Source: a virus. Taken from it: a DNA stretch of 42,543 bases. The DNA is taken from the IMG/VR virus record IMGVR_UViG_3300027674_000003, positions 1 through 42,543 of that record; one strand, 5' to 3'. The notes below the pieces were generated by a model that had not been told where the DNA came from, did not search any database, and was given only the letters and a program-made list of their open reading frames with translations. This document shows, piece after piece, positions 1-42,543 of this stretch. The stretch's first letter is position 1; every line of letters starts with the position of its first letter. Position numbers and translations under genes: made by a program.

Positions 1-99
1 CTGACAAAGATCGTGTGCGCGTTCGCGGCGCTATTGGCGAGCGTCACGATTCCGGCGAGGCTGTTATCTGTACCAGCGGAATAATTCCCATTGATGTCA
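1..99. repeat. Terminal direct repeat copy A (99 bp), identical to 42445..42543
   Basis: Base-by-base comparison: ctgacaaagatcgtgtgcgc...cccattgatgtca occurs at both window ends. Confidence 0.95.
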
Positions 100-854
100 A
101 AAAAGGAAACGACGGGGCCACCGATTGTACTTTTGAAATTTAAGAGGTTTCCTGTTGCACCGGTCGAACCCACAATCGTAAATGGGACTCTTGTTGAGTT
201 AGTACCAATAGAAGTTGTTTGCGTCACAGAAATTCCAGACAATGCATCCCATGAAAAACACGTGTAATTGTTATTAGCATCGCTCACAGCGCCACCACCA
301 CAAAAAAGCGCCAAACCTGCGTCTGAAATTTGCATGTTAAGTAAGGAATCCGCAGCACCTTTGGCAACGTTTGCTACTCGATTCGTTACAACTAATCCTA
401 ATGGAGCTAAAGCGGCACTTTCCTGTTCAATGTTTACTAAAGCAACTTGTGCAGCCGGGTCAAATGATCCAGCACCGCTCCCTTGAATAGTCAACGGCGA
501 AGTGACCGAACCAGTGCCTCCATTTTTAATGTCTAAAAGGTTTCCAGCAAACGTCAAGGCGCTCGATCCACCAATCGTATTCGCCGCAGACCCTACGGCA
601 ACCTGCGTGTTGGCGATAGTCCCGGCAATCGTGCCGGGACCGCCGCTCCCTACCACCCAAACACCAAACTTACAGGAATAGATTATTCCTGTTGTGTTGT
701 CCGTGTCGATCGCTCCCGATGCGCAAGCTCCTGCCGGCACACCGGTGCTGAAAAGCGTATTCGCCCCGCCTGGGACGGCAACGGCTTGCGCGCGAATCAA
801 ACAGGGAACGGCCAGTGAAAACAGAATCGCCAGAAATAGAGCAACGCATTTCAA
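1..854 (-). CDS. Fibre-like exported protein, N-terminal part of a junction-spanning gene (854->1 continues 42444->41517; 593 aa in total)
   Basis: Manual translation shows the minus frame open from 896 to 3, in phase with ORF 41517..42491 across the junction. The TTG start at 854..852 overlaps the TGA of the upstream gene (TTGA), with GAGG 9 nt upstream. The N-terminus is MKCVALFLAILFSLAVPCLIRAQA, followed by Gly/Thr/Ala/Asn-rich sequence. Confidence 0.7.
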   Translation of the reverse strand, partial: MKCVALFLAILFSLAVPCLIRAQAVAVPGGANTLFSTGVPAGACASGAIDTDNTTGIIYSCKFGVWVVGSGGPGTIAGTIANTQVAVGSAANTIGGSSALTFAGNLLDIKNGGTGSVTSPLTIQGSGAGSFDPAAQVALVNIEQESAALAPLGLVVTNRVANVAKGAADSLLNMQISDAGLALFCGGGAVSDANNNYTCFSWDALSGISVTQTTSIGTNSTRVPFTIVGSTGATGNLLNFKSTIGGPVVSFFDINGNYSAGTDNSLAGIVTLANSAANAHTIFV

Positions 855-1276
855 TTTGCCGCGCCTCGTTTGCCCATGAAGATGCGCCCAAGGATCCTAG
901 TTGTCGCATCCCCGCCGGTTAAGGCGATGATGTTCAAGCGCACGAAGTTGGTCTGTTTGTTCGTCACATGGCGCTGCGTGCTGGCTACGCCCGCGAAAGT
1001 GTCCATCTGTCCCGCCGTGGCTACTCCCGGCTGCGCCGTGGCGATTGTAAACTGCTGGTCGAGGGATTCCTCTAGGTCCACTTCGAGGGTTGCGGGCGCC
1101 GTGCCGGTGATGATCAAATCCCAGGTGTAATCCCGCGCGGCCGTGTCGCCGGGAATTGCAAACGGCTGGCCGATTTGCCCCGCCGCCGCCGCTACCGTCC
1201 CGGGAAGCGACACGTTCAACTGTCCATCTACCGCCCGCTGGATGCTCGCCGAGGTTCCCGCTACTTGTGCCGCCAT
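851..1276 (-). CDS. Hypothetical late protein (141 aa)
   Basis: ATG at 1276 is preceded by an AGGA RBS. The stop overlaps the TTG start of the fibre-like gene. Ala/Gly/Thr-rich; no motif recognised. Confidence 0.6.
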   Translation of the reverse strand: MAAQVAGTSASIQRAVDGQLNVSLPGTVAAAAGQIGQPFAIPGDTAARDYTWDLIITGTAPATLEVDLEESLDQQFTIATAQPGVATAGQMDTFAGVASTQRHVTNKQTNFVRLNIIALTGGDATTRILGRIFMGKRGAAN

Positions 1277-1290
1277 CGGTTCCTACTTTC

Positions 1291-1653
1291 TCAGTAACAG
1301 CCGTCCACGTCGGCGAGCAAGAGATAGAAATTCTCTTCGCCGAGTTGGTCTTGTTCAAGTCTTTTGGCCTTGGCTGCTTGTTCGGCGTTCAACTGCCGCC
1401 GGATGTGCGTTGCGTTGATGCAGTTGAGGCACAGGTCCCGCTCGATCGCTCTACGCGCGAGAAACAAATCGCGGTTGCGCCAGCCTTGCCGCTCCTGGCG
1501 CAGCGTCAGATTCTTGCCTTCGGCCAGATACTCGATCACGACTCGGACGGTATGAGAAATCCTTTGCACGAGTTCGCCGTGCGGGTTTTGCTCGTCGGGA
1601 ATCATCTCTACCATTGGGTTGTCTTCGACTCCGCAGTTGGCGCAGGTTTTCAC
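1291..1653 (-). CDS. Hypothetical Cys-pair protein (120 aa)
   Basis: GTG start at 1653. CANC near the N-terminus and CLNC later suggest a zinc ribbon. No family recognised. Confidence 0.5.
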   Translation of the reverse strand: MKTCANCGVEDNPMVEMIPDEQNPHGELVQRISHTVRVVIEYLAEGKNLTLRQERQGWRNRDLFLARRAIERDLCLNCINATHIRRQLNAEQAAKAKRLEQDQLGEENFYLLLADVDGCY

Positions 1654-1682
1654 CGCTTGACTGTCTCACGTTTGTCGAAAGT

Positions 1683-1898
1683 TTAACCGCGCATTCCCGA
1701 GCGCTGTGCCGCATTTGCAAACTCGAAGCGGTCACACCAGCCCTTCGCGGCTATCGGAGACTGTACACTCTCGCATCTTGGGGGCTCGTCCTTGATGAAA
1801 TGCTCGCACACGCTGCAATGGCGCCCGGGATGCGCTGAGACGCCCAGGTACTCGACGCTCGCGTGAGAGAGTTTGTCGGTCGCGGCGCGTTCGGTCAA
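1683..1898 (-). CDS. Hypothetical small protein (71 aa) ending in NAAQRSGMRG
   Basis: TTG start overlaps the terL stop (TTGA 1895..1898). Contains a CSVC...C...C cysteine set. The C-terminal decapeptide matches the N-termini of 35736..35975 and 35984..36268. Confidence 0.5.
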   Translation of the reverse strand: MTERAATDKLSHASVEYLGVSAHPGRHCSVCEHFIKDEPPRCESVQSPIAAKGWCDRFEFANAAQRSGMRG

Positions 1899-3316
1899 TG
1901 CGCTCTCGCTTCTTTTTCGTCATGCTGCGCGCGCCTGGCTGCGTCGGCGTACTCTTCTGGCATTTGGTCTAGCGGGATTCGTGTCACCGCTGGCCGGCTC
2001 ATGAGGCCGTACCTGCAAGTGTCGGGCGCGTGGTCTTCGCCGTCGGTGTCCAGATCGTCGGTATTGTGTGCGTCATAGACGAGTGTCGGAAGCGTGCGGA
2101 TGAAATTCGAGCAATTCTCGAACGCCTGGAACATCGGCAACCGCGTGTACACGCCCTTTTCGTTTCGCTCCCAGTGCAGGTATTGCCTCATCTGGCTCCA
2201 GCCCGCTTGCCGGTCGTTGGCCGCCTTGATGCACGGCCAGCCCGCTTCTTGTAGCTGTTCGGCATCGGATTTGCCTATCTGAATCTCCTTCTCGGCCGGG
2301 AAGCATGACGGGTCGAGCACTCGATAGCCTATCGCTTCGCCCGCCGAAAGCCTCGCCGCTTCCTTTCCGATGCGCTCGTTGGTCCAGTGGCGTTCGTAGA
2401 ATTCGCGGTAGGCGAACACACGGGCCTCCGGGCTCACCGCGAACCACAGGATGCACGCGGGGGAAGCATATCCCCAGTCCATCGCCGCGAATCTCTTCCA
2501 ATAGCTCGGGATCTTGAACGGTTTGCAGGTATGTAAAGCCGTTCTCCATTCGGCGAAAAACTGCCCCTGGAACAAGTCCCAACGCCCTTCGGCGTAGGCG
2601 CTTCTCAGTGGCTCGGGCAAGCTCAATAGATCGGCGTAGTAGCTTGCTCGAAGGTGCGGGTTGTCGGTGCACAGCGCTTGTATGAAATAGAATTGGCTCT
2701 CGTAGGGTTTCAGTTCCTCGGGGAAGTCCTTGTCCAGCCAATAGCGTCTCACCCATCCGTGTCCCTTGCCTCCGGGGTTCGTGCCGCCCGCGAACGGGAG
2801 ATTTACTTCGTCGCCTAGTCCCGGCCACCGGATTCTCTTTCGCAGTTCATCGAAGATGTTTCCCACGTCCTGCTGCTTCTTTTCCGGGTTGCGCGTGAGC
2901 TCGTCAACGAATACCGCCATGAATTCGACGGAATTGTACTTGCTCGTGTCGTCCAGGTTGCGCAGCATAATCATGCCGCCGCCCCAGGTCGCATCCAGTT
3001 CGAACACTAAGCCGTCCGCTTCGGTGCGGTGCAGTCTGCCCAGCCATCGCGGAAACTCGCTCTTGATTCTGCTGATTTGCCGGTCGGCCAGGCTGGGATA
3101 GTCTTCGCAGAACAGCGCTACCTTGCCGGCCACAATGCCATACGCTTTCCACATATAAATCAAGAACCAGACGGCTCCCCAGCGCAGAATGTAGCTCTTG
3201 CCGCCGCCGGCGGCGCCGCCGTAGAGAATGAATCTGAACCTTAGGAGCGCTTCGAGGAATTCCAGTTGCTTGCGGGTGGGCCTGATGACGTCGCGGATGA
3301 AATCCAGGGCTCTCAC
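1895..3316 (-). CDS. terL: Terminase large subunit
   Basis: 473 aa. Walker A GGAAGGGKS near the N-terminus, Walker B-like MAVFVDE, and a C-terminal nuclease-type AAMDWGY motif. GTG start directly after the TAA of the upstream small-terminase-like gene. Confidence 0.9.
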   Translation of the reverse strand: MRALDFIRDVIRPTRKQLEFLEALLRFRFILYGGAAGGGKSYILRWGAVWFLIYMWKAYGIVAGKVALFCEDYPSLADRQISRIKSEFPRWLGRLHRTEADGLVFELDATWGGGMIMLRNLDDTSKYNSVEFMAVFVDELTRNPEKKQQDVGNIFDELRKRIRWPGLGDEVNLPFAGGTNPGGKGHGWVRRYWLDKDFPEELKPYESQFYFIQALCTDNPHLRASYYADLLSLPEPLRSAYAEGRWDLFQGQFFAEWRTALHTCKPFKIPSYWKRFAAMDWGYASPACILWFAVSPEARVFAYREFYERHWTNERIGKEAARLSAGEAIGYRVLDPSCFPAEKEIQIGKSDAEQLQEAGWPCIKAANDRQAGWSQMRQYLHWERNEKGVYTRLPMFQAFENCSNFIRTLPTLVYDAHNTDDLDTDGEDHAPDTCRYGLMSRPAVTRIPLDQMPEEYADAARRAQHDEKEARAH

Positions 3317-3958
3317 TTACTCTTTTTTGTGTCCACTGCCTTTCGCTGCGTCGCGTAGGCTGCTGCGAGTGATTGCGCTCTCGGGTGTCCCGCCGCCAGC
3401 ATTTCCTTGAGGTTGGTTTTGAAAGCCTGGTCGGAGCTCGATCGTTCGAGGGGCATAGTCTTCTCCTTCGTACTGGCTCAGATCGGTGTTGAATATCACA
3501 GTTACTGGATTTACCGGGAGTTGCCTTTCCTTCACGGCCGGATATTCGTCGCGCAGCTTGTTTATCTCGATTGTCGCCCCGAGCTGCGTCCCTGAATCTA
3601 CGAAGATGTCCCACTGTTCTTCGCCAGGGTTCCACTTGGGCATTCGCGCTTCGCGCAGCGCCGCAAGTTTGCGCGCTTGGCTCGCCGCGTCCACACCTAG
3701 CATTTCGAGACAGTCTGCTACCCGAAGATTGAGCGCACGCACCAGACGCCAGGCGCTTGTTTTGGCATATGCCGGGGTCATCCCTATGGCTCGAGCTGCA
3801 CGCGCGGCGTTGCCCTTGCTTTCGATGTACGCCTCGCGAAATGCTTCTAGCCGTTCTGGTTTGATCCTTGAGGGATGGAAGTCCAGTAGTTCTCCTACAC
3901 TTTTCTTTTTGGGGAATTGTGGCCGCTGCGTTCGTGATGGCCGCCTAGATTTCTTCAT
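3317..3958 (-). CDS. terS: Terminase small subunit-like DNA-binding protein (213 aa from MKKSRRPS)
   Basis: Basic N-terminus followed by the HTH-like segment GNAARAARAIGMTPAYAKTSAWRLV. Sits immediately upstream of terL. The track ORF extends to 4051, but that extension covers a promoter-like site and an 11-bp hairpin. Confidence 0.55.
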   Translation of the reverse strand: MKKSRRPSRTQRPQFPKKKSVGELLDFHPSRIKPERLEAFREAYIESKGNAARAARAIGMTPAYAKTSAWRLVRALNLRVADCLEMLGVDAASQARKLAALREARMPKWNPGEEQWDIFVDSGTQLGATIEINKLRDEYPAVKERQLPVNPVTVIFNTDLSQYEGEDYAPRTIELRPGFQNQPQGNAGGGTPESAITRSSLRDAAKGSGHKKE

Positions 3959-3989
3959 GGCTTGGTCGGCGGCGCATCGGGGAAAGTTT

Positions 3990-4033
3990 ACGGCATCCGG
4001 GTATGTGCTTGGGAGAACACAACCGGATGCCGT
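3990..4033 (-). promoter_or_regulatory. Perfect 11-bp inverted repeat (ACGGCATCCGG / CCGGATGCCGT, 22-nt loop) in the leader of the terminase operon
   Basis: Arms at 3990..4000 and 4023..4033 are exact reverse complements. It lies between the promoter-like site and the terS ATG. Confidence 0.6.
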
Positions 4034-4065
4034 GCCTCTTCCCTCGATCATCCTGCCTGCTTGGG

Positions 4066-4094
4066 GTTATCCGTTATTTCTGGGTGGGTGTCAA
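4066..4094 (-). promoter_or_regulatory. Sigma70-like promoter candidate for the late/terminase operon
   Basis: Minus strand reads TTGACA (4094..4089), a 17-nt spacer, then GATAAC (4071..4066). It sits in the 195-bp gap between the early and late genes. Confidence 0.45.
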
Positions 4095-4153
4095 TTGGGA
4101 AGTGTTTTCAGTTTGCCGGGCCGGGCTCGATTGTTACGCTGCGGTCTTCCAGC

Positions 4154-4465
4154 CTACCCCCGGCCCGGACCTTCCTTACTCCCACTTTTACCCTCTGCTT
4201 CGCTTTCAGGAATTGCATGCGTCTCCTTTTCGCGTTCGATGTGATTTAGGAATCTTCTGCCCAGTTCGGTCCCTTGGATCGGCCACATCCCCGCGCCGTA
4301 GTTGTACATCTTCTCAAATTCGAGCATAGCTGCGGCAACCACATCGCGCTGCGTTTGTCTTGCCTTCGCGTACCCCGCCCTATAGCCCAGGTAGATTGCC
4401 AGCCCAAACAGCGCTCCCATGGACAGCGCCAGCATCGCGTACATGGTTATCAGCATTTCACGCAT
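4154..4465 (-). CDS. Small membrane protein (103 aa)
   Basis: N-terminal hydrophobic helix MLITMYAMLALSMGALFGLAIYLGY. ATG at 4465 overlaps the upstream gene by 8 nt. Confidence 0.6.
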   Translation of the reverse strand: MREMLITMYAMLALSMGALFGLAIYLGYRAGYAKARQTQRDVVAAAMLEFEKMYNYGAGMWPIQGTELGRRFLNHIEREKETHAIPESEAEGKSGSKEGPGRG

Positions 4466-4634
4466 TTTTGCTCTCCTTTAGCGCGTTGAGGTAGTCTCGG
4501 ACAGCATCCCTACTGATTCTGAAGCGTTCGGCCAGCATGGTTACGCTTATGCCTGCCTCGCGCGCTTCCTTCATCCGGCGGACTTCTTCGGCGTTTAGTT
4601 TCTTTGGCTTCGCGTGTTTGATTCGGGTGTTCAT
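4458..4634 (-). CDS. Small HTH DNA-binding protein (58 aa)
   Basis: Starts at MNTRIKH, with an ATGA overlap to the upstream stop (4631..4634). HTH-like segment GISVTMLAERFRISRDAVRDYL. The longer track ORF (to 4847) overlaps the neighbouring gene. Confidence 0.6.
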   Translation of the reverse strand: MNTRIKHAKPKKLNAEEVRRMKEAREAGISVTMLAERFRISRDAVRDYLNALKESKNA

Positions 4635-4819
4635 TCCAGCAGCGCTTTCAGTTCGTCCGATTTGCTTTGAATCCACTTCAGCCTCTCCAGCGCTTCGGCT
4701 GCCGTTATCGCCTGCTTTCGCTGTGGGTCGATGGCTCTTTGGTAGTTGCGGCAAACTTCCTGACCGATGCGCTCCAGCGCCAGTAGGCGCCGCCTTGCTT
4801 CCTTGATCGCCGCGGCCAT
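4631..4819 (-). CDS. Hypothetical coiled-coil protein (62 aa)
   Basis: ATG at 4819. Helical heptad-like sequence. The stop overlaps the next ATG. Confidence 0.55.
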   Translation of the reverse strand: MAAAIKEARRRLLALERIGQEVCRNYQRAIDPQRKQAITAAEALERLKWIQSKSDELKALLE

Positions 4820-4886
4820 ACTCCCGAGCCTTTCCTCGAGTTTGCATACCTTGTCGCCTTCAACAAGCCCCGGCGGATTACCGCTA

Positions 4887-5090
4887 TCACGAGTTCGAGT
4901 TCGGGATCGGCTGGGGTGGTTTGGCCTTTGAGCATAACTGCTTCCGGTTCCGCCATGTGTGCGGGCCTCGCTTTCTCTCTTTTTCCGCTTCTTCGTGGCC
5001 TGTACGGCCTTCCTTGCGGGCTGCTGCTAGATCGCCTTGTCGCTTTTGATAGCTTTGCCGCTCGTCGGCGGTCATGCGGCGGATGCTCAT
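4887..5090 (-). CDS. Hypothetical basic protein (67 aa), weak call
   Basis: ATG at 5090 forms ATGA with the stop of the upstream wHTH gene. The C-terminal half overlaps another ORF (4705..4956), so the extent is uncertain. Confidence 0.3.
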   Translation of the reverse strand: MSIRRMTADERQSYQKRQGDLAAARKEGRTGHEEAEKERKRGPHTWRNRKQLCSKAKPPQPIPNSNS

Positions 5091-5578
5091 GCGGCTTGGA
5101 GCTTTTTCCGCTGGTCCTTGGTCATTTGCCGCCACGCTTCCCAAGTAACGCTTTTCGGGATGCGGTGCTCGTCACGCAAGGCTAGGAATTCTTTGTATTC
5201 TTTCTTCACGGCTCCCCCTTCTGGCCATAGGGCAAGCTGGCTCTTTCTCTTACTTATACTATTAGTCTCCGTGAAACATTGTTGCGTAGCGCAACGTCTG
5301 CTTTTCTTCGCCCTGGCCATTTTCAAAATCCGGTAAGTGTTTGCCTGTCCTGTCTTTGTGGCTTTTAATATCTCGATTTCGCCGATTTCCTGCAAGATTC
5401 TCAAAGCGCGCCAAATTGTGATCCGGTGTTGCCCAGTGAAACGTGCCAAAGTGCTCGTTTTGGGGTAAGCATTTTCGCCCTTTTCGTCGCTGTAATAAGC
5501 AATCGCAATTAGGACAGCAACCGCCCGGCCTTTCGCTCTCGAGTTCTTAAACACCCAGGACACAGCCTCTTGGCTCAC
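5087..5578 (-). CDS. Winged-helix/HTH DNA-binding protein, replication-initiator-like (163 aa)
   Basis: Segment YPKTSTLARFTGQHRITIWRALRILQEIGEIEI is typical of a wHTH. The GTG at 5578 has a GGGGGAG RBS, whereas the track start (TTG 5593) abuts the hairpin. Confidence 0.55.
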   Translation of the reverse strand: MSQEAVSWVFKNSRAKGRAVAVLIAIAYYSDEKGENAYPKTSTLARFTGQHRITIWRALRILQEIGEIEILKATKTGQANTYRILKMARAKKSRRCATQQCFTETNSISKRKSQLALWPEGGAVKKEYKEFLALRDEHRIPKSVTWEAWRQMTKDQRKKLQAA

Positions 5579-5598
5579 TCGCTCCCCCTGCAATTCAA

Positions 5599-5629
5599 CC
5601 GGCGGCGTTTCCCCTTGAAACGCCGCCGG
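5599..5629 (-). terminator. Strong GC-rich hairpin (13-bp perfect stem, 5-nt loop), intrinsic-terminator or attenuator candidate
   Basis: CCGGCGGCGTTTC / GAAACGCCGCCGG. On the minus strand it is followed by TTGAATTG. It lies between the stop of 5673..6068 and the start of the wHTH gene. Confidence 0.55.
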
Positions 5630-5672
5630 CCTTCCCCTCGGTAGTCCAGCCCTGGTCTACCTCGGGATCTCG

Positions 5673-6068
5673 CTAGGCTGCTGCTAATCCAGCGGGCGCG
5701 ATGGTCTGCACGTTCAAGATGTCCACGATCGCGTTCGTTAGCTTTTGAATGTAGGCAGTGTCTACCGTAAGACCTTCCGCCTTCAAGAGTTGAGTCACTA
5801 CGGGCTCGACTGTCGAGAGCACATCGGCTGATTTTTGAAGACCAGTTCCCGAGGCTTGGCCTCCTGCCGCCATCTTTTGCTCGGCGAGCACAACTGCCTT
5901 TTGAATCAGCGCTACCGAGTTCACTACTCCCGTGATAACTGCCGTCTGCGCCGGGAAAATAGCTTCGGCCAGGACGGCTGCCTTCGGGAGATACTTTTCC
6001 ACTTCGGTCAGGACCAGCAAACAGTCCCGGCCGATTGCTTCCATGATTGTCAAAAACTTGTTCGTCAT
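5673..6068 (-). CDS. Hypothetical protein (131 aa)
   Basis: Coherent Ala/Val/Leu-rich ORF with an ATG start. No motif recognised. Confidence 0.6.
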   Translation of the reverse strand: MTNKFLTIMEAIGRDCLLVLTEVEKYLPKAAVLAEAIFPAQTAVITGVVNSVALIQKAVVLAEQKMAAGGQASGTGLQKSADVLSTVEPVVTQLLKAEGLTVDTAYIQKLTNAIVDILNVQTIAPAGLAAA

Positions 6069-6101
6069 TCGTTTTGCTCCCTCAGTCTTACGATTGGACT
6101 C

Positions 6102-6758
6102 CTAAAACCCGATTGCCCCTCGCAAACTCCAGGTGAAATTTACGATTGCCTTTAGGCTGTGCCACGCGCCGCGCACGGGAGTGAGTTCCCGGTGCACAAA
6201 AGCCGCGGCATCGGTGCTCATCGCGTGCGTGTCCTTGGCAATGCCTTGCACGTCGGTCATGGTGGCGTCGAGCTTGTCCAACGAGGCCACGGCGGGTGCG
6301 GCGAGTGCGTCAAGATGCTCCAAGCTATTTTGACCAGCCACCACCAGAGAGCGCAGAGAATTATCGCTATCGGCAAGTAGAGTACCGCCAGTGTCAAGAT
6401 CACGGCCCACTTTTGCCAGGTCATCGTTTGCTCCTTTCACGGCCGTATCTGCGTCATCTAGGATTGCGTTCGCCTTTCTTAGTAGCTGCGCCTTCTCTGC
6501 CTGGGTGAGCATGTCGTGACGTGAAGCGTTCAGAAGTCCCGCCATTTCGGCTTCGGTGCGCGTCGTGTTTGTTTCGATGGCCTGAATTGACGCTAAGGCC
6601 ACTGCCATGCCCACCAGTGCATTATTCGCGTTTTTTACTAGTGTGGCCTCGTCGCGCCTTAGATCGCCCAGCAACGGCAGCGCGCGCGCCATGACGGCCC
6701 CAATGGCGAGCGCCGCTAAACACAGCCAAATCGTTTTGATGGATTCGTAGGTGGTCAC
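6102..6758 (-). CDS. Membrane-anchored coiled-coil protein (218 aa)
   Basis: N-terminal TM segment IWLCLAALAIGAVMARALPLL, followed by a long Ala/Asp/Leu helical region. GTG start at 6758. Confidence 0.6.
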   Translation of the reverse strand: MTTYESIKTIWLCLAALAIGAVMARALPLLGDLRRDEATLVKNANNALVGMAVALASIQAIETNTTRTEAEMAGLLNASRHDMLTQAEKAQLLRKANAILDDADTAVKGANDDLAKVGRDLDTGGTLLADSDNSLRSLVVAGQNSLEHLDALAAPAVASLDKLDATMTDVQGIAKDTHAMSTDAAAFVHRELTPVRGAWHSLKAIVNFTWSLRGAIGF

Positions 6759-6862
6759 GGCTTCGGCTCGTCCTCAAAACTTACAGCAATCCTTCTGCCT
6801 TGAATGTAAAGGCGCTCCCGAACGGCTCCGGTTTAGCGCCCTCCCCGGCCTCGTTCGTCCTT

Positions 6863-7111
6863 TTAGTTGTGTGGTTTGTCATTGCCAAGTTCCTCTAAAT
6901 CCTTCCTGAGTTGTTGCAGTCGCTCCTTTTTCTCTATTTCCTTAACTCGCTCTCGCTCCTCCAATTTTCTTGCATGGATTTCATCACTATCCGGATTAAC
7001 ATAGCCTTGTTGGTTGCGGTAAACGTTCAGGGGCGTTGATCGGCTTCGCCCACACCTCACGCAAGTCATTAAGCTACTATAATATCCGTCACTCCATACA
7101 TGCTCGCACAT
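6863..7111 (-). CDS. Small Cys-containing protein (82 aa)
   Basis: ATG at 7111 with GGAG 5 nt upstream. MCEHVW...CVRCG cysteines, then a Glu/Lys-rich helical tail. Confidence 0.55.
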   Translation of the reverse strand: MCEHVWSDGYYSSLMTCVRCGRSRSTPLNVYRNQQGYVNPDSDEIHARKLEERERVKEIEKKERLQQLRKDLEELGNDKPHN

Positions 7112-7113
7112 AG

Positions 7114-7275
7114 TTACTCCAACCCCGCCCATCGTTGAGCGGTCTCGTGTTTCTGTCCCGGCCATGCTTTCGGCAAGGTCCAGTCATGAAACTTCCAAGC
7201 CCACACCCGCCCAAAGGAAATACCGATGAGAGGGTGTGCTATCAAATGGTGAGCTAACTGCCAGAATCGTCGCAT
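7114..7275 (-). CDS. Hypothetical small protein (53 aa)
   Basis: ATG at 7275 with GAGGAG 5 nt upstream. This is shorter than the track ORF 7114..7350. Confidence 0.45.
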   Translation of the reverse strand: MRRFWQLAHHLIAHPLIGISFGRVWAWKFHDWTLPKAWPGQKHETAQRWAGLE

Positions 7276-7412
7276 TTCTTCTCCTCGGGTTGGGCATCTC
7301 TTTTTACGGCGATTACTTTGTACTCTCGTAAAAAGGCACATTCCCAGCATTTCTGATCGTCGTTTCCGTGGGTGCAGATTCCTTCGCCAAGATAGCTATT
7401 CCTTCCATACAT
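7254..7412 (-). CDS. Hypothetical small Cys-rich protein (52 aa), below the ORF-track size cutoff
   Basis: Manual translation gives MYGRNSYLGEGICTHGNDDQKCWECAFLREYKVIAVKRDAQPEEKKCDDSGS. There is a GAGGAGG RBS 6 nt upstream of the ATG at 7412. Confidence 0.5.
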   Translation of the reverse strand: MYGRNSYLGEGICTHGNDDQKCWECAFLREYKVIAVKRDAQPEEKKCDDSGS

Positions 7413-7467
7413 ATGCAGCCTCCTCAAATCCTACCAGAATCCTTACCTGCGAAATACTTTGGCTTAC

Positions 7468-7929
7468 TCATAGATTTTGAATCCTCGCAGCTATCGCCGC
7501 AGCCATCCATGAAGATTCTAGCTTTGTGATTGGAACGTCCCAGTTATCCCAGACTTGATGGACCGCTTCCTTTTTCGTCTGCTCCCGCATCTCCCGCCTG
7601 GCGTCCTCGACCCAGGCGCAGCGGGAGGCCACGTCCAAATAGCCTTCCGCGGCGCTAGCCAGTTCAGCGCAGAGGGTGCAATGACCAACAAAGATCATCT
7701 TTCGATTAGGATTAGTCGCCTCAGCAGTACAAATAGGAGTAGTTGAAATTTCCTCTTGGCCAGAAATCCAGAACATCCTCGGATGCTTCCCGCAAGGTCC
7801 TGGCGAACGCAGTTCGGCTTCGAGTTGATCGGCACAAACTCCTATAGCGTGTGCAATTTGCGCATCTTCGTAGCAACTATTCCGCTTTATTTTCCGCCAT
7901 TTCTCAACCAACTCTTCAAGCGTATTCAT
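7468..7929 (-). CDS. Hypothetical protein (153 aa)
   Basis: ATGA overlap with the upstream stop (7926..7929). Several Cys residues; no family recognised. Confidence 0.6.
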   Translation of the reverse strand: MNTLEELVEKWRKIKRNSCYEDAQIAHAIGVCADQLEAELRSPGPCGKHPRMFWISGQEEISTTPICTAEATNPNRKMIFVGHCTLCAELASAAEGYLDVASRCAWVEDARREMREQTKKEAVHQVWDNWDVPITKLESSWMAAAIAARIQNL

Positions 7930-8330
7930 TTCTCAGCCTCCCGCTTCGCCCGCAGTTCCGCCCACTTGCTATCAGCCCGGAGGCCGCACTTCGGACATCG
8001 CTTAGGTTTCGGACTCGATGACCACCATTGATGTTTACAGCGATTGCAGGCTAGAAGTGTTGATACCAGTTGTGGTCGCACGCTTACATACCTCCATTCG
8101 CATTTTCCATTATTGAAATATCGGCGCACACCACATTTACCGCAGTAGGCTAGATCCATTCTCAGCCCCCCCCCCTGCGCCTTCAGCCGCTCCGTGGATT
8201 GGGAGGGGGCGGGATCAACTTTCCACTGGCCACATCGTTGACAGTACTCTCTCGGCTGATTGTTTATCTTGCCGATGCGCCAAGCGTGATCGGGATACAC
8301 TTTATCGGAAACAAGGCACTGCTCACTCAT
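7926..8330 (-). CDS. Multi zinc-ribbon protein (134 aa)
   Basis: Repeated CxxC pairs: CQRCG, CGKCG, CNRC, CPKCG. Confidence 0.6.
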   Translation of the reverse strand: MSEQCLVSDKVYPDHAWRIGKINNQPREYCQRCGQWKVDPAPSQSTERLKAQGGGLRMDLAYCGKCGVRRYFNNGKCEWRYVSVRPQLVSTLLACNRCKHQWWSSSPKPKRCPKCGLRADSKWAELRAKREAEK

Positions 8331-8637
8331 GTCGCATGCCCCCTTTTGCCAATTGAATCTTAATTAAGCCACGGCATTCCTCTAATTTCATAACTGCCTC
8401 GTTCAAATAAGCCATACTGTAAATAAGCCGCTCATCGGCTTCCTTGCGAAGTTTTGCTATTTTCCTGTCAATTTGACGCTTGTTCATTTTTCCCCTCCCC
8501 CCGGCGCAGGGGACGCTTTCACGGCGGCGCGGAGTTTGCGAATCGCTTCTACTATGTTGTCTCGCGTCTGCACACAGCCTGATTCGACTAATGCGCTCGT
8601 ATGTCTCAAGGGGTGGTCTGGATTCTAGGTTAGTCAT
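8323..8637 (-). CDS. Hypothetical protein (104 aa; alternative start MNKRQ at 8487 gives 54 aa)
   Basis: The internal ATG at 8487 has a GGAGGGG RBS. The upstream ATG at 8637 forms ATGA with a possible 41-aa ORF. The C-terminal half is a clear helical coding segment. Confidence 0.45.
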   Translation of the reverse strand: MTNLESRPPLETYERISRIRLCADARQHSRSDSQTPRRRESVPCAGGRGKMNKRQIDRKIAKLRKEADERLIYSMAYLNEAVMKLEECRGLIKIQLAKGGMRHE

Positions 8638-8759
8638 TTGTGCTCTCCCGCTTCCCCTTCCGGCGCGGACGAATCTCGAATTGCACCTTGGCCAGCGCGT
8701 CCGTAAAGTGCTTGTGCTTCGAAAAATCGGGAATGTCTCCGGGGATCGATACCCACCAA
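8634..8759 (-). CDS. Possible 41-aa ORF, weak
   Basis: GAGGGG RBS, a TTG/GTG start, and a stop overlapping the ATG at 8637. No other support. Confidence 0.2.
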   Translation of the reverse strand: MVGIDPRRHSRFFEAQALYGRAGQGAIRDSSAPEGEAGEHK

Positions 8760-8771
8760 AAGTTTCCCCTC

Positions 8772-8975
8772 TTACGAATTTTGATCTTTGGATTCTTCAC
8801 TCCCTCGCCCGATCAGCCCACACGCAAACTCCAGCGACTTCAGGAGTTTCGGCGCTCCCTTCGTCCAGTCAAAATCCTTGGGCAGCAGGAGTTTCACTTC
8901 TACCCATTGAACCAGCTTCCCGGCTTCATCCGGCTCGGCGTGCGTGACTAGGCTCTCGATGCTGAAGGCGCTCAC
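8772..8975 (-). CDS. Hypothetical small protein (67 aa)
   Basis: GTG start overlaps the upstream stop (GTGA 8972..8975). Confidence 0.5.
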   Translation of the reverse strand: MSAFSIESLVTHAEPDEAGKLVQWVEVKLLLPKDFDWTKGAPKLLKSLEFACGLIGRGSEESKDQNS

Positions 8976-9169
8976 GGCCGGCAGCCCGCATGATAGATTT
9001 CCACTTCATCGTCGCCGCGGAAGTAGTTGACTTGAGTTTCCCGCACGAGGAAAGGCTCCTTCGGCCCGAATTCCCTCTTGCACTTATCGCAGTGCGTGCA
9101 GCCTGGGCGGCGCTGGCGGGTGACTTCAACCCACGGGCCGATGATTGGATATGGCTTCCTGCGTTTCAC
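8972..9169 (-). CDS. Small zinc-ribbon protein (65 aa)
   Basis: CTHCDKC plus a C-terminal HAGC. Basic N-terminus MKRRKPY. Confidence 0.55.
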   Translation of the reverse strand: MKRRKPYPIIGPWVEVTRQRRPGCTHCDKCKREFGPKEPFLVRETQVNYFRGDDEVEIYHAGCRP

Positions 9170-9173
9170 TTGT

Positions 9174-9362
9174 TTACAGCTCCCTCACCCAAGCCAGTCG
9201 CGTCGTGATTCGGTGGCCTGTTTCGTCCTCGAAGGAAACCATCTTTCGCGTGGCTCGGTCGTCTTCGTCATACCGGCGGAAAATGGACGTGACCGTTCCT
9301 TTTTCGCCTTGGTCGGCGCCTTCCACGACTATCACCTTCACGCCCTTTTTAATTGTGGTCAT
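9174..9362 (-). CDS. Small KOW/SH3-like protein (62 aa)
   Basis: KGVKVIVVEGADQGEKGTV resembles a KOW-type G-x-V...G-x-x-G-x-V motif. ATGA overlap at 9359..9362. Confidence 0.45.
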   Translation of the reverse strand: MTTIKKGVKVIVVEGADQGEKGTVTSIFRRYDEDDRATRKMVSFEDETGHRITTRLAWVREL

Positions 9363-9604
9363 GCCTTGCCCTCAAAGACGTCTGACGCAAATTCCTTTAG
9401 TTCCTCGGTGATCTGGTCGAGCATTTCTAGATCGGCTGGTTCGGGTTCACTTCCCGGCGTGAGTCCGTTTATAATCATAAAGAATAGGGCCTGTGCGCCC
9501 GCGTAAAATGAGCGCCTACACTCTTGGATTTGAATGGGAGACGCACCGTCCAATAAAGTCGTTCGGTAGCTATTCCATTCTTCGAGCACGCGTAGTTGCT
9601 TCAT
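9359..9604 (-). CDS. Hypothetical protein (81 aa from MKQLRV)
   Basis: ATG at 9604 forms ATGA with the stop of the upstream gene. The track start at 9625 would overlap that gene. Confidence 0.55.
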   Translation of the reverse strand: MKQLRVLEEWNSYRTTLLDGASPIQIQECRRSFYAGAQALFFMIINGLTPGSEPEPADLEMLDQITEELKEFASDVFEGKA

Positions 9605-10392
9605 GAGGCAGCCGCCGTCTTCCAATTCTGCACTTCCTTTACGAAAGCCTCGTACTTGTCCATTGTGATGTGCGCGACCATCTCGAAACCGTGCTTCTTC
9701 GCCAGGGCCGGAAGATTGTCCAGGTCGTAGCCGACTTCGTTTGCGATGGCGAAAATACGCTTGCGCTGGCCGTCCGAGATTCGCTTGGCGCCCGTCGCTT
9801 CGCTCGTTGCCTGTTTTTTCTCCTTGCCGCCCATTTCTTCCGCCGGCGTTCCTGACACGTTCGGCGCGCCCAGGATCACTACCCAGCGGAATACGCTCGA
9901 CAGCGCTTTGCTCGTTGCGCGCGTCTGCGCCATGCTTTCAAGCTGCTGCATGGCTTTTTGGCGCTCGCCTACCTTGGTTTTCTCGTCGTTCTGCCATTCG
10001 TACTTCGCGACCATTCCCCAGTTTTCTTCGTTCGACATGCAGCGCGCCACGGCCCGCCCTACAATCCTCCCGGTTGCGGCGTGGACCGCTTCGACGGTCG
10101 CCTCGAATCCGAAATGCCCGGTGGCGTCATCCTGAACGGACATTGCGGACTCCGTGCGTGTCGTCACGCCGAAGAAATGCCCCAGAAGAAGCCACGCCTC
10201 GACCTTCAGGTGCCGTTTTTGCTCCTTGCCGCGGCCGAAGACTTCAAACAGTCCTTTAGCCTCGACTACTTTCATGAGCACCGTGCATGCTCTCGTCGCC
10301 TGCTCGATCTGTTTTTCGGGATCGCTGACTAGGGATAGCTGCATCCCGTTCTCAGCCATCTGCTCGGCGCTGGTTACGATTTCGTTACTCAT
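9601..10392 (-). CDS. Putative single-strand annealing / recombination protein (263 aa)
   Basis: Lies in a module with a PD-(D/E)xK exonuclease. The segment QQLESMAQTRATSKALSSVFRWVV resembles the conserved helix of RecT/Rad52-type annealases. Family assignment is not possible by eye. Confidence 0.4.
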   Translation of the reverse strand: MSNEIVTSAEQMAENGMQLSLVSDPEKQIEQATRACTVLMKVVEAKGLFEVFGRGKEQKRHLKVEAWLLLGHFFGVTTRTESAMSVQDDATGHFGFEATVEAVHAATGRIVGRAVARCMSNEENWGMVAKYEWQNDEKTKVGERQKAMQQLESMAQTRATSKALSSVFRWVVILGAPNVSGTPAEEMGGKEKKQATSEATGAKRISDGQRKRIFAIANEVGYDLDNLPALAKKHGFEMVAHITMDKYEAFVKEVQNWKTAAAS

Positions 10393-10661
10393 TTTGGTGC
10401 TCCTTCCGCCGGCGGGGGTAGTTTGGCGAATTTGAATTTGCCTCGAATTTGCTGGCCGAAGTAGCGGCCCGCGCTCTGCGCGTCCATGAGGGCTTGGTGC
10501 GTTTCGGGAAGCACGTCGAAATATTGGTAAACCGGGCCTTTGAATACCTCGCCTTCCGGCATCTCCTTGACTGCTCCCCTGAATTCAATCTCCAAGATGG
10601 ACTTCGCGGGATCGTAGCCTACGCTGACGATCTGGCTGCTTTCTACTGGCTGGCGTTCCAT
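10389..10661 (-). CDS. KTSC domain protein (90 aa)
   Basis: IVSVGYDPAKSILEIEF...VYQYFDVLPETHQALMDAQSAGRYFGQQIRGKFKF matches the KTSC-domain pattern (GYD...LE-EF...Y-Y-DVP...S-G-YF...IR). Confidence 0.65.
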   Translation of the reverse strand: MERQPVESSQIVSVGYDPAKSILEIEFRGAVKEMPEGEVFKGPVYQYFDVLPETHQALMDAQSAGRYFGQQIRGKFKFAKLPPPAEGAPK

Positions 10662-10858
10662 GATTTTCTCTTTCTCCTGTTTTTGGCTTGCTCACTCACC
10701 GTCGCCCATCGAACGTTGCCGGGTTCGTAATGGCCATCGTTGTTCGGAAAGCGGTCAAGGGTGTAAGTTGCCCGTTTGCCCGTCATCCCCGGCGGCCTCG
10801 GTCCCAGTTCGGCCATAAATTGGGGAATTATATAGTTGACTCCCTTGATTAATCCCAT
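10643..10858 (-). CDS. Truncated homing-endonuclease-like fragment (71 aa)
   Basis: LDRFPNNDGHYEPGNVRWATVSEQAKNRR resembles the conserved 'D-N-x-G-x-Y-E-P-x-N-C-R-W-A-T' segment of phage HNH/NUMOD-type endonucleases. No catalytic HNH core is present. Confidence 0.4.
   Translation of the reverse strand: MGLIKGVNYIIPQFMAELGPRPPGMTGKRATYTLDRFPNNDGHYEPGNVRWATVSEQAKNRRKRKSWNASQ
10823..10843. repeat. Arm B of a 21-bp AT-rich inverted repeat (19/21 match with 11055..11075)
   Basis: gggaattatatagttgactcc compared with the reverse complement of 11055..11075, gggaattatatagataactcc. Confidence 0.8.
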
Positions 10859-11031
10859 CCGAGAGACTTGCTAATTTCAGGCGTAAATCCTCCCGCATCT
10901 TTCAGCTTCTGCGCAAAGTACTCTCCCGTATCACCTTGCAGCAACGGATGTGGGCACTCAGCAAATCGCCACAACCGGCACAAGTCGTATTGGGACATGG
11001 CATCAATCTGATCTTTCTCTTCTTTTGTCAT
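10849..11031 (-). CDS. Hypothetical small protein (60 aa)
   Basis: ATG at 11031 with GGAG 5 nt upstream. The gene is enclosed by the 21-bp inverted repeat. Confidence 0.55.
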   Translation of the reverse strand: MTKEEKDQIDAMSQYDLCRLWRFAECPHPLLQGDTGEYFAQKLKDAGGFTPEISKSLGWD

Positions 11032-11054
11032 CACATCTCCTTTGTTCCCTTGCT

Positions 11055-11075
11055 GGAGTTATCTATATAATTCCC
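11055..11075. repeat. Arm A of the 21-bp AT-rich inverted repeat
   Basis: ggagttatctatataattccc. It lies in the 123-bp intergenic gap upstream of 10849..11031. Confidence 0.8.
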
Positions 11076-11157
11076 ATAAATTGCTGGTACGATCGCTGGT
11101 TAAGTTCTCTCGCCCTTTCGGGATGCGCCTTAACCCACCGCCGCTGACGTTCCCCCA

Positions 11158-11991
11158 TCAATCGCCTCCGCGGTTCACCGCACGCAGACCTGGATAACGC
11201 TGGCCCAGTGTAGCTCTGTGGGTTTTTGCCTCGCGATTTAAGCTGGGCTGGTCAATGGTCAGCATCGCGGGCATGTCTTTTTGTTTTTTGCACCAAGCCC
11301 AAAACACTGCTTTATCGGCAAGTTCGGCCTGCCAGTTCTGCGGGATCTTCCTCGTGCCCGTTGGCCGCGTGTAGGACGGAATCGCCACGGGCGCGGGCGC
11401 CGTGCTGGGCTGCGTCAGGATTGTTTCGACTGCCGCCTCGCTGAGTCCAAGTTGTTCGGCTTGCACGGCGGCGTCAAGGCGCTGCTTCTCTTCGCGTTCC
11501 CGCTGCTCTTTTTGCAAGCGCATGGTTTCCGCGTCGGCTGCGGCTTTCACGGCGCGCTCGAAGTCCAGGCGGCGATTCTTGCCTTTCTGGTGCGCCACGG
11601 TTGGGGCTAGTGTGATTGTCGTCGTGCGTTCGAGGATCGCCTTGTAAGGACGGTAGAACAGGTTGCGCCAGGGTTCGGCAAACTCTTCCACGCGGTCGAG
11701 GAATTGCTTCGTGTCCGTCAGGCGCTCGCACAGTTCTGTGTAACTCGTCTGATCGGTGGCCTTGATGCCGTCCAGCGCTTGCGCGATGGCTAGGCCGGTT
11801 TCCTCAAGGCGCTGCATCTCGACATTCAGCTTGCGCGTGATGCGGCCCATGTGGCTCGCGATTACCATTGCCTCTTGGGCAAGTGGAATCTGTTCGATGT
11901 TATCGATCACGAGAATCCCTTCCTCGGGCTTCGCGGCTTGCTGGTCTTCGTCGGGGAATTCCGGTTCAAGTCTGAACGCTTCGGTGCTCAT
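11158..11991 (-). CDS. Hypothetical coiled-coil protein of the recombination module (277 aa)
   Basis: Acidic N-terminus and a long helical centre rich in Glu/Arg/Gln. Sits between the exonuclease and the annealase-like gene. A Gam-like role is only a guess. Confidence 0.5.
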   Translation of the reverse strand: MSTEAFRLEPEFPDEDQQAAKPEEGILVIDNIEQIPLAQEAMVIASHMGRITRKLNVEMQRLEETGLAIAQALDGIKATDQTSYTELCERLTDTKQFLDRVEEFAEPWRNLFYRPYKAILERTTTITLAPTVAHQKGKNRRLDFERAVKAAADAETMRLQKEQREREEKQRLDAAVQAEQLGLSEAAVETILTQPSTAPAPVAIPSYTRPTGTRKIPQNWQAELADKAVFWAWCKKQKDMPAMLTIDQPSLNREAKTHRATLGQRYPGLRAVNRGGD

Positions 11992-12191
11992 GGCTTTTCT
12001 CCTTTTGCTTCAAAACATCTAACCCTAGTTTCCATGTTTCTAATTGCTCCCAATTGTGCCGCCCGCTTCTTTGCTGCTGGTTTCGATAGAAAAATGGGTT
12101 TCGACACTTGCCAATTGCCGGTTGCGTTTTCCCCTAAAGTCCTCCACTCGACCGCCCATAAATACCGAATTGGCGTAGCGCGGCATCCCAT
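11988..12191 (-). CDS. Hypothetical small protein (67 aa)
   Basis: This is the C-terminal part of track ORF 11988..12485. ATG at 12191 overlaps the exonuclease TAA (TAATG), and the stop overlaps the next ATG (ATGA 11988..11991). Confidence 0.5.
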   Translation of the reverse strand: MGCRATPIRYLWAVEWRTLGENATGNWQVSKPIFLSKPAAKKRAAQLGAIRNMETRVRCFEAKGEKP

Positions 12192-12823
12192 TAGAGCAAC
12201 CCACCTTCCCGCCTTAGTTTCGCCGTGATGCTGAGTGCCAGAAACTCGTTCACGTCTTTCTGGTATTCGTCCACCTTGAAACTGTTCACCGGCCCGTAAT
12301 TGCCGTCCGGCCCGAGTACCACTTCGATTCTGCGGAAGACTTCCTTGGGCGCAAACGCGTGACCATAACTGGCAAGCTGCCACTTGGAGCAAAGCTGGCC
12401 CTGCTTCCAGTCGTTTGTCTTCCAATCCACGATCACGTCCACCTTGCCGTCTGGAAAATGACCGAGTAGGTCCAGCGTGCCGCACACATTGAAAATTGGA
12501 TCGTAAACTCTATGTTCGACGTACAGCGGCGTGAATTTGTTCTCGGTCGCCCACTTAATTCCGGCTTCCAGGTACGGCCTGATCTTGGGGTCTACCTTGC
12601 GGCGGTCGATGTTGCCTGCCTTAAACCACGTTGCCAGTGCTTTGTGCGTCTCGCTGCCGCGCCACCTGTGAAACTCTCGAAACCACGTCGTGTCAATCAT
12701 TCCCGCATCGCGGAAAACTTGGGTGGTGGAAATAACCAGCTCTCCATCCACGTAATAAGAATGGCTCGCCTCGTCAAATTCCACGAGGCGCTTTGTGTGT
12801 AGCGGGCTGGGAGTTGCGTTCAT
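12191..12823 (-). CDS. PD-(D/E)xK (RecB/lambda-Exo/Cas4-like) exonuclease (210 aa)
   Basis: Motifs GTLDLL (D), VIVDWKT (D-x-K) and QLASY (QxxxY). The ATG at 12823 is preferred over the TTG at 12859. Confidence 0.65.
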   Translation of the reverse strand: MNATPSPLHTKRLVEFDEASHSYYVDGELVISTTQVFRDAGMIDTTWFREFHRWRGSETHKALATWFKAGNIDRRKVDPKIRPYLEAGIKWATENKFTPLYVEHRVYDPIFNVCGTLDLLGHFPDGKVDVIVDWKTNDWKQGQLCSKWQLASYGHAFAPKEVFRRIEVVLGPDGNYGPVNSFKVDEYQKDVNEFLALSITAKLRREGGLL

Positions 12824-12830
12824 GTTTTTC

Positions 12831-13214
12831 TCAGTGCATGACCATTGCGATTGCCACAATTACGGCTACGACAAGAAGGCTGATTCCCGCGTATAAAACC
12901 GGCCTGGGCACGATGCGCGGCCTCCAGCGTCCAGCGTCCGTTTTGCGCTCGCCCATGATTTCAAGGATGCCGCTGCCGTCGCAGTGTAGACAGCGCTCGA
13001 AAGGGGCGAGTCCGACGCGCCATAGTCCAAAACCCCTGCACCACAGGCAGACTACGCGGTAGTATCCCGGGCGCGTTCCCGGGCGGCGCCCGTGCGGCCC
13101 AAGGTCGCGTCGCCGTTGGCCGGCAATGATTTCTTCCGCCGAAGTTCTTCCCGAACGCATTGCCTCACGAACTGGGTTAGATTCTGATAGCGGCGCGTTG
13201 CTTCCGTTTTCCAT
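12831..13214 (-). CDS. Zinc-finger (CxxC...CxxCxGxG) protein with a C-terminal TM helix; start uncertain
   Basis: CLWCRGFG...CLHCDGSG followed by YAGISLLVVAVIVAIAMV. The Arg/Gly-rich N-terminal 50 aa overlap the RHH gene in the -1 frame, and no good internal start codon was seen. Confidence 0.4.
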   Translation of the reverse strand: MENGSNAPLSESNPVREAMRSGRTSAEEIIAGQRRRDLGPHGRRPGTRPGYYRVVCLWCRGFGLWRVGLAPFERCLHCDGSGILEIMGERKTDAGRWRPRIVPRPVLYAGISLLVVAVIVAIAMVMH

Positions 13215-13270
13215 AGCTTGATCTCCTTCGGGGGAATCCTCATGTTCACCATTTTTGTTTCGATTGCCAT
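13052..13270 (-). CDS. Ribbon-helix-helix (CopG/Arc-like) DNA-binding protein (72 aa)
   Basis: VNMRIPPKEIKLWKTEATRRYQNLTQFVRQCVREEL fits the beta-strand, helix, helix pattern of RHH repressors. Confidence 0.5.
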   Translation of the reverse strand: MAIETKMVNMRIPPKEIKLWKTEATRRYQNLTQFVRQCVREELRRKKSLPANGDATLGRTGAARERARDTTA

Positions 13271-13312
13271 GTATTCCTCGATTCGGGAGCGTAAAGAAGA
13301 AGGTTTACCGTG

Positions 13313-13771
13313 TCAAGCACTTTCGGAAACTATTTTCGAGCGGCCGAATTGCGGCTTGGGATGGCGCTCTGAATGGCAGGCACGGCACGCCACGCGTCCA
13401 TTTTCCGGGCAATCGCATCGCTCGCCGGGCTTGTTTCGGACGTGGTCCCATTCCCCGAGTGGATACGGGCTCGCTCCGTCGTCAAACTCTTGGACCAGTT
13501 CCCCGCACGTCTCGCATATGCTGAGAATCGTAAGCTTGTGTTTTTCTCGGTTGCGCTTGAATATCTCCGCGCGGATTGGGGCTTTGTCCACGCCGTAGAG
13601 GATTAGGTGCGGCCTTGGTTCTGCGCATTCGCCTTTGATGATTTTCGGTTGTGATATAAAGCTGCGCTTATCGACCAGAAGAATGCTTCCGGGTTGGCGT
13701 CCGCTGGGGCTCGGTATTTCTTGGTGCGCCACAAGGCTCGCCCTGTAATCCACTTTGAACCCTCTCGGCAT
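13313..13771 (-). CDS. HNH endonuclease (152 aa)
   Basis: CETCG...GEWDHVRNK...CRACHSERH carries the HNH core with flanking Cys pairs. Confidence 0.7.
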   Translation of the reverse strand: MPRGFKVDYRASLVAHQEIPSPSGRQPGSILLVDKRSFISQPKIIKGECAEPRPHLILYGVDKAPIRAEIFKRNREKHKLTILSICETCGELVQEFDDGASPYPLGEWDHVRNKPGERCDCPENGRVACRACHSERHPKPQFGRSKIVSESA

Positions 13772-14047
13772 TTAATCTTCTCCTGGCTCTCGCATTGGCT
13801 TCGGCTCGAATAGATTTTGCTGCGGGTCGGCCGGCGGCTCTTTCTTCTTCTTGCGGAAACTGTCGGCGCCGATGCACGTTTTCCAGTGGGGCTCCATCGT
13901 GATCGAGTCTATCGGTATGAATTTATCGTTGGGTGTTGTGTACCAGTGCAAGAGAGCTTTGCATTCCGGGTGCTGGCAGATACCGTCCTTGCGGTAGATA
14001 TATCCGGCGGCGGCTAGGGCCTTGTGGCCTTTAGGAAACTCGGCCAT
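13772..14047 (-). CDS. Hypothetical Cys/His protein (91 aa)
   Basis: CQHPEC...HW...C, then a Lys-rich tail. The ATG overlaps the upstream gene by 17 nt. Confidence 0.55.
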   Translation of the reverse strand: MAEFPKGHKALAAAGYIYRKDGICQHPECKALLHWYTTPNDKFIPIDSITMEPHWKTCIGADSFRKKKKEPPADPQQNLFEPKPMREPGED

Positions 14048-14285
14048 GTCGTCGCCGCTTTCTCAACTTTGCGTTTTCGATTTCTCTGATCTTCTGACAT
14101 TCCGTGCACAAACGAATGTAGCGCCGCCCATGAATTGCGCACCTTGGGCGCGCCACAGAAATGCGTGGGTGCAGGAGCATGTATTCCGAGATTCTGCATT
14201 TGGGGGAACAAAATCTCTTCTTGATGTGCTTGCCGTTCAGGCGCCTAAAAACGGATCTGCATTTGCGATATTGGCATCGCGGCAT
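14031..14285 (-). CDS. Zinc-ribbon protein (84 aa), first gene after the early promoter
   Basis: CQYRKC...CSPKC...C...CTEC. The ATG at 14285 is only 9 nt downstream of the -10 element. Confidence 0.6.
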   Translation of the reverse strand: MPRCQYRKCRSVFRRLNGKHIKKRFCSPKCRISEYMLLHPRISVARPRCAIHGRRYIRLCTECQKIREIENAKLRKRRRHGRVS

Positions 14286-14294
14286 GATTTCAGA

Positions 14295-14324
14295 CTTATA
14301 TGCTACGCGTTGCTACGCGGTCAA
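14295..14324 (-). promoter_or_regulatory. Sigma70-like early promoter with tandem decamer repeats in the spacer
   Basis: Minus strand reads TTGACC (14324..14319), an 18-nt spacer, then TATAAG (14300..14295). The plus-strand tandem TGCTACGCGT TGCTACGCGG occupies 14301..14320. It lies in the only gap between the last late gene and the first early gene. Confidence 0.6.
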
Positions 14325-14352
14325 GTAAATAACGGGTGGCGGGAATGGGGAA

Positions 14353-17300
14353 TTAGTCTTCGCCGGGCTCGCGCGCCGGTTTCTTGGCATCCTCGAGTAA
14401 TTCTTTGGCGAGGCGTTCCTTGACGTAGGTTCCCGCCGGGCCGTGCTTGGCAAGCTGCTGCATCCGTCCTTCGCGCAAGAGTTGCGGCATGTGGGGCAGG
14501 TGTTCGAATTGCGCATCGACCGCTTGCCTCTGCTCGTCGGTCAGCGAGTTGTACGTTTTTAGCTGTTCGGCCTTGGATGTCGGTTTGAGTGTTGGGGCGT
14601 TTTGCTTAGCTGGGGTTTCCTTGGCCATCTCTCTCGCGATGCGTTCGCGCGTTTGCTTAACCGAGCCTTCGGGTAGGGTGTACTCGCCGTTGACCGTCTT
14701 GATGTCGTCCACCGCTTGCTTGTATGCGTCGGCGGCGTTCATTCCGCCGGCGTGGAGTTTGTCTTCGTATTCCTCGACCGTGGGAAGCGTTCGCTTCATG
14801 GCCGGGGCGTTTGCTTTGCCGAATATCTCCCGCTGCGGGCTGGCCTCGGTACCGCGAAAGAGCGGGCTTTTCGTTTCCATCTCGCCGGCGGCTGCGGCAA
14901 TGTTTTCGGCCGGGCGATTGGATTGCCTCGTCATTTCCTCGGCTTGGTGCTTTCCGGCGGCCGCTTTGTTCTCTTCGACCGCTTGGGCCATCCCGGGCAG
15001 AACATCTTTATTTTCTGGGACGGGCTTTGTTGCAGCGCCGCCCGTCCCAGGCGTGGGACCATCTGCCTCTCCCGAACTTCCCGCACCTCCTTCCGAGCGC
15101 TGCGGCGATAGCTCATTCGCTCTGGCCTCCAGCTTGCGGTATCTCGCAATCATGGGCCTTTGCGTGTACGCGCTCTTTGTGCCGCTGATTTTTTTGTCCA
15201 GGTCGCGCATCTGGATTTTCAAGTCTTGCAGTTCTCTTACTGGATCTTGTGCGCCTGCTTTTGCCGTTCCCTTCTTTGTGAGGGTCGGTGCATTGGGTTT
15301 CTCTGGTGGCTTGCTTAGTGTTGGCGGCGGCTCTGGGGCTGGTGGTGCGCTGCCTGGCTCGCCCGGAACATTCTCGACCTTACCGAAAATTGGCTTTAGC
15401 GTCGATGCCGCTTTCGTTGCGTTGCCTTCGCGTTCCGCGGTCAGAACACGATTAGAGGTTGGCTGTATCTTAAGCGTCGGCGGTTCGGTCGTTCCTCGCG
15501 GTGCTGCTGCCGCTGGTGCGCGTTCGTGCGGCGTGAGGGTGGTGCTGCCTTTTTCCGGCAATAGCAGTCCCAGCCTTGTTGCTCGCGTGCCTTCGGCTAC
15601 TCGTGGCTGTGGCGCGTTGCGGATAGGACCGCTCGTGTCTGCCGGCGGCGGCGTGACGGTTGCGCCGGGACCGAGTTCGCCTGCAATCTTGACGCCTGGC
15701 GGCGGGGTTATCGCCGCGGAAGGCTCAAACGCCTTTGGTCCTTGGAAAGCCTGATCTATGAGCCATGCGGGAGTGCGGACGAGGCCCAGTCGCTTTCCTA
15801 CGGCCATCGTTGCGCCTGCCTTGGCTGCGCCTAGAACATTCCCGCTTACAAAGTCGCCTGCCGCCCTGAGTGCTGCCAGCCCTTCCCAAAGGTTTGCGCC
15901 CTTCTGCCGGGTTTCCACGGCGTACTGCTTGGCTGACGCGCGCTCGACATCTCTCAGTGCGCCATACCTGCGCTTGAGGTCTGCGGTTCCCTCGCCGGTT
16001 AGTTTCTCCACGCCGTCGTCCAGCATCTTGCGCAGCACCTTGACTTCCGCCTCGGTCGCGGCCGTCTCGGCGGTGATCGGAGAATCGGTCGGGGTTGACC
16101 GCTTGTAATAGCCGCGCAGATCATCGTTCGCGTCCTGAATGGCGTTCTCGATGTCGCGGAAACTTTTCAAGCCTCGATACGTGTCGGCCCTGGCTTGCAC
16201 TTTCTTGGCAATTTCTGGGTACTGCTCCGCTGTCCGCTTGGAGATTGATTTCTCCATCGCATCGGCTACCGCGTTTGTGTCGGCGCTGAGTTTTGCCACA
16301 CTGCCGGTACGCTGCTCGAGAGCGTTCCAGATGTATTGCTTTGCCGCCCTGACTCCATGCAAGAGATCCCCGTTGCTCTTGAATTCGGTTACCGGGTTGC
16401 CTTCGCGGTCGGTGACGAGGCCCGCTTTCTTCACGGCTTGCAAATCCGAACCGGCTATTGGCATCGACTCTTGGGCTCGGGGAATGTTTACTCCAGGCTG
16501 AATGGCTTGGGTGAGCGCTTTGACTGGCTCGGGCTTCACAATTCCGAGAGTCTTTAGGCCAAGATTCGATTCGACTGCTCGGCGAAGCGGCTTAACTACC
16601 GCTTTCACATCTCGCGCGCCTTCAGCAATTCCGCCAGCTCCGAGCGCTGCGCCTCCTGCCGCTTCCGCGCCGCCGGATAATGCCGCTGCCGCCGCTTCAG
16701 GATTTCCCTTGATTGCTTTTGGGGTATTTTTGACGGCGTTGTATCCGCCGTGCAGGGCGAGTCCCGCGCCGGTCAGCGTGGGTGCTATTGGTGCCGCGGC
16801 TGCAATCGCCAGGCTCGACGGCGTAAGCATTCCCGCTCCCATGCGCAGCGTGTCGGCGCCCATGCGTTCCGTTGTCGGTACAGCGTCTCCGGTCGGCACA
16901 GTGTCCGGCACTCTTTGATTTCGGGAATGGAGAATTGGGGCTGGTTGCACTCCACGTGCGGTATTTATTAGTTGCTGCTGGCGTCTTGTCGCCGCATCGG
17001 TTTCCAGTGCTCTTGCTCCCGCCACAAGTGGGATGCCAAGCGGGCCGCCTGCTTCCTTATAGAGTGCTCGACGTTCTGGCAATCTTGCCGCGCCGCCGCC
17101 GCCCGCTAGGCGCTCTCCCGTATTCGTACTTTCAGCTCCCGGGGCCATGATTGGATTTGGTGGCACATCTGTTTTCAGTGGGGCAATTGCCCGCACATTC
17201 GCCATGTTGCGCGCGATGGTCTGGTCGTCCAGGTGGCCGTATTCGGGAAAACTGCTGCGGAAGTTTTGCGGCTGCGATAGGAACTCGCCTATCTTGTCCT

Positions 17301-17391
17301 CGGATTCGCTCGCGAGGCCAGGGTACTTCGTCCTGGCTTCCGCTATCGGATTCCACGCCTGTCCCGTTAGCGCTTGCGGTGTGGTGGTCAT
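14353..17391 (-). CDS. Large virion-associated protein (1012 aa), internal-core/ejection-protein-like by position
   Basis: Last and largest of three consecutive genes of increasing size (328, 538, 1012 aa) after the tail-tube-like genes, as in the T7 gp14/15/16 order. Ala/Gly/Pro-rich linkers; no enzymatic motif seen. Confidence 0.45.
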   Translation of the reverse strand: MTTTPQALTGQAWNPIAEARTKYPGLASESEDKIGEFLSQPQNFRSSFPEYGHLDDQTIARNMANVRAIAPLKTDVPPNPIMAPGAESTNTGERLAGGGGAARLPERRALYKEAGGPLGIPLVAGARALETDAATRRQQQLINTARGVQPAPILHSRNQRVPDTVPTGDAVPTTERMGADTLRMGAGMLTPSSLAIAAAAPIAPTLTGAGLALHGGYNAVKNTPKAIKGNPEAAAAALSGGAEAAGGAALGAGGIAEGARDVKAVVKPLRRAVESNLGLKTLGIVKPEPVKALTQAIQPGVNIPRAQESMPIAGSDLQAVKKAGLVTDREGNPVTEFKSNGDLLHGVRAAKQYIWNALEQRTGSVAKLSADTNAVADAMEKSISKRTAEQYPEIAKKVQARADTYRGLKSFRDIENAIQDANDDLRGYYKRSTPTDSPITAETAATEAEVKVLRKMLDDGVEKLTGEGTADLKRRYGALRDVERASAKQYAVETRQKGANLWEGLAALRAAGDFVSGNVLGAAKAGATMAVGKRLGLVRTPAWLIDQAFQGPKAFEPSAAITPPPGVKIAGELGPGATVTPPPADTSGPIRNAPQPRVAEGTRATRLGLLLPEKGSTTLTPHERAPAAAAPRGTTEPPTLKIQPTSNRVLTAEREGNATKAASTLKPIFGKVENVPGEPGSAPPAPEPPPTLSKPPEKPNAPTLTKKGTAKAGAQDPVRELQDLKIQMRDLDKKISGTKSAYTQRPMIARYRKLEARANELSPQRSEGGAGSSGEADGPTPGTGGAATKPVPENKDVLPGMAQAVEENKAAAGKHQAEEMTRQSNRPAENIAAAAGEMETKSPLFRGTEASPQREIFGKANAPAMKRTLPTVEEYEDKLHAGGMNAADAYKQAVDDIKTVNGEYTLPEGSVKQTRERIAREMAKETPAKQNAPTLKPTSKAEQLKTYNSLTDEQRQAVDAQFEHLPHMPQLLREGRMQQLAKHGPAGTYVKERLAKELLEDAKKPAREPGED

Positions 17392-17483
17392 TGGGTGTAT
17401 CTTCCCGCGCGTGGAGCTTTACGAAATTCAATACCGCTTTCGAGAGTCTTCGCGGCGCGCGGCGCGCGAACTGATTTCTGCAT
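17388..17483 (-). CDS. Possible 31-aa basic ORF, weak
   Basis: Manual translation gives MQKSVRAPRAAKTLESGIEFRKAPRAGRYTQ. The stop overlaps the ATG of the 1012-aa gene (ATGA 17388..17391). No clear RBS. Confidence 0.25.
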   Translation of the reverse strand: MQKSVRAPRAAKTLESGIEFRKAPRAGRYTQ

Positions 17484-17510
17484 GGGTCGCGGTTTTCTTT
17501 GTCTCCTGCC

Positions 17511-17633
17511 TTACACTCTATTCATTGCCCGGCGCCGTTCCCTACGATTGGATTGTTGCCCTTGTCGTCGCGTTCGTTGCTTTTCTTCCGGTTTTCCTTT
17601 TGTATCGGCTGCTGCGATTCGTTCTACTGCCAT
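17511..17633 (-). CDS. Possible 40-aa highly basic ORF, weak
   Basis: MAVERIAAADTKGKPEEKQRTRRQGQQSNRRERRRAMNRV. The ATG overlaps the end of the 538-aa gene. Confidence 0.25.
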   Translation of the reverse strand: MAVERIAAADTKGKPEEKQRTRRQGQQSNRRERRRAMNRV

Positions 17634-19240
17634 CCCGGCGGTAAGGCTCCCGCTGCTGGCGCTGCATGTGGTGGTGGTGCGCCCTCTCCAAATCCCTGCT
17701 CCTGCTTTTGCGCCGTCTTCGCCCATTCCTCAATCGATTGCAGCGCTCCCATCAGTGCTGGAACGGAATCCTTGCCCAGTTCCGCTGTTTGGCCAAATTC
17801 CTCAATCGCTTTGACGCTGTTGATGTGGAACTTCGCGGAAGCGCTGCGCAGAAAGGTCAAATCGGTACGCAGTTTGTTGAGTGCCAGGTCCTTGTCGGGA
17901 TCGCCGGTGCTGCCCACTTTGCCGAGTAGAAAGCCGACATTGACGCGGCCCTCGACCGGACCGAGGTAGCCTTTCAAATCCTCGATTTCTTTTTTGATTC
18001 CCGGCAATTCCGTGACTACGCGCGCGGCCGTCTGCGCCTGGCTGCGCGTTTGTCCCGTTGGCGCGCCGGGCATCTGCGCGCCTATCGGCTGGCCTGTTTC
18101 CGGGCTGAGGGGTTGGCCTTGCGGCACGGGCGCCGCCGTGATTTGCTTCATCAAATCGGGCGGCATATTCATCCCCATGCTCTCAAAAATCTGCGGCATC
18201 ATGGCCAGCAATCGGGGGTCTTTCTCTTGCGCATAGTTCAGCAGGCGAACCATCGCATATGTCCCCAGCCCTGTTTTCTGTTTCTCTGCTTCGTGCTGAA
18301 CTTGCTCGGGCGTCCAATCGGGATGTTCTTTCGCCAGTTGCGCCTCGATGTTGTAGCCTGTCGATTTTGCTTGCGCGGTTTTCTTGTCTTGCGCTACTTG
18401 GGCATCTTGGACAGCCGTTCCCCAATCGGCTTGAGCCTTTGCCGTCGACCCCCGATCCGTTGGAGTTTCCCCCGGCGGTCCCCACAACGGCGTGACTGGT
18501 TTCGGCCCAACAATTTGAAGTATCGGGCCGAGTTTTTCCATCTCCGCGGCGTCGGCGGCCTTGAATTGCTCCGGGTAGAGCGGTGCCATTTGCTGGAGAA
18601 TCACTTTCGCCTGGTTCGTGTCGCCTTTTTGAACCGCGTCCCGATAATCGCTTTCGAAGCGCTCGCGAATCGTTTTCGGCTCGGGGTCGGTCCCCATGAG
18701 TTCGGTGCGCTTTTGAACTTCCGCCGTCTGCGCCTGCTTCCCCGCCAGGTCCGCGGCCGTCATCTCTTCTTTCTCGCGTGTCTGGTGCAGGGTGGTCGGA
18801 TACTGCGCGACTTCCTGCCTCTGCTTGTCGAGGTCCGAGCCCCACTGCTGGACGGCCCTTGCCCCTTCGCCCGGCCTGCCGAATTCCATTGCGCCGTAGG
18901 CGAGTGAACGCGCCAGGGTAGACTTCCAGCCTGGTTCCTGAAAACTTGGCTTTGCCGGCACGGCGTTAGGGTTTTCCTTCGCCCAATCCTCATCGGTTTG
19001 GAATGGTTTCGGCTGAACCGTTGCCGCCGACGCGTTGGTCATTGCCGGACCTTGCGGCGTGGTTGGTGTAAGCGTCGGCGGCGCTGGCTTTGACGGATCG
19101 TTTCCCGCGTTCGCGGCTGCGCCCGTGCCGGGAACCGTGCCGCCCTGCGGAGACTGCCCGGGCTGCGGCGTCTTGCCCTGGGCAAGTAGCAGCGCGAGCT
19201 TTTGGCGGATCAGTTCTTCGGGTGTGGGTTGGTCGGCCAT
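17624..19240 (-). CDS. Large virion-associated protein (538 aa), internal-core-like by position
   Basis: Pro/Gln/Gly-rich N-terminus followed by helical regions. Sits between the Hint-domain protein and the 1012-aa protein. Confidence 0.45.
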   Translation of the reverse strand: MADQPTPEELIRQKLALLLAQGKTPQPGQSPQGGTVPGTGAAANAGNDPSKPAPPTLTPTTPQGPAMTNASAATVQPKPFQTDEDWAKENPNAVPAKPSFQEPGWKSTLARSLAYGAMEFGRPGEGARAVQQWGSDLDKQRQEVAQYPTTLHQTREKEEMTAADLAGKQAQTAEVQKRTELMGTDPEPKTIRERFESDYRDAVQKGDTNQAKVILQQMAPLYPEQFKAADAAEMEKLGPILQIVGPKPVTPLWGPPGETPTDRGSTAKAQADWGTAVQDAQVAQDKKTAQAKSTGYNIEAQLAKEHPDWTPEQVQHEAEKQKTGLGTYAMVRLLNYAQEKDPRLLAMMPQIFESMGMNMPPDLMKQITAAPVPQGQPLSPETGQPIGAQMPGAPTGQTRSQAQTAARVVTELPGIKKEIEDLKGYLGPVEGRVNVGFLLGKVGSTGDPDKDLALNKLRTDLTFLRSASAKFHINSVKAIEEFGQTAELGKDSVPALMGALQSIEEWAKTAQKQEQGFGEGAPPPHAAPAAGALPPGWQ

Positions 19241-19241
19241 C

Positions 19242-20228
19242 TTATTCTAATGACCAAAATTCGGAACTTAGATAATCGTGGCTGCCGTCCGTGAGAACCT
19301 GATAGACCGTCTGCTTTCCGAGGTCGGTCATGGTCCTCACAATCGACGGGCCTTTATAGGTTCGGACGTACTGCAAGAGGGCATCTTCCATGCGGGCGTA
19401 TCCCCCGAGCGGCAGGACGATTGTGTGTTTGCGTGAGGCGCAGAGAGTGCAGCCGTTCATCGCTTCGATTTTCACGCATTGGACCGCCTCATATATTCTG
19501 AGCGCCGTCACGCGGTTTTCCTTGCCGTTTTGCGAGGCGAGAGGCATTCCCGGCAATACGTTCTGAACGGCGATCAGGCTTCCATCGGCCAGCATGAGCA
19601 TGGTGCCTTCGCAGAGACAGGTCATCGCGCCGCTTGCCGCCGTGCCGCCCGCGCTAAGCGCGCTGTCGAGGATGCCGATGTTTTGACCGCGTGTGTCCGT
19701 CGCGGCCTTTTGTCCGGTTCCGTAAAGATTCGTGTATGCGCCCGTTCCCTGTCCCGTCTGCGTGTTGGCCGTGCCGGATGCGGTATTGGTGGCTTTCCAG
19801 AAATTGTTGAGGGCGTCCTGATAGCTGTTGCCGGCGAATTGCGAGAACAGTTGGCCGTTGTTCTGCGCGTTCGACATATCGGCCTGACTCTTCAGGAATC
19901 CGGTATAGCCTGACGGTGCGCCTGTGCCGAAACCTCGCTGGCCGGCCTCCCGATCAATTGCCTGTTTCGCTTGGTCTGTGTTTGTCGCGCCTTGCGCTTT
20001 GGCTTGGTTGTACTGGAGGGCGTAGGGGCCGGTGGGCTGGGTGACGTCCAGGCTCGCCGGGTTCATCATTCCCGAAAGCGTGCCGCCCGACATTCCCCCG
20101 CCGCCGGGCTTGGGCGTTCCGAAAAGTGTGGCGTTTAATCCTTCGCCGGTTGCGGTGGAACTGCCTGCCGCGTTTGAACCGGCTCCGAATGCTTGATCCG
20201 CTTGTTTCTGTTGGTGGCCGCCGCCCAT
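19242..20228 (-). CDS. Gly/Gln/Asn/Thr-rich protein with a C-terminal Hint (Hedgehog/intein-like) domain (328 aa)
   Basis: About 200 aa of low-complexity sequence, then CLCEGTMLMLADGSLIAVQNVLPGMPL (Hint block A pattern C-x-x-x-G-T-x-V...DG). SRKH resembles block B (TxxH). The protein ends ...GSHDYLSSEFWSLE, with no terminal HN and no extein. Confidence 0.6.
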   Translation of the reverse strand: MGGGHQQKQADQAFGAGSNAAGSSTATGEGLNATLFGTPKPGGGGMSGGTLSGMMNPASLDVTQPTGPYALQYNQAKAQGATNTDQAKQAIDREAGQRGFGTGAPSGYTGFLKSQADMSNAQNNGQLFSQFAGNSYQDALNNFWKATNTASGTANTQTGQGTGAYTNLYGTGQKAATDTRGQNIGILDSALSAGGTAASGAMTCLCEGTMLMLADGSLIAVQNVLPGMPLASQNGKENRVTALRIYEAVQCVKIEAMNGCTLCASRKHTIVLPLGGYARMEDALLQYVRTYKGPSIVRTMTDLGKQTVYQVLTDGSHDYLSSEFWSLE

Positions 20229-20238
20229 GCGTGTCAGT

Positions 20239-20721
20239 CTATGACGCTTGACTCAATTCTGGAGAATTGATTTTAGGGCTTGTGGCTAACGGGTCACGCA
20301 TCTGCACGTCTTTCCACATGAGACGCGCTCGACTGTAGACGGCCGGCTTCATTCCGTATTCGAGGGCGACTTTCTCCATGCGCTTGTTGGAAATTGCTCC
20401 GAAGTAGCGATTTAGCCCGGTCGTGTTTTTCGTTGAATCGCCGAGCCATGCTTCCATCGCGCGGATTAGTTTGTAGACTGCCCTGCGTTTTGTGATCGGG
20501 CTCGCGTCCCGGTCGAATTCCGGCGTGAGCCAAAGAGGCTCGATTTGCCAGATCAGCCGCGCGCCGATGCAGCCTGAAAGAATCTCGTTGTGCTTGATGA
20601 CGTACAGAATTCGCCTGTCCAGGTCGTGGCTCTCGTTGTTCGTTTGGGCGAGACGATTGCATAGGTACTTCAGGTCCTCGGCCGTGGGGACGGAGATTGT
20701 TCCGTTGAAAGGTTCGGTCAC
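20239..20721 (-). CDS. Hypothetical protein (160 aa), last gene of the modification island
   Basis: GTG start overlaps the C5-MTase stop (GTGA 20718..20721). No motif recognised with confidence. Confidence 0.55.
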   Translation of the reverse strand: MTEPFNGTISVPTAEDLKYLCNRLAQTNNESHDLDRRILYVIKHNEILSGCIGARLIWQIEPLWLTPEFDRDASPITKRRAVYKLIRAMEAWLGDSTKNTTGLNRYFGAISNKRMEKVALEYGMKPAVYSRARLMWKDVQMRDPLATSPKINSPELSQAS

Positions 20722-21593
20722 GCGCTCACCGCTTTAATTTGCGGCTTGAAACACCGGGCGATGTGCTGCGCCAGTGGAAAGGGTATCTTGGCGATTTCGG
20801 CGGAGGCGGCTTTGCGGGAATCGGATTTGGAAGTGCGATCTGGAACCATGCGGTTGTTTGACTTGAGCGTCCCGTTTGGACGCCATCCCGAGGCATCATT
20901 TTTCTCGGCTCTAAATCTCTGCGCGTTCCGCACGTTGAATCCGACTTCGCTTAGCTTCGTACCTGGAGATTTCAAGCCGCGCACAGACGCAGACTGGAAC
21001 GACCCTTGACCATTAAAACGAAAGCCGGGAACCTTGCGCCCATCTGGATTGCCGCCTACGGTCTTCTGATTCGGAGCCCCGATTGCAAACCATGAGCCGC
21101 CGCCAACGTCGATATTTTTAGAAGCTTTAAATGTTGGCGGCATCAACGCCGGAACATCTCCCCACAGGTAATAGCTTCCGAAATGCCATAGTGCAGAGCC
21201 GACCCAGCGTTCCGCCCCGCGCACATTCTCCACAATCATTGGAATGTAATGCCCTGCCGCTTCACTTGCCTCACGCTGGATGCGGAAGCAGGCGTTGAAC
21301 AGTTCGATGAAGTTGTGCGGCGGTCCTATCGCGTTGAGTGCCTTCGCCCGACTCCATGGCATCGCGCGATAGCTTGGCTCCTGGCATGGCGGAGATGCCA
21401 CGATGCACGTTGCATCTGCAAGCTGCGAGCCGTGAATGCTGCGCACGTCGCAGAGAATCAGTTCGCCGGGATACGTCCCTGTGCCGTAATCGTGCTTTTC
21501 GATGTCGTAGCCGATGCAGTGAAATCCTTCGGAGAGGAAGCCTTCCGCCCAGCCGCCGAGGCCGCAGTACAGGTCATAGCAGATTGGTTTCAT
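20718..21593 (-). CDS. dcm: DNA (cytosine-5)-methyltransferase (291 aa from MKPICYD)
   Basis: Motif I DLYCGLGGW, motif IV SPPCQ, motif VI ENV. The ATG at 21593 forms ATGA with the upstream stop. The 144-aa N-terminal extension in the track is Arg/Pro-rich and overlaps the upstream gene. Confidence 0.85.
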   Translation of the reverse strand: MKPICYDLYCGLGGWAEGFLSEGFHCIGYDIEKHDYGTGTYPGELILCDVRSIHGSQLADATCIVASPPCQEPSYRAMPWSRAKALNAIGPPHNFIELFNACFRIQREASEAAGHYIPMIVENVRGAERWVGSALWHFGSYYLWGDVPALMPPTFKASKNIDVGGGSWFAIGAPNQKTVGGNPDGRKVPGFRFNGQGSFQSASVRGLKSPGTKLSEVGFNVRNAQRFRAEKNDASGWRPNGTLKSNNRMVPDRTSKSDSRKAASAEIAKIPFPLAQHIARCFKPQIKAVSA

Positions 21594-21994
21594 GGGCTCA
21601 CAATCGACTGCGGCCCATGCAGAATCGCCGCGTTGTTCGGATTGAGCGCCGTGATGCGCAGCCAGTAGAAAACTTTCTTGCCGGCAATCTTCGCGCTGAT
21701 GTCGGCGTAGTTCACGAGATTGGCTTCCGACACCGCCGCACTGAATTCCGTCAGTTGCGTGGCGTTGCCGAAGTCGCGCGTCAGGTTGCGATAGACTTGC
21801 ACCGAGCTTACGCCTGGCACGCTCGCGATGCGGAAGGCGATTTGGACGTGGCCTGCGGCTGGGCCTGGGGTGACGCGGAATATCTGGGTGGGGTCGCTGA
21901 AACCTGGGCCTGGGGTGACTAGCTTTTGGACTTTGCTCGTGAGGTCTTGAAGGACCGCGCTTTGCTGCTGCTGGCCTATGCGGACGCCGGTCAC
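21590..21994 (-). CDS. FN3/Ig-like beta-sandwich protein (134 aa)
   Basis: Tandem 15-aa units VTPGPGFSDPTQIFR / VTPGPAAGHVQIAFR. SSVQVYRN...KVFYWLRITALN resembles an FN3-type strand pattern. GTGA overlap at 21991..21994. Confidence 0.5.
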   Translation of the reverse strand: MTGVRIGQQQQSAVLQDLTSKVQKLVTPGPGFSDPTQIFRVTPGPAAGHVQIAFRIASVPGVSSVQVYRNLTRDFGNATQLTEFSAAVSEANLVNYADISAKIAGKKVFYWLRITALNPNNAAILHGPQSIVSP

Positions 21995-22851
21995 AAAAGC
22001 TGCCTCTGCGACATTGAAGATTCACAATTCTTTACGTTCTTCGTTCGCTTCTCGGAAAGATCGTGGGCCATCTCTTGCTCTGCCATCGCGCAGAAAAACG
22101 AGCATGATATTTCTGGCTCGTCATGTCGGCCTTTGTTTGGCGGTAGATTTCTCAGCGAGTAGCGTTCACCTGTCTCGCGGTCCCTAAATAAGAATGCTCC
22201 TGGGCCAATGGATTCCTGCACGTCTGCAAGAGCTACAAAATTCTCAGGAAAATCAATGCGCTGCCTATTGAAGTAGCCTTCGCCGCCCTTCACACAGCAT
22301 TTGCAGTTGTTATTGTTGTAGCCGAGTAGGTACATCGCTGGAAGGGCAATTCCCGCCCTTTCAATCATCGCCAAGGTATCAGCCTTTTTCAGTCCTCTTT
22401 CGATTAGCGGGAAAAGCATTTTGCGCCCATTGTTTGTGTCCATGAGTTCACTGGCGCGGTCTTCCTCCTCGGCGGTAAATCCGATCACCCAAATATCATC
22501 GGGCAAACCAGCAGCTTCGAGCACATCGCCTTTGAGAGCTTTGCGGCACGGTGCTCCCATTTGCCCTTTCAGATAGCGCTTGCGCTTGAACACCTCGATC
22601 ACAGATGCCCCATACTTTGTGTCGCGCAGAACTGTAATGGGATGACCGAACCATGTTTCGCAATCGGCACTAAAGCGGTCGTTGTCCTCATGCTCTTCTT
22701 TGATCCACGCCCGCAGGATGTGAACGCGCTCGGCGGAATATTCTCCAAGAATCAGTTTGGTTGCCACAGCAGATGCGGCTCCGCAAGAGAAACGGGAAAC
22801 GATCCTCGGCAAGTGCCGCGCATCGCCTTTGATGAATCGGATGTCGGTCAT
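21991..22851 (-). CDS. PAPS-reductase-fold (CysH/DndC-like) PP-loop enzyme (286 aa)
   Basis: N-terminal SRFSCGAASAVATKL resembles the CysH-type nucleotide-binding loop. C-terminal Cys clusters NNCKCCVKGG and ISCSFFC. ATGA overlap with the Dam stop. Confidence 0.55.
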   Translation of the reverse strand: MTDIRFIKGDARHLPRIVSRFSCGAASAVATKLILGEYSAERVHILRAWIKEEHEDNDRFSADCETWFGHPITVLRDTKYGASVIEVFKRKRYLKGQMGAPCRKALKGDVLEAAGLPDDIWVIGFTAEEEDRASELMDTNNGRKMLFPLIERGLKKADTLAMIERAGIALPAMYLLGYNNNNCKCCVKGGEGYFNRQRIDFPENFVALADVQESIGPGAFLFRDRETGERYSLRNLPPNKGRHDEPEISCSFFCAMAEQEMAHDLSEKRTKNVKNCESSMSQRQLL

Positions 22852-23702
22852 GGGGCCGCGTCCTCGGCAAAAGTCATTTGCGGGGTTACTCTTGCGGCGC
22901 GCTCATTCATCCAGACCACTTCGACGCGCTTCCGTGCTCCATCGGCTCGCCAAGGAATTTCAATTCGTCGCCAATCGGGGAAAAGTTCGCAGTCGTAGAG
23001 CGGCGAGGCGTAGCCGCTTAGAATCACCATCCCGCGCACTGCCCTGAGAATTTGGGCAAGTTTCCGGTGATCGTTGTCGGCCATGTCGCACGAATAAACC
23101 GCGTTGCCTCGCGCCATATTGCGAGTTCCCACCTGGTAGGGTGGATCGCAATAGAAAAGTGTTTCGGATGTGTCGTGCTGCGGAATGAGTTCGAGCGCGT
23201 CTTTGTTTTCGATGACCACGCCACGCAATCGCTCTGTGAATGATGCGATTGAATCTGGAAAGTTCATCCAATCATGCGCTGGCGTAGTGCCACTTCTGTT
23301 TGAATTGGAGCGGAAGCCGGTTGCGTAATCTCCATTTATCGCGGCTGATCCAAAGCCAGCGAATGAGCGAAGGATGCAAAGGCGAGCAGCTTCTATATCG
23401 GCTGGCCGTTGTACCCTGTGGCCAAAAGCGGAATTGAATTCACTTCGCGCGAAGGGCGTCAGTCTCAGTTGCTCTTTAAGCTGCTCAGCTATTTCAGGAT
23501 CGCGCAGGCATTGGAAGACGTTAACAACCGTGTCCCATTTGTCGTTGATGACTTCGGCGTAGGAGCGCGGCTTTTGCATGAGCACTGAAGCAGCTCCACA
23601 AAACGGTTCGACGTAGATTCGATGTCGCGGAAACAAACTAATCAAAACTCGCGCGAACAACCACTTGCCGCCGTGATACCGAAGTATAGGCCTGCCTTTC
23701 AC
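22848..23702 (-). CDS. dam: DNA N6-adenine methyltransferase, Dam/D12 class (284 aa)
   Basis: RYHGGKW at the N-terminus, EPFCGAASV (AdoMet loop) and YCDPPY (motif IV). GTG start overlaps the upstream stop (GTGA 23699..23702). Confidence 0.85.
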   Translation of the reverse strand: MKGRPILRYHGGKWLFARVLISLFPRHRIYVEPFCGAASVLMQKPRSYAEVINDKWDTVVNVFQCLRDPEIAEQLKEQLRLTPFARSEFNSAFGHRVQRPADIEAARLCILRSFAGFGSAAINGDYATGFRSNSNRSGTTPAHDWMNFPDSIASFTERLRGVVIENKDALELIPQHDTSETLFYCDPPYQVGTRNMARGNAVYSCDMADNDHRKLAQILRAVRGMVILSGYASPLYDCELFPDWRRIEIPWRADGARKRVEVVWMNERAARVTPQMTFAEDAAP

Positions 23703-25732
23703 GGCACCAGTGCCTTAATCGGTCGTGCGCTCACACTCAGCCGGTAGAGCGTGCTCGCCGTATTATCGTTCAGGAAGATTACGGCAAACCTAAACCAGTG
23801 GCCGAGGTTCGCTCCTGTCACGTCTTTGATGTTTCCCCGCGCCGCCGTCGGCTCGTTGCGATTGCCGGTCTGAAACGGATTGAGCGGCACGTCCACCATT
23901 GGGAGCTGCATGTCCGGGGATAGTACACCGAGCGCCTTGAGTTGGAAAGCGGTATAGGCGTCTTGCCGGTCGGTCACGAGATCGGCCCACATGGCCAGCT
24001 TCTCGACGTTCGCAATTGGCATTGGATGAAACATACTTCCGCCATGGTAGACCTTCAGCGCTGACCACGCGCTGCCCCACACGCCGTAATACCCCTTGCC
24101 CGCATCCAGAAAGCCATCGGGCCAGCGATAGACGTTCCCGAGCTGGTCGCCCATGAAGAGGTACATTTGATTCGCTACTTCAACGAGCGCCGCGGCGGTC
24201 ATGATGTCCGAAGGCCAGAAATCCGACTCCGCGATAATGTGTGTCGTGCCGTCTTCGAGCACGGTTGGAATCAGCGTTTGCGCCAGCACCTTTGGCAAAA
24301 ACGTCATGTCCCACACTTGAATCCAGTCGTAGGTTCCCGGCGGCGCTGCTCCCGTGTTCACCAGCAGCATGATCCACTCGTAGCGCCCGAAGGAATACCA
24401 CTTGAGGACCGCGTTTTTTAGCTGCGAGGCGGGAATGTCTTCCATGCTCATCGTCCCGGTGAGTTGCTTGGCAATGAGCATCGAAAGGTCCAGCGGAATG
24501 TTTACGCCGTCCCAGGCGTAGAGTTTTCTGTCCGCGCTCAGCCAAATAAGATGCGTTCTGCTGGTCGTCGCGGCTTGCTTTCCCACGGCTCCGGGTTCGG
24601 CTACCTTGTCCTTTTCCTCGAAGTTCGTTACATCGCTTCCCGAGAGCGAAAACCAGAATCTTTCCGTCGAAACGTAGAGCGACTGGTTCCAGACTTGGCC
24701 GTTCGTGAATTGGTGCTTGCCGCCGGGGATCTTGAAAAACAGGTATGGGGGCGCCGTCTCGGCCGGGACTCCCAGACTGATTTCGCTTCCGCCGCACGCC
24801 TGGATGATGTTGGGCTCGCCGTTCACGCGCAACAAGATCGGACGGCCGGCGTACTGCACGATGATTTCCGCCGGGGGAACCGGAAAGTTGAGAAGCGGCG
24901 CCAGTCGCGTCGGATCGAGAAATTGGTCGTTGAGCGTGTCCGTGAACGCGGGCGCGGCAATTGGCACTTCGCCCAAGAACTGAAAAACCGACGCTGAATT
25001 GTTTGGCGTGTCGTAGGTTGAAAAATACCAGATGTGCGTCACCTGGGCATCGACTCCCGCCGTGTTCAAGTTCAAAGCCACGCTGCCGTTCACGACGGGG
25101 CCGGTAAACAGCGAGATTGCGGACGCAAGTCCCACGCTGATTCGCGTGTCTCCCAGCGCGTCCGTGATTTTGGCCACGTAAGCGGCCATGTACTGACGGC
25201 CGAATTGCAAATTCAGGATTCCCGAGCCTTGCGAGACAACGAAGGTCGACGCGGCCACCGGAGGGCCGATTCCCCAGTTGAATTTCGTGAGGCTTCCGGC
25301 AACGTCAACCAAGCGGTAGGCCGCGAGTCCGTTCGATGTGTAGCAGGCGAAATCCAAACTGGAGAAGTCGAAAAGCGCGGTGAGGTCTTCGTAGGGCGGC
25401 GTTGACACGATGACGTTGTTTCCGAATGTAGGCCCTAAGACGTTCCCGGCAATTATAAATGACCTGTTCCCGGCGGGGGTGACAAGCTGACTGAGCAAAA
25501 ACTGGGCGTTATCGGAATCCCTTTGAAAATCGAACAGTTTGAGAACTTTTCCCGTGTTGTCGAAGTGTTCGACCAGCGTATAGCCCGGGCGCTTGGCTAC
25601 GGCTTTATCGCCTAGAAACACCACGTTGGACGCAAGCAAGCACTGCTCCGGAGACATTTCCGTGAGATTTTTGTTGCTGCATCTTCCGCCGAGGAAGTTG
25701 GAGAAGACTTGGACGTTGAGCCCTTGGATCAT
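23699..25732 (-). CDS. Large tail structural protein (677 aa), nozzle/tail-tubular-B-like by position
   Basis: Fourth gene after the capsid gene. Beta-rich composition, and its size fits a podovirus nozzle. No motif-level support. Confidence 0.4.
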   Translation of the reverse strand: MIQGLNVQVFSNFLGGRCSNKNLTEMSPEQCLLASNVVFLGDKAVAKRPGYTLVEHFDNTGKVLKLFDFQRDSDNAQFLLSQLVTPAGNRSFIIAGNVLGPTFGNNVIVSTPPYEDLTALFDFSSLDFACYTSNGLAAYRLVDVAGSLTKFNWGIGPPVAASTFVVSQGSGILNLQFGRQYMAAYVAKITDALGDTRISVGLASAISLFTGPVVNGSVALNLNTAGVDAQVTHIWYFSTYDTPNNSASVFQFLGEVPIAAPAFTDTLNDQFLDPTRLAPLLNFPVPPAEIIVQYAGRPILLRVNGEPNIIQACGGSEISLGVPAETAPPYLFFKIPGGKHQFTNGQVWNQSLYVSTERFWFSLSGSDVTNFEEKDKVAEPGAVGKQAATTSRTHLIWLSADRKLYAWDGVNIPLDLSMLIAKQLTGTMSMEDIPASQLKNAVLKWYSFGRYEWIMLLVNTGAAPPGTYDWIQVWDMTFLPKVLAQTLIPTVLEDGTTHIIAESDFWPSDIMTAAALVEVANQMYLFMGDQLGNVYRWPDGFLDAGKGYYGVWGSAWSALKVYHGGSMFHPMPIANVEKLAMWADLVTDRQDAYTAFQLKALGVLSPDMQLPMVDVPLNPFQTGNRNEPTAARGNIKDVTGANLGHWFRFAVIFLNDNTASTLYRLSVSARPIKALVP

Positions 25733-25734
25733 GG

Positions 25735-26754
25735 CTAATCGAGGTCTTGCAAGTACGTTTCCTGTCGGGTCGGCTGCTGGTTCTGCCGGTTGCGCACAAA
25801 GGTCAGGAATTCAGTGGTCTTCTGCATAGCCTGTTGCTCGTACTGCGGCGCGAGGTCGTCGCTGTTTCCTCTCAATAGCTCTGCCTTCGCAAAGTCCAGT
25901 TGCGCGCCGTGACCCTCGTCGGGAATTACGTTGTACGAATTGGCATTGTAGATGTCTACCCACTTCGCGGCGTAGATTATTTCCGTCTGCCTCTGGTCGG
26001 AGGGCGGCGGCGCAAGTCTCACTTTATAGGGGCCTTTGTCCTGCGTCGGCTGGCCGATTGGTGGGGGCCACGTTCCTGCGGCTGTCACACCGAGCGAAGT
26101 CTGCTGATTGAGGGGAAGTGTCGCCATCGGAAAGGGTGACACACGATAGCTCGAGCTGAATGCCACCGTCAGCCATGAGAAAACACCCGCGTTCGATACC
26201 ACAAGCTGCCAGGAAGTCGTGTTGCCCGCATCGTTCAAGTAAAACGGCACAATCGGCGGAAGCGCGGAGCCGAACATCGGCGTGCTGGTCGGAAGTCCCG
26301 CATCGTTGATGCCGAATTGCCAGTAGGTCCCGTTTGGCGCGAGACACACGATTGCCTGCGGCCCTGCGGCGCGCGGCAAGTACGGCCCGGCATAAACGAA
26401 GTCGGATTGCAGAAGATCAAGTGACAACACGATGGGCTCAAACTGGCGGTTGGTGAACAGATCGGTTCGCACGTCGGCAGGCTGAATCCGGCGGTAGTTC
26501 GTTTCCCCTGGAAGGCGTTCTCCAAAGCGGATCATCGTCGCCAGGTCCGGCGGGCAGGCGTACTCGTCTTGCCCGGGGACCGTCTGGATTGAAGTTGAAT
26601 CCCATTTGATGAAATAGTTCGAGAGTTCCTTGGCAATCCACAGGTACACGCGGCGCCCGCCCTCGTTGATGGCCGCAAACACATCGTCCGGCTGGTTCGT
26701 GTGGCTGTAGTAGCTGCCACGGTCGGCCAGCGCGAACATTTGAGCGAGGGTCAA
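25735..26754 (-). CDS. Tail/adaptor structural protein (339 aa), by position
   Basis: TTG start overlaps the upstream stop (TTGA 26751..26754). Sits between the capsid-proximal genes and the 677-aa gene. Confidence 0.4.
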   Translation of the reverse strand: MTLAQMFALADRGSYYSHTNQPDDVFAAINEGGRRVYLWIAKELSNYFIKWDSTSIQTVPGQDEYACPPDLATMIRFGERLPGETNYRRIQPADVRTDLFTNRQFEPIVLSLDLLQSDFVYAGPYLPRAAGPQAIVCLAPNGTYWQFGINDAGLPTSTPMFGSALPPIVPFYLNDAGNTTSWQLVVSNAGVFSWLTVAFSSSYRVSPFPMATLPLNQQTSLGVTAAGTWPPPIGQPTQDKGPYKVRLAPPPSDQRQTEIIYAAKWVDIYNANSYNVIPDEGHGAQLDFAKAELLRGNSDDLAPQYEQQAMQKTTEFLTFVRNRQNQQPTRQETYLQDLD

Positions 26755-27416
26755 GCGCGGGCTCCACGCCTTCGCTTTGGTCCTTGCGCTTCGCCGCCCA
26801 CGAGCACGGGTTCCGGTTGCGCTTCTGGTTTGTTCGCCTGTTGACCTTCGCGGAGGCTGCGATTCTCCGCTTCCAGCCGGTCAAGCCGCTGGGTCAGCGT
26901 TTCGACAAGGCTTGTCTGCTTCTGCGCTTCGCGGAGCATCGCTTCCGACGGATCGACCATGCCCAAAATCTTCAGGTAGCGCAGCGTCACGCCTGTTGCC
27001 GGCCGCGGCACGCCCGCAACTGAGCGGATCATCTCGCATTGCTCCATGAATTCCTTGACGCGCTCCTTTACGAACAGTGTCCACTTGCGTTTGCCTTTTT
27101 CCTCGGCCATTTGATCGTTCTGCGCGATGGGGATGCGGTCGTCCTGTTCCTCGTCGCCTTCCACTTGATAGTTGGCGTCCACCATGATGACGCCGCGCGC
27201 TCCGTAGTCGCGCATGATGTCGCGCTCGAAACTGAGGCGGATCGTCGCGCCTTGAATTTCGGTTTCCTCGGGAACCTCGAAGAAGGCTTCCCGGGGAGCA
27301 TCCAAGAGATAGTTGGCGATGCAGTGGATGTCGTGGCCGCCGGGGTCGGAATACCGGATTGTGGTTTGAATCCTGTCGCCTGCGTTGTAGAAGCGGATTT
27401 TGCGGTTGGGTATCAT
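26751..27416 (-). CDS. Hypothetical structural-module protein (221 aa)
   Basis: ATG at 27416 with a GGAG upstream. C-terminal coiled coil with a basic tail. Confidence 0.55.
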   Translation of the reverse strand: MIPNRKIRFYNAGDRIQTTIRYSDPGGHDIHCIANYLLDAPREAFFEVPEETEIQGATIRLSFERDIMRDYGARGVIMVDANYQVEGDEEQDDRIPIAQNDQMAEEKGKRKWTLFVKERVKEFMEQCEMIRSVAGVPRPATGVTLRYLKILGMVDPSEAMLREAQKQTSLVETLTQRLDRLEAENRSLREGQQANKPEAQPEPVLVGGEAQGPKRRRGARA

Positions 27417-27475
27417 CTGGTGTAGCTCCTTTTGCCTTCGCCGTCCTCGCCTGGGCGATTACGTGCGGGGCTTTC

Positions 27476-27943
27476 TCACCTGTTCGGCGTTCCGCAATTG
27501 TTGAGCATGTTGAACGCCCGGATCACTTGCGCGCGGCCGTCTCTGCTGCAATGCTTCACCGCTTCGGTCTGGTCGCGGTCGATCTTTTCCCTGGCTTTTC
27601 GCTCCAGCTCGTTTGCGTCCGCAAGGAATCGCCGCAAGTCGCCTGGGCCGTAGCCTGCCTTCGTGACGTCGCGGGCCTTGATCTTTTCAATGACCGCGCC
27701 GCCCAGAGGCATCATACACTTTTCCGCATCCTCGACAAGCAAGACATAGATCCTCTCGCAGAGGTGCGAGTGCTCGGCGGTGGGACTGTGATGATGGGTG
27801 CACTGCTCGATCGTGAAGCGCATCTTTCGGGAATTCCAGCGGACTAGCAACGTGGGATCGTACGCCTTGAGGTCGGATAGGAACTTCTCCGAGACTTTCG
27901 GCCCGGAGAAGTCGTCCGTTACAAGAGTAATTTGGTCGGCCAC
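27476..27943 (-). CDS. Hypothetical structural-module protein (155 aa)
   Basis: GTG start 3 nt after the capsid gene stop. Confidence 0.55.
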   Translation of the reverse strand: MADQITLVTDDFSGPKVSEKFLSDLKAYDPTLLVRWNSRKMRFTIEQCTHHHSPTAEHSHLCERIYVLLVEDAEKCMMPLGGAVIEKIKARDVTKAGYGPGDLRRFLADANELERKAREKIDRDQTEAVKHCSRDGRAQVIRAFNMLNNCGTPNR

Positions 27944-27946
27944 CGC

Positions 27947-29173
27947 CTACCTTTGATAAACTGCGGGAACAGCCAAAGATTGCAGGCGACCAATCTTGTT
28001 AGGGCGTGGAAACACGTAATTTCCGGCCTCGCGCATGTATGCCGTGTAGCTGGCAAACCCAGCATTCCACTTGAGCATGTGCCCGTCCATTTCTGACCAC
28101 GCGAGCGGCATGACTACGCCGTTCTGCACGGCTTCCTCGCGCAAGGCGAATATTTCGGCGGGCGAGCAATCCACGTCTTTGATGAAAGGCACGCCGTTGT
28201 AGTCCAGTTCGGTGAAACCGCGGTCGAGTTTGATCGTGTTCGTGTAGCGCTTGAGCGACTGCCCGAGGGCTACGTATCCGTCCCACTGCGGCTGACTTGC
28301 CACGTAGAAGCCCGGCGTCTCGCCGCATGCCTGCTCGATGAGTGATTGCAACTGTTGCAGGAAAGCCTCCGAGACTGCCGCGCCGCCGGCATCTACTACC
28401 GTTCCCTGAATTGTGGGGAAGGTGAGCCGCGAAAGTCCTTGGAACACTACGCCCGTCGAGTTGTCGGTCCCGAGTTGCAGTCCGACGTATTCCTTCTGCG
28501 CCGATAAGGCGCGCACTACCACGTCGCCCGCCGTGAGCGTAATTGGAGCGCTGACCGTGACTGTCTGTGTCGAGGGGACTACGGTCACAACCGACACGCC
28601 GCCTACCGGGGTGCGCTGCACCGCGAAAGTTGGGTCCCACACGTCGATCTGGTCGCCCTGCTGCAAATAGCGCGTGCCGAACTGCCCGAACGCCGTTCCC
28701 ACCTTGCCCACGAATGTCAGGCTGGCTACGGTGTTCGCGTTCACGAGCGTCAGCGTTCCCGATCCGTCGCCGTAGGTCATGATATTCATGTGCTTCAGAA
28801 TATCTTTCGGCATTTGGGTGATTTCGTCGTCCAGATGGTTGATGAAGGCTTGCTCGAGGGTGCGGGTGTTCTCTACGTCCTTTTCGAAAACTTTGATAAC
28901 GCCTTCGACCAGGCGGTCGTAGACGAGGAACTTCTTTTCCTGCTGGCGCTGCGGCACGGGGAGCGGATCGTCCGACAAACGCGCACCGACGCCGGCGCGG
29001 TTGCCGCCTACGCGGATCGACACTTCCAAGTGGTCGCCGCCCATGCGCGAGCCTTTGGCTTTGGTGAAACGCTTGCGGATAACTGCGGCAAGATTTTGCT
29101 GCTCCTCAATACCTGGTTGGTAGACGTTCTTTAGAAGTCCACCGATGCGTGTGATGGTATTAGCGTCTGCCAC
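27947..29173 (-). CDS. Major capsid protein (408 aa)
   Basis: Its size, its position directly after the scaffold-like gene, a very strong RBS (AAGGGGGGAAG) and a composition typical of HK97-fold coat proteins. GTG start at 29173. Confidence 0.65.
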   Translation of the reverse strand: MADANTITRIGGLLKNVYQPGIEEQQNLAAVIRKRFTKAKGSRMGGDHLEVSIRVGGNRAGVGARLSDDPLPVPQRQQEKKFLVYDRLVEGVIKVFEKDVENTRTLEQAFINHLDDEITQMPKDILKHMNIMTYGDGSGTLTLVNANTVASLTFVGKVGTAFGQFGTRYLQQGDQIDVWDPTFAVQRTPVGGVSVVTVVPSTQTVTVSAPITLTAGDVVVRALSAQKEYVGLQLGTDNSTGVVFQGLSRLTFPTIQGTVVDAGGAAVSEAFLQQLQSLIEQACGETPGFYVASQPQWDGYVALGQSLKRYTNTIKLDRGFTELDYNGVPFIKDVDCSPAEIFALREEAVQNGVVMPLAWSEMDGHMLKWNAGFASYTAYMREAGNYVFPRPNKIGRLQSLAVPAVYQR

Positions 29174-29270
29174 AGTCTTCCCCCCTTGTTACGTTGCGTA
29201 GGCAAGGGTAGACTGCGCTCGGATGCCACTGGAAAATTATTTAGGGGGGTGTGCTTAAAGAGTGAAACGG

Positions 29271-29519
29271 CTAGTTGGAATCTTTCCATCCCATCAACGG
29301 CTCGAATGTATCCATCCCGCAAACTCGAAATCCGCCTTCTACCTCGACTATCGCGTGTGTCGCAATGGCGTTGGAATCGGTGGACTCTTGAATCTTCATG
29401 CTTTTGCCTGGATTCTCTTTGTCATCGGTATAGAGAGTGTTGATGGTGGCAATTTGACCGGCAAGAATAGTACCCGGCAGGAATCGTACTTTTTCTCCGA
29501 CTTTTAGAAATCTTGGCAT
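29271..29519 (-). CDS. Hypothetical small protein between scaffold and capsid (82 aa)
   Basis: ATG at 29519, 3 nt after the scaffold stop. Confidence 0.55.
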   Translation of the reverse strand: MPRFLKVGEKVRFLPGTILAGQIATINTLYTDDKENPGKSMKIQESTDSNAIATHAIVEVEGGFRVCGMDTFEPLMGWKDSN

Positions 29520-29522
29520 CGC

Positions 29523-30644
29523 TTATTCGCGCAACGCTGCCCTAACAGCTTCCAGGCGGGCATCGTCGTCGTTGATGTCCACTTTCTTTTTTGGGGCTTC
29601 CTTGGGTGGGGTTCCGCCGCCGGCGGGGGCCGCGGCGCCTTTGAGGGTTTTCTCGCGCTCGGTTTTGTTCGCCGTGAGCTGCGCTTCCCAGCGCTTTTGC
29701 CGATCGACCATGCGATTGTTGTACTCGGTGAGTATCCGTTCGACTTCTCCAAACTTTCCGGCGCGGATGGCTGTAAGTTGTTTCTGATCGCCGCCGATTT
29801 GCGCGACTACGTGCGTCAGATAGTCGAGCGCGTCTTCGTCGGCTACTTTGTTTTCCTTGGCCCAGGCGTTCACGCGCTTTTCTACCGATTCGAAGTCCTT
29901 GGTCTTCTGCTCGGCTTCGCCCTTCTGCTGCGCGGCGGTTTGTGTCTCCGCTTCTTTGGCCCTTCTGTCGCGCGATTCTTTCGAGAGATCGAAAATCTTT
30001 TTGTTCTCGGGCTTGGTGAGGTCCGAATACATCTCCGTGGTAATGCCCTTTTCTTTCGCGTAAAGCAAGATGCCCGCGACCACTTGCTTGATTTGATCTT
30101 CGCCGAAGTTTTGCGCGGCCAGGTCCAAAAGCGCGGCAGGCGATTCCTTGAGGTTGATGATGTCGTAGAGCATGTAGGCGTCTGCAACGACCGCCTTCAT
30201 TGTTTCGGCGTCCTTGATCGCATAATCGCCCAAACTCTTGACTTCGTTGAGCGCTTCCGACATTCCAAGTTTGAATTGGGCAAGCTGCTCAAATTCGCCC
30301 ATGATGCCCTTGAAAGTGGCATCGTTCGCATAAGGAAGCTTTTCGATCTCTTCCTTGGTTTTTACGGCCACGTCGGAGATTTTGAATTTGGCTTCTTCGC
30401 CGACTTTGAAGGCGCCCGCTGGTTCGGCCGGCTTGGCCTCTGGCGGCTTTGCGGCCCCGTCTGGCTTCGCTTCTCCGGGCTTGGCAGCCTCTGCCCCCGG
30501 CTTTGCCGGTATGGCGGCTGGCGAGTCTGCGGCGGCGGCCGGTGGTGCCTCTGGCGATGGTTCCGGCTTGGAAAGTTCGGTTAGAACTGTGTCGAGGGAA
30601 GTCTTCTCAAAAGGTTCAGGCTGCTGGATGGGTTCGTCTGCCAT
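29523..30644 (-). CDS. Scaffolding protein (373 aa)
   Basis: Acidic, Ala/Pro/Lys/Glu-rich N-terminal repeats (AKP/EAKP) followed by a long helical region. Located between portal and capsid. Confidence 0.55.
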   Translation of the reverse strand: MADEPIQQPEPFEKTSLDTVLTELSKPEPSPEAPPAAAADSPAAIPAKPGAEAAKPGEAKPDGAAKPPEAKPAEPAGAFKVGEEAKFKISDVAVKTKEEIEKLPYANDATFKGIMGEFEQLAQFKLGMSEALNEVKSLGDYAIKDAETMKAVVADAYMLYDIINLKESPAALLDLAAQNFGEDQIKQVVAGILLYAKEKGITTEMYSDLTKPENKKIFDLSKESRDRRAKEAETQTAAQQKGEAEQKTKDFESVEKRVNAWAKENKVADEDALDYLTHVVAQIGGDQKQLTAIRAGKFGEVERILTEYNNRMVDRQKRWEAQLTANKTEREKTLKGAAAPAGGGTPPKEAPKKKVDINDDDARLEAVRAALRE

Positions 30645-30785
30645 GATTTCTTCTTTCTGCGTCGGCCGTCACCGCCGAGGCGGTTACGCGCTGCGCTTTA
30701 AATTTGGTGGGCCGATGCCGTCTACACGGCTTACCCTTCATCGGCCCTGCCACCCGTACGGGGTCGCCTTCATCGTGGGTGGTAT
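30645..30785 (-). promoter_or_regulatory. Highly structured 141-nt spacer upstream of the scaffold gene
   Basis: 10-bp palindrome CCCGTACGGG (30753..30762). Nested hairpin with ggccgat/atcggcc (30710..30716 / 30740..30746) enclosing gccgt/acggc. A further accgcc-ga-ggcggt hairpin at 30671..30684. Confidence 0.45.
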
Positions 30786-31286
30786 TCAGTCCGGGAACTG
30801 GCTATTCGGCCTTGGTCCCCGATAATCGTGATCTTTCAAGATGAATCTGCCCGTCGAATCCGTCTTCGGATCGCCCGTCGGCAATTGCGCGTGAATTTCA
30901 GGGTTGAACGGTTCGCCGTGGCGGCTGACCGGCTGTTCCGCTCGTGGCCCTGCTTGCGGTTGCCGTACTTGCGGTGCTGCGCCGAGTGTTGGCGGTCGCT
31001 GCTGCGAATCGTCGTGAGCCTTCGCGGCGAGAATCGTGTCCACGCCCTTTTCCTGCACGATTTCGATTGCCATGTCGTGACTGTAGCCCTTCGCTTCGAC
31101 ATAAGCGATTGCGGCATCCGTGTCAGGTCCGGGAGTCAGGTCCGGTTTCTGTGGCGCGGTTTTCGTCAGGTCGCCGAGAACGGCGTCGTGCGCGGCCTTT
31201 GCTGGCGCTGCCGCTTGGCCTGCACCGATGCCTGTCTTTAACGCGTCAAGCTCGGATTTGGCTGGAAGGTTCGATTGGTCGGTCAT
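30786..31286 (-). CDS. Hypothetical protein after portal (166 aa)
   Basis: ATGA overlap with the portal stop (31283..31286). Ala/Pro/Gln-rich. Confidence 0.55.
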   Translation of the reverse strand: MTDQSNLPAKSELDALKTGIGAGQAAAPAKAAHDAVLGDLTKTAPQKPDLTPGPDTDAAIAYVEAKGYSHDMAIEIVQEKGVDTILAAKAHDDSQQRPPTLGAAPQVRQPQAGPRAEQPVSRHGEPFNPEIHAQLPTGDPKTDSTGRFILKDHDYRGPRPNSQFPD

Positions 31287-33640
31287 GGCAGATTCGCTCC
31301 TACTGCGGCGCCTTCATTCTTCGCCGCGCCTTGCACCGCTTGCGGGCTTACTTCGTTGCCCGGAATTGCTGACAACGGATTGCCGCCGCGCTGGCCCGTC
31401 AAACTTGCCAGCGCTTCCGCTGCCTGTCCCGCTCCTGCCGGTCCTGGGGGTGGCGCTGCTCCCGCTTTCGCTTGCGTGGTCTGATCGGACATTCTCTGTG
31501 TATAAGATACCACCAAGTTCTGAGTGTCAAGTTCCAATTCCTCGAACTCTTCGGTCAAGGTAAAGTTGGCGAAGACTTTCAGGAACACATCCCACTTTTG
31601 AAATGGCGATTCCTTCGGGAGTTTCCCGGTCTTCAGCGTCTCGAGATCCCGCTCGGCCTTCAGAAATTGCAGATGATCGACAAGGTTCGTTTCGTTTAGC
31701 TGTAACAAGTCGCTCAGGTACTCGCGGGTTGCCGGGTCGCCTGGATCGATCAGTCCAGCCTGAAGACCTGCCTGGACCGCCTGCTGCTTTTCGGAAATAA
31801 GTCGAGGGCGGCTGCTATCAGGAACAAAATCCAAATCGTACATACCATCCAGATCCGCACCCTGAAGCGAAACCATCCCGAATTTGCCATTCGTGCCCGC
31901 TACCTTTACCTTTCGTTCCTCGTCCCAACCGGTGCGCGCGAGTTTTAGGATTTTGCGGTAGCGGATTTGGTTGCCAAGCTCCCACAGGCCGCGCACGGTG
32001 TTGGATTGTTCCTCCGCCTTCGCCCCGAGATAAGCAACGCCTCGAAAACTCTTCACGCCGTCGGGCGCCTGGCCTTGCTGCACGCCCAGTGTGTTGCCGA
32101 TAAGCTGGAAGTCCGCGAGAATTGCCTGGCGAAGCCCGAGCACGACTTCGTGGAATGGCGACGGCTGCACGAATTCCGGCTTGTTCTTGCCTTCGCCGAT
32201 GGGGTCGTATTCGATAACATCCGTCGGGCTGCCGGTTGGTTTTTGGGTCGTTTGCGTCGAGGGCCACAGCCATTTCCCGGCCGCGTTCGCCATTGCCCCA
32301 AGCTCGATCAAGGAATCCAGGCGATTCAGCCGCTTTTGCAGGGGAACAAGGTCGGTTGCCACTCCCATTGGGTAAGCGCTGGCCGGGTCGGCGTCCCAGG
32401 GGAAGAAAGTGTAGGGGTCGTCGCCGCCCAGTTCGTTCGGTCCCCACTGGAGCATGGTTCCACTCGACCAGACCATGAACACACCGGCGTTATGCGCCTT
32501 GTCGATTGTCTCGTCGTCCTTGCCCCAATAGCCGTCTAGCTTCTGCTGGATGGTTTGCGGCAAATCGTTCCAGCGACACCAGATTTCCGTGACTGTGGTT
32601 GTGTCCACCGTCTGCTCGTTCTGGTAGTTGTAGTTGACGAGGGCGCGCAAGGCTTCGAGGTAGATTTCGTGCACGTCGCTCGGGGCCATCGCCTGTAAAT
32701 TCTGCGCGGTCTGCGGGTAACTCTGCCTCAGCGCGCTGATCTTTCGGCGGTAACGCTGAATTTTGCACTCGGCGAGGTTCGGGTTCCTGCAATCGCGCGG
32801 CAAATAAAGCTCGAAGACCGGAACCACTTCGGTTCGCAGCCTGCCCTTGCGAAACACTTTCTGTCCCGCCGGAACTAACCGCTTTTTCTGGTACGGCGTC
32901 GTCGTGCTGGAGCCGCATTCGGGACACTTCTTGTTTCCCTGCGGCATGTCGGTGAAGGATTGCCCCTGCTTTCCGGGCATCTCGGTGTCGGAGTCGCCCG
33001 GCTGATTTTTGCTCGGCTGCGGCGCGTCGCTATTGCCCTTTTCGGCGCTGTCCAGGCTGCTCGTCTTGCCGCAATCGGCGCACGAGAGCATCCAGGTCCC
33101 TACTACGGTGTTTTGTTGGACGGTGACTTGTCCGACGCTGGCGTTGAGGTCGTAGACATCTTTCGTGATGCCGAGTCCCCAAAGGACGGTATGCTTGGCG
33201 AGTAGGGGTCGCAAGACATCAAAGCCACTCTCCAGGTCAGCCGCAGAAATAGCCCGTTCGGCATACTCAGCAGCTCGACGGTTTTTATCCGCATCGTCAT
33301 GAGGGGTACCAACCATCGTAACTTTTCCGAGTTGGTTGGCATTGCTGTTCACCACCCTTTTGAAATGGTTTGTGACCGGCTGAGGTTTCGGCTTGGCCGG
33401 ATTTTGTTTAGCAAGTTGCCAGCGTTTAGATGAGTCGTTCCAGGAGAGCCACTGGCGTCTCTGGTAGAACAGCGCTTCCTCATACCACTCGCGTTCCTCG
33501 GCCCAGCGGTAGCGCGCGTATTCTTGGAAGCGCTGCTCCCCGAAGGACATCAGGATTTTTTCGATTTGGGCTTGCGCTGCGGGGATGCCCTGCTGTCCAC
33601 CTGCGGGGATTGCGCTCTCGGCATAGAGGGGGTCGGCCAT
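31283..33640 (-). CDS. Portal protein (785 aa from MADPLY)
   Basis: Size and position upstream of scaffold and capsid. The ATG at 33640 shares one base with the upstream TGA (TGATG). The 101-aa extension in the track overlaps the upstream gene. Contains a CxxC...CxxC insertion. Confidence 0.6.
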   Translation of the reverse strand: MADPLYAESAIPAGGQQGIPAAQAQIEKILMSFGEQRFQEYARYRWAEEREWYEEALFYQRRQWLSWNDSSKRWQLAKQNPAKPKPQPVTNHFKRVVNSNANQLGKVTMVGTPHDDADKNRRAAEYAERAISAADLESGFDVLRPLLAKHTVLWGLGITKDVYDLNASVGQVTVQQNTVVGTWMLSCADCGKTSSLDSAEKGNSDAPQPSKNQPGDSDTEMPGKQGQSFTDMPQGNKKCPECGSSTTTPYQKKRLVPAGQKVFRKGRLRTEVVPVFELYLPRDCRNPNLAECKIQRYRRKISALRQSYPQTAQNLQAMAPSDVHEIYLEALRALVNYNYQNEQTVDTTTVTEIWCRWNDLPQTIQQKLDGYWGKDDETIDKAHNAGVFMVWSSGTMLQWGPNELGGDDPYTFFPWDADPASAYPMGVATDLVPLQKRLNRLDSLIELGAMANAAGKWLWPSTQTTQKPTGSPTDVIEYDPIGEGKNKPEFVQPSPFHEVVLGLRQAILADFQLIGNTLGVQQGQAPDGVKSFRGVAYLGAKAEEQSNTVRGLWELGNQIRYRKILKLARTGWDEERKVKVAGTNGKFGMVSLQGADLDGMYDLDFVPDSSRPRLISEKQQAVQAGLQAGLIDPGDPATREYLSDLLQLNETNLVDHLQFLKAERDLETLKTGKLPKESPFQKWDVFLKVFANFTLTEEFEELELDTQNLVVSYTQRMSDQTTQAKAGAAPPPGPAGAGQAAEALASLTGQRGGNPLSAIPGNEVSPQAVQGAAKNEGAAVGANLP

Positions 33641-35091
33641 CAGAGCCCTAGATACTCCACCCGAATGTGAATCGCATACTGCATCGGAGTCGCTCCATTG
33701 CTGGCATAGTTCGCTGTTGAATATTGCAGGTTGGTGCTGGCCTTGGCATCCACGATGATCGTTCCTGAATTCACGCCGGCCGCCCCGGCTATGGCTGAGT
33801 TCGTCCCGCCCAGTGTGTTCGTGGTGCTCGTGACCGTGAAACCCGTCCCGACTCCCACGTTTGTATCGTTGTCCGTCCAGTTGGCAACGCACTGCGGCAA
33901 TGTGGATGAAACCGTGGCCGCCTGGGTGACTACCAGATAACACGAGATACGGTAGAAACCGGCGCCCGCTGCCGGCACGAAATAAAGCGGCGTTACGCCT
34001 ATGTTCCCCGATTGCGCCGTTAAGTTGAGAGGTGTGAAACCGGTTGGAATTCCCGCGACGTTGGTCATCGCCGTGCCGTTGGACTTAAAGACGTTGCCGG
34101 TTGCGCCGCTATCGTAGGTTTTCCCCGTGAAAGTTTGCGTCGCCGCCAGAAAAGCAAAGATGTCCGTGCCGCCCGGGTCTGGAATCTGAATGGATCGCGC
34201 TGCAGCCGGGTTCGCCCAGGACAGCGCATAGTTGAACGTCGCTTGCAGCGTGATTGGCTGCATTGTGAAGATGGGCTGCTGTATCGTGGGCGTGATAAGA
34301 AGCCAGTTCGTCGCCGTCGAGGTGTTAAACGTGGCATTGTTGATGATCGGATTCGTGAACGTGCCGCCCGAGTAGGTGTTCGCCGTGTTTGTGAAGTTCT
34401 TGAGCCCGGAAATTGTCTGCCCGTTCGAGAACAGGTCCACGAAGCTGTAGCTTGGCTGCTGCGCGGGCGTCGGGACAATCGTGCTGATGTCGATTGGTCC
34501 CGCGCCTATGGCATAGGTGTTGAAGCTGCTGGTTGTCGTTCCCGCCGGTTGGATTGCCACGCTGTAAGACGTGTAGGCCGGGTTGAGTGCCGAGTTTTGC
34601 GTCACGACACACGGCCCCGTTCCGCCGCTCGCATAGATGCCGCCCACTGTTCCAGCGGCGATAAGGTTATGGGTGCCCCCGAGCGTGAATGTGAATGTTG
34701 TCCCGCCGCCGCCCGTTCCGGTGATAATCATGGGTGCAGCTACGCTCGTTGCATTCAGCACACCATCGGCGGTGCCCCTAAAAATAATGGAATCGCCAAT
34801 TTGCCAAGTCTGGGCCTGAAGGACGGTTACCGTGATCGTTCCCGTTCCAGAAACATTCACTATCGCCGGGTTTGCAATGACGCATGTGACCGTCGTCGGC
34901 GTGAACCTGGCGTTGCCTGAGATTGTGGTGTCGATTCCCGGCCTGAGCGTGAACGTGACGTTGCCGGTTGTAATCCCGGTGTTGGTCAGGTTGGCGACAA
35001 CGCCGTTGAACGTCGTGGTTTGTGCTTGAGCGCTTGAGCATAACAAACCGCATAAGAATAGTGCGGCTATTGCGAAAAGTGCTTGCTTCAT
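33640..35091 (-). CDS. Fibre-like protein with a cleavable-looking signal peptide (483 aa)
   Basis: MKQALFAIAALFLCGLLCSSAQA followed by Thr/Gly/Asn/Ala-rich beta-type sequence. ATGA overlap at 35088..35091. Confidence 0.6.
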   Translation of the reverse strand: MKQALFAIAALFLCGLLCSSAQAQTTTFNGVVANLTNTGITTGNVTFTLRPGIDTTISGNARFTPTTVTCVIANPAIVNVSGTGTITVTVLQAQTWQIGDSIIFRGTADGVLNATSVAAPMIITGTGGGGTTFTFTLGGTHNLIAAGTVGGIYASGGTGPCVVTQNSALNPAYTSYSVAIQPAGTTTSSFNTYAIGAGPIDISTIVPTPAQQPSYSFVDLFSNGQTISGLKNFTNTANTYSGGTFTNPIINNATFNTSTATNWLLITPTIQQPIFTMQPITLQATFNYALSWANPAAARSIQIPDPGGTDIFAFLAATQTFTGKTYDSGATGNVFKSNGTAMTNVAGIPTGFTPLNLTAQSGNIGVTPLYFVPAAGAGFYRISCYLVVTQAATVSSTLPQCVANWTDNDTNVGVGTGFTVTSTTNTLGGTNSAIAGAAGVNSGTIIVDAKASTNLQYSTANYASNGATPMQYAIHIRVEYLGL

Positions 35092-35483
35092 GCTTGGGCC
35101 TTCTGGCCGTGCGCTTCGGCGTGTTCCTGGGCGATGGATTCGTACTCCTGGCGAAGCGATTCCTCGAGGTTTGCCGTTGCTTCGCGCTCGCGCCTGGTGG
35201 CCCGCTCGACTTCGGCCTCGGCGGTTTCTTCCGACATTTCGCTGACGTCGGCCAGGTGCTCGATGCTGTCCGGCTCGCTCGGCTTCTCGGCGCGCGGTGG
35301 CATCATCTGAACGTAGGGAATAAACTTACTCTCCAGCACCATCTTGATTTGGCGGTCTTTTTCGCGGGCGAGTTCCAGAATCTTGTCGGATTGAAGTTGC
35401 TGATGCCTCGTGAGGTCACTGACCAGCTTGATTAGCTCCGATACTTCGGACGGCTTCTGTGTGAATGGCCACCACATTTTCAT
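35088..35483 (-). CDS. Hypothetical acidic coiled-coil protein (131 aa); start uncertain
   Basis: Overlaps the upstream ORF by 68 nt, with no RBS before the ATG at 35483. Confidence 0.45.
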   Translation of the reverse strand: MKMWWPFTQKPSEVSELIKLVSDLTRHQQLQSDKILELAREKDRQIKMVLESKFIPYVQMMPPRAEKPSEPDSIEHLADVSEMSEETAEAEVERATRREREATANLEESLRQEYESIAQEHAEAHGQKAQA

Positions 35484-35736
35484 GGGTTGATCTTAGGACC
35501 TGTTCCACGGAAATTGCAACGCCGTTTTTGGACCATGAGTGCGGGGAATTAACATCCTGCTCGAATCCCGCGGCCTTCAGTTTTTCTTCCTCGACCGCCT
35601 GGCGAGTTTTCGTTTCTCCTTCGCAGCCTGCCGAGCAGTACAGTCCCGTTCCGTGCTTGTGCGGGAATTGCCGCCCGCAGCCGTGGCAGTAAAGGGTCTG
35701 CTGCCGCCCGGCGCCCGCTGGCAGTCCGAACGGCAT
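35416..35736 (-). CDS. Zinc-ribbon protein (106 aa)
   Basis: CHGCG...CSAGC. The ATG shares one base with the upstream TAA (TAATG). Confidence 0.5.
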   Translation of the reverse strand: MPFGLPAGAGRQQTLYCHGCGRQFPHKHGTGLYCSAGCEGETKTRQAVEEEKLKAAGFEQDVNSPHSWSKNGVAISVEQVLRSTHENVVAIHTEAVRSIGANQAGQ

Positions 35737-35975
35737 TAGATGACCTGCGCGGCTTTAGACTTGCCCATCAGGTGCTCATGTAGCTTGCTGATGTTCAAGT
35801 GGTGGTGGCCGCTTGTCGGGTCCTGGTGAATGAAATGACTGACCGGCGGATCTTGCTCGCCCGCGCCGCCTTCGTGGCCCGCCGGATCGCCGCCGGGGGC
35901 CTTGTCGGGTTGCGATGCGCCGACCGTGCTTCTTTCCATTCCGCGCATCCCGCTACGTGCTGCCAGATTTTCCAT
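35736..35975 (-). CDS. His-rich small protein, SGMRG-motif paralog A (79 aa)
   Basis: AAGGAGAG RBS. N-terminus MENLAARSGMRG. The core HFIHQDPTSGHHHLNIS is shared with the neighbouring gene. Confidence 0.6.
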   Translation of the reverse strand: MENLAARSGMRGMERSTVGASQPDKAPGGDPAGHEGGAGEQDPPVSHFIHQDPTSGHHHLNISKLHEHLMGKSKAAQVI

Positions 35976-35983
35976 AACTCTCC

Positions 35984-36268
35984 TTAACTGCGCTCGTTGC
36001 CTTTTGCTTGTTTCGCCGTATCCTTCGTCGCGCCTTCTTCGAATTTGTCTTTGTTCGGTGCTTTGAATTCGCCTGCGCGGTCGTCGTGCGGGCCGGAAGA
36101 TTGCCGCTCCATCGCGTCGGTGATGCTCGATAGGTTCAAGTAGTGATCGCCCGTTTGTTCGTCCTTGTGGACGTGTTCTTCTATCTTGCCGTAGGGATCG
36201 CCGGGACGCGCCGCCGGGGCTTCGTGCTTTTCATCGCCTCGCATTCCAGACTTTTGAGCATGGTTCAT
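35984..36268 (-). CDS. His-rich small protein, SGMRG-motif paralog B (94 aa from MNHAQK)
   Basis: ATG at 36268 lies 1 nt after the upstream TAA. N-terminus MNHAQKSGMRG; core HVHKDEQTGDHYLNLS. Confidence 0.55.
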   Translation of the reverse strand: MNHAQKSGMRGDEKHEAPAARPGDPYGKIEEHVHKDEQTGDHYLNLSSITDAMERQSSGPHDDRAGEFKAPNKDKFEEGATKDTAKQAKGNERS

Positions 36269-36269
36269 T

Positions 36270-36680
36270 TTAGGCTGCCTCGGCATAGGTGGCCAGAATG
36301 GTATCTGTCTCTATTTCAAGATGGCCCGCTACAATTTTAGCCCAAGATTCAGGATTATCGCCGCCCGTCCATTTTTGCGCAAACTCCAGAAGGTTCCAGC
36401 TTGGCTCAAAAGTGTGCGATGCGCCCGAGAGAATTGCCAAGCATTCACGGCGAAGCGCCGAACATCCGTCCGTCTTGTCGCTCAAGTCTGCGGTCCAGTC
36501 GGCTTTTAGATAGATTGTCTTTGCCGCTGCAATACCCCATCCCCGGTCACCAAGTTCAAGGTCGCCGGGATTGTGGATGCGGTAAGGCAATGTGCCTTCT
36601 TTGAGGCCGCCTTCCGCGAGTGCAATGGCTTTTGCCAGCGCGTCGGCTTTGCCTTGAACAAGTGTAATGTCAACGCCCAT
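36270..36680 (-). CDS. Hypothetical protein (136 aa)
   Basis: Coherent ORF. AIALAEGG...HNPGDL...GWGI is faintly reminiscent of cell-wall hydrolase motifs but not diagnostic. Confidence 0.5.
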   Translation of the reverse strand: MGVDITLVQGKADALAKAIALAEGGLKEGTLPYRIHNPGDLELGDRGWGIAAAKTIYLKADWTADLSDKTDGCSALRRECLAILSGASHTFEPSWNLLEFAQKWTGGDNPESWAKIVAGHLEIETDTILATYAEAA

Positions 36681-36695
36681 TTGAATGTTAAACGG

Positions 36696-37055
36696 CTAGA
36701 AACCTTCGCCCACAATGTCCATCGAACATCCGGCGGCGGTTTGCCCGTTGCCCAGTTCGTTGCCCGAGGAATTCACGATCAACTGCATTTTCTGCGTGAC
36801 GGTGTTGTAGAACCAGCCCAGTTCGGCAACCGCCCCGGGAGCTCCGCCACTGTCATTGCTCATGTCCACATAGTCGATTTGCGTCGAGAATCCGAACATC
36901 GCGGGCGTCAACTGATACCCGCCAGTCAAGTAATTCGTGTCGGCGGTGATGCGGATTCGCTTGCGGCGCCGGTCGCCTGGAACCTTGCCCACCACGGTCC
37001 CGTTCGCAACGATCGCGGTTGCTCCGGGCGGAATGTCATTGACTGTGAGTGCCAC
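36696..37055 (-). CDS. Hypothetical small structural-module protein (119 aa)
   Basis: GTG start with an AAGGGGGAA RBS. Beta-rich composition. Confidence 0.55.
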   Translation of the reverse strand: MALTVNDIPPGATAIVANGTVVGKVPGDRRRKRIRITADTNYLTGGYQLTPAMFGFSTQIDYVDMSNDSGGAPGAVAELGWFYNTVTQKMQLIVNSSGNELGNGQTAAGCSMDIVGEGF

Positions 37056-37064
37056 GGTTCCCCC

Positions 37065-38396
37065 TTAGTTATCGAGATACACGCGCATGTCAAGAAGCTG
37101 CGCGCTCGTTGTGCTGCTCGACATGGTGATGTTGGCTGTCACCGTGTTTGCCGCGGTGAGGTTGATGGCTGAGCTTGCCGCGCCGTGAATGTTGTCGGCT
37201 TGGCGGGTGAGCGCGGCCAGATTGTTTGCCGTCGCCAAATTCACATCCTGCTCGCCTGTGCACATGAGCGTGCCGGCTGCTCCGGTGGATTGTGTCGTAC
37301 AGCGCCAATCGAAATAAAACTGCGCGTTGGTTTGGCCGCCGGTGATGATTGCCGGGCTAGTGATGGTCATCGGGGTTATGCCGCCCATGACGAGAGAAAG
37401 AGTCATCGTTCCGGTTTGCGCGCCCGAGGTGTAAACGCCTTGCCCGACGATGCGCAGGATCTTGCCGATTTGGTTCTGTACGTTAGGCTGCATGGGGCAA
37501 CTGCCGAGGACTTGAATGGTGGTGATCGTGGCGAGCGCGGTTTGGGGCAGAAGATTGCAGATTGTTTCGGGGATTCCTGCGGGATAAGCCGCGTTGTTTT
37601 GAACCGGAGTCGGCGTGCCGCCCGCCGCGAATCCCGCCGGCGAGCCTGGAATGTTGGGAGTGAAAACAGTCGGCACGGCAAAGATTAAATTCGTCAAGAC
37701 CGCATTCGTGCCAAACGGGCAAACGGTCAGTCCGGTGCCGGGGCCATTGATGCTGTTCACTTGGAAAGCTCCCGCGCACACTGCCGTTGACATCGGTTGC
37801 GTCAGTTCCGTGAGTGTCGCGTTGCTCAGTCCTACGCCGCTGGCGTTCGTGGAATCCACGACATAACCCGCCGCGCCTGCCGCCGCGAGCGGCGCGGTAA
37901 CGGTGATTGTGCTTGTGCCGCTGCCGGTCGTTGTCTGTGTGGCTTCCTGGGCCGCGGTGATGATCGTTGAGCCGCCAGTGATGGTAATGTAGCGAATTCC
38001 CAGACGGTAGGATGTTCCGTTGGGAATGAATCCTCCCGTCGTCGCTGTCGCCAGCGCCGCCACCGGGGCGTTGGGAAGGTTCCCCCAGCCGGTGTTCACG
38101 TTTCCAAGCGTCTGCCCCAGAGTGCCGGCCACCATTTGCTGAATGCAGGACGTGACGCCGCTGAGATAGGTGCTCTCAAAACACAGTCCGCCGTTATAGC
38201 CGTTCAGCACTAAGCCTTGCGGCGAATAGCGGTATCCGGTGGCTTGCGCCAGAACCGTGTTGGCGAGCTCGAATGTCGTGCCGACAAGAACCAAAATCAG
38301 CGCGAGGATTACGAAAACTTGTCGGAGTCTCTTCCAGGTTGCTTTCTTCACGTTGTTTCTCCTTGCTTCGCTTAGCGGCTTTCCTGTCGGTGCCAT
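37065..38396 (-). CDS. Fibre-like protein with an N-terminal signal-anchor (443 aa)
   Basis: GAGGAGGGAG RBS. Basic N-terminus, then VFVILALILVLVGTTFELANTVLAQA, followed by Thr/Gly/Ala/Asn-rich sequence. Confidence 0.6.
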   Translation of the reverse strand: MAPTGKPLSEARRNNVKKATWKRLRQVFVILALILVLVGTTFELANTVLAQATGYRYSPQGLVLNGYNGGLCFESTYLSGVTSCIQQMVAGTLGQTLGNVNTGWGNLPNAPVAALATATTGGFIPNGTSYRLGIRYITITGGSTIITAAQEATQTTTGSGTSTITVTAPLAAAGAAGYVVDSTNASGVGLSNATLTELTQPMSTAVCAGAFQVNSINGPGTGLTVCPFGTNAVLTNLIFAVPTVFTPNIPGSPAGFAAGGTPTPVQNNAAYPAGIPETICNLLPQTALATITTIQVLGSCPMQPNVQNQIGKILRIVGQGVYTSGAQTGTMTLSLVMGGITPMTITSPAIITGGQTNAQFYFDWRCTTQSTGAAGTLMCTGEQDVNLATANNLAALTRQADNIHGAASSAINLTAANTVTANITMSSSTTSAQLLDMRVYLDN

Positions 38397-38456
38397 CCTA
38401 CTCCCTCCTCGTGCGCGTCAAAAAGCAAATTCCAAGTCCTGATGCGAATTCGATAC

Positions 38457-38639
38457 CTACGGTCGCCAGCCGTGATGCCACAAGAGGCCGAGAAGTAGCA
38501 GCACGGCCAGCAGTAGAATTTTGATGGTCGTGCGAACCTGATCCGCATGCCGGTGTTTCAGGTAATCGTACGAGGGTTCCTTGTTTGGCGCTTTGTTTTG
38601 GGATGGCATGTTATTCCAGGGCTCGAAATCGCCGGACAT
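38457..38639 (-). CDS. Small protein with a C-terminal TM helix (60 aa)
   Basis: Starts at MSGDFEPW, sharing one base with the upstream TAA (TAATG). Ends IKILLLAVLLLLGLLW. Confidence 0.45.
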   Translation of the reverse strand: MSGDFEPWNNMPSQNKAPNKEPSYDYLKHRHADQVRTTIKILLLAVLLLLGLLWHHGWRP

Positions 38640-38875
38640 TACGGCTTTACCGTTGGCGCCGGGTCGCCGTTCACACCTCCCAGCGTTTCGGTCGAAATGC
38701 TCTTGTACACCGTACTCCGCGCGTTGATGGCGATATAGCCGATGAGATAGATTGCCGCCTTGTACACCTTTTGCGCCTTCGGGAAATCGTTCAGAAAGTC
38801 CCACGGCGGCAATGCGCTGTGAAGGATCGACGCGATAAAGACCGTGCGCGTCAGAATGTCAATCCAGTTGTGCAT
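38639..38875 (-). CDS. Two-TM small membrane protein, holin-like (78 aa)
   Basis: AGGAGG RBS. Hydrophobic segments ILTRTVFIASILHSAL and AAIYLIGYIAINA. Confidence 0.45.
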   Translation of the reverse strand: MHNWIDILTRTVFIASILHSALPPWDFLNDFPKAQKVYKAAIYLIGYIAINARSTVYKSISTETLGGVNGDPAPTVKP

Positions 38876-38884
38876 GAAATCCTC

Positions 38885-39139
38885 CTAGATCCCGTTGATT
38901 AACTTGCGGACCAACACCGCGAATTCCTGCCTCTCGTCCTTCGGCAATCCCGCAGTGATGGCCGCTTGGATGATTTGTTCCGCCATCATGGACCGAGCTT
39001 TGCGACCGATGCCGTTCAAATCCCTGCGAGTCTGTCCGTGCTGATCGTCCTGTTTCTCGTTCAGGAATTTAACCGTCGCCAGCATGACGCCGGCCTGAAC
39101 AAGCACTCCAGCAATGGCAATGACAAGCGTGATGCTCAA
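38885..39139 (-). CDS. Single-TM small membrane protein (84 aa)
   Basis: TTG start overlaps the upstream stop (TTGA 39136..39139). N-terminal ITLVIAIAGVLVQAGVMLATV. Confidence 0.45.
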   Translation of the reverse strand: MSITLVIAIAGVLVQAGVMLATVKFLNEKQDDQHGQTRRDLNGIGRKARSMMAEQIIQAAITAGLPKDERQEFAVLVRKLINGI

Positions 39140-39381
39140 TTATCCGCCTGCGCGCCCGTTAGCGCTTTCCGCAGCTCGTTGATGACGTTTTCCAGTACAC
39201 CATGCGGAATGACGACCCAAGACATCGCCGTGAGTGTTTCCAGCACGTCCTTGATGTCCTGTTCATCCTGCGCCAAATCCTTCGCTTCTTTATGCTTCCT
39301 GCGCCTGGAAAGCGCCATAGACAGCGCTGTGATGGCCCACTCGTCTAGAATTGAACGCCCCTTGTTGTCGAATGGCCCCAT
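39136..39381 (-). CDS. Hypothetical small protein (81 aa)
   Basis: ATG at 39381, shortly after the stop of the 702-aa gene. Confidence 0.5.
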   Translation of the reverse strand: MGPFDNKGRSILDEWAITALSMALSRRRKHKEAKDLAQDEQDIKDVLETLTAMSWVVIPHGVLENVINELRKALTGAQADN

Positions 39382-39393
39382 GTCCTTTCGCGC

Positions 39394-41502
39394 CTAATAG
39401 GGCGTTGCGCTCCAGCTAAACACATCGTTCTGCGTGGCGCTGGTCACCGTCAGCACGCAGGTAGTTTGCGTGTGGGAGGTTTGCTGGAATAGATTCGCTC
39501 GCGTCGTTTCATCGAATACCGGGCAGTTCCAACCGTTCGGGGCGGTGAGCGCGAAAGTTATTGTCAGCGTGCTTGCGGCTGTCGCGGCGGTACACTTTGC
39601 CGTGCCCGCCCAAGAGCCGCCCGATTGCGTCGTGATCGTCGCACAGGCTCCGGTTCCGGTCAGTGTCGCGCCCGCTCCACTGGCAATCGGCGCTGTAGCG
39701 TAAAACTGCGAAGCGGTCCAAAGCCTCTGTTGCTGCGTGGCATCGCTGCCGTCTCCGTAGAGCGAGCCGCCGCTCCAGTTGTCCGTGATCGCGTTCGCCT
39801 GAGCCGCCGTGTCGTTCATCGTGAAACCGGGCAGTCCGCTGAGAATCGAGGTATCCGTTCCGCTCGCCGTGGCGTTTCCCGCCGGATCGTATAACGTGCA
39901 ACTGATCGTGCTTCCCTGCGCCGTAAGAACAAGCCAATCATTCGCCTTTGGCGTTGCCGTTATCGTGCCGACCGTGGTGAAGCCAACACCATGCACGTAT
40001 TTCCTGATCGTAATGAGTTGTGAAACCCCCAGCGCGTTGACGGTGACGCACTCATAAAAAGTCGTGTCGGTGGTTGCTCCGCGAACGATTACTCCAGTCG
40101 TGGAAGTGGATGCAGCGGCGATCAGTTGAATGGAGGAAAATTGGTCCGCTACAGGCTGCACTCGCAGATATAAGCCCCGCGAACCACTGTTGACGAGAAA
40201 CGGCTGGAATTGATTACTGACGATCGTTGGCAGCGTGCCCGAGTAGACGGCGGTCCAATCGTTTCCAAGACCGTTGGCGTTATTCGGGCGATTGGCGTTG
40301 TCAAAACCTGTGGGAACCGGCAGGGGAGTGTTGGAAGAAATTCCATTTGTAAAGATCCAACCACTGTGAGCTGGTTGTACTCCTGTATCGATTTGCGTCA
40401 TTTGCACGATGCTTTTCATCGGAAGCGGAATCGACGCTACGTTGATCGTCATTTCTTGCTGGCTCGGAGAGGCGCAATTATTCGCGCACGCGGTGTAATA
40501 CAGATAGGTGGTGTTTCGTGGATCGCCCTGCGCATAAGGCCATTCCAACAATGCTGGATCGGCAAGCTGGGAATTGCTATTTATCTTGCCGCCGCCCTCA
40601 TCTTCAAATCTGGCCGTCATCATGACGGTATGGGTATGACCGACCGCGCCCTTGCCATTTGTATTCAGTTCGGCAAAATACAGGATGCTGGGATAGGCCG
40701 TTGCAGTCGTAACCCCGCCAAGTTCCCATTGCCAGAAATTCGTACCGTCGTTGATAACCCACGGTCCGCCGCCGTTCAATTCGCTGAACGGGATTTGAGG
40801 ATCGCCTGTCGCCTCGGTGAAGCTACCGACGGCGCAAGTGGAATTGCCGGTCATTAGACCTTGCGCGTAGTTTTGCCCGGAAGCGTTGCCATCGAACCAC
40901 AGGTAACAAATTCCGCCGACGATCAAATAGGAGGAGTTGTCTGCCTGCACGCTATACCAAGATTGCGTGTTATGGGTCACAACCGCGCCGTCATCCACCC
41001 AGGAAATGCCATTCGTGATCGAGTGATAGCGGTGGATGTCTATCCTGCTGTTGCAAGCAAACATTACGAGCTGGCCGCCGATGGTGGTCACGTTGCTCGC
41101 GCATCCGGCGTTCGCTATTACGGGGTTGCTGGGATGGTAAGTAAAAGGGCCTTGCGGGCTAGGAGCTTCCGCGTAGTTGATCGAGCCGCCATCCTGCGAA
41201 AAGATGCACGCTACGACCTGCGAATAGCCAGTCGGTAGAAGTTGCGGCGAAGTCTGAATCCAGCAGGACGGCTCTTGAAATGAAATGGTGCCATAGGAAT
41301 ACGGTGTGCCAAGGACAGCGCCCAGACGCGTCCAGGTCAAAGTGTTCGCGCCGACTGTCGCGCCTGCGACATTCACAAGGGACTGACCACTGGAGATGCT
41401 GCCTCCGCTCGTGCTCCCGGCCCCGGCGACGTTGGTTCCCTGGGCGAATGTCGAGACGGCGCTTAATGCTAACATCGCCAGAAATAGGGTGAGCCTCTTC
41501 AT
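39394..41502 (-). CDS. Signal-peptide-bearing protein with a beta-propeller-glycosidase-like N-domain (702 aa from MKRLTL); tailspike/depolymerase candidate
   Basis: MKRLTLFLAMLALSAVSTFAQG. The ATG at 41502 has GAGGGA upstream. GPFTYHPSNPVI and repeated W/D-containing blades are reminiscent of GH43/GH32-type propellers. This is not verified. Confidence 0.5.
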   Translation of the reverse strand: MKRLTLFLAMLALSAVSTFAQGTNVAGAGSTSGGSISSGQSLVNVAGATVGANTLTWTRLGAVLGTPYSYGTISFQEPSCWIQTSPQLLPTGYSQVVACIFSQDGGSINYAEAPSPQGPFTYHPSNPVIANAGCASNVTTIGGQLVMFACNSRIDIHRYHSITNGISWVDDGAVVTHNTQSWYSVQADNSSYLIVGGICYLWFDGNASGQNYAQGLMTGNSTCAVGSFTEATGDPQIPFSELNGGGPWVINDGTNFWQWELGGVTTATAYPSILYFAELNTNGKGAVGHTHTVMMTARFEDEGGGKINSNSQLADPALLEWPYAQGDPRNTTYLYYTACANNCASPSQQEMTINVASIPLPMKSIVQMTQIDTGVQPAHSGWIFTNGISSNTPLPVPTGFDNANRPNNANGLGNDWTAVYSGTLPTIVSNQFQPFLVNSGSRGLYLRVQPVADQFSSIQLIAAASTSTTGVIVRGATTDTTFYECVTVNALGVSQLITIRKYVHGVGFTTVGTITATPKANDWLVLTAQGSTISCTLYDPAGNATASGTDTSILSGLPGFTMNDTAAQANAITDNWSGGSLYGDGSDATQQQRLWTASQFYATAPIASGAGATLTGTGACATITTQSGGSWAGTAKCTAATAASTLTITFALTAPNGWNCPVFDETTRANLFQQTSHTQTTCVLTVTSATQNDVFSWSATPY

Positions 41503-41516
41503 GGTCGCATGATCCC

Positions 41517-42543
41517 TCAGTTCATAATCAAATAGCTGTAGCAATTCGGATTCGTGACCGGCGCTGAACCTGTAACAGTAAAACTGGTGGCCGCAACCCT
41601 GGCGGAAACAAGGACGCTATCTATTCCCGTGTTGCAAGTCACTCCTAATCGCGCACCGAGGGAATCGTCATTAAACACGATGATTTCAGAGTTGGCCGTG
41701 ACCGCGGTTGTGTTCACGGTGACGGAGGTTGTGGTGGCGGCGAGTGTGAACATGCCCGCCGCCGCAGAGCCGCAGACCGCAGGCGATGCGCTGGAGTTGC
41801 AATTCGTGCCCGTGGCATATTTGCCGGGCTTGATAGTCCCTGTCACATCCGATGCAGTACCGTTTCCAACATCCATAACACCGGCGGAATCGCGTGAAAT
41901 AGCGGTATCCAAGGCATTAGTATCGAGTGACCCAGATGCAAATCCCAAAGCGGCGGTTGGAAGAACCCTTACTGAATTAGTAAAAGCCGCCAATTGACTT
42001 ACGCCTGTTACTTCCAAGGTGACACCACCACCCACTGAAAATATGCCACTTCCCCCCGCACCAATTCCCAATCCTGGCGTTGTCACTGCTCCCACGGGGA
42101 CTTGAATATTATTACTTGACACAATTGGATTTGTCGTGGTTCCCGCGACCGCTGGAGCGGTTAAAGTCGCCGTGCCGCTGGTTGTGCCTTTAAGTCCTAA
42201 AATGCCGGAGGTTCCTACCGCTCCGACATTGAATTGCGGCACGCTGGATAGTGAGCATCCTGTTCCGCAAATCATCGCCGCCGTTGTATTTGTAGCTCCG
42301 GTGATGGCGCTGAATGCAGGCGCGCCGCCGGGTGCTCCTCCATCGGTCAAGGTGCATGTCGTGGCGACAACCGTACACGTCACCACGTCGCCGGTGGTGG
42401 GAACCGCAGTAAAACCCGCGATTGTGTTCGTGGTGGTCGCACCACTGACAAAGATCGTGTGCGCGTTCGCGGCGCTATTGGCGAGCGTCACGATTCCGGC
42501 GAGGCTGTTATCTGTACCAGCGGAATAATTCCCATTGATGTCA
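41517..42543 (-). CDS. C-terminal part of the junction-spanning fibre-like gene (continues from 854..1)
   Basis: The track ORF 41517..42491 begins at an internal GTG. The frame stays open to the window end and is in phase with 1..854 through the 99-bp overlap. Confidence 0.7.
   Translation of the reverse strand, partial: DINGNYSAGTDNSLAGIVTLANSAANAHTIFVSGATTTNTIAGFTAVPTTGDVVTCTVVATTCTLTDGGAPGGAPAFSAITGATNTTAAMICGTGCSLSSVPQFNVGAVGTSGILGLKGTTSGTATLTAPAVAGTTTNPIVSSNNIQVPVGAVTTPGLGIGAGGSGIFSVGGGVTLEVTGVSQLAAFTNSVRVLPTAALGFASGSLDTNALDTAISRDSAGVMDVGNGTASDVTGTIKPGKYATGTNCNSSASPAVCGSAAAGMFTLAATTTSVTVNTTAVTANSEIIVFNDDSLGARLGVTCNTGIDSVLVSARVAATSFTVTGSAPVTNPNCYSYLIMN
42445..42543. repeat. Terminal direct repeat copy B (99 bp), identical to 1..99
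   Basis: Same 99-mer as 1..99. It lies inside an open reading frame, so it looks like a circularisation overlap rather than a physical end. Confidence 0.95.

Follow-up and report, generated by a model that had tools for sequence, protein, structure and literature searches.

Hint domains are known from splicing inteins, bacterial BILs, Hedgehog processing domains (HhC) and pre-toxin HINTs. In many class 1 inteins an Asp at position F:4 assists catalysis. HhC bears a sterol-recognition region after its Hint domain and transfers the N-terminal domain to cholesterol. Known cases of virion maturation in phages use prohead proteases or S74 chaperone domains, peptidase S74 being a Ser-Lys dyad that acts after trimerisation. 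BILs lack the +1 nucleophile: type A BILs keep the C-terminal His-Asn, whereas type B BILs, according to the review’s summary of Amitai et al. 2003, show no block G similarity and cleavage uncoupled from splicing (PMC4031507). BIL2 conjugates its upstream ubiquitin-like domain to substrate lysines in an ATP-independent, isopeptide-forming reaction (PMC8616854).

We analyzed a stretch of 42,543 nucleotides of viral DNA (IMG/VR record IMGVR_UViG_3300027674_000003, hereafter the window) for a protein in which a Hint domain forms the very C-terminus. The ORF at 19242..20228 on the minus strand likely encodes a virion protein of an uncultured podovirus-like phage. It is present exactly as an earlier note on this DNA had it, running from ATG to the stop TAA (19244-19242), and encodes a precursor of 328 aa comprising an N-terminal domain (N-domain), a linker and a terminal Hint domain. 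An identical protein cluster (P0001) is found in the public collection. The N-domain, rich in G/A/T/Q/N/S, covers residues 1–203 (19620..20228, minus strand) and corresponds to the complete protein in Hint-less relatives. Its last residues, S192-T203 (19620..19655, minus strand), form a Gly/Ala-rich linker, ...SAGGTAASGAMT, leading up to the predicted scissile bond T203|C204. The Hint domain, supported by profile search, AF2 model and Foldseek, spans the 125 residues C204-E328 (19245..19619, minus strand).

The N-domain had been described in the earlier note as disordered and low-complexity. Its composition is indeed biased, with G/Q/N/T/A/S accounting for 69%, but the domain is not featureless, and calling it disordered went too far. 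The motifs PTGPYALQY, GFGAGAPSGY, SYQDALNNFWKA and LYG are strongly conserved, and the domain is modelled as long helices, albeit at low confidence (pLDDT 30–69). Long forms of the protein keep a linker of the pattern G-x-V/A-G-x-A-A-[M/A/L]|C. Short forms stop at this linker or add, past the predicted cleavage site, a short Lys-rich tail; many of the Hint-less relatives bear such a tail in the place of the Hint domain.

To characterize the C-terminal domain we compared a profile of 10 module sequences with the PDB, where almost only inteins and BILs were retrieved. The best significant sequence match was BIL2 (E 9e-7), followed by the gp41-1 intein (E 1.5e-6, positions 15–121), the Prp8 intein (E 1.8e-5) and PI-SceI (E 1e-4). 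The BIL of C. thermocellum (2LWY) was matched both by the sequence profile and by fold. Nominally Tako8 ranked first, but this match is an artefact: Tako8 is a designed repeat protein and its score sums seven weak repeats. The AF2 model of the Hint domain is of high confidence (pLDDT 96.3), and the structure prediction that had been proposed as a check thus yielded a confident Hint fold. Among Foldseek matches of this model in the PDB the best 50 are all inteins, BILs or Hedgehog HhC, with E-values down to 5e-9 and TM values of 0.8–0.88; HhC 1AT0 is found among the fold matches with E 1.7e-5 and TM 0.83. The best fold matches in BFVD are phage ‘Hint’ proteins (TM 0.91); relevant BFVD/UniProt entries are A0A8S5UY86, A0A8S5MW95, A0A6J5KSY2 and A0A873WIS2, the last from Providencia phage PSTNGR1. 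Searching with Hint profiles, also suggested earlier, gave a mixed outcome. Module members match Hom_end_hint (9/10), Hint_2 (6/10, best E 5.9e-5) and Vint (4/10) in Pfam, all below the gathering score, and a few relatives bear a precomputed PF05203 match. A single-sequence search with the whole 328-aa protein gave neither a Hint nor any other match in Pfam, PHROGs and NCBIfam, and a PHROGs search with nine relatives gave no match. Taken by profile similarity and predicted fold, the C-terminal 125 aa are a genuine Hint domain, an assignment far beyond chance. The central claim of the earlier note, a C-terminal Hint domain, is therefore upheld by the PDB profile matches, the AF2 model and the best 50 Foldseek matches.

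The family escapes Pfam at the gathering score, PHROGs, NCBIfam and the GenBank phages. By tblastn the window protein found no match among GenBank phages, and P0024, P0046 and the type-2 consensus retrieved only classical inteins there, located in helicases, terminases and a tape measure protein. The tape-measure match in Ruegeria phage DSS3-P1 was considered as a cultured equivalent and rejected: a canonical intein (…HHN|T) there interrupts GKG|TLQ. Full-text searches of PMC/bioRxiv on Hint or BIL domains in phages, in ejection or internal virion proteins and in polyvalent proteins gave no description of the architecture. What appears to be new is a Hint domain at the C-terminus of a protein of a phage structural module, with an active site reduced to its thioester-forming half.

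We next consider which catalytic positions are kept. Blocks A and B are correctly placed at the positions named in the earlier note. Block A (C204-L-C206-EGTMLMLADGS..., 19539..19619, minus strand) starts with the putative nucleophile C204 (codon 19619-19617, minus strand), which aligns to intein Cys1, and carries a second Cys at +2. Of the 156 family modules 153 have Cys1, and about one third of the members show a Cys pair, either Cys1-x-Cys or Cys-Cys. Block B (S265-R-K-H268-T269, 19422..19436, minus strand) is the equivalent of the intein TxxH motif, its S265 and H268 aligning to the corresponding block of the inteins gp41-1 and PabCDC21-1. The block-B Ser is found in 147 and the block-B His in 155 of the 156 modules. 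Block F (V308-YQVLTDGSH317DYLSS, 19263..19307, minus strand) aligns to VYD...HNFvANG of the DnaX, CDC21 and DnaB inteins. Its His is kept, as in 147/156 modules, but the F:4 Asp is replaced by Gln in the window protein and by R/H/K/P in most relatives. At the block G position (W325-S-L-E328, 19245..19256, minus strand) Leu327 takes the place of the penultimate His and Glu328 that of the terminal Asn. The protein ends ...GSHDYLSSEFWSLE-stop, and because the stop codon directly follows block G there is no C-extein. All 107 type-1 relatives likewise stop at this position without a C-extein; an HN ending was found in 0/107, and the terminal residue is Glu in 78/107. Type-2 relatives have a conserved tail of 13–33 aa after the Hint domain and nothing more. 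The lack of a His-Asn/+1 nucleophile junction and of a C-extein, claimed before from the window alone, is hence confirmed by alignment and by the directly adjoining stop.

With class 1 mini-inteins (gp41-1, MchDnaB-1, Ssp/Npu DnaB, Mtu RecA) the phage Hint domain shares the fold (TM 0.82–0.88), the size (about 125–140 aa, no endonuclease insert) and alignable blocks A, B and F with conserved Cys1, B:7 Ser/Thr, B:10 His and F:13 His. Unlike these, it does not interrupt a host protein, and C-extein, HN and +1 Cys/Ser/Thr are all lacking. Since C-extein, block G His-Asn, +1 nucleophile and a conserved F:4 Asp are all missing, the domain is predicted to be unable to splice, and without a His-Asn/+1 junction and C-extein only N-terminal cleavage or transfer would be left. 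One could object that this is a true splicing intein whose C-extein was missed through a frameshift, mis-assembly or mis-annotation, for example in the 538-aa protein, whose gene begins 1 nt past the stop. However, that protein starts with Met-Ala-Asp and offers no Cys/Ser/Thr junction, the two genes are separate in Hint-less relatives too, and the common stop position of the 107 type-1 relatives, none with HN, speaks against a local error. We give this explanation practically no credence.

The phage domain can be compared with the known non-splicing Hint domains. The His-Asn that type A BILs keep is absent, and no toxin domain lies downstream as in pre-toxin HINTs. Like type B BILs, the phage Hint domain shows no block G similarity (W-S-L-E for x-V-H-N), no +1 nucleophile and no C-flank; as +1 nucleophile and intein block G are missing, cleavage uncoupled from splicing is to be expected. 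BILs, however, reside inside bacterial, mostly secreted or hypervariable proteins and are flanked on both sides, whereas the phage domain forms the extreme C-terminus. HhC is likewise a C-terminal Hint domain that releases an N-terminal domain via a Cys-thioester without splicing, but in type-1 phage proteins nothing follows the Hint domain, which ends at its position 125. As judged from its residues, it is an N-cleavage-only, BIL-B/Hedgehog-like Hint domain and not an intein. The preference for N-terminal cleavage or transfer over splicing, put forward in the earlier note, finds support also in the short forms, whose C-termini lie at the predicted cleavage site or shortly after it.

As the best explanation of the whole we propose, with somewhat better than even confidence, that the Hint domain cuts itself off the N-domain of a putative internal or ejection protein by thioester hydrolysis. 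The precursor would consist of a helix-prone N-domain of about 200 aa joined via the Gly/Ala linker to a minimal terminal Hint domain of 125 aa. After folding of the Hint domain, Cys204 would attack the carbonyl of Thr203 in an N-to-S acyl shift assisted by Ser265 and His268 of block B, converting the T203-C204 peptide bond into a thioester. Transesterification or Asn cyclisation would not follow because there is no C-extein, +1 nucleophile, terminal Asn or penultimate His. Instead the thioester would be attacked from outside, most likely by water, giving the mature N-domain (1–203) and a free Hint domain of 14 kDa. The released N-domain would match the protein that relatives without a Hint domain encode as such. 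We infer that acyl shift and cleavage occur, and that this happens at some stage before, in the course of or after packaging. It is plausible that the Hint domain acts as a removable C-terminal pro-domain, preventing a Q/N/G-rich protein with a tendency to assemble from becoming insoluble or active too early. Against this explanation weigh the F:4 Asp that is not kept, the free-standing Hint ORFs described below and the repeated loss of the Hint domain. If cleavage is true, the maturation of phage virion or ejection proteins would gain a new type of chemistry. Conceptually this would resemble the peptidase S74 domains of tailspikes and fibres, which are likewise self-removing C-terminal parts of phage structural proteins and leave once their task is done, but fold and chemistry (Cys thioester) of the phage Hint domain are unrelated to these. 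Cleavage would also make the family a source of very small N-cleaving Hint domains independent of a C-extein, with a possible use in tag removal or thioester generation.

The first chemical step is identical and equally conserved if the thioester is transferred rather than hydrolysed. In a Hedgehog/BUBL-like reaction a specific nucleophile would capture the activated Thr203, for example a lysine on another protein of the virion or the host, phosphatidylethanolamine as an amino-lipid, or an amine of the cell wall. This would result in covalent anchoring or cross-linking at maturation or ejection. The best significant PDB sequence match, BIL2, belongs to the BUBL locus of Tetrahymena, and HhC is found among the fold matches. 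BIL2 (PDB 6Y75/6TMM) also ranks among the top fold matches, and in it too a Hint domain directly after a small domain activates the C-terminus of that domain. The conserved acidic C-terminus (Glu in 78/107), located by the active site at the block G position, might serve as general base for the entering nucleophile. On the other hand, BIL2, unlike the phage Hint domain, has retained the Asn at its C-terminus (mutated in the crystallised construct, N143A), and a second ubiquitin-like domain beside it supplies the acceptor lysine, whereas no domain follows in the phage protein. The latter ends at the last Hint strand, without a sterol- or adduct-recognition or acceptor-binding module. Moreover, relatives without the Hint domain function with an ordinary C-terminus, and covalent attachment therefore cannot be essential. 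We regard transfer as distinctly unlikely. A special form of it, which we consider improbable, is a terminal Hint domain acting as a single-use ‘warhead’ that carries a latent thioester and ligates the ejected protein to a host or virion nucleophile on entry. Targets would be amines of lipids or peptidoglycan, or a lysine; the Cys pair might hold the Hint domain redox-locked in the oxidising exterior, and Hint-less relatives would substitute a non-covalent Lys-rich tail. If true, ATP-independent conjugation of the Hedgehog/BUBL type would serve phage genome delivery.

The Hint-tailed architecture occurs in more than 150 phage protein clusters at 50% identity. Using a profile of the N-domain only, we found 81 homologues, 61 with and 20 without a Hint domain; about 11 of these 20 are genuine short forms, three of which were verified by context, the next gene starting at the stop. 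In a simple NJ tree of the N-domain, which has no support values, the short forms are dispersed and at least about 9 changes are needed. This scattering implies that the N-domain works without the Hint domain. With 61/81 homologues, the Hint-bearing form predominates and is probably the ancestral state. Pairwise identities of Hint domain and N-domain correlate (rho 0.55), and the Hint domain appears to be mostly inherited vertically. It is under strong purifying selection, with dN/dS 0.083 at dS 0.79, compared to 0.16 for the N-domain. One Hint subtype is common to at least three sequence-distinct N-domain groups.

This distribution bears on a further reading, namely that the Hint domain is a domesticated or ‘addictive’ passenger at the 3’ end of the gene, derived from an intein or BIL and without benefit to the phage. 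The chemistry would be the same as for self-cleavage, and the domain would be kept since its non-removal would cripple the host protein. Patchy presence and absence with repeated precise loss, as well as the sharing of one subtype by different N-domain groups, would fit a passenger, and purifying selection is also expected for an obligate self-exciser. The 125-aa module, however, has neither a homing endonuclease nor another mobility function, and ancestral, mostly vertical inheritance (rho 0.55; 61/81) argues against a passenger as well. Free-standing Hint ORFs with intact residues and their own ribosome-binding site are hard to explain as passengers because simple deletion would remove them. 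Overall we rate a passenger as unlikely. If self-cleavage is true, the fused, split and lost forms would provide a clean series on gain, domestication and discard of a Hint domain.

Such free-standing forms were found in two independent relatives, in which the Hint domain is an ORF of its own with intact catalytic residues. They fill exactly the slot of the Hint domain and show overlaps of the kind seen in translational coupling (TGATG, ATGA); one of them is equipped with a Shine-Dalgarno sequence of its own (AGGAGG). A third homologue search with the Hint profile recovered at least two free-standing forms. In the library six free-standing representatives were found compared to about 150 fused ones, and some of these ‘free’ forms may be truncated gene calls. 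Between the split Hint copy of the relative L001 and the fused window copy dN/dS is 0.08. The split in L001 arises from a 29-nt insertion and may therefore be very recent. A programmed frameshift in L001 is not supported, as the sequence offers no slippery site and TAG stops occur within the insertion in the -1 frame. As the Hint domain is optional and sometimes a separate ORF, a purely cis-processing role is complicated. Since cis-cleavage of the free-standing forms would remove only 2–3 residues, they suggest that the Hint domain may have a role beyond cutting itself off. Taken to its end, this means that the domain has its own function, in binding or assembly, as virion component or as trans-acting Cys enzyme, that cleavage is incidental or absent, and that the fusion is a mere means to co-express or co-package two partners. 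The occurrence in the same slot in two lineages and the low dN/dS of the split copy are in line with this. Yet the invariant residues are exactly the autoprocessing ones, without known role beyond acyl-shift chemistry, and the rarity of free forms as well as the possibly recent split in L001 count against it, leaving an independent function with a low probability.

Finally, we looked at the gene neighborhood, where all features lie on the minus strand. The order of genes was compared in the window and in L001, L002, L003, L005 and L006. It is conserved as follows: adaptor, nozzle-sized gene, 134 aa, about 138 aa, Hint gene, about 540 aa and about 1000 aa. In the window the head-to-tail adaptor (25735..26754) matches Pfam SU10_adaptor above the gathering score (E 2.3e-8), while the adjacent 677-aa gene (23699..25732) is taken as a nozzle-sized tail gene by size and position beside the adaptor only. 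Two conserved small genes, one of 134 aa (21590..21994) and one of about 138 aa in relatives (20239..20721), always separate the Hint gene from the tail genes, and in the window a methyltransferase island lies there in addition. Downstream follow, in synteny, the 538-aa gene (17624..19240), with its ATG at 19240, and the 1012-aa gene (14353..17391). The earlier note had placed the Hint gene in a T7 gp14-like slot after the tail-tube genes. It does open a run of three genes in conserved order whose products grow in size (328/538/1012 aa), but it does not directly follow the tail genes, and homology to ejection or core proteins was not found. The N-domain gave no match to a known ejection or core protein in Pfam, PHROGs or the PDB, profile search included; the 538-, 677- and 1012-aa proteins have no PDB sequence match and no family match in Pfam or PHROGs, and larger homologues in relatives gave nothing by Pfam. 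In its position as first and smallest of a trio after adaptor and nozzle the phage gene resembles T7 gp14 and P22 gp7, although two small genes intervene and there is no sequence or profile similarity to the solved ejection or core proteins. N-domain and short forms (about 190–215 aa, predicted helical) are similar in size to T7 gp14, which has 196 aa. By this analogy we infer that the N-domain belongs to a trio of internal or ejection-type virion proteins, as its first and smallest member; a role as T7 gp14-like ejection protein is suggested by conserved gene order only. The two large downstream proteins evolve fast, with 42–55% identity compared to 88–95% for capsid and nozzle.

The Hint gene at 19242–20228 on the minus strand is real: the ORF starts with ATG, encodes 328 aa and terminates with a TAA stop at 19244–19242. 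C204 (19619–19617), S265-R-K-H268 and the C-terminal ...GSHDYLSSEFWSLE-stop fully match the description in the earlier note. The ATG of the next gene follows 1 nt past the stop. Gly, Gln, Asn, Thr, Ala and Ser make up 69% of residues 1–203 (N-domain) in contrast to 37% of residues 204–328, and structure prediction yielded long helices of low confidence for the N-domain.

Single-sequence searches of Pfam, PHROGs and NCBIfam gave no match for the Hint gene. Four of five weak PDB matches of the single sequence were inteins, with C204 aligned on the intein Cys1. We found 21 homologues, ten of which have the C-terminal module in common (alignments A1 and A2). When the module profile was compared to the PDB, nearly all matches were Hint proteins: the BIL2 domain of the Tetrahymena BUBL locus (9e-7), the gp41-1 intein (1.5e-6, over positions 15–121), Prp8 inteins (1.8e-5), PI-SceI (1e-4) and a Clostridium thermocellum bacterial intein-like (BIL) domain (3e-3). 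The sole non-Hint top match, the designed repeat protein Tako8, was discarded as an artefact of summed weak repeats. Pfam profiles of the type proposed in the earlier note matched several of the ten module members (Hom_end_hint nine, Hint_2 six and Vint four), all below the gathering score. The AlphaFold2 model of residues 204–328 is all-beta with a pLDDT of 96.3, and the top 50 Foldseek matches in the PDB are without exception inteins, BIL domains or Hedgehog C-terminal autoprocessing domains (HhC), with E-values down to 5e-9 and TM-scores of 0.8–0.88. The best viral structure matches (BFVD) are phage proteins automatically annotated as “Hint” (TM 0.91). The C-terminal part of the 328-aa protein is thus a Hint domain, as had been claimed. 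The BFVD matches correspond to the UniProt entries A0A8S5UY86, A0A8S5MW95, A0A6J5KSY2 and A0A873WIS2; UniProt holds proteins of 318–521 aa from uncultured phages automatically annotated as “Hint” or “Hint domain containing protein”. The cultured Providencia phage PSTNGR1 also has an uncharacterised protein of this fold, 317 aa long (BFVD/UniProt). One of these proteins might serve as a cultivable model.

A library-wide profile search retrieved 3446 proteins at E≤1e-3, of which 328 reached E≤1e-10. Among the sequences classified we distinguished 107 type 1 proteins, in which the Hint is the extreme C-terminus as in the window (commonest ending WSLE), 43 type 2 proteins with a conserved tail of 13–33 aa after the Hint (WSLG/VGEAERxVxMxxWxxIG), six free-standing Hints, and 24 large proteins containing either canonical inteins (...HN/) or Hint repeats in tandem. 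Type 2 is a sister class whose tail looks like an amphipathic helix; type 2 proteins such as P0046, P0048 and P0053 also have neither His-Asn nor a +1 nucleophile. The phage-type Hint occurs on at least three sequence-distinct groups of N-domains, all of about 180–230 aa and rich in Q/A/G/N/S/T. Seven large proteins of 660–1130 aa (P0023, P0030, P0062, P0094, P0155, P0161, P0165) carry several Hints in tandem, head-to-tail, with ...VHN/KGGGCF... junctions in which Lys rather than a nucleophile follows His-Asn; these represent an unusual BIL-A-like array unrelated to the phage Hint family. No PHROGs or NCBIfam model covers the family, the architecture was absent from the GenBank phages searched, and full-text literature searches returned no description of it. 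A tape measure protein of Ruegeria phage DSS3-P1 also matched, through an ordinary intein that is not equivalent. The terminal phage Hint belongs to a known class of domains, of which it represents a new variant, widespread and uncurated; its context is unreported in the sources searched.

Active-site residues were assigned by residue-level alignment with characterised inteins. The block A nucleophile (C204) and block B (T/S-x-x-H; S265 and H268) are kept. Block F (VYD...HNF) corresponds to V308-Y-Q...G-S-H317-D-Y, where the His is kept and the F:4 Asp is replaced by Gln; in block G (x-V-H-N; W325-S-L-E328) the penultimate His is changed to Leu and the terminal Asn to Glu. Across 156 family modules Cys1 is conserved in 153, the block B Ser in 147, the block B His in 155 and the block F His in 147. 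None of the 107 terminal-Hint proteins ends in His-Asn, and 78 of them have Glu as the final residue. Judged from these residues and counts, the machinery of the first step (N-S acyl shift to the thioester) is conserved and every element needed for transesterification and Asn cyclisation is missing. The chemistry suggested earlier, N-terminal cleavage or transfer and no splicing, therefore remains the most likely. A mis-annotated intein was rejected as explanation of the gene. The phage Hint fails the defining features of both inteins and type A BILs, lacks the sterol-recognition region of HhC and, unlike pre-toxin HINTs, has nothing downstream. In type B BILs cleavage is uncoupled from splicing (PMC4031507); by these definitions the phage Hint would behave like a type B BIL, and cleavage is predicted.

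A second Cys beside the nucleophile (C204-L-C206, 19611–19619) is present in 36 of the 107 type 1 Hints (C-x-C in 26, C-C in 10), and a further Cys at module position 48 (C251 here) in 63 of them compared to only 2 of 43 type 2 Hints. These cysteines could hold Cys1 in a disulfide “redox lock”, similar to engineered or natural redox-trapped inteins.

With a profile restricted to the N-domain (A3) we retrieved 61 homologues with and 20 without a Hint; when fragments are set aside, about 11 of the latter are genuine short forms. In three of these (L002, L005, L006) the next gene begins right at the stop. The C-terminus of the short forms falls within the Gly/Ala linker that long forms carry just ahead of Cys1 (G-x-V-G-A-A-A-M/C), or a few Lys-rich residues past it. 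On a neighbor-joining tree of N-domains they are scattered amid Hint-bearing lineages, which by parsimony requires at least about 9 changes on this tree without support values; pairwise identities of N-domain and Hint correlate (rho 0.55). The simplest reading is that the Hint is ancestral and vertically inherited and that repeated losses removed it exactly at the domain boundary, and hence that the N-domain alone is a functional mature protein, identical to the product expected of N-terminal cleavage. The best-supported mechanism, to which we give somewhat better than even chances, is that the folded Hint would carry out an N-S acyl shift at T203/C204 and that the thioester would be hydrolysed because an internal acceptor is absent, yielding free Hint and an N-domain of ~20 kDa that equals the protein of the short forms. 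A rival in which a specific nucleophile captures the thioester, in the manner of Hedgehog or of BUBL BIL2, is disfavoured, since an acceptor-recognition region is missing and Hint-less relatives are viable. Lys/Gly-rich tails (GGKA, GKKV, GNKGKGK, GKSRGR, GKGKH, GGKKK) often stand at the Hint start point in short-form relatives (P0014, P0015, P0018, P0172, P0174, P0197, P0200, L007) and may functionally replace the Hint.

In the closest relative, L001 (85% identity in the N-domain, 90.5% in the Hint), the gene is split. Compared to window positions 19620–19650, L001 10590–10640 (JGI 3300082193 Ga0672915_0001857) contains a 29-nt linker insertion with a GGGTAGGCCG direct repeat, which creates a stop and shifts the reading frame. 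The upstream ORF, with the N-domain, terminates in ...GRPPGRP*; the Hint is a separate 127-aa ORF (MTCLCEGT...WSLE*) that overlaps the upstream stop as TGATG and was independently called as a gene by JGI. When the fused gene of the window is compared with the split gene of L001, dN/dS is 0.083 for the Hint (dS 0.79) and 0.162 for the N-domain. The Hint is under strong purifying selection, tighter than the N-domain, and is therefore not a decaying remnant. L007 120–200 (Logan SRR29078195_851457) is a second, independent free-standing case: here an intact gene of the short form (...AYAGGKKK*) precedes a Hint ORF (MMQCPCEG...FWSLS*) with its own AGGAGG Shine-Dalgarno sequence and an ATGA overlap. 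Its upstream gene terminates in AAG-AAA-AAA-TGA, with the Hint placed in the -1 frame, which is open across the junction (RRLCICRRKEKMMQCPCEG); speculatively, slippage into the -1 frame on the run of A at the stop would give a fused N-domain-Hint, and thus both forms from one locus. Even as a separate ORF the Hint may still be of some use, and this is what weighs most against a role confined to cis-processing. Two rival readings are given lower odds than cleavage with hydrolysis: a role of the Hint in its own right, for which the split forms speak, and a self-removing passenger of no benefit to the phage. The natural series of fused, split and lost forms makes the terminal Hint readily testable.

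The first ~100 nt of the window are repeated directly at its end (1–~100 and ~42445–42543) and contigs of relatives span 40.5–44.5 kb, so the window is a complete genome of ~42.4 kb, circularly assembled or terminally redundant. On the minus strand a P22-like portal is followed by capsid-module genes, an SU10-type adaptor, a 677-aa nozzle-sized gene, a methyltransferase island (20718–23702), two conserved small genes (134 and ~138 aa), the Hint gene and genes for 538 and 1012 aa. Apart from the island this order is kept at the protein level in L001–L003. The two large downstream proteins evolve much faster (42–55% identity versus 88–95% for capsid and nozzle). T7 has the gene order gp13-gp14-gp15-gp16, which the layout of the window resembles. 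The earlier assignment to a T7 gp14-like virion-core slot remains positional; searches with neighbouring proteins and the N-domain added no support for an ejection role. The fold, motifs, distribution and selection of the Hint rest on direct analysis; cleavage, its timing and a virion role are what we infer.

The island comprises, all on the minus strand, a D12-class N6-adenine methyltransferase (22848–23702, PF02086 5e-18), a 286-aa ORF with no Pfam match (21991–22851) and a C5-cytosine methyltransferase (PF00145 2e-5) in a 435-aa ORF (20718–22025). It is absent from L001 and L003, present only as fragments in L002, and probably represents anti-restriction cargo. The 435-aa ORF as predicted is too long: the methyltransferase match starts only at residue ~145 (MKPICYDLYCGLGGW...), and its 5’ part is overlapped in another frame by the conserved 134-aa gene (21590–21994, minus strand; 49–89% identity in L001, L002 and L003).

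A trio of Hint-protein, 474-aa and 1960-aa genes is found in L010–L012 (P0180; NCBI GCA_035567675.1, a “Candidatus Acidoferrales bacterium” MAG), adjoining a tyrosine integrase, serine recombinases and a bacterial-type Pro-kumamolisin-domain gene. We take the locus to be a probable prophage or temperate phage of Acidobacteriota. The integrase and recombinase neighbours in this MAG suggest that at least part of the Hint family belongs to temperate phages of diderm Acidobacteriota, and the locus provides a host lead. At the genome end, a 324-aa ORF (41517–42491, minus strand) shows a sub-threshold match to the C-terminal domain of K1 capsule-specific polysaccharide lyase (PF24146, E 1.5e-5, 25.8 bits, cutoff 27) and is possibly a tailspike or depolymerase fragment.

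What the first reader, a model, noticed from the sequence alone, without database searches (positions are those of the whole stretch)
20239..23702. DNA-modification island embedded in the virion-gene operon: Dam-type and C5-type methyltransferases bracket a CysH/DndC-like enzyme
Seen in sequence: five consecutive genes are chained by 4-nt start/stop overlaps (GTGA 23699-23702, ATGA 22848-22851, GTGA 21991-21994, ATGA 21590-21593, GTGA 20718-20721). They interrupt an otherwise structural run, with a 677-aa nozzle-like gene upstream and Hint/internal-core-like genes downstream. Motifs identify an N6-A MTase (YHGGK, DPPY) and a C5 MTase (DLYCGLGGW, PPCQ, ENV). A 286-aa protein has a CysH-like loop (FSCGAASAV) and Cys clusters (NNCKCCVKGG, CSFFC). 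Established knowledge: the PAPS-reductase fold includes DndC (DNA phosphorothioation) and the BREX type 4 BrxP protein, as well as assimilatory CysH. Inference: translational coupling to late virion genes suggests self-modification of progeny DNA around packaging, possibly beyond methylation, as an anti-restriction module. The unassigned 134-aa FN3-like and 160-aa proteins could be accessory parts. The alternative is a sulfur-metabolism auxiliary gene that happens to sit next to orphan MTases.
Basis: partly seen in the sequence, partly recalled or inferred. Interest (0 to 1): 0.75.

Follow-up and report, generated by a model that had tools for sequence, protein, structure and literature searches.

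The report
Three anti-restriction cargo genes, not one island
A soil podovirus has picked up two orphan DNA methylases and a PptA-type sulfur-relay enzyme as separate mobile genes in its tail-gene operon; they are not a conserved five-gene DNA-modification machine.

Summary
The sequence observation holds. Five minus-strand genes at 20239-23702 are chained by the stated 4-nt overlaps, and every quoted motif is present.

The "island" reading does not hold. In eleven related phages with this region readable (three close, eight distant), a 134-aa-type domain and a 160-aa homologue are fixed backbone genes between the nozzle-like gene and the Hint-like gene. The Dam, C5 and 286-aa genes are absent, replaced or placed differently. 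These three genes also have lower GC3 (0.56-0.63) than the backbone (0.67-0.76). The closest homologues of the 286-aa and C5 genes (58-84% identical) mostly lie in early regions of unrelated phages.

The 286-aa protein is neither CysH nor DndC. It belongs to a large phage family (at least 5,969 homologues) whose only solved relative is PptA of Vibrio phage VH-5 (PDB 21fy, E 2e-59). Entry 21fy also contains E. coli IscS, the host cysteine desulfurase, which suggests an IscS-dependent sulfur-transfer enzyme.

The substrate is unknown. Phosphorothioation of phage DNA is plausible but unproven, and the phage encodes no partner ATPase. I found no paper on PptA.

Verdict: a new member of a known kind, of moderate interest.

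The parts
23699..25732 (-). 677-aa nozzle-like tail gene. Backbone gene and upstream border of insertion slot 1.
   Evidence: It follows an SU10-like adaptor (PF24175) and has no family hit itself. Homologues of 74-88% identity lie at the same position in L093-L095, and of 33-39% in L097-L104. The family has only 74 representatives at 50% clustering. GC3 is 0.729.
22848..23702 (-). Cargo gene 1: orphan Dam-type (D12 class) N6-adenine DNA methyltransferase, 284 aa. GTG start overlaps the stop of the 677-aa gene.
   Evidence: Hits are PF02086 at E 5.4e-18 (66 bits, cut-off 22), phrog_56 at 5e-57 and PADLOC MTase_II at 1e-51. The DPPY motif is present. The gene is absent from all related phages examined. 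GC3 is 0.558 against 0.67-0.76 for the backbone.
21991..22851 (-). Cargo gene 2: PptA-family PAPS-reductase-fold (PP-loop/AANH superfamily) enzyme, 286 aa. ATGA overlap with Dam.
   Evidence: It matches PDB 21fy_C PptA at E 2.2e-59 over residues 13-256, and the family profile matches at 3e-83. PptA is the protein of Vibrio phage VH-5. Entry 21fy also holds E. coli IscS. Other hits are phrog_424 at 7e-36, none in Pfam, and PADLOC SspD at 3e-4 for a local stretch. The AF2 model has pLDDT 89.6, and Foldseek gives QueC, TtuA, LarE and APS reductase at TM 0.3-0.46. Six cysteines are invariant: C64, C102, C183, C186, C250 and C254. GC3 is 0.568.
21590..21994 (-). Backbone virion-module gene of unknown function, 134 aa. 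It separates the two insertion slots and is not part of the modification cargo.
   Evidence: It has no family or PDB hit. Homologues of 51-87% identity lie directly after the nozzle or slot-1 cargo in L093, L094 and L095. In seven of eight distant relatives the same domain is the N-terminal part of a 390-770 aa protein in this slot. GC3 is 0.756, which is backbone-like.
20718..21593 (-). Cargo gene 3: short C5-cytosine DNA methyltransferase-like protein, 291 aa from the ATG at 21593.
   Evidence: It matches PF00145 at 25.7 bits (cut-off 22) over residues 6-125 only, and phrog_363 at 1.5e-9. At least 8,000 homologues exist, with invariant motif I (DL..GLGGW), motif IV (SPPCQ), motif VI (ENV) and a C-terminal AKIP..L...IA motif. 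In the AF2 model residues 1-145 are confident and 150-255 fall below pLDDT 50. The top Foldseek hit is M.HaeIII at E 1e-4. A 58%-identical homologue sits in the other slot (nozzle|134-aa) in L094. The closest homologue (77%) lies in an early region of another phage. GC3 is 0.627.
20239..20721 (-). Backbone virion-module gene of unknown function, 160 aa. Downstream border of insertion slot 2.
   Evidence: Only 6 homologues were found among 5.8 billion proteins, and all those examined lie in the same nozzle-to-Hint-like slot. Distant homologues of 31-41% identity occur in 8 of the distant relatives. It has no family or PDB hit. GC3 is 0.683.
19242..20228 (-). 328-aa backbone gene with a Hint-like C-terminal motif (context only).
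   Evidence: Homologues follow the 160-aa homologue in all relatives. It has no Pfam hit at E<=0.1 other than noise.

Best explanation
Architecture. The block is a mosaic, not a machine. The late virion operon of this roughly 42.4-kb podovirus-like phage has a fixed backbone order: adaptor, 677-aa nozzle-like gene, 134-aa gene, 160-aa gene, Hint-like gene, then large internal proteins. Two junctions in this order act as insertion slots for mobile cargo. Slot 1 lies between the nozzle-like gene and the 134-aa gene; slot 2 lies between the 134-aa and 160-aa genes. In this phage, slot 1 holds Dam plus the 286-aa enzyme and slot 2 holds the C5-type methyltransferase. All three are read through from the late operon by 4-nt overlaps.

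Methyltransferases (inferred from family membership). Both are orphan enzymes that pre-methylate progeny DNA against host restriction.

The 286-aa protein. Shown: it belongs to the phage PptA family, a divergent branch of the PAPS-reductase/PP-loop fold. It has a CysH-like degenerate nucleotide loop (SCGAAS) and six invariant cysteines. Its solved relative was deposited in complex with the host cysteine desulfurase IscS. Inferred: it takes sulfur from host IscS through its cysteines, possibly via an Fe-S site (CxxC at 183/186 plus C64/C102) and a flexible C-terminal cysteine pair (C250/C254). It then delivers or diverts that sulfur for counter-defence, most likely acting on phage DNA. This would parallel the PAPS-domain/Dam fusion that lets Vibrio podophages escape the phosphorothioate-dependent Dnd system.

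Dam coupling (speculation). The tight Dam/286-aa pairing may be a split version of that fusion.
For: Architecture:
- Overlaps were read directly.
- L093 (major head protein 87.5%, nozzle 74%) runs nozzle, 134-aa, 160-aa, Hint-like with no cargo.
- L094 has a C5 homologue in slot 1 and a weakly HNH-like gene plus an 85-aa gene in slot 2.
- L095 has an unrelated 254-aa gene in slot 1.
- Eight distant relatives (L097-L104) have a 160-aa homologue (L101 the exception) and none of the three cargo genes. Seven of them also have the 134-aa-type domain.
- GC3 is 0.56-0.63 for cargo and 0.67-0.76 for backbone.
- The closest homologues of the 286-aa gene (74-84% identical) lie in RecT/ERF/DnaB/MerR early regions.
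- None of 80 IMG/VR loci with a homologue carries the other four genes.

Enzyme identity:
- PptA matches at E 2e-59, and the profile matches at 3e-83 with no other solved relative.
- PptA is 100% identical to a Vibrio phage VH-5 ORF.
- The exact native E. coli IscS sequence occurs only in PDB entries 1p3w and 21fy.
- The fold is AANH/PAPS-reductase-like.
- Six cysteines are invariant in 35 sequences and are also conserved in PptA.

Counter-defence context:
- Neighbours of homologues are enriched for C5 methylases (7 of the loci sampled), Mom (2) and nin-region genes.
- A PAPS-domain/Dam fusion locus confers anti-Dnd activity in Vibrio phages (bioRxiv 10.1101/2021.05.05.442762; cited as such in PMC13551039).
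Against: - No paper describing PptA could be found. Its activity and substrate are therefore unknown to me, and the IscS complex could reflect inhibition or sequestration rather than sulfur relay.
- All established phosphorothioation systems need a P-loop NTPase as well as the PAPS-domain protein (PMC12914056). The phage encodes none detectable, and no DndE/SspB-like protein either.
- The canonical SGGxDS PP-loop of DndC/SspD is absent.
- I could not show that the Vibrio anti-Dnd PAPS domain belongs to the same subfamily, because it did not appear in the phage-collection search.
- Dam adjacency is not a family trait. There was no tblastn hit in 80 loci, and D12 was not among the top neighbour families.
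- The C5-like protein has about 100 residues that AF2 cannot model where the target-recognition domain should be, so its activity is not assured.
Confidence: 0.6

Rival explanations
1. First reader's model. The five genes form one co-evolved DNA-modification module, in which the 134-aa and 160-aa proteins are accessory subunits. The module modifies progeny DNA at packaging.
For: The genes have uninterrupted 4-nt overlaps and a common orientation. No internal promoter or terminator exceeds chance.
Against: Homologues of the 134-aa and 160-aa genes are present in relatives that lack all three enzymes. The enzymes occupy different slots in different relatives. No co-occurrence was seen in 80 viral loci. 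GC3 splits the five genes into two classes.
Confidence: 0.03
2. The 286-aa protein is an auxiliary metabolic gene. It would be an assimilatory PAPS/APS reductase that boosts host sulfur assimilation, and it lies next to methyltransferases by chance.
For: PHROG 424 is labelled 'PAPS reductase, auxiliary metabolic gene'. The nucleotide loop resembles the degenerate CysH loop more than the SGGxDS loop (sequence, own knowledge). Foldseek lists APS and PAPS reductases at TM 0.41-0.46.
Against: There is no PF01507 or NCBIfam CysH hit at E<=0.1. There is no ECGLH-type tail. The family profile finds no CysH among 177,635 PDB sequences. Homologues lie among nin, recombination and methylase genes rather than metabolic genes. 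The solved relative is bound to IscS, which is not a partner of assimilatory CysH (own knowledge).
Confidence: 0.05
3. The protein is mainly an IscS binder that diverts or blocks the host cysteine desulfurase. This would starve host phosphorothioation (Dnd/Ssp) or other IscS-dependent pathways, without modifying phage DNA itself.
For: IscS and PptA occur in one PDB entry. The phage has no NTPase or DNA-recognition partner. The PP-loop is degenerate.
Against: Six invariant cysteines and a well-conserved nucleotide-binding fold across at least 5,969 homologues point to catalysis rather than simple binding. Blocking host phosphorothioation late in infection would not protect incoming or progeny phage DNA from DndFGH, which attacks unmodified DNA (established model).
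Confidence: 0.15
4. The enzyme thiolates RNA (tRNA) rather than DNA, like its fold relatives TtuA, TtcA, ThiI and MnmA. This could repair or protect tRNAs targeted by host defences, or tune translation.
For: Among the top Foldseek hits are TtuA, a [4Fe-4S] tRNA thiolase, and QueC, a PP-loop ATPase of queuosine precursor synthesis. These enzymes also depend on IscS-derived sulfur (PMC12914056). Some mycobacteriophage relatives are annotated 'tRNA methyltransferase', though this is weak evidence.
Against: The Foldseek matches are weak (TM 0.3-0.4). The recurrent neighbours are DNA methylases, Mom and DNA-metabolism genes. The one genetic result for a phage PAPS domain concerns a DNA-based defence.
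Confidence: 0.12

Closest known systems
PptA of Vibrio phage vB_VhaP_VH-5 (PDB 21fy chain C; QGH73774 in MN497414)
   Same: The two align over their full lengths (residues 13-256, E 2e-59, about 43% identity). The SCGA.S loop is the same, as are the NNNNCxxC(V)KGG and (I)xCSxxC motifs and all six invariant cysteines. Both are single-domain proteins of about 250-290 aa encoded by podoviruses and placed next to virion genes.
   Different: The host clades differ (marine Vibrio versus an unidentified host, identical block also in a JGI metagenome). VH-5 has no adjacent methyltransferase. The window protein has about 30 extra C-terminal residues, predicted helical at modest confidence (pLDDT about 65-72). 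The function of PptA is not available to me.
PAPS-domain/Dam fusion protein p0018 of Vibrio crassostreae podophages (anti-Dnd locus; Piel et al., bioRxiv 10.1101/2021.05.05.442762, Nat Microbiol 2022)
   Same: A PAPS-reductase-type domain is physically linked to a Dam methyltransferase in a podovirus. Here the link is a translationally coupled gene pair instead of a fusion. It is a mobile cargo gene exchanged between otherwise syntenic phages.
   Different: Here there are two separate genes in the order Dam then PAPS-like, whereas the fusion runs PAPS then Dam. Homology between the two PAPS domains was not tested, because the sequence was not retrievable. Anti-Dnd activity has not been shown for this family.
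DndC / SspD / BrxP (PAPS-reductase-domain subunits of bacterial DNA phosphorothioation systems)
   Same: They share the superfamily fold, conserved cysteines and dependence on a cysteine desulfurase (IscS, DndA or SspA). There is a weak local PADLOC SspD match (E 3e-4, residues 121-186).
   Different: There is no canonical SGGxDS PP-loop. There is no DndD, SspC or BrxC ATPase and no DndE or SspB partner anywhere in the genome. There is no DUF4007 fusion as in BrxP. The protein is phage-encoded and travels as a single gene.
Assimilatory PAPS/APS reductase CysH (PF01507)
   Same: The nucleotide loop is degenerate (S.G..S.V type), there is a GY....C..C segment, and the C-terminal tail is cysteine-bearing and flexible. 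Foldseek TM is 0.41-0.46.
   Different: There is no Pfam or NCBIfam hit, no ECGLH motif and no profile match to any solved CysH. The genomic context is not metabolic.
Orphan phage DNA methyltransferases (Dam D12 class; short PF00145 C5 methylases, phrog_363)
   Same: The Dam and C5-like genes match these families, with catalytic motifs intact. No cognate restriction endonuclease was detected by Pfam or PHROGs in the genome.
   Different: The C5-like protein is short (291 aa). It has a variable, unmodelled stretch of about 100 residues in place of a recognisable target-recognition domain.

Membership tests
PptA family (phage PAPS-reductase-fold proteins; PDB 21fy_C) | Full-length sequence similarity to PptA | tested here: met
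   phmmer gives E 2.2e-59 over residues 13-256 against 24-263 of 270. The family profile gives E 3.3e-83.
PptA family (phage PAPS-reductase-fold proteins; PDB 21fy_C) | Conserved cysteine set and SCGA.S loop | tested here: met
   C64, C102, C183, C186, C250 and C254 are invariant in 35 homologues. All six are aligned to cysteines in PptA.
PptA family (phage PAPS-reductase-fold proteins; PDB 21fy_C) | Binding to the cysteine desulfurase IscS | not testable with these tools
   This is only inferred. The exact native E. coli IscS sequence is found in entry 21fy and in one other entry, 1p3w.
Assimilatory PAPS/APS reductase (CysH, PF01507) | Match to the PAPS_reduct profile or the CysH equivalog | tested here: not met
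   There is no Pfam or NCBIfam hit at E<=0.1. The profile search of the PDB finds no CysH.
Assimilatory PAPS/APS reductase (CysH, PF01507) | C-terminal ECGLH-type catalytic motif | tested here: not met
   The C-terminal conserved segment is EP(E)ISCSxFC, and no ECG[LI]H occurs in the translation.
Assimilatory PAPS/APS reductase (CysH, PF01507) | Adenine-nucleotide alpha-hydrolase fold | tested here: met
   The AF2 model has pLDDT 89.6. Foldseek matches APS reductase 2goy/4bwv and CysH 6vpu at TM 0.41-0.46, all with weak E-values.
DndC / SspD (DNA phosphorothioation) | Canonical PP-loop SGGxDS (ATP pyrophosphatase) | tested here: not met
   The loop is F-S-C-G-A-A-S-A-V, and S22, G24, A26 and S27 are invariant. 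That SGGxDS is the defining motif is my own knowledge.
DndC / SspD (DNA phosphorothioation) | Co-encoded P-loop NTPase (DndD/SspC/BrxC) and DNA-recognition subunit (DndE/SspB) | tested here: not met
   No such family appears among the remaining 43 ORFs of the genome by Pfam or PHROGs, or among the genes of the block. The requirement is stated in PMC12914056.
DndC / SspD (DNA phosphorothioation) | Profile match to DndC/SspD models | tested here: inconclusive
   The only PADLOC hit is SspD at E 3.1e-4 over residues 121-186. There is no DndC hit.
BREX type 4 BrxP | PAPS domain fused to a DUF4007/SspB-like domain, with brxC, brxZ and brxL neighbours | tested here: not met
   The protein is a single domain of 286 aa, with no BREX models hit in PADLOC and no such neighbours. 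The architecture is taken from PMC12914056.
Dam-type (D12 class) N6-adenine DNA methyltransferase | PF02086 above the gathering score, plus the DPPY catalytic motif | tested here: met
   The score is 66.1 bits against a cut-off of 22, covering residues 9-224. CDPPYQ is in the translation. The TIGR00571 score of 55.5 is below its cut-off of 114.85, so this is not the Dam equivalog itself.
C5-cytosine DNA methyltransferase (PF00145) | Motifs I (FxGxG), IV (PCQ) and VI (ENV), with a profile hit above the cut-off | tested here: met
   The score is 25.7 bits against a cut-off of 22. All three motifs are invariant in 35 homologues. Foldseek's top hit is M.HaeIII 1dct_A at E 1e-4.
C5-cytosine DNA methyltransferase (PF00145) | Complete small domain: motif VIII, target-recognition domain, motifs IX-X | tested here: inconclusive
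   The Pfam match covers residues 6-125 only. In the AF2 model pLDDT is below 50 for residues 150-255. Only a conserved C-terminal helix (AKIPFPLAQHIA) resembles motif X.
Five-gene 'DNA-modification island' as one conserved unit | Co-occurrence of the five genes in related phages or around homologues | tested here: not met
   None of 80 IMG/VR loci has the partners. Three close relatives and eight distant ones keep a 134-aa-type domain and a 160-aa homologue (L101 excepted) without the enzymes, or with different cargo.

The most novel reading that the evidence does not exclude
Dam and the PptA-like enzyme would work together as a split form of the Vibrio PAPS-Dam anti-Dnd fusion. Dam would supply sequence-specific DNA binding. 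The PptA-like enzyme, loaded with sulfur by host IscS, would install a phosphorothioate or other thio-modification on progeny phage DNA without the DndD/E or SspB/C partners that all known systems need. That would be a minimal, phage-encoded DNA sulfur-modification system expressed with the virion genes.
Probability: 0.15. Interest if true: 0.75.

Novelty: new member of a known kind. Interest (0 to 1): 0.35.

Why it matters
Phage proteins annotated 'PAPS reductase' are very common; this subfamily alone has at least 5,969 homologues. They are usually labelled as sulfur-metabolism auxiliary genes. This case adds evidence that the label is wrong for the subfamily. The proteins are single-gene mobile cargo that lands beside DNA methylases, Mom and nin-region genes, and the one solved member is bound to the host cysteine desulfurase.

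If the family installs or mimics phosphorothioate marks, it would be a widespread phage counter-defence against Dnd/Ssp/BREX-4-type immunity. It might also be a minimal sulfur-insertion enzyme of biotechnological interest.

The locus also shows a practical point for annotation. Translational coupling within a phage late operon does not show that the coupled genes work together. Here two junctions of the tail-gene operon act as slots that take different cargo in sister phages.

Tried and rejected
1. Literature on 'PptA': six full-text searches and one on IscS plus phage found no paper. The name and the IscS partnership come from PDB sequence records only. 'Ppt = phage phosphorothioation' is my guess and is not used as evidence.
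2. The Foldseek PDB library ends on 2026-04-08 and does not contain 21fy, so no structural superposition on PptA was possible.
3. Single-protein scans of IMG/VR with the 286-aa and 677-aa proteins found nothing. Alignment-based scans worked.
4. I looked for other chains of 21fy among the neighbours (Dam, 134-aa, C5, 160-aa) and found none.
5. DndC/BrxP membership was rejected on the PP-loop and the missing partners. CysH was rejected on the missing profile hit and the missing ECGLH.
6. I considered that the 160-aa protein might be a GNAT/Mom-like acyltransferase, judging from its sequence pattern. Pfam, including PF25680 Mom, gives nothing at E<=0.1, and synteny argues for a virion-module role.
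7. I looked for the Vibrio phage 44E38.1 PAPS-Dam fusion in the phage collection using the 286-aa protein at E<=1. It was not found, so homology to the proven anti-Dnd domain remains open.
8. The lambda NinC link rests only on another record's annotation (LESphi4 'NinC') and on NinB/NinG/RusA neighbours. It was not verified by sequence.

Full report
**What is in the sequence**

The window is a complete, circularly assembled phage genome. Its first 99 bases repeat at the end, and the same contig is in ENA as a 42,585-bp record. Most predicted genes are on the minus strand.

Family searches place the following genes:
- a large terminase at 1895-3316
- a P22-type portal at 31283-33943
- a major head protein at 27947-29173
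- an SU10-like adaptor at 25735-26754

The 677-aa gene that follows the adaptor has no family hit. It sits where podovirus nozzle genes sit.

The translations contain all the quoted motifs.

**The three enzymes**
- The 284-aa protein is a D12-class adenine methyltransferase. It matches PF02086 at E 5e-18, phrog_56 at 5e-57 and PADLOC MTase_II at 1e-51, and it has the DPPY motif.
- The 291-aa protein scores just above the Pfam cut-off for C5 methylases, over its first 125 residues only. It belongs to a very large family of short proteins (at least 8,000 hits). In this family motif I, the SPPCQ catalytic motif, ENV and a C-terminal AKIP..L..IA helix are invariant. An AlphaFold model is confident for residues 1-145 and for the last helix but not for residues 150-255. 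Its best PDB match is M.HaeIII. I accept it as a C5-type methyltransferase with an atypical, variable middle region; activity is not assured.
- The 286-aa protein has no Pfam or NCBIfam hit at all. It matches PHROG 424, labelled 'PAPS reductase'. It also gives a weak local hit to the PADLOC SspD model.

**Identity of the 286-aa protein**

Against all PDB sequences it has one real match: chain C of entry 21fy, named PptA, at E 2e-59 over nearly its full length. A profile built from 35 homologues raises this to 3e-83 and still finds no CysH, DndC or any other solved protein.

The PptA sequence is 100% identical to a hypothetical protein of Vibrio phage vB_VhaP_VH-5. In that phage the gene lies between the RNA polymerase gene and the portal gene.

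Entry 21fy is newer than the Foldseek library, so I could not superpose my model on it. The model itself is good (pLDDT 89.6). It shows the adenine-nucleotide alpha-hydrolase fold, with weak similarity to QueC, TtuA, LarE, and APS and PAPS reductases. Among viral models it resembles 'PAPS reductases' and QueC.

To learn what else is in 21fy, I searched the PDB sequences with E. coli IscS. The exact native 404-aa sequence occurs in only two entries, 1p3w and 21fy. PptA was therefore solved together with the host cysteine desulfurase. IscS is the enzyme that feeds sulfur to DndC, ThiI, TusA and similar acceptors (own knowledge; for DndC/SspD).

The family has six invariant cysteines: C64, C102, C183-x-x-C186 and C250-x-x-x-C254. 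It also has a degenerate nucleotide loop, FSCGAASAV. All of these are conserved in PptA.

From this I infer an IscS-dependent sulfur-transfer enzyme. I found no publication on PptA in ten searches, so its substrate is unknown to me.

**Is the block a unit?**

It is not. The 160-aa protein has only six homologues in 5.8 billion proteins. Their contigs turned out to be sister phages:
- L093 (major head protein 87.5% identical, nozzle 74%) runs nozzle, 134-aa homologue, 160-aa homologue, Hint-like gene, with none of the three enzymes.
- L094 (nozzle 88%) has a 58%-identical C5 methylase between the nozzle and the 134-aa gene. It also has a weakly HNH-like gene plus an 85-aa gene between the 134-aa and 160-aa genes.
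- L095 (nozzle 81%) has an unrelated 254-aa gene after the nozzle.

In eight more distant relatives from IMG/VR (nozzle 33-39% identical), none has Dam, the PptA-like gene or the C5 gene there. In seven of them the 134-aa sequence is the N-terminal part of a 390-770 aa protein in the same slot, followed by a 160-aa homologue and the Hint-like gene. The eighth, L101, showed only the Hint-like gene downstream of the nozzle.

So the 134-aa and 160-aa genes are backbone genes of the virion module. The two junctions beside the 134-aa gene are slots that hold different cargo in different phages.

Codon composition agrees with this. GC3 is 0.73 for the nozzle, 0.76 for the 134-aa gene and 0.68 for the 160-aa gene. 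It is 0.56 for Dam, 0.57 for the PptA-like gene and 0.63 for C5.

**Where the cargo comes from**

The 286-aa protein has at least 5,969 homologues. The seven closest whose contigs I read (74-84% identical) lie in other phages, and in five of them among RecT, ERF, DnaB, MerR or HNH genes. In some cases other methylases lie a few kilobases away. One has a Mom gene 2.6 kb downstream, and one is overlapped by a Sulfotransfer_4 gene.

In 80 IMG/VR loci with homologues of 44-63% identity, tblastn finds no relative of the window's Dam, 134-aa, C5 or 160-aa proteins within 8 kb.

I ran Pfam on 140 co-directional neighbours from these loci. The counts were:
- C5 methylase: 7
- integrase: 7
- DUF1376: 5
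- NinB: 4
- helicase: 4
- NinG: 3
- RusA: 3
- ERF: 3
- Mom: 2

No D12 Dam appeared among the top families.

A position next to packaging or virion genes does recur. Examples are Pseudomonas phage LESphi4 (just before the large terminase), Vibrio phage 236O40-1 (between terminase and portal) and VH-5. It is nevertheless the minority pattern.

The closest C5 homologue (77%) also lies in an early region of another phage.

**Mechanism**

Shown:
- the gene order, the overlaps and the mosaic origin of the block
- the family memberships
- the co-deposition of PptA with IscS

Inferred:
- The two methylases are orphan anti-restriction enzymes. No restriction endonuclease was detected by Pfam or PHROGs in the genome; the only nuclease hit is an exonuclease-type PD-(D/E)XK protein.
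- The PptA-like enzyme takes sulfur from host IscS and uses it for counter-defence.

The best precedent is genetic. In Vibrio crassostreae podophages, a two-gene cargo locus lets the phage plate on a Dnd-carrying host, and swapping it switches host range (cited). The main product of that locus is a PAPS-domain/Dam fusion. The Dam/PptA-like pair here, joined by an ATGA overlap and sharing the same low GC3, looks like a split form of that fusion.

Several points weigh against simple phosphorothioation by the phage alone:
- Every established system needs a P-loop NTPase with the PAPS-domain protein, and this genome has none detectable.
- The canonical SGGxDS loop is missing.
- I could not show that the Vibrio PAPS domain belongs to the PptA subfamily.

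Sequestration of IscS and RNA thiolation remain live rivals.

**Comparison and verdict**

The 286-aa protein is a member of the PptA family, on full-length similarity and conserved cysteines. It is not CysH, DndC, SspD or BrxP by the tests I could run.

The finding is a new member of a known but poorly published family, in a clear example of cargo slots within a late operon. Interest is moderate. The open question is what PptA-type enzymes do with IscS sulfur. Others already appear to be working on it, and it cannot be answered from sequence.

Noticed in passing
window 1-99 and 42445-42543: There is an exact 99-bp terminal repeat, so the window is a circularly assembled complete genome of about 42.4 kb. 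The same contig is ENA ERZ27256019 k141_813524, and the identical cargo block also occurs in JGI 3300001593 and Logan ERR1700674.
   Followed up: partly
window 21590-21994; L097-L104 (for example L099:8953-11262 and L100:8941-10548): In distant relatives the 134-aa sequence (residues about 39-131) is the N-terminal domain of a much larger protein of 390-770 aa in the same slot. The short gene here may be a truncated or minimal form of a tail-associated protein. None of the large forms has a Pfam hit, except L103, whose C-terminus has a sub-threshold Hint domain.
   Followed up: partly
window 19242-20228: The 328-aa protein has a Gly/Gln/Thr-rich N-terminal half and a Hint-like C-terminal motif (CLCEGTMLMLADGS...). 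Pfam gives no hit at E<=0.1. In some relatives only the N-terminal roughly 170 residues are conserved. It may be a self-processing internal virion protein.
   Followed up: no
contig of P0014 (Logan ERR11571140; gene at 5716-7008 before the homologue at 7001-7804) and L088:4478-5077: A 79%-identical homologue of the 286-aa protein is overlapped by an upstream 430-aa Sulfotransfer_4 (PF17784) gene. A Mom-family gene lies 2.6 kb downstream on the sister contig. A sulfotransferase next to a PAPS-fold enzyme could hint at a different sulfur chemistry (sulfation) for some family members.
   Followed up: no
L094:3022-3471 and 3468-3725; L095:774-1538: Other cargo in the same two slots of sister phages: a 149-aa protein with a weak HNH match, an 85-aa ORF, and a 254-aa protein with only a weak treble-clef/HNH hint. 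The slots may be maintained by homing-type mobile genes.
   Followed up: partly
whole window: GGNCC occurs 142 times against about 279 expected from base composition, and GCGC 465 times against about 279. GATC is at expectation (153 against 153.5). The GGNCC depletion could reflect restriction pressure. The expectation is a crude mononucleotide model.
   Followed up: no
window 20239-20721: The sequence pattern of the 160-aa protein (…IEPLWLTPEFDR…RRAVYKLIRAMEAWL…NKRMEKVALEYGMKP) looks to me like a GNAT-type acyltransferase core. No profile supports this (Pfam E<=0.1 gives nothing relevant) and it was not folded.
   Followed up: no
window 14353-19240 and 37065-41544: Several large proteins (1012, 538, 443 and 716 aa) have no hit in Pfam or PHROGs. 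The nozzle-like family has only 74 representatives among 1.84 billion clustered proteins. This is a sparsely sampled phage lineage, possibly infecting soil Acidobacteriota, judging only from names attached to a few homologues.
   Followed up: no
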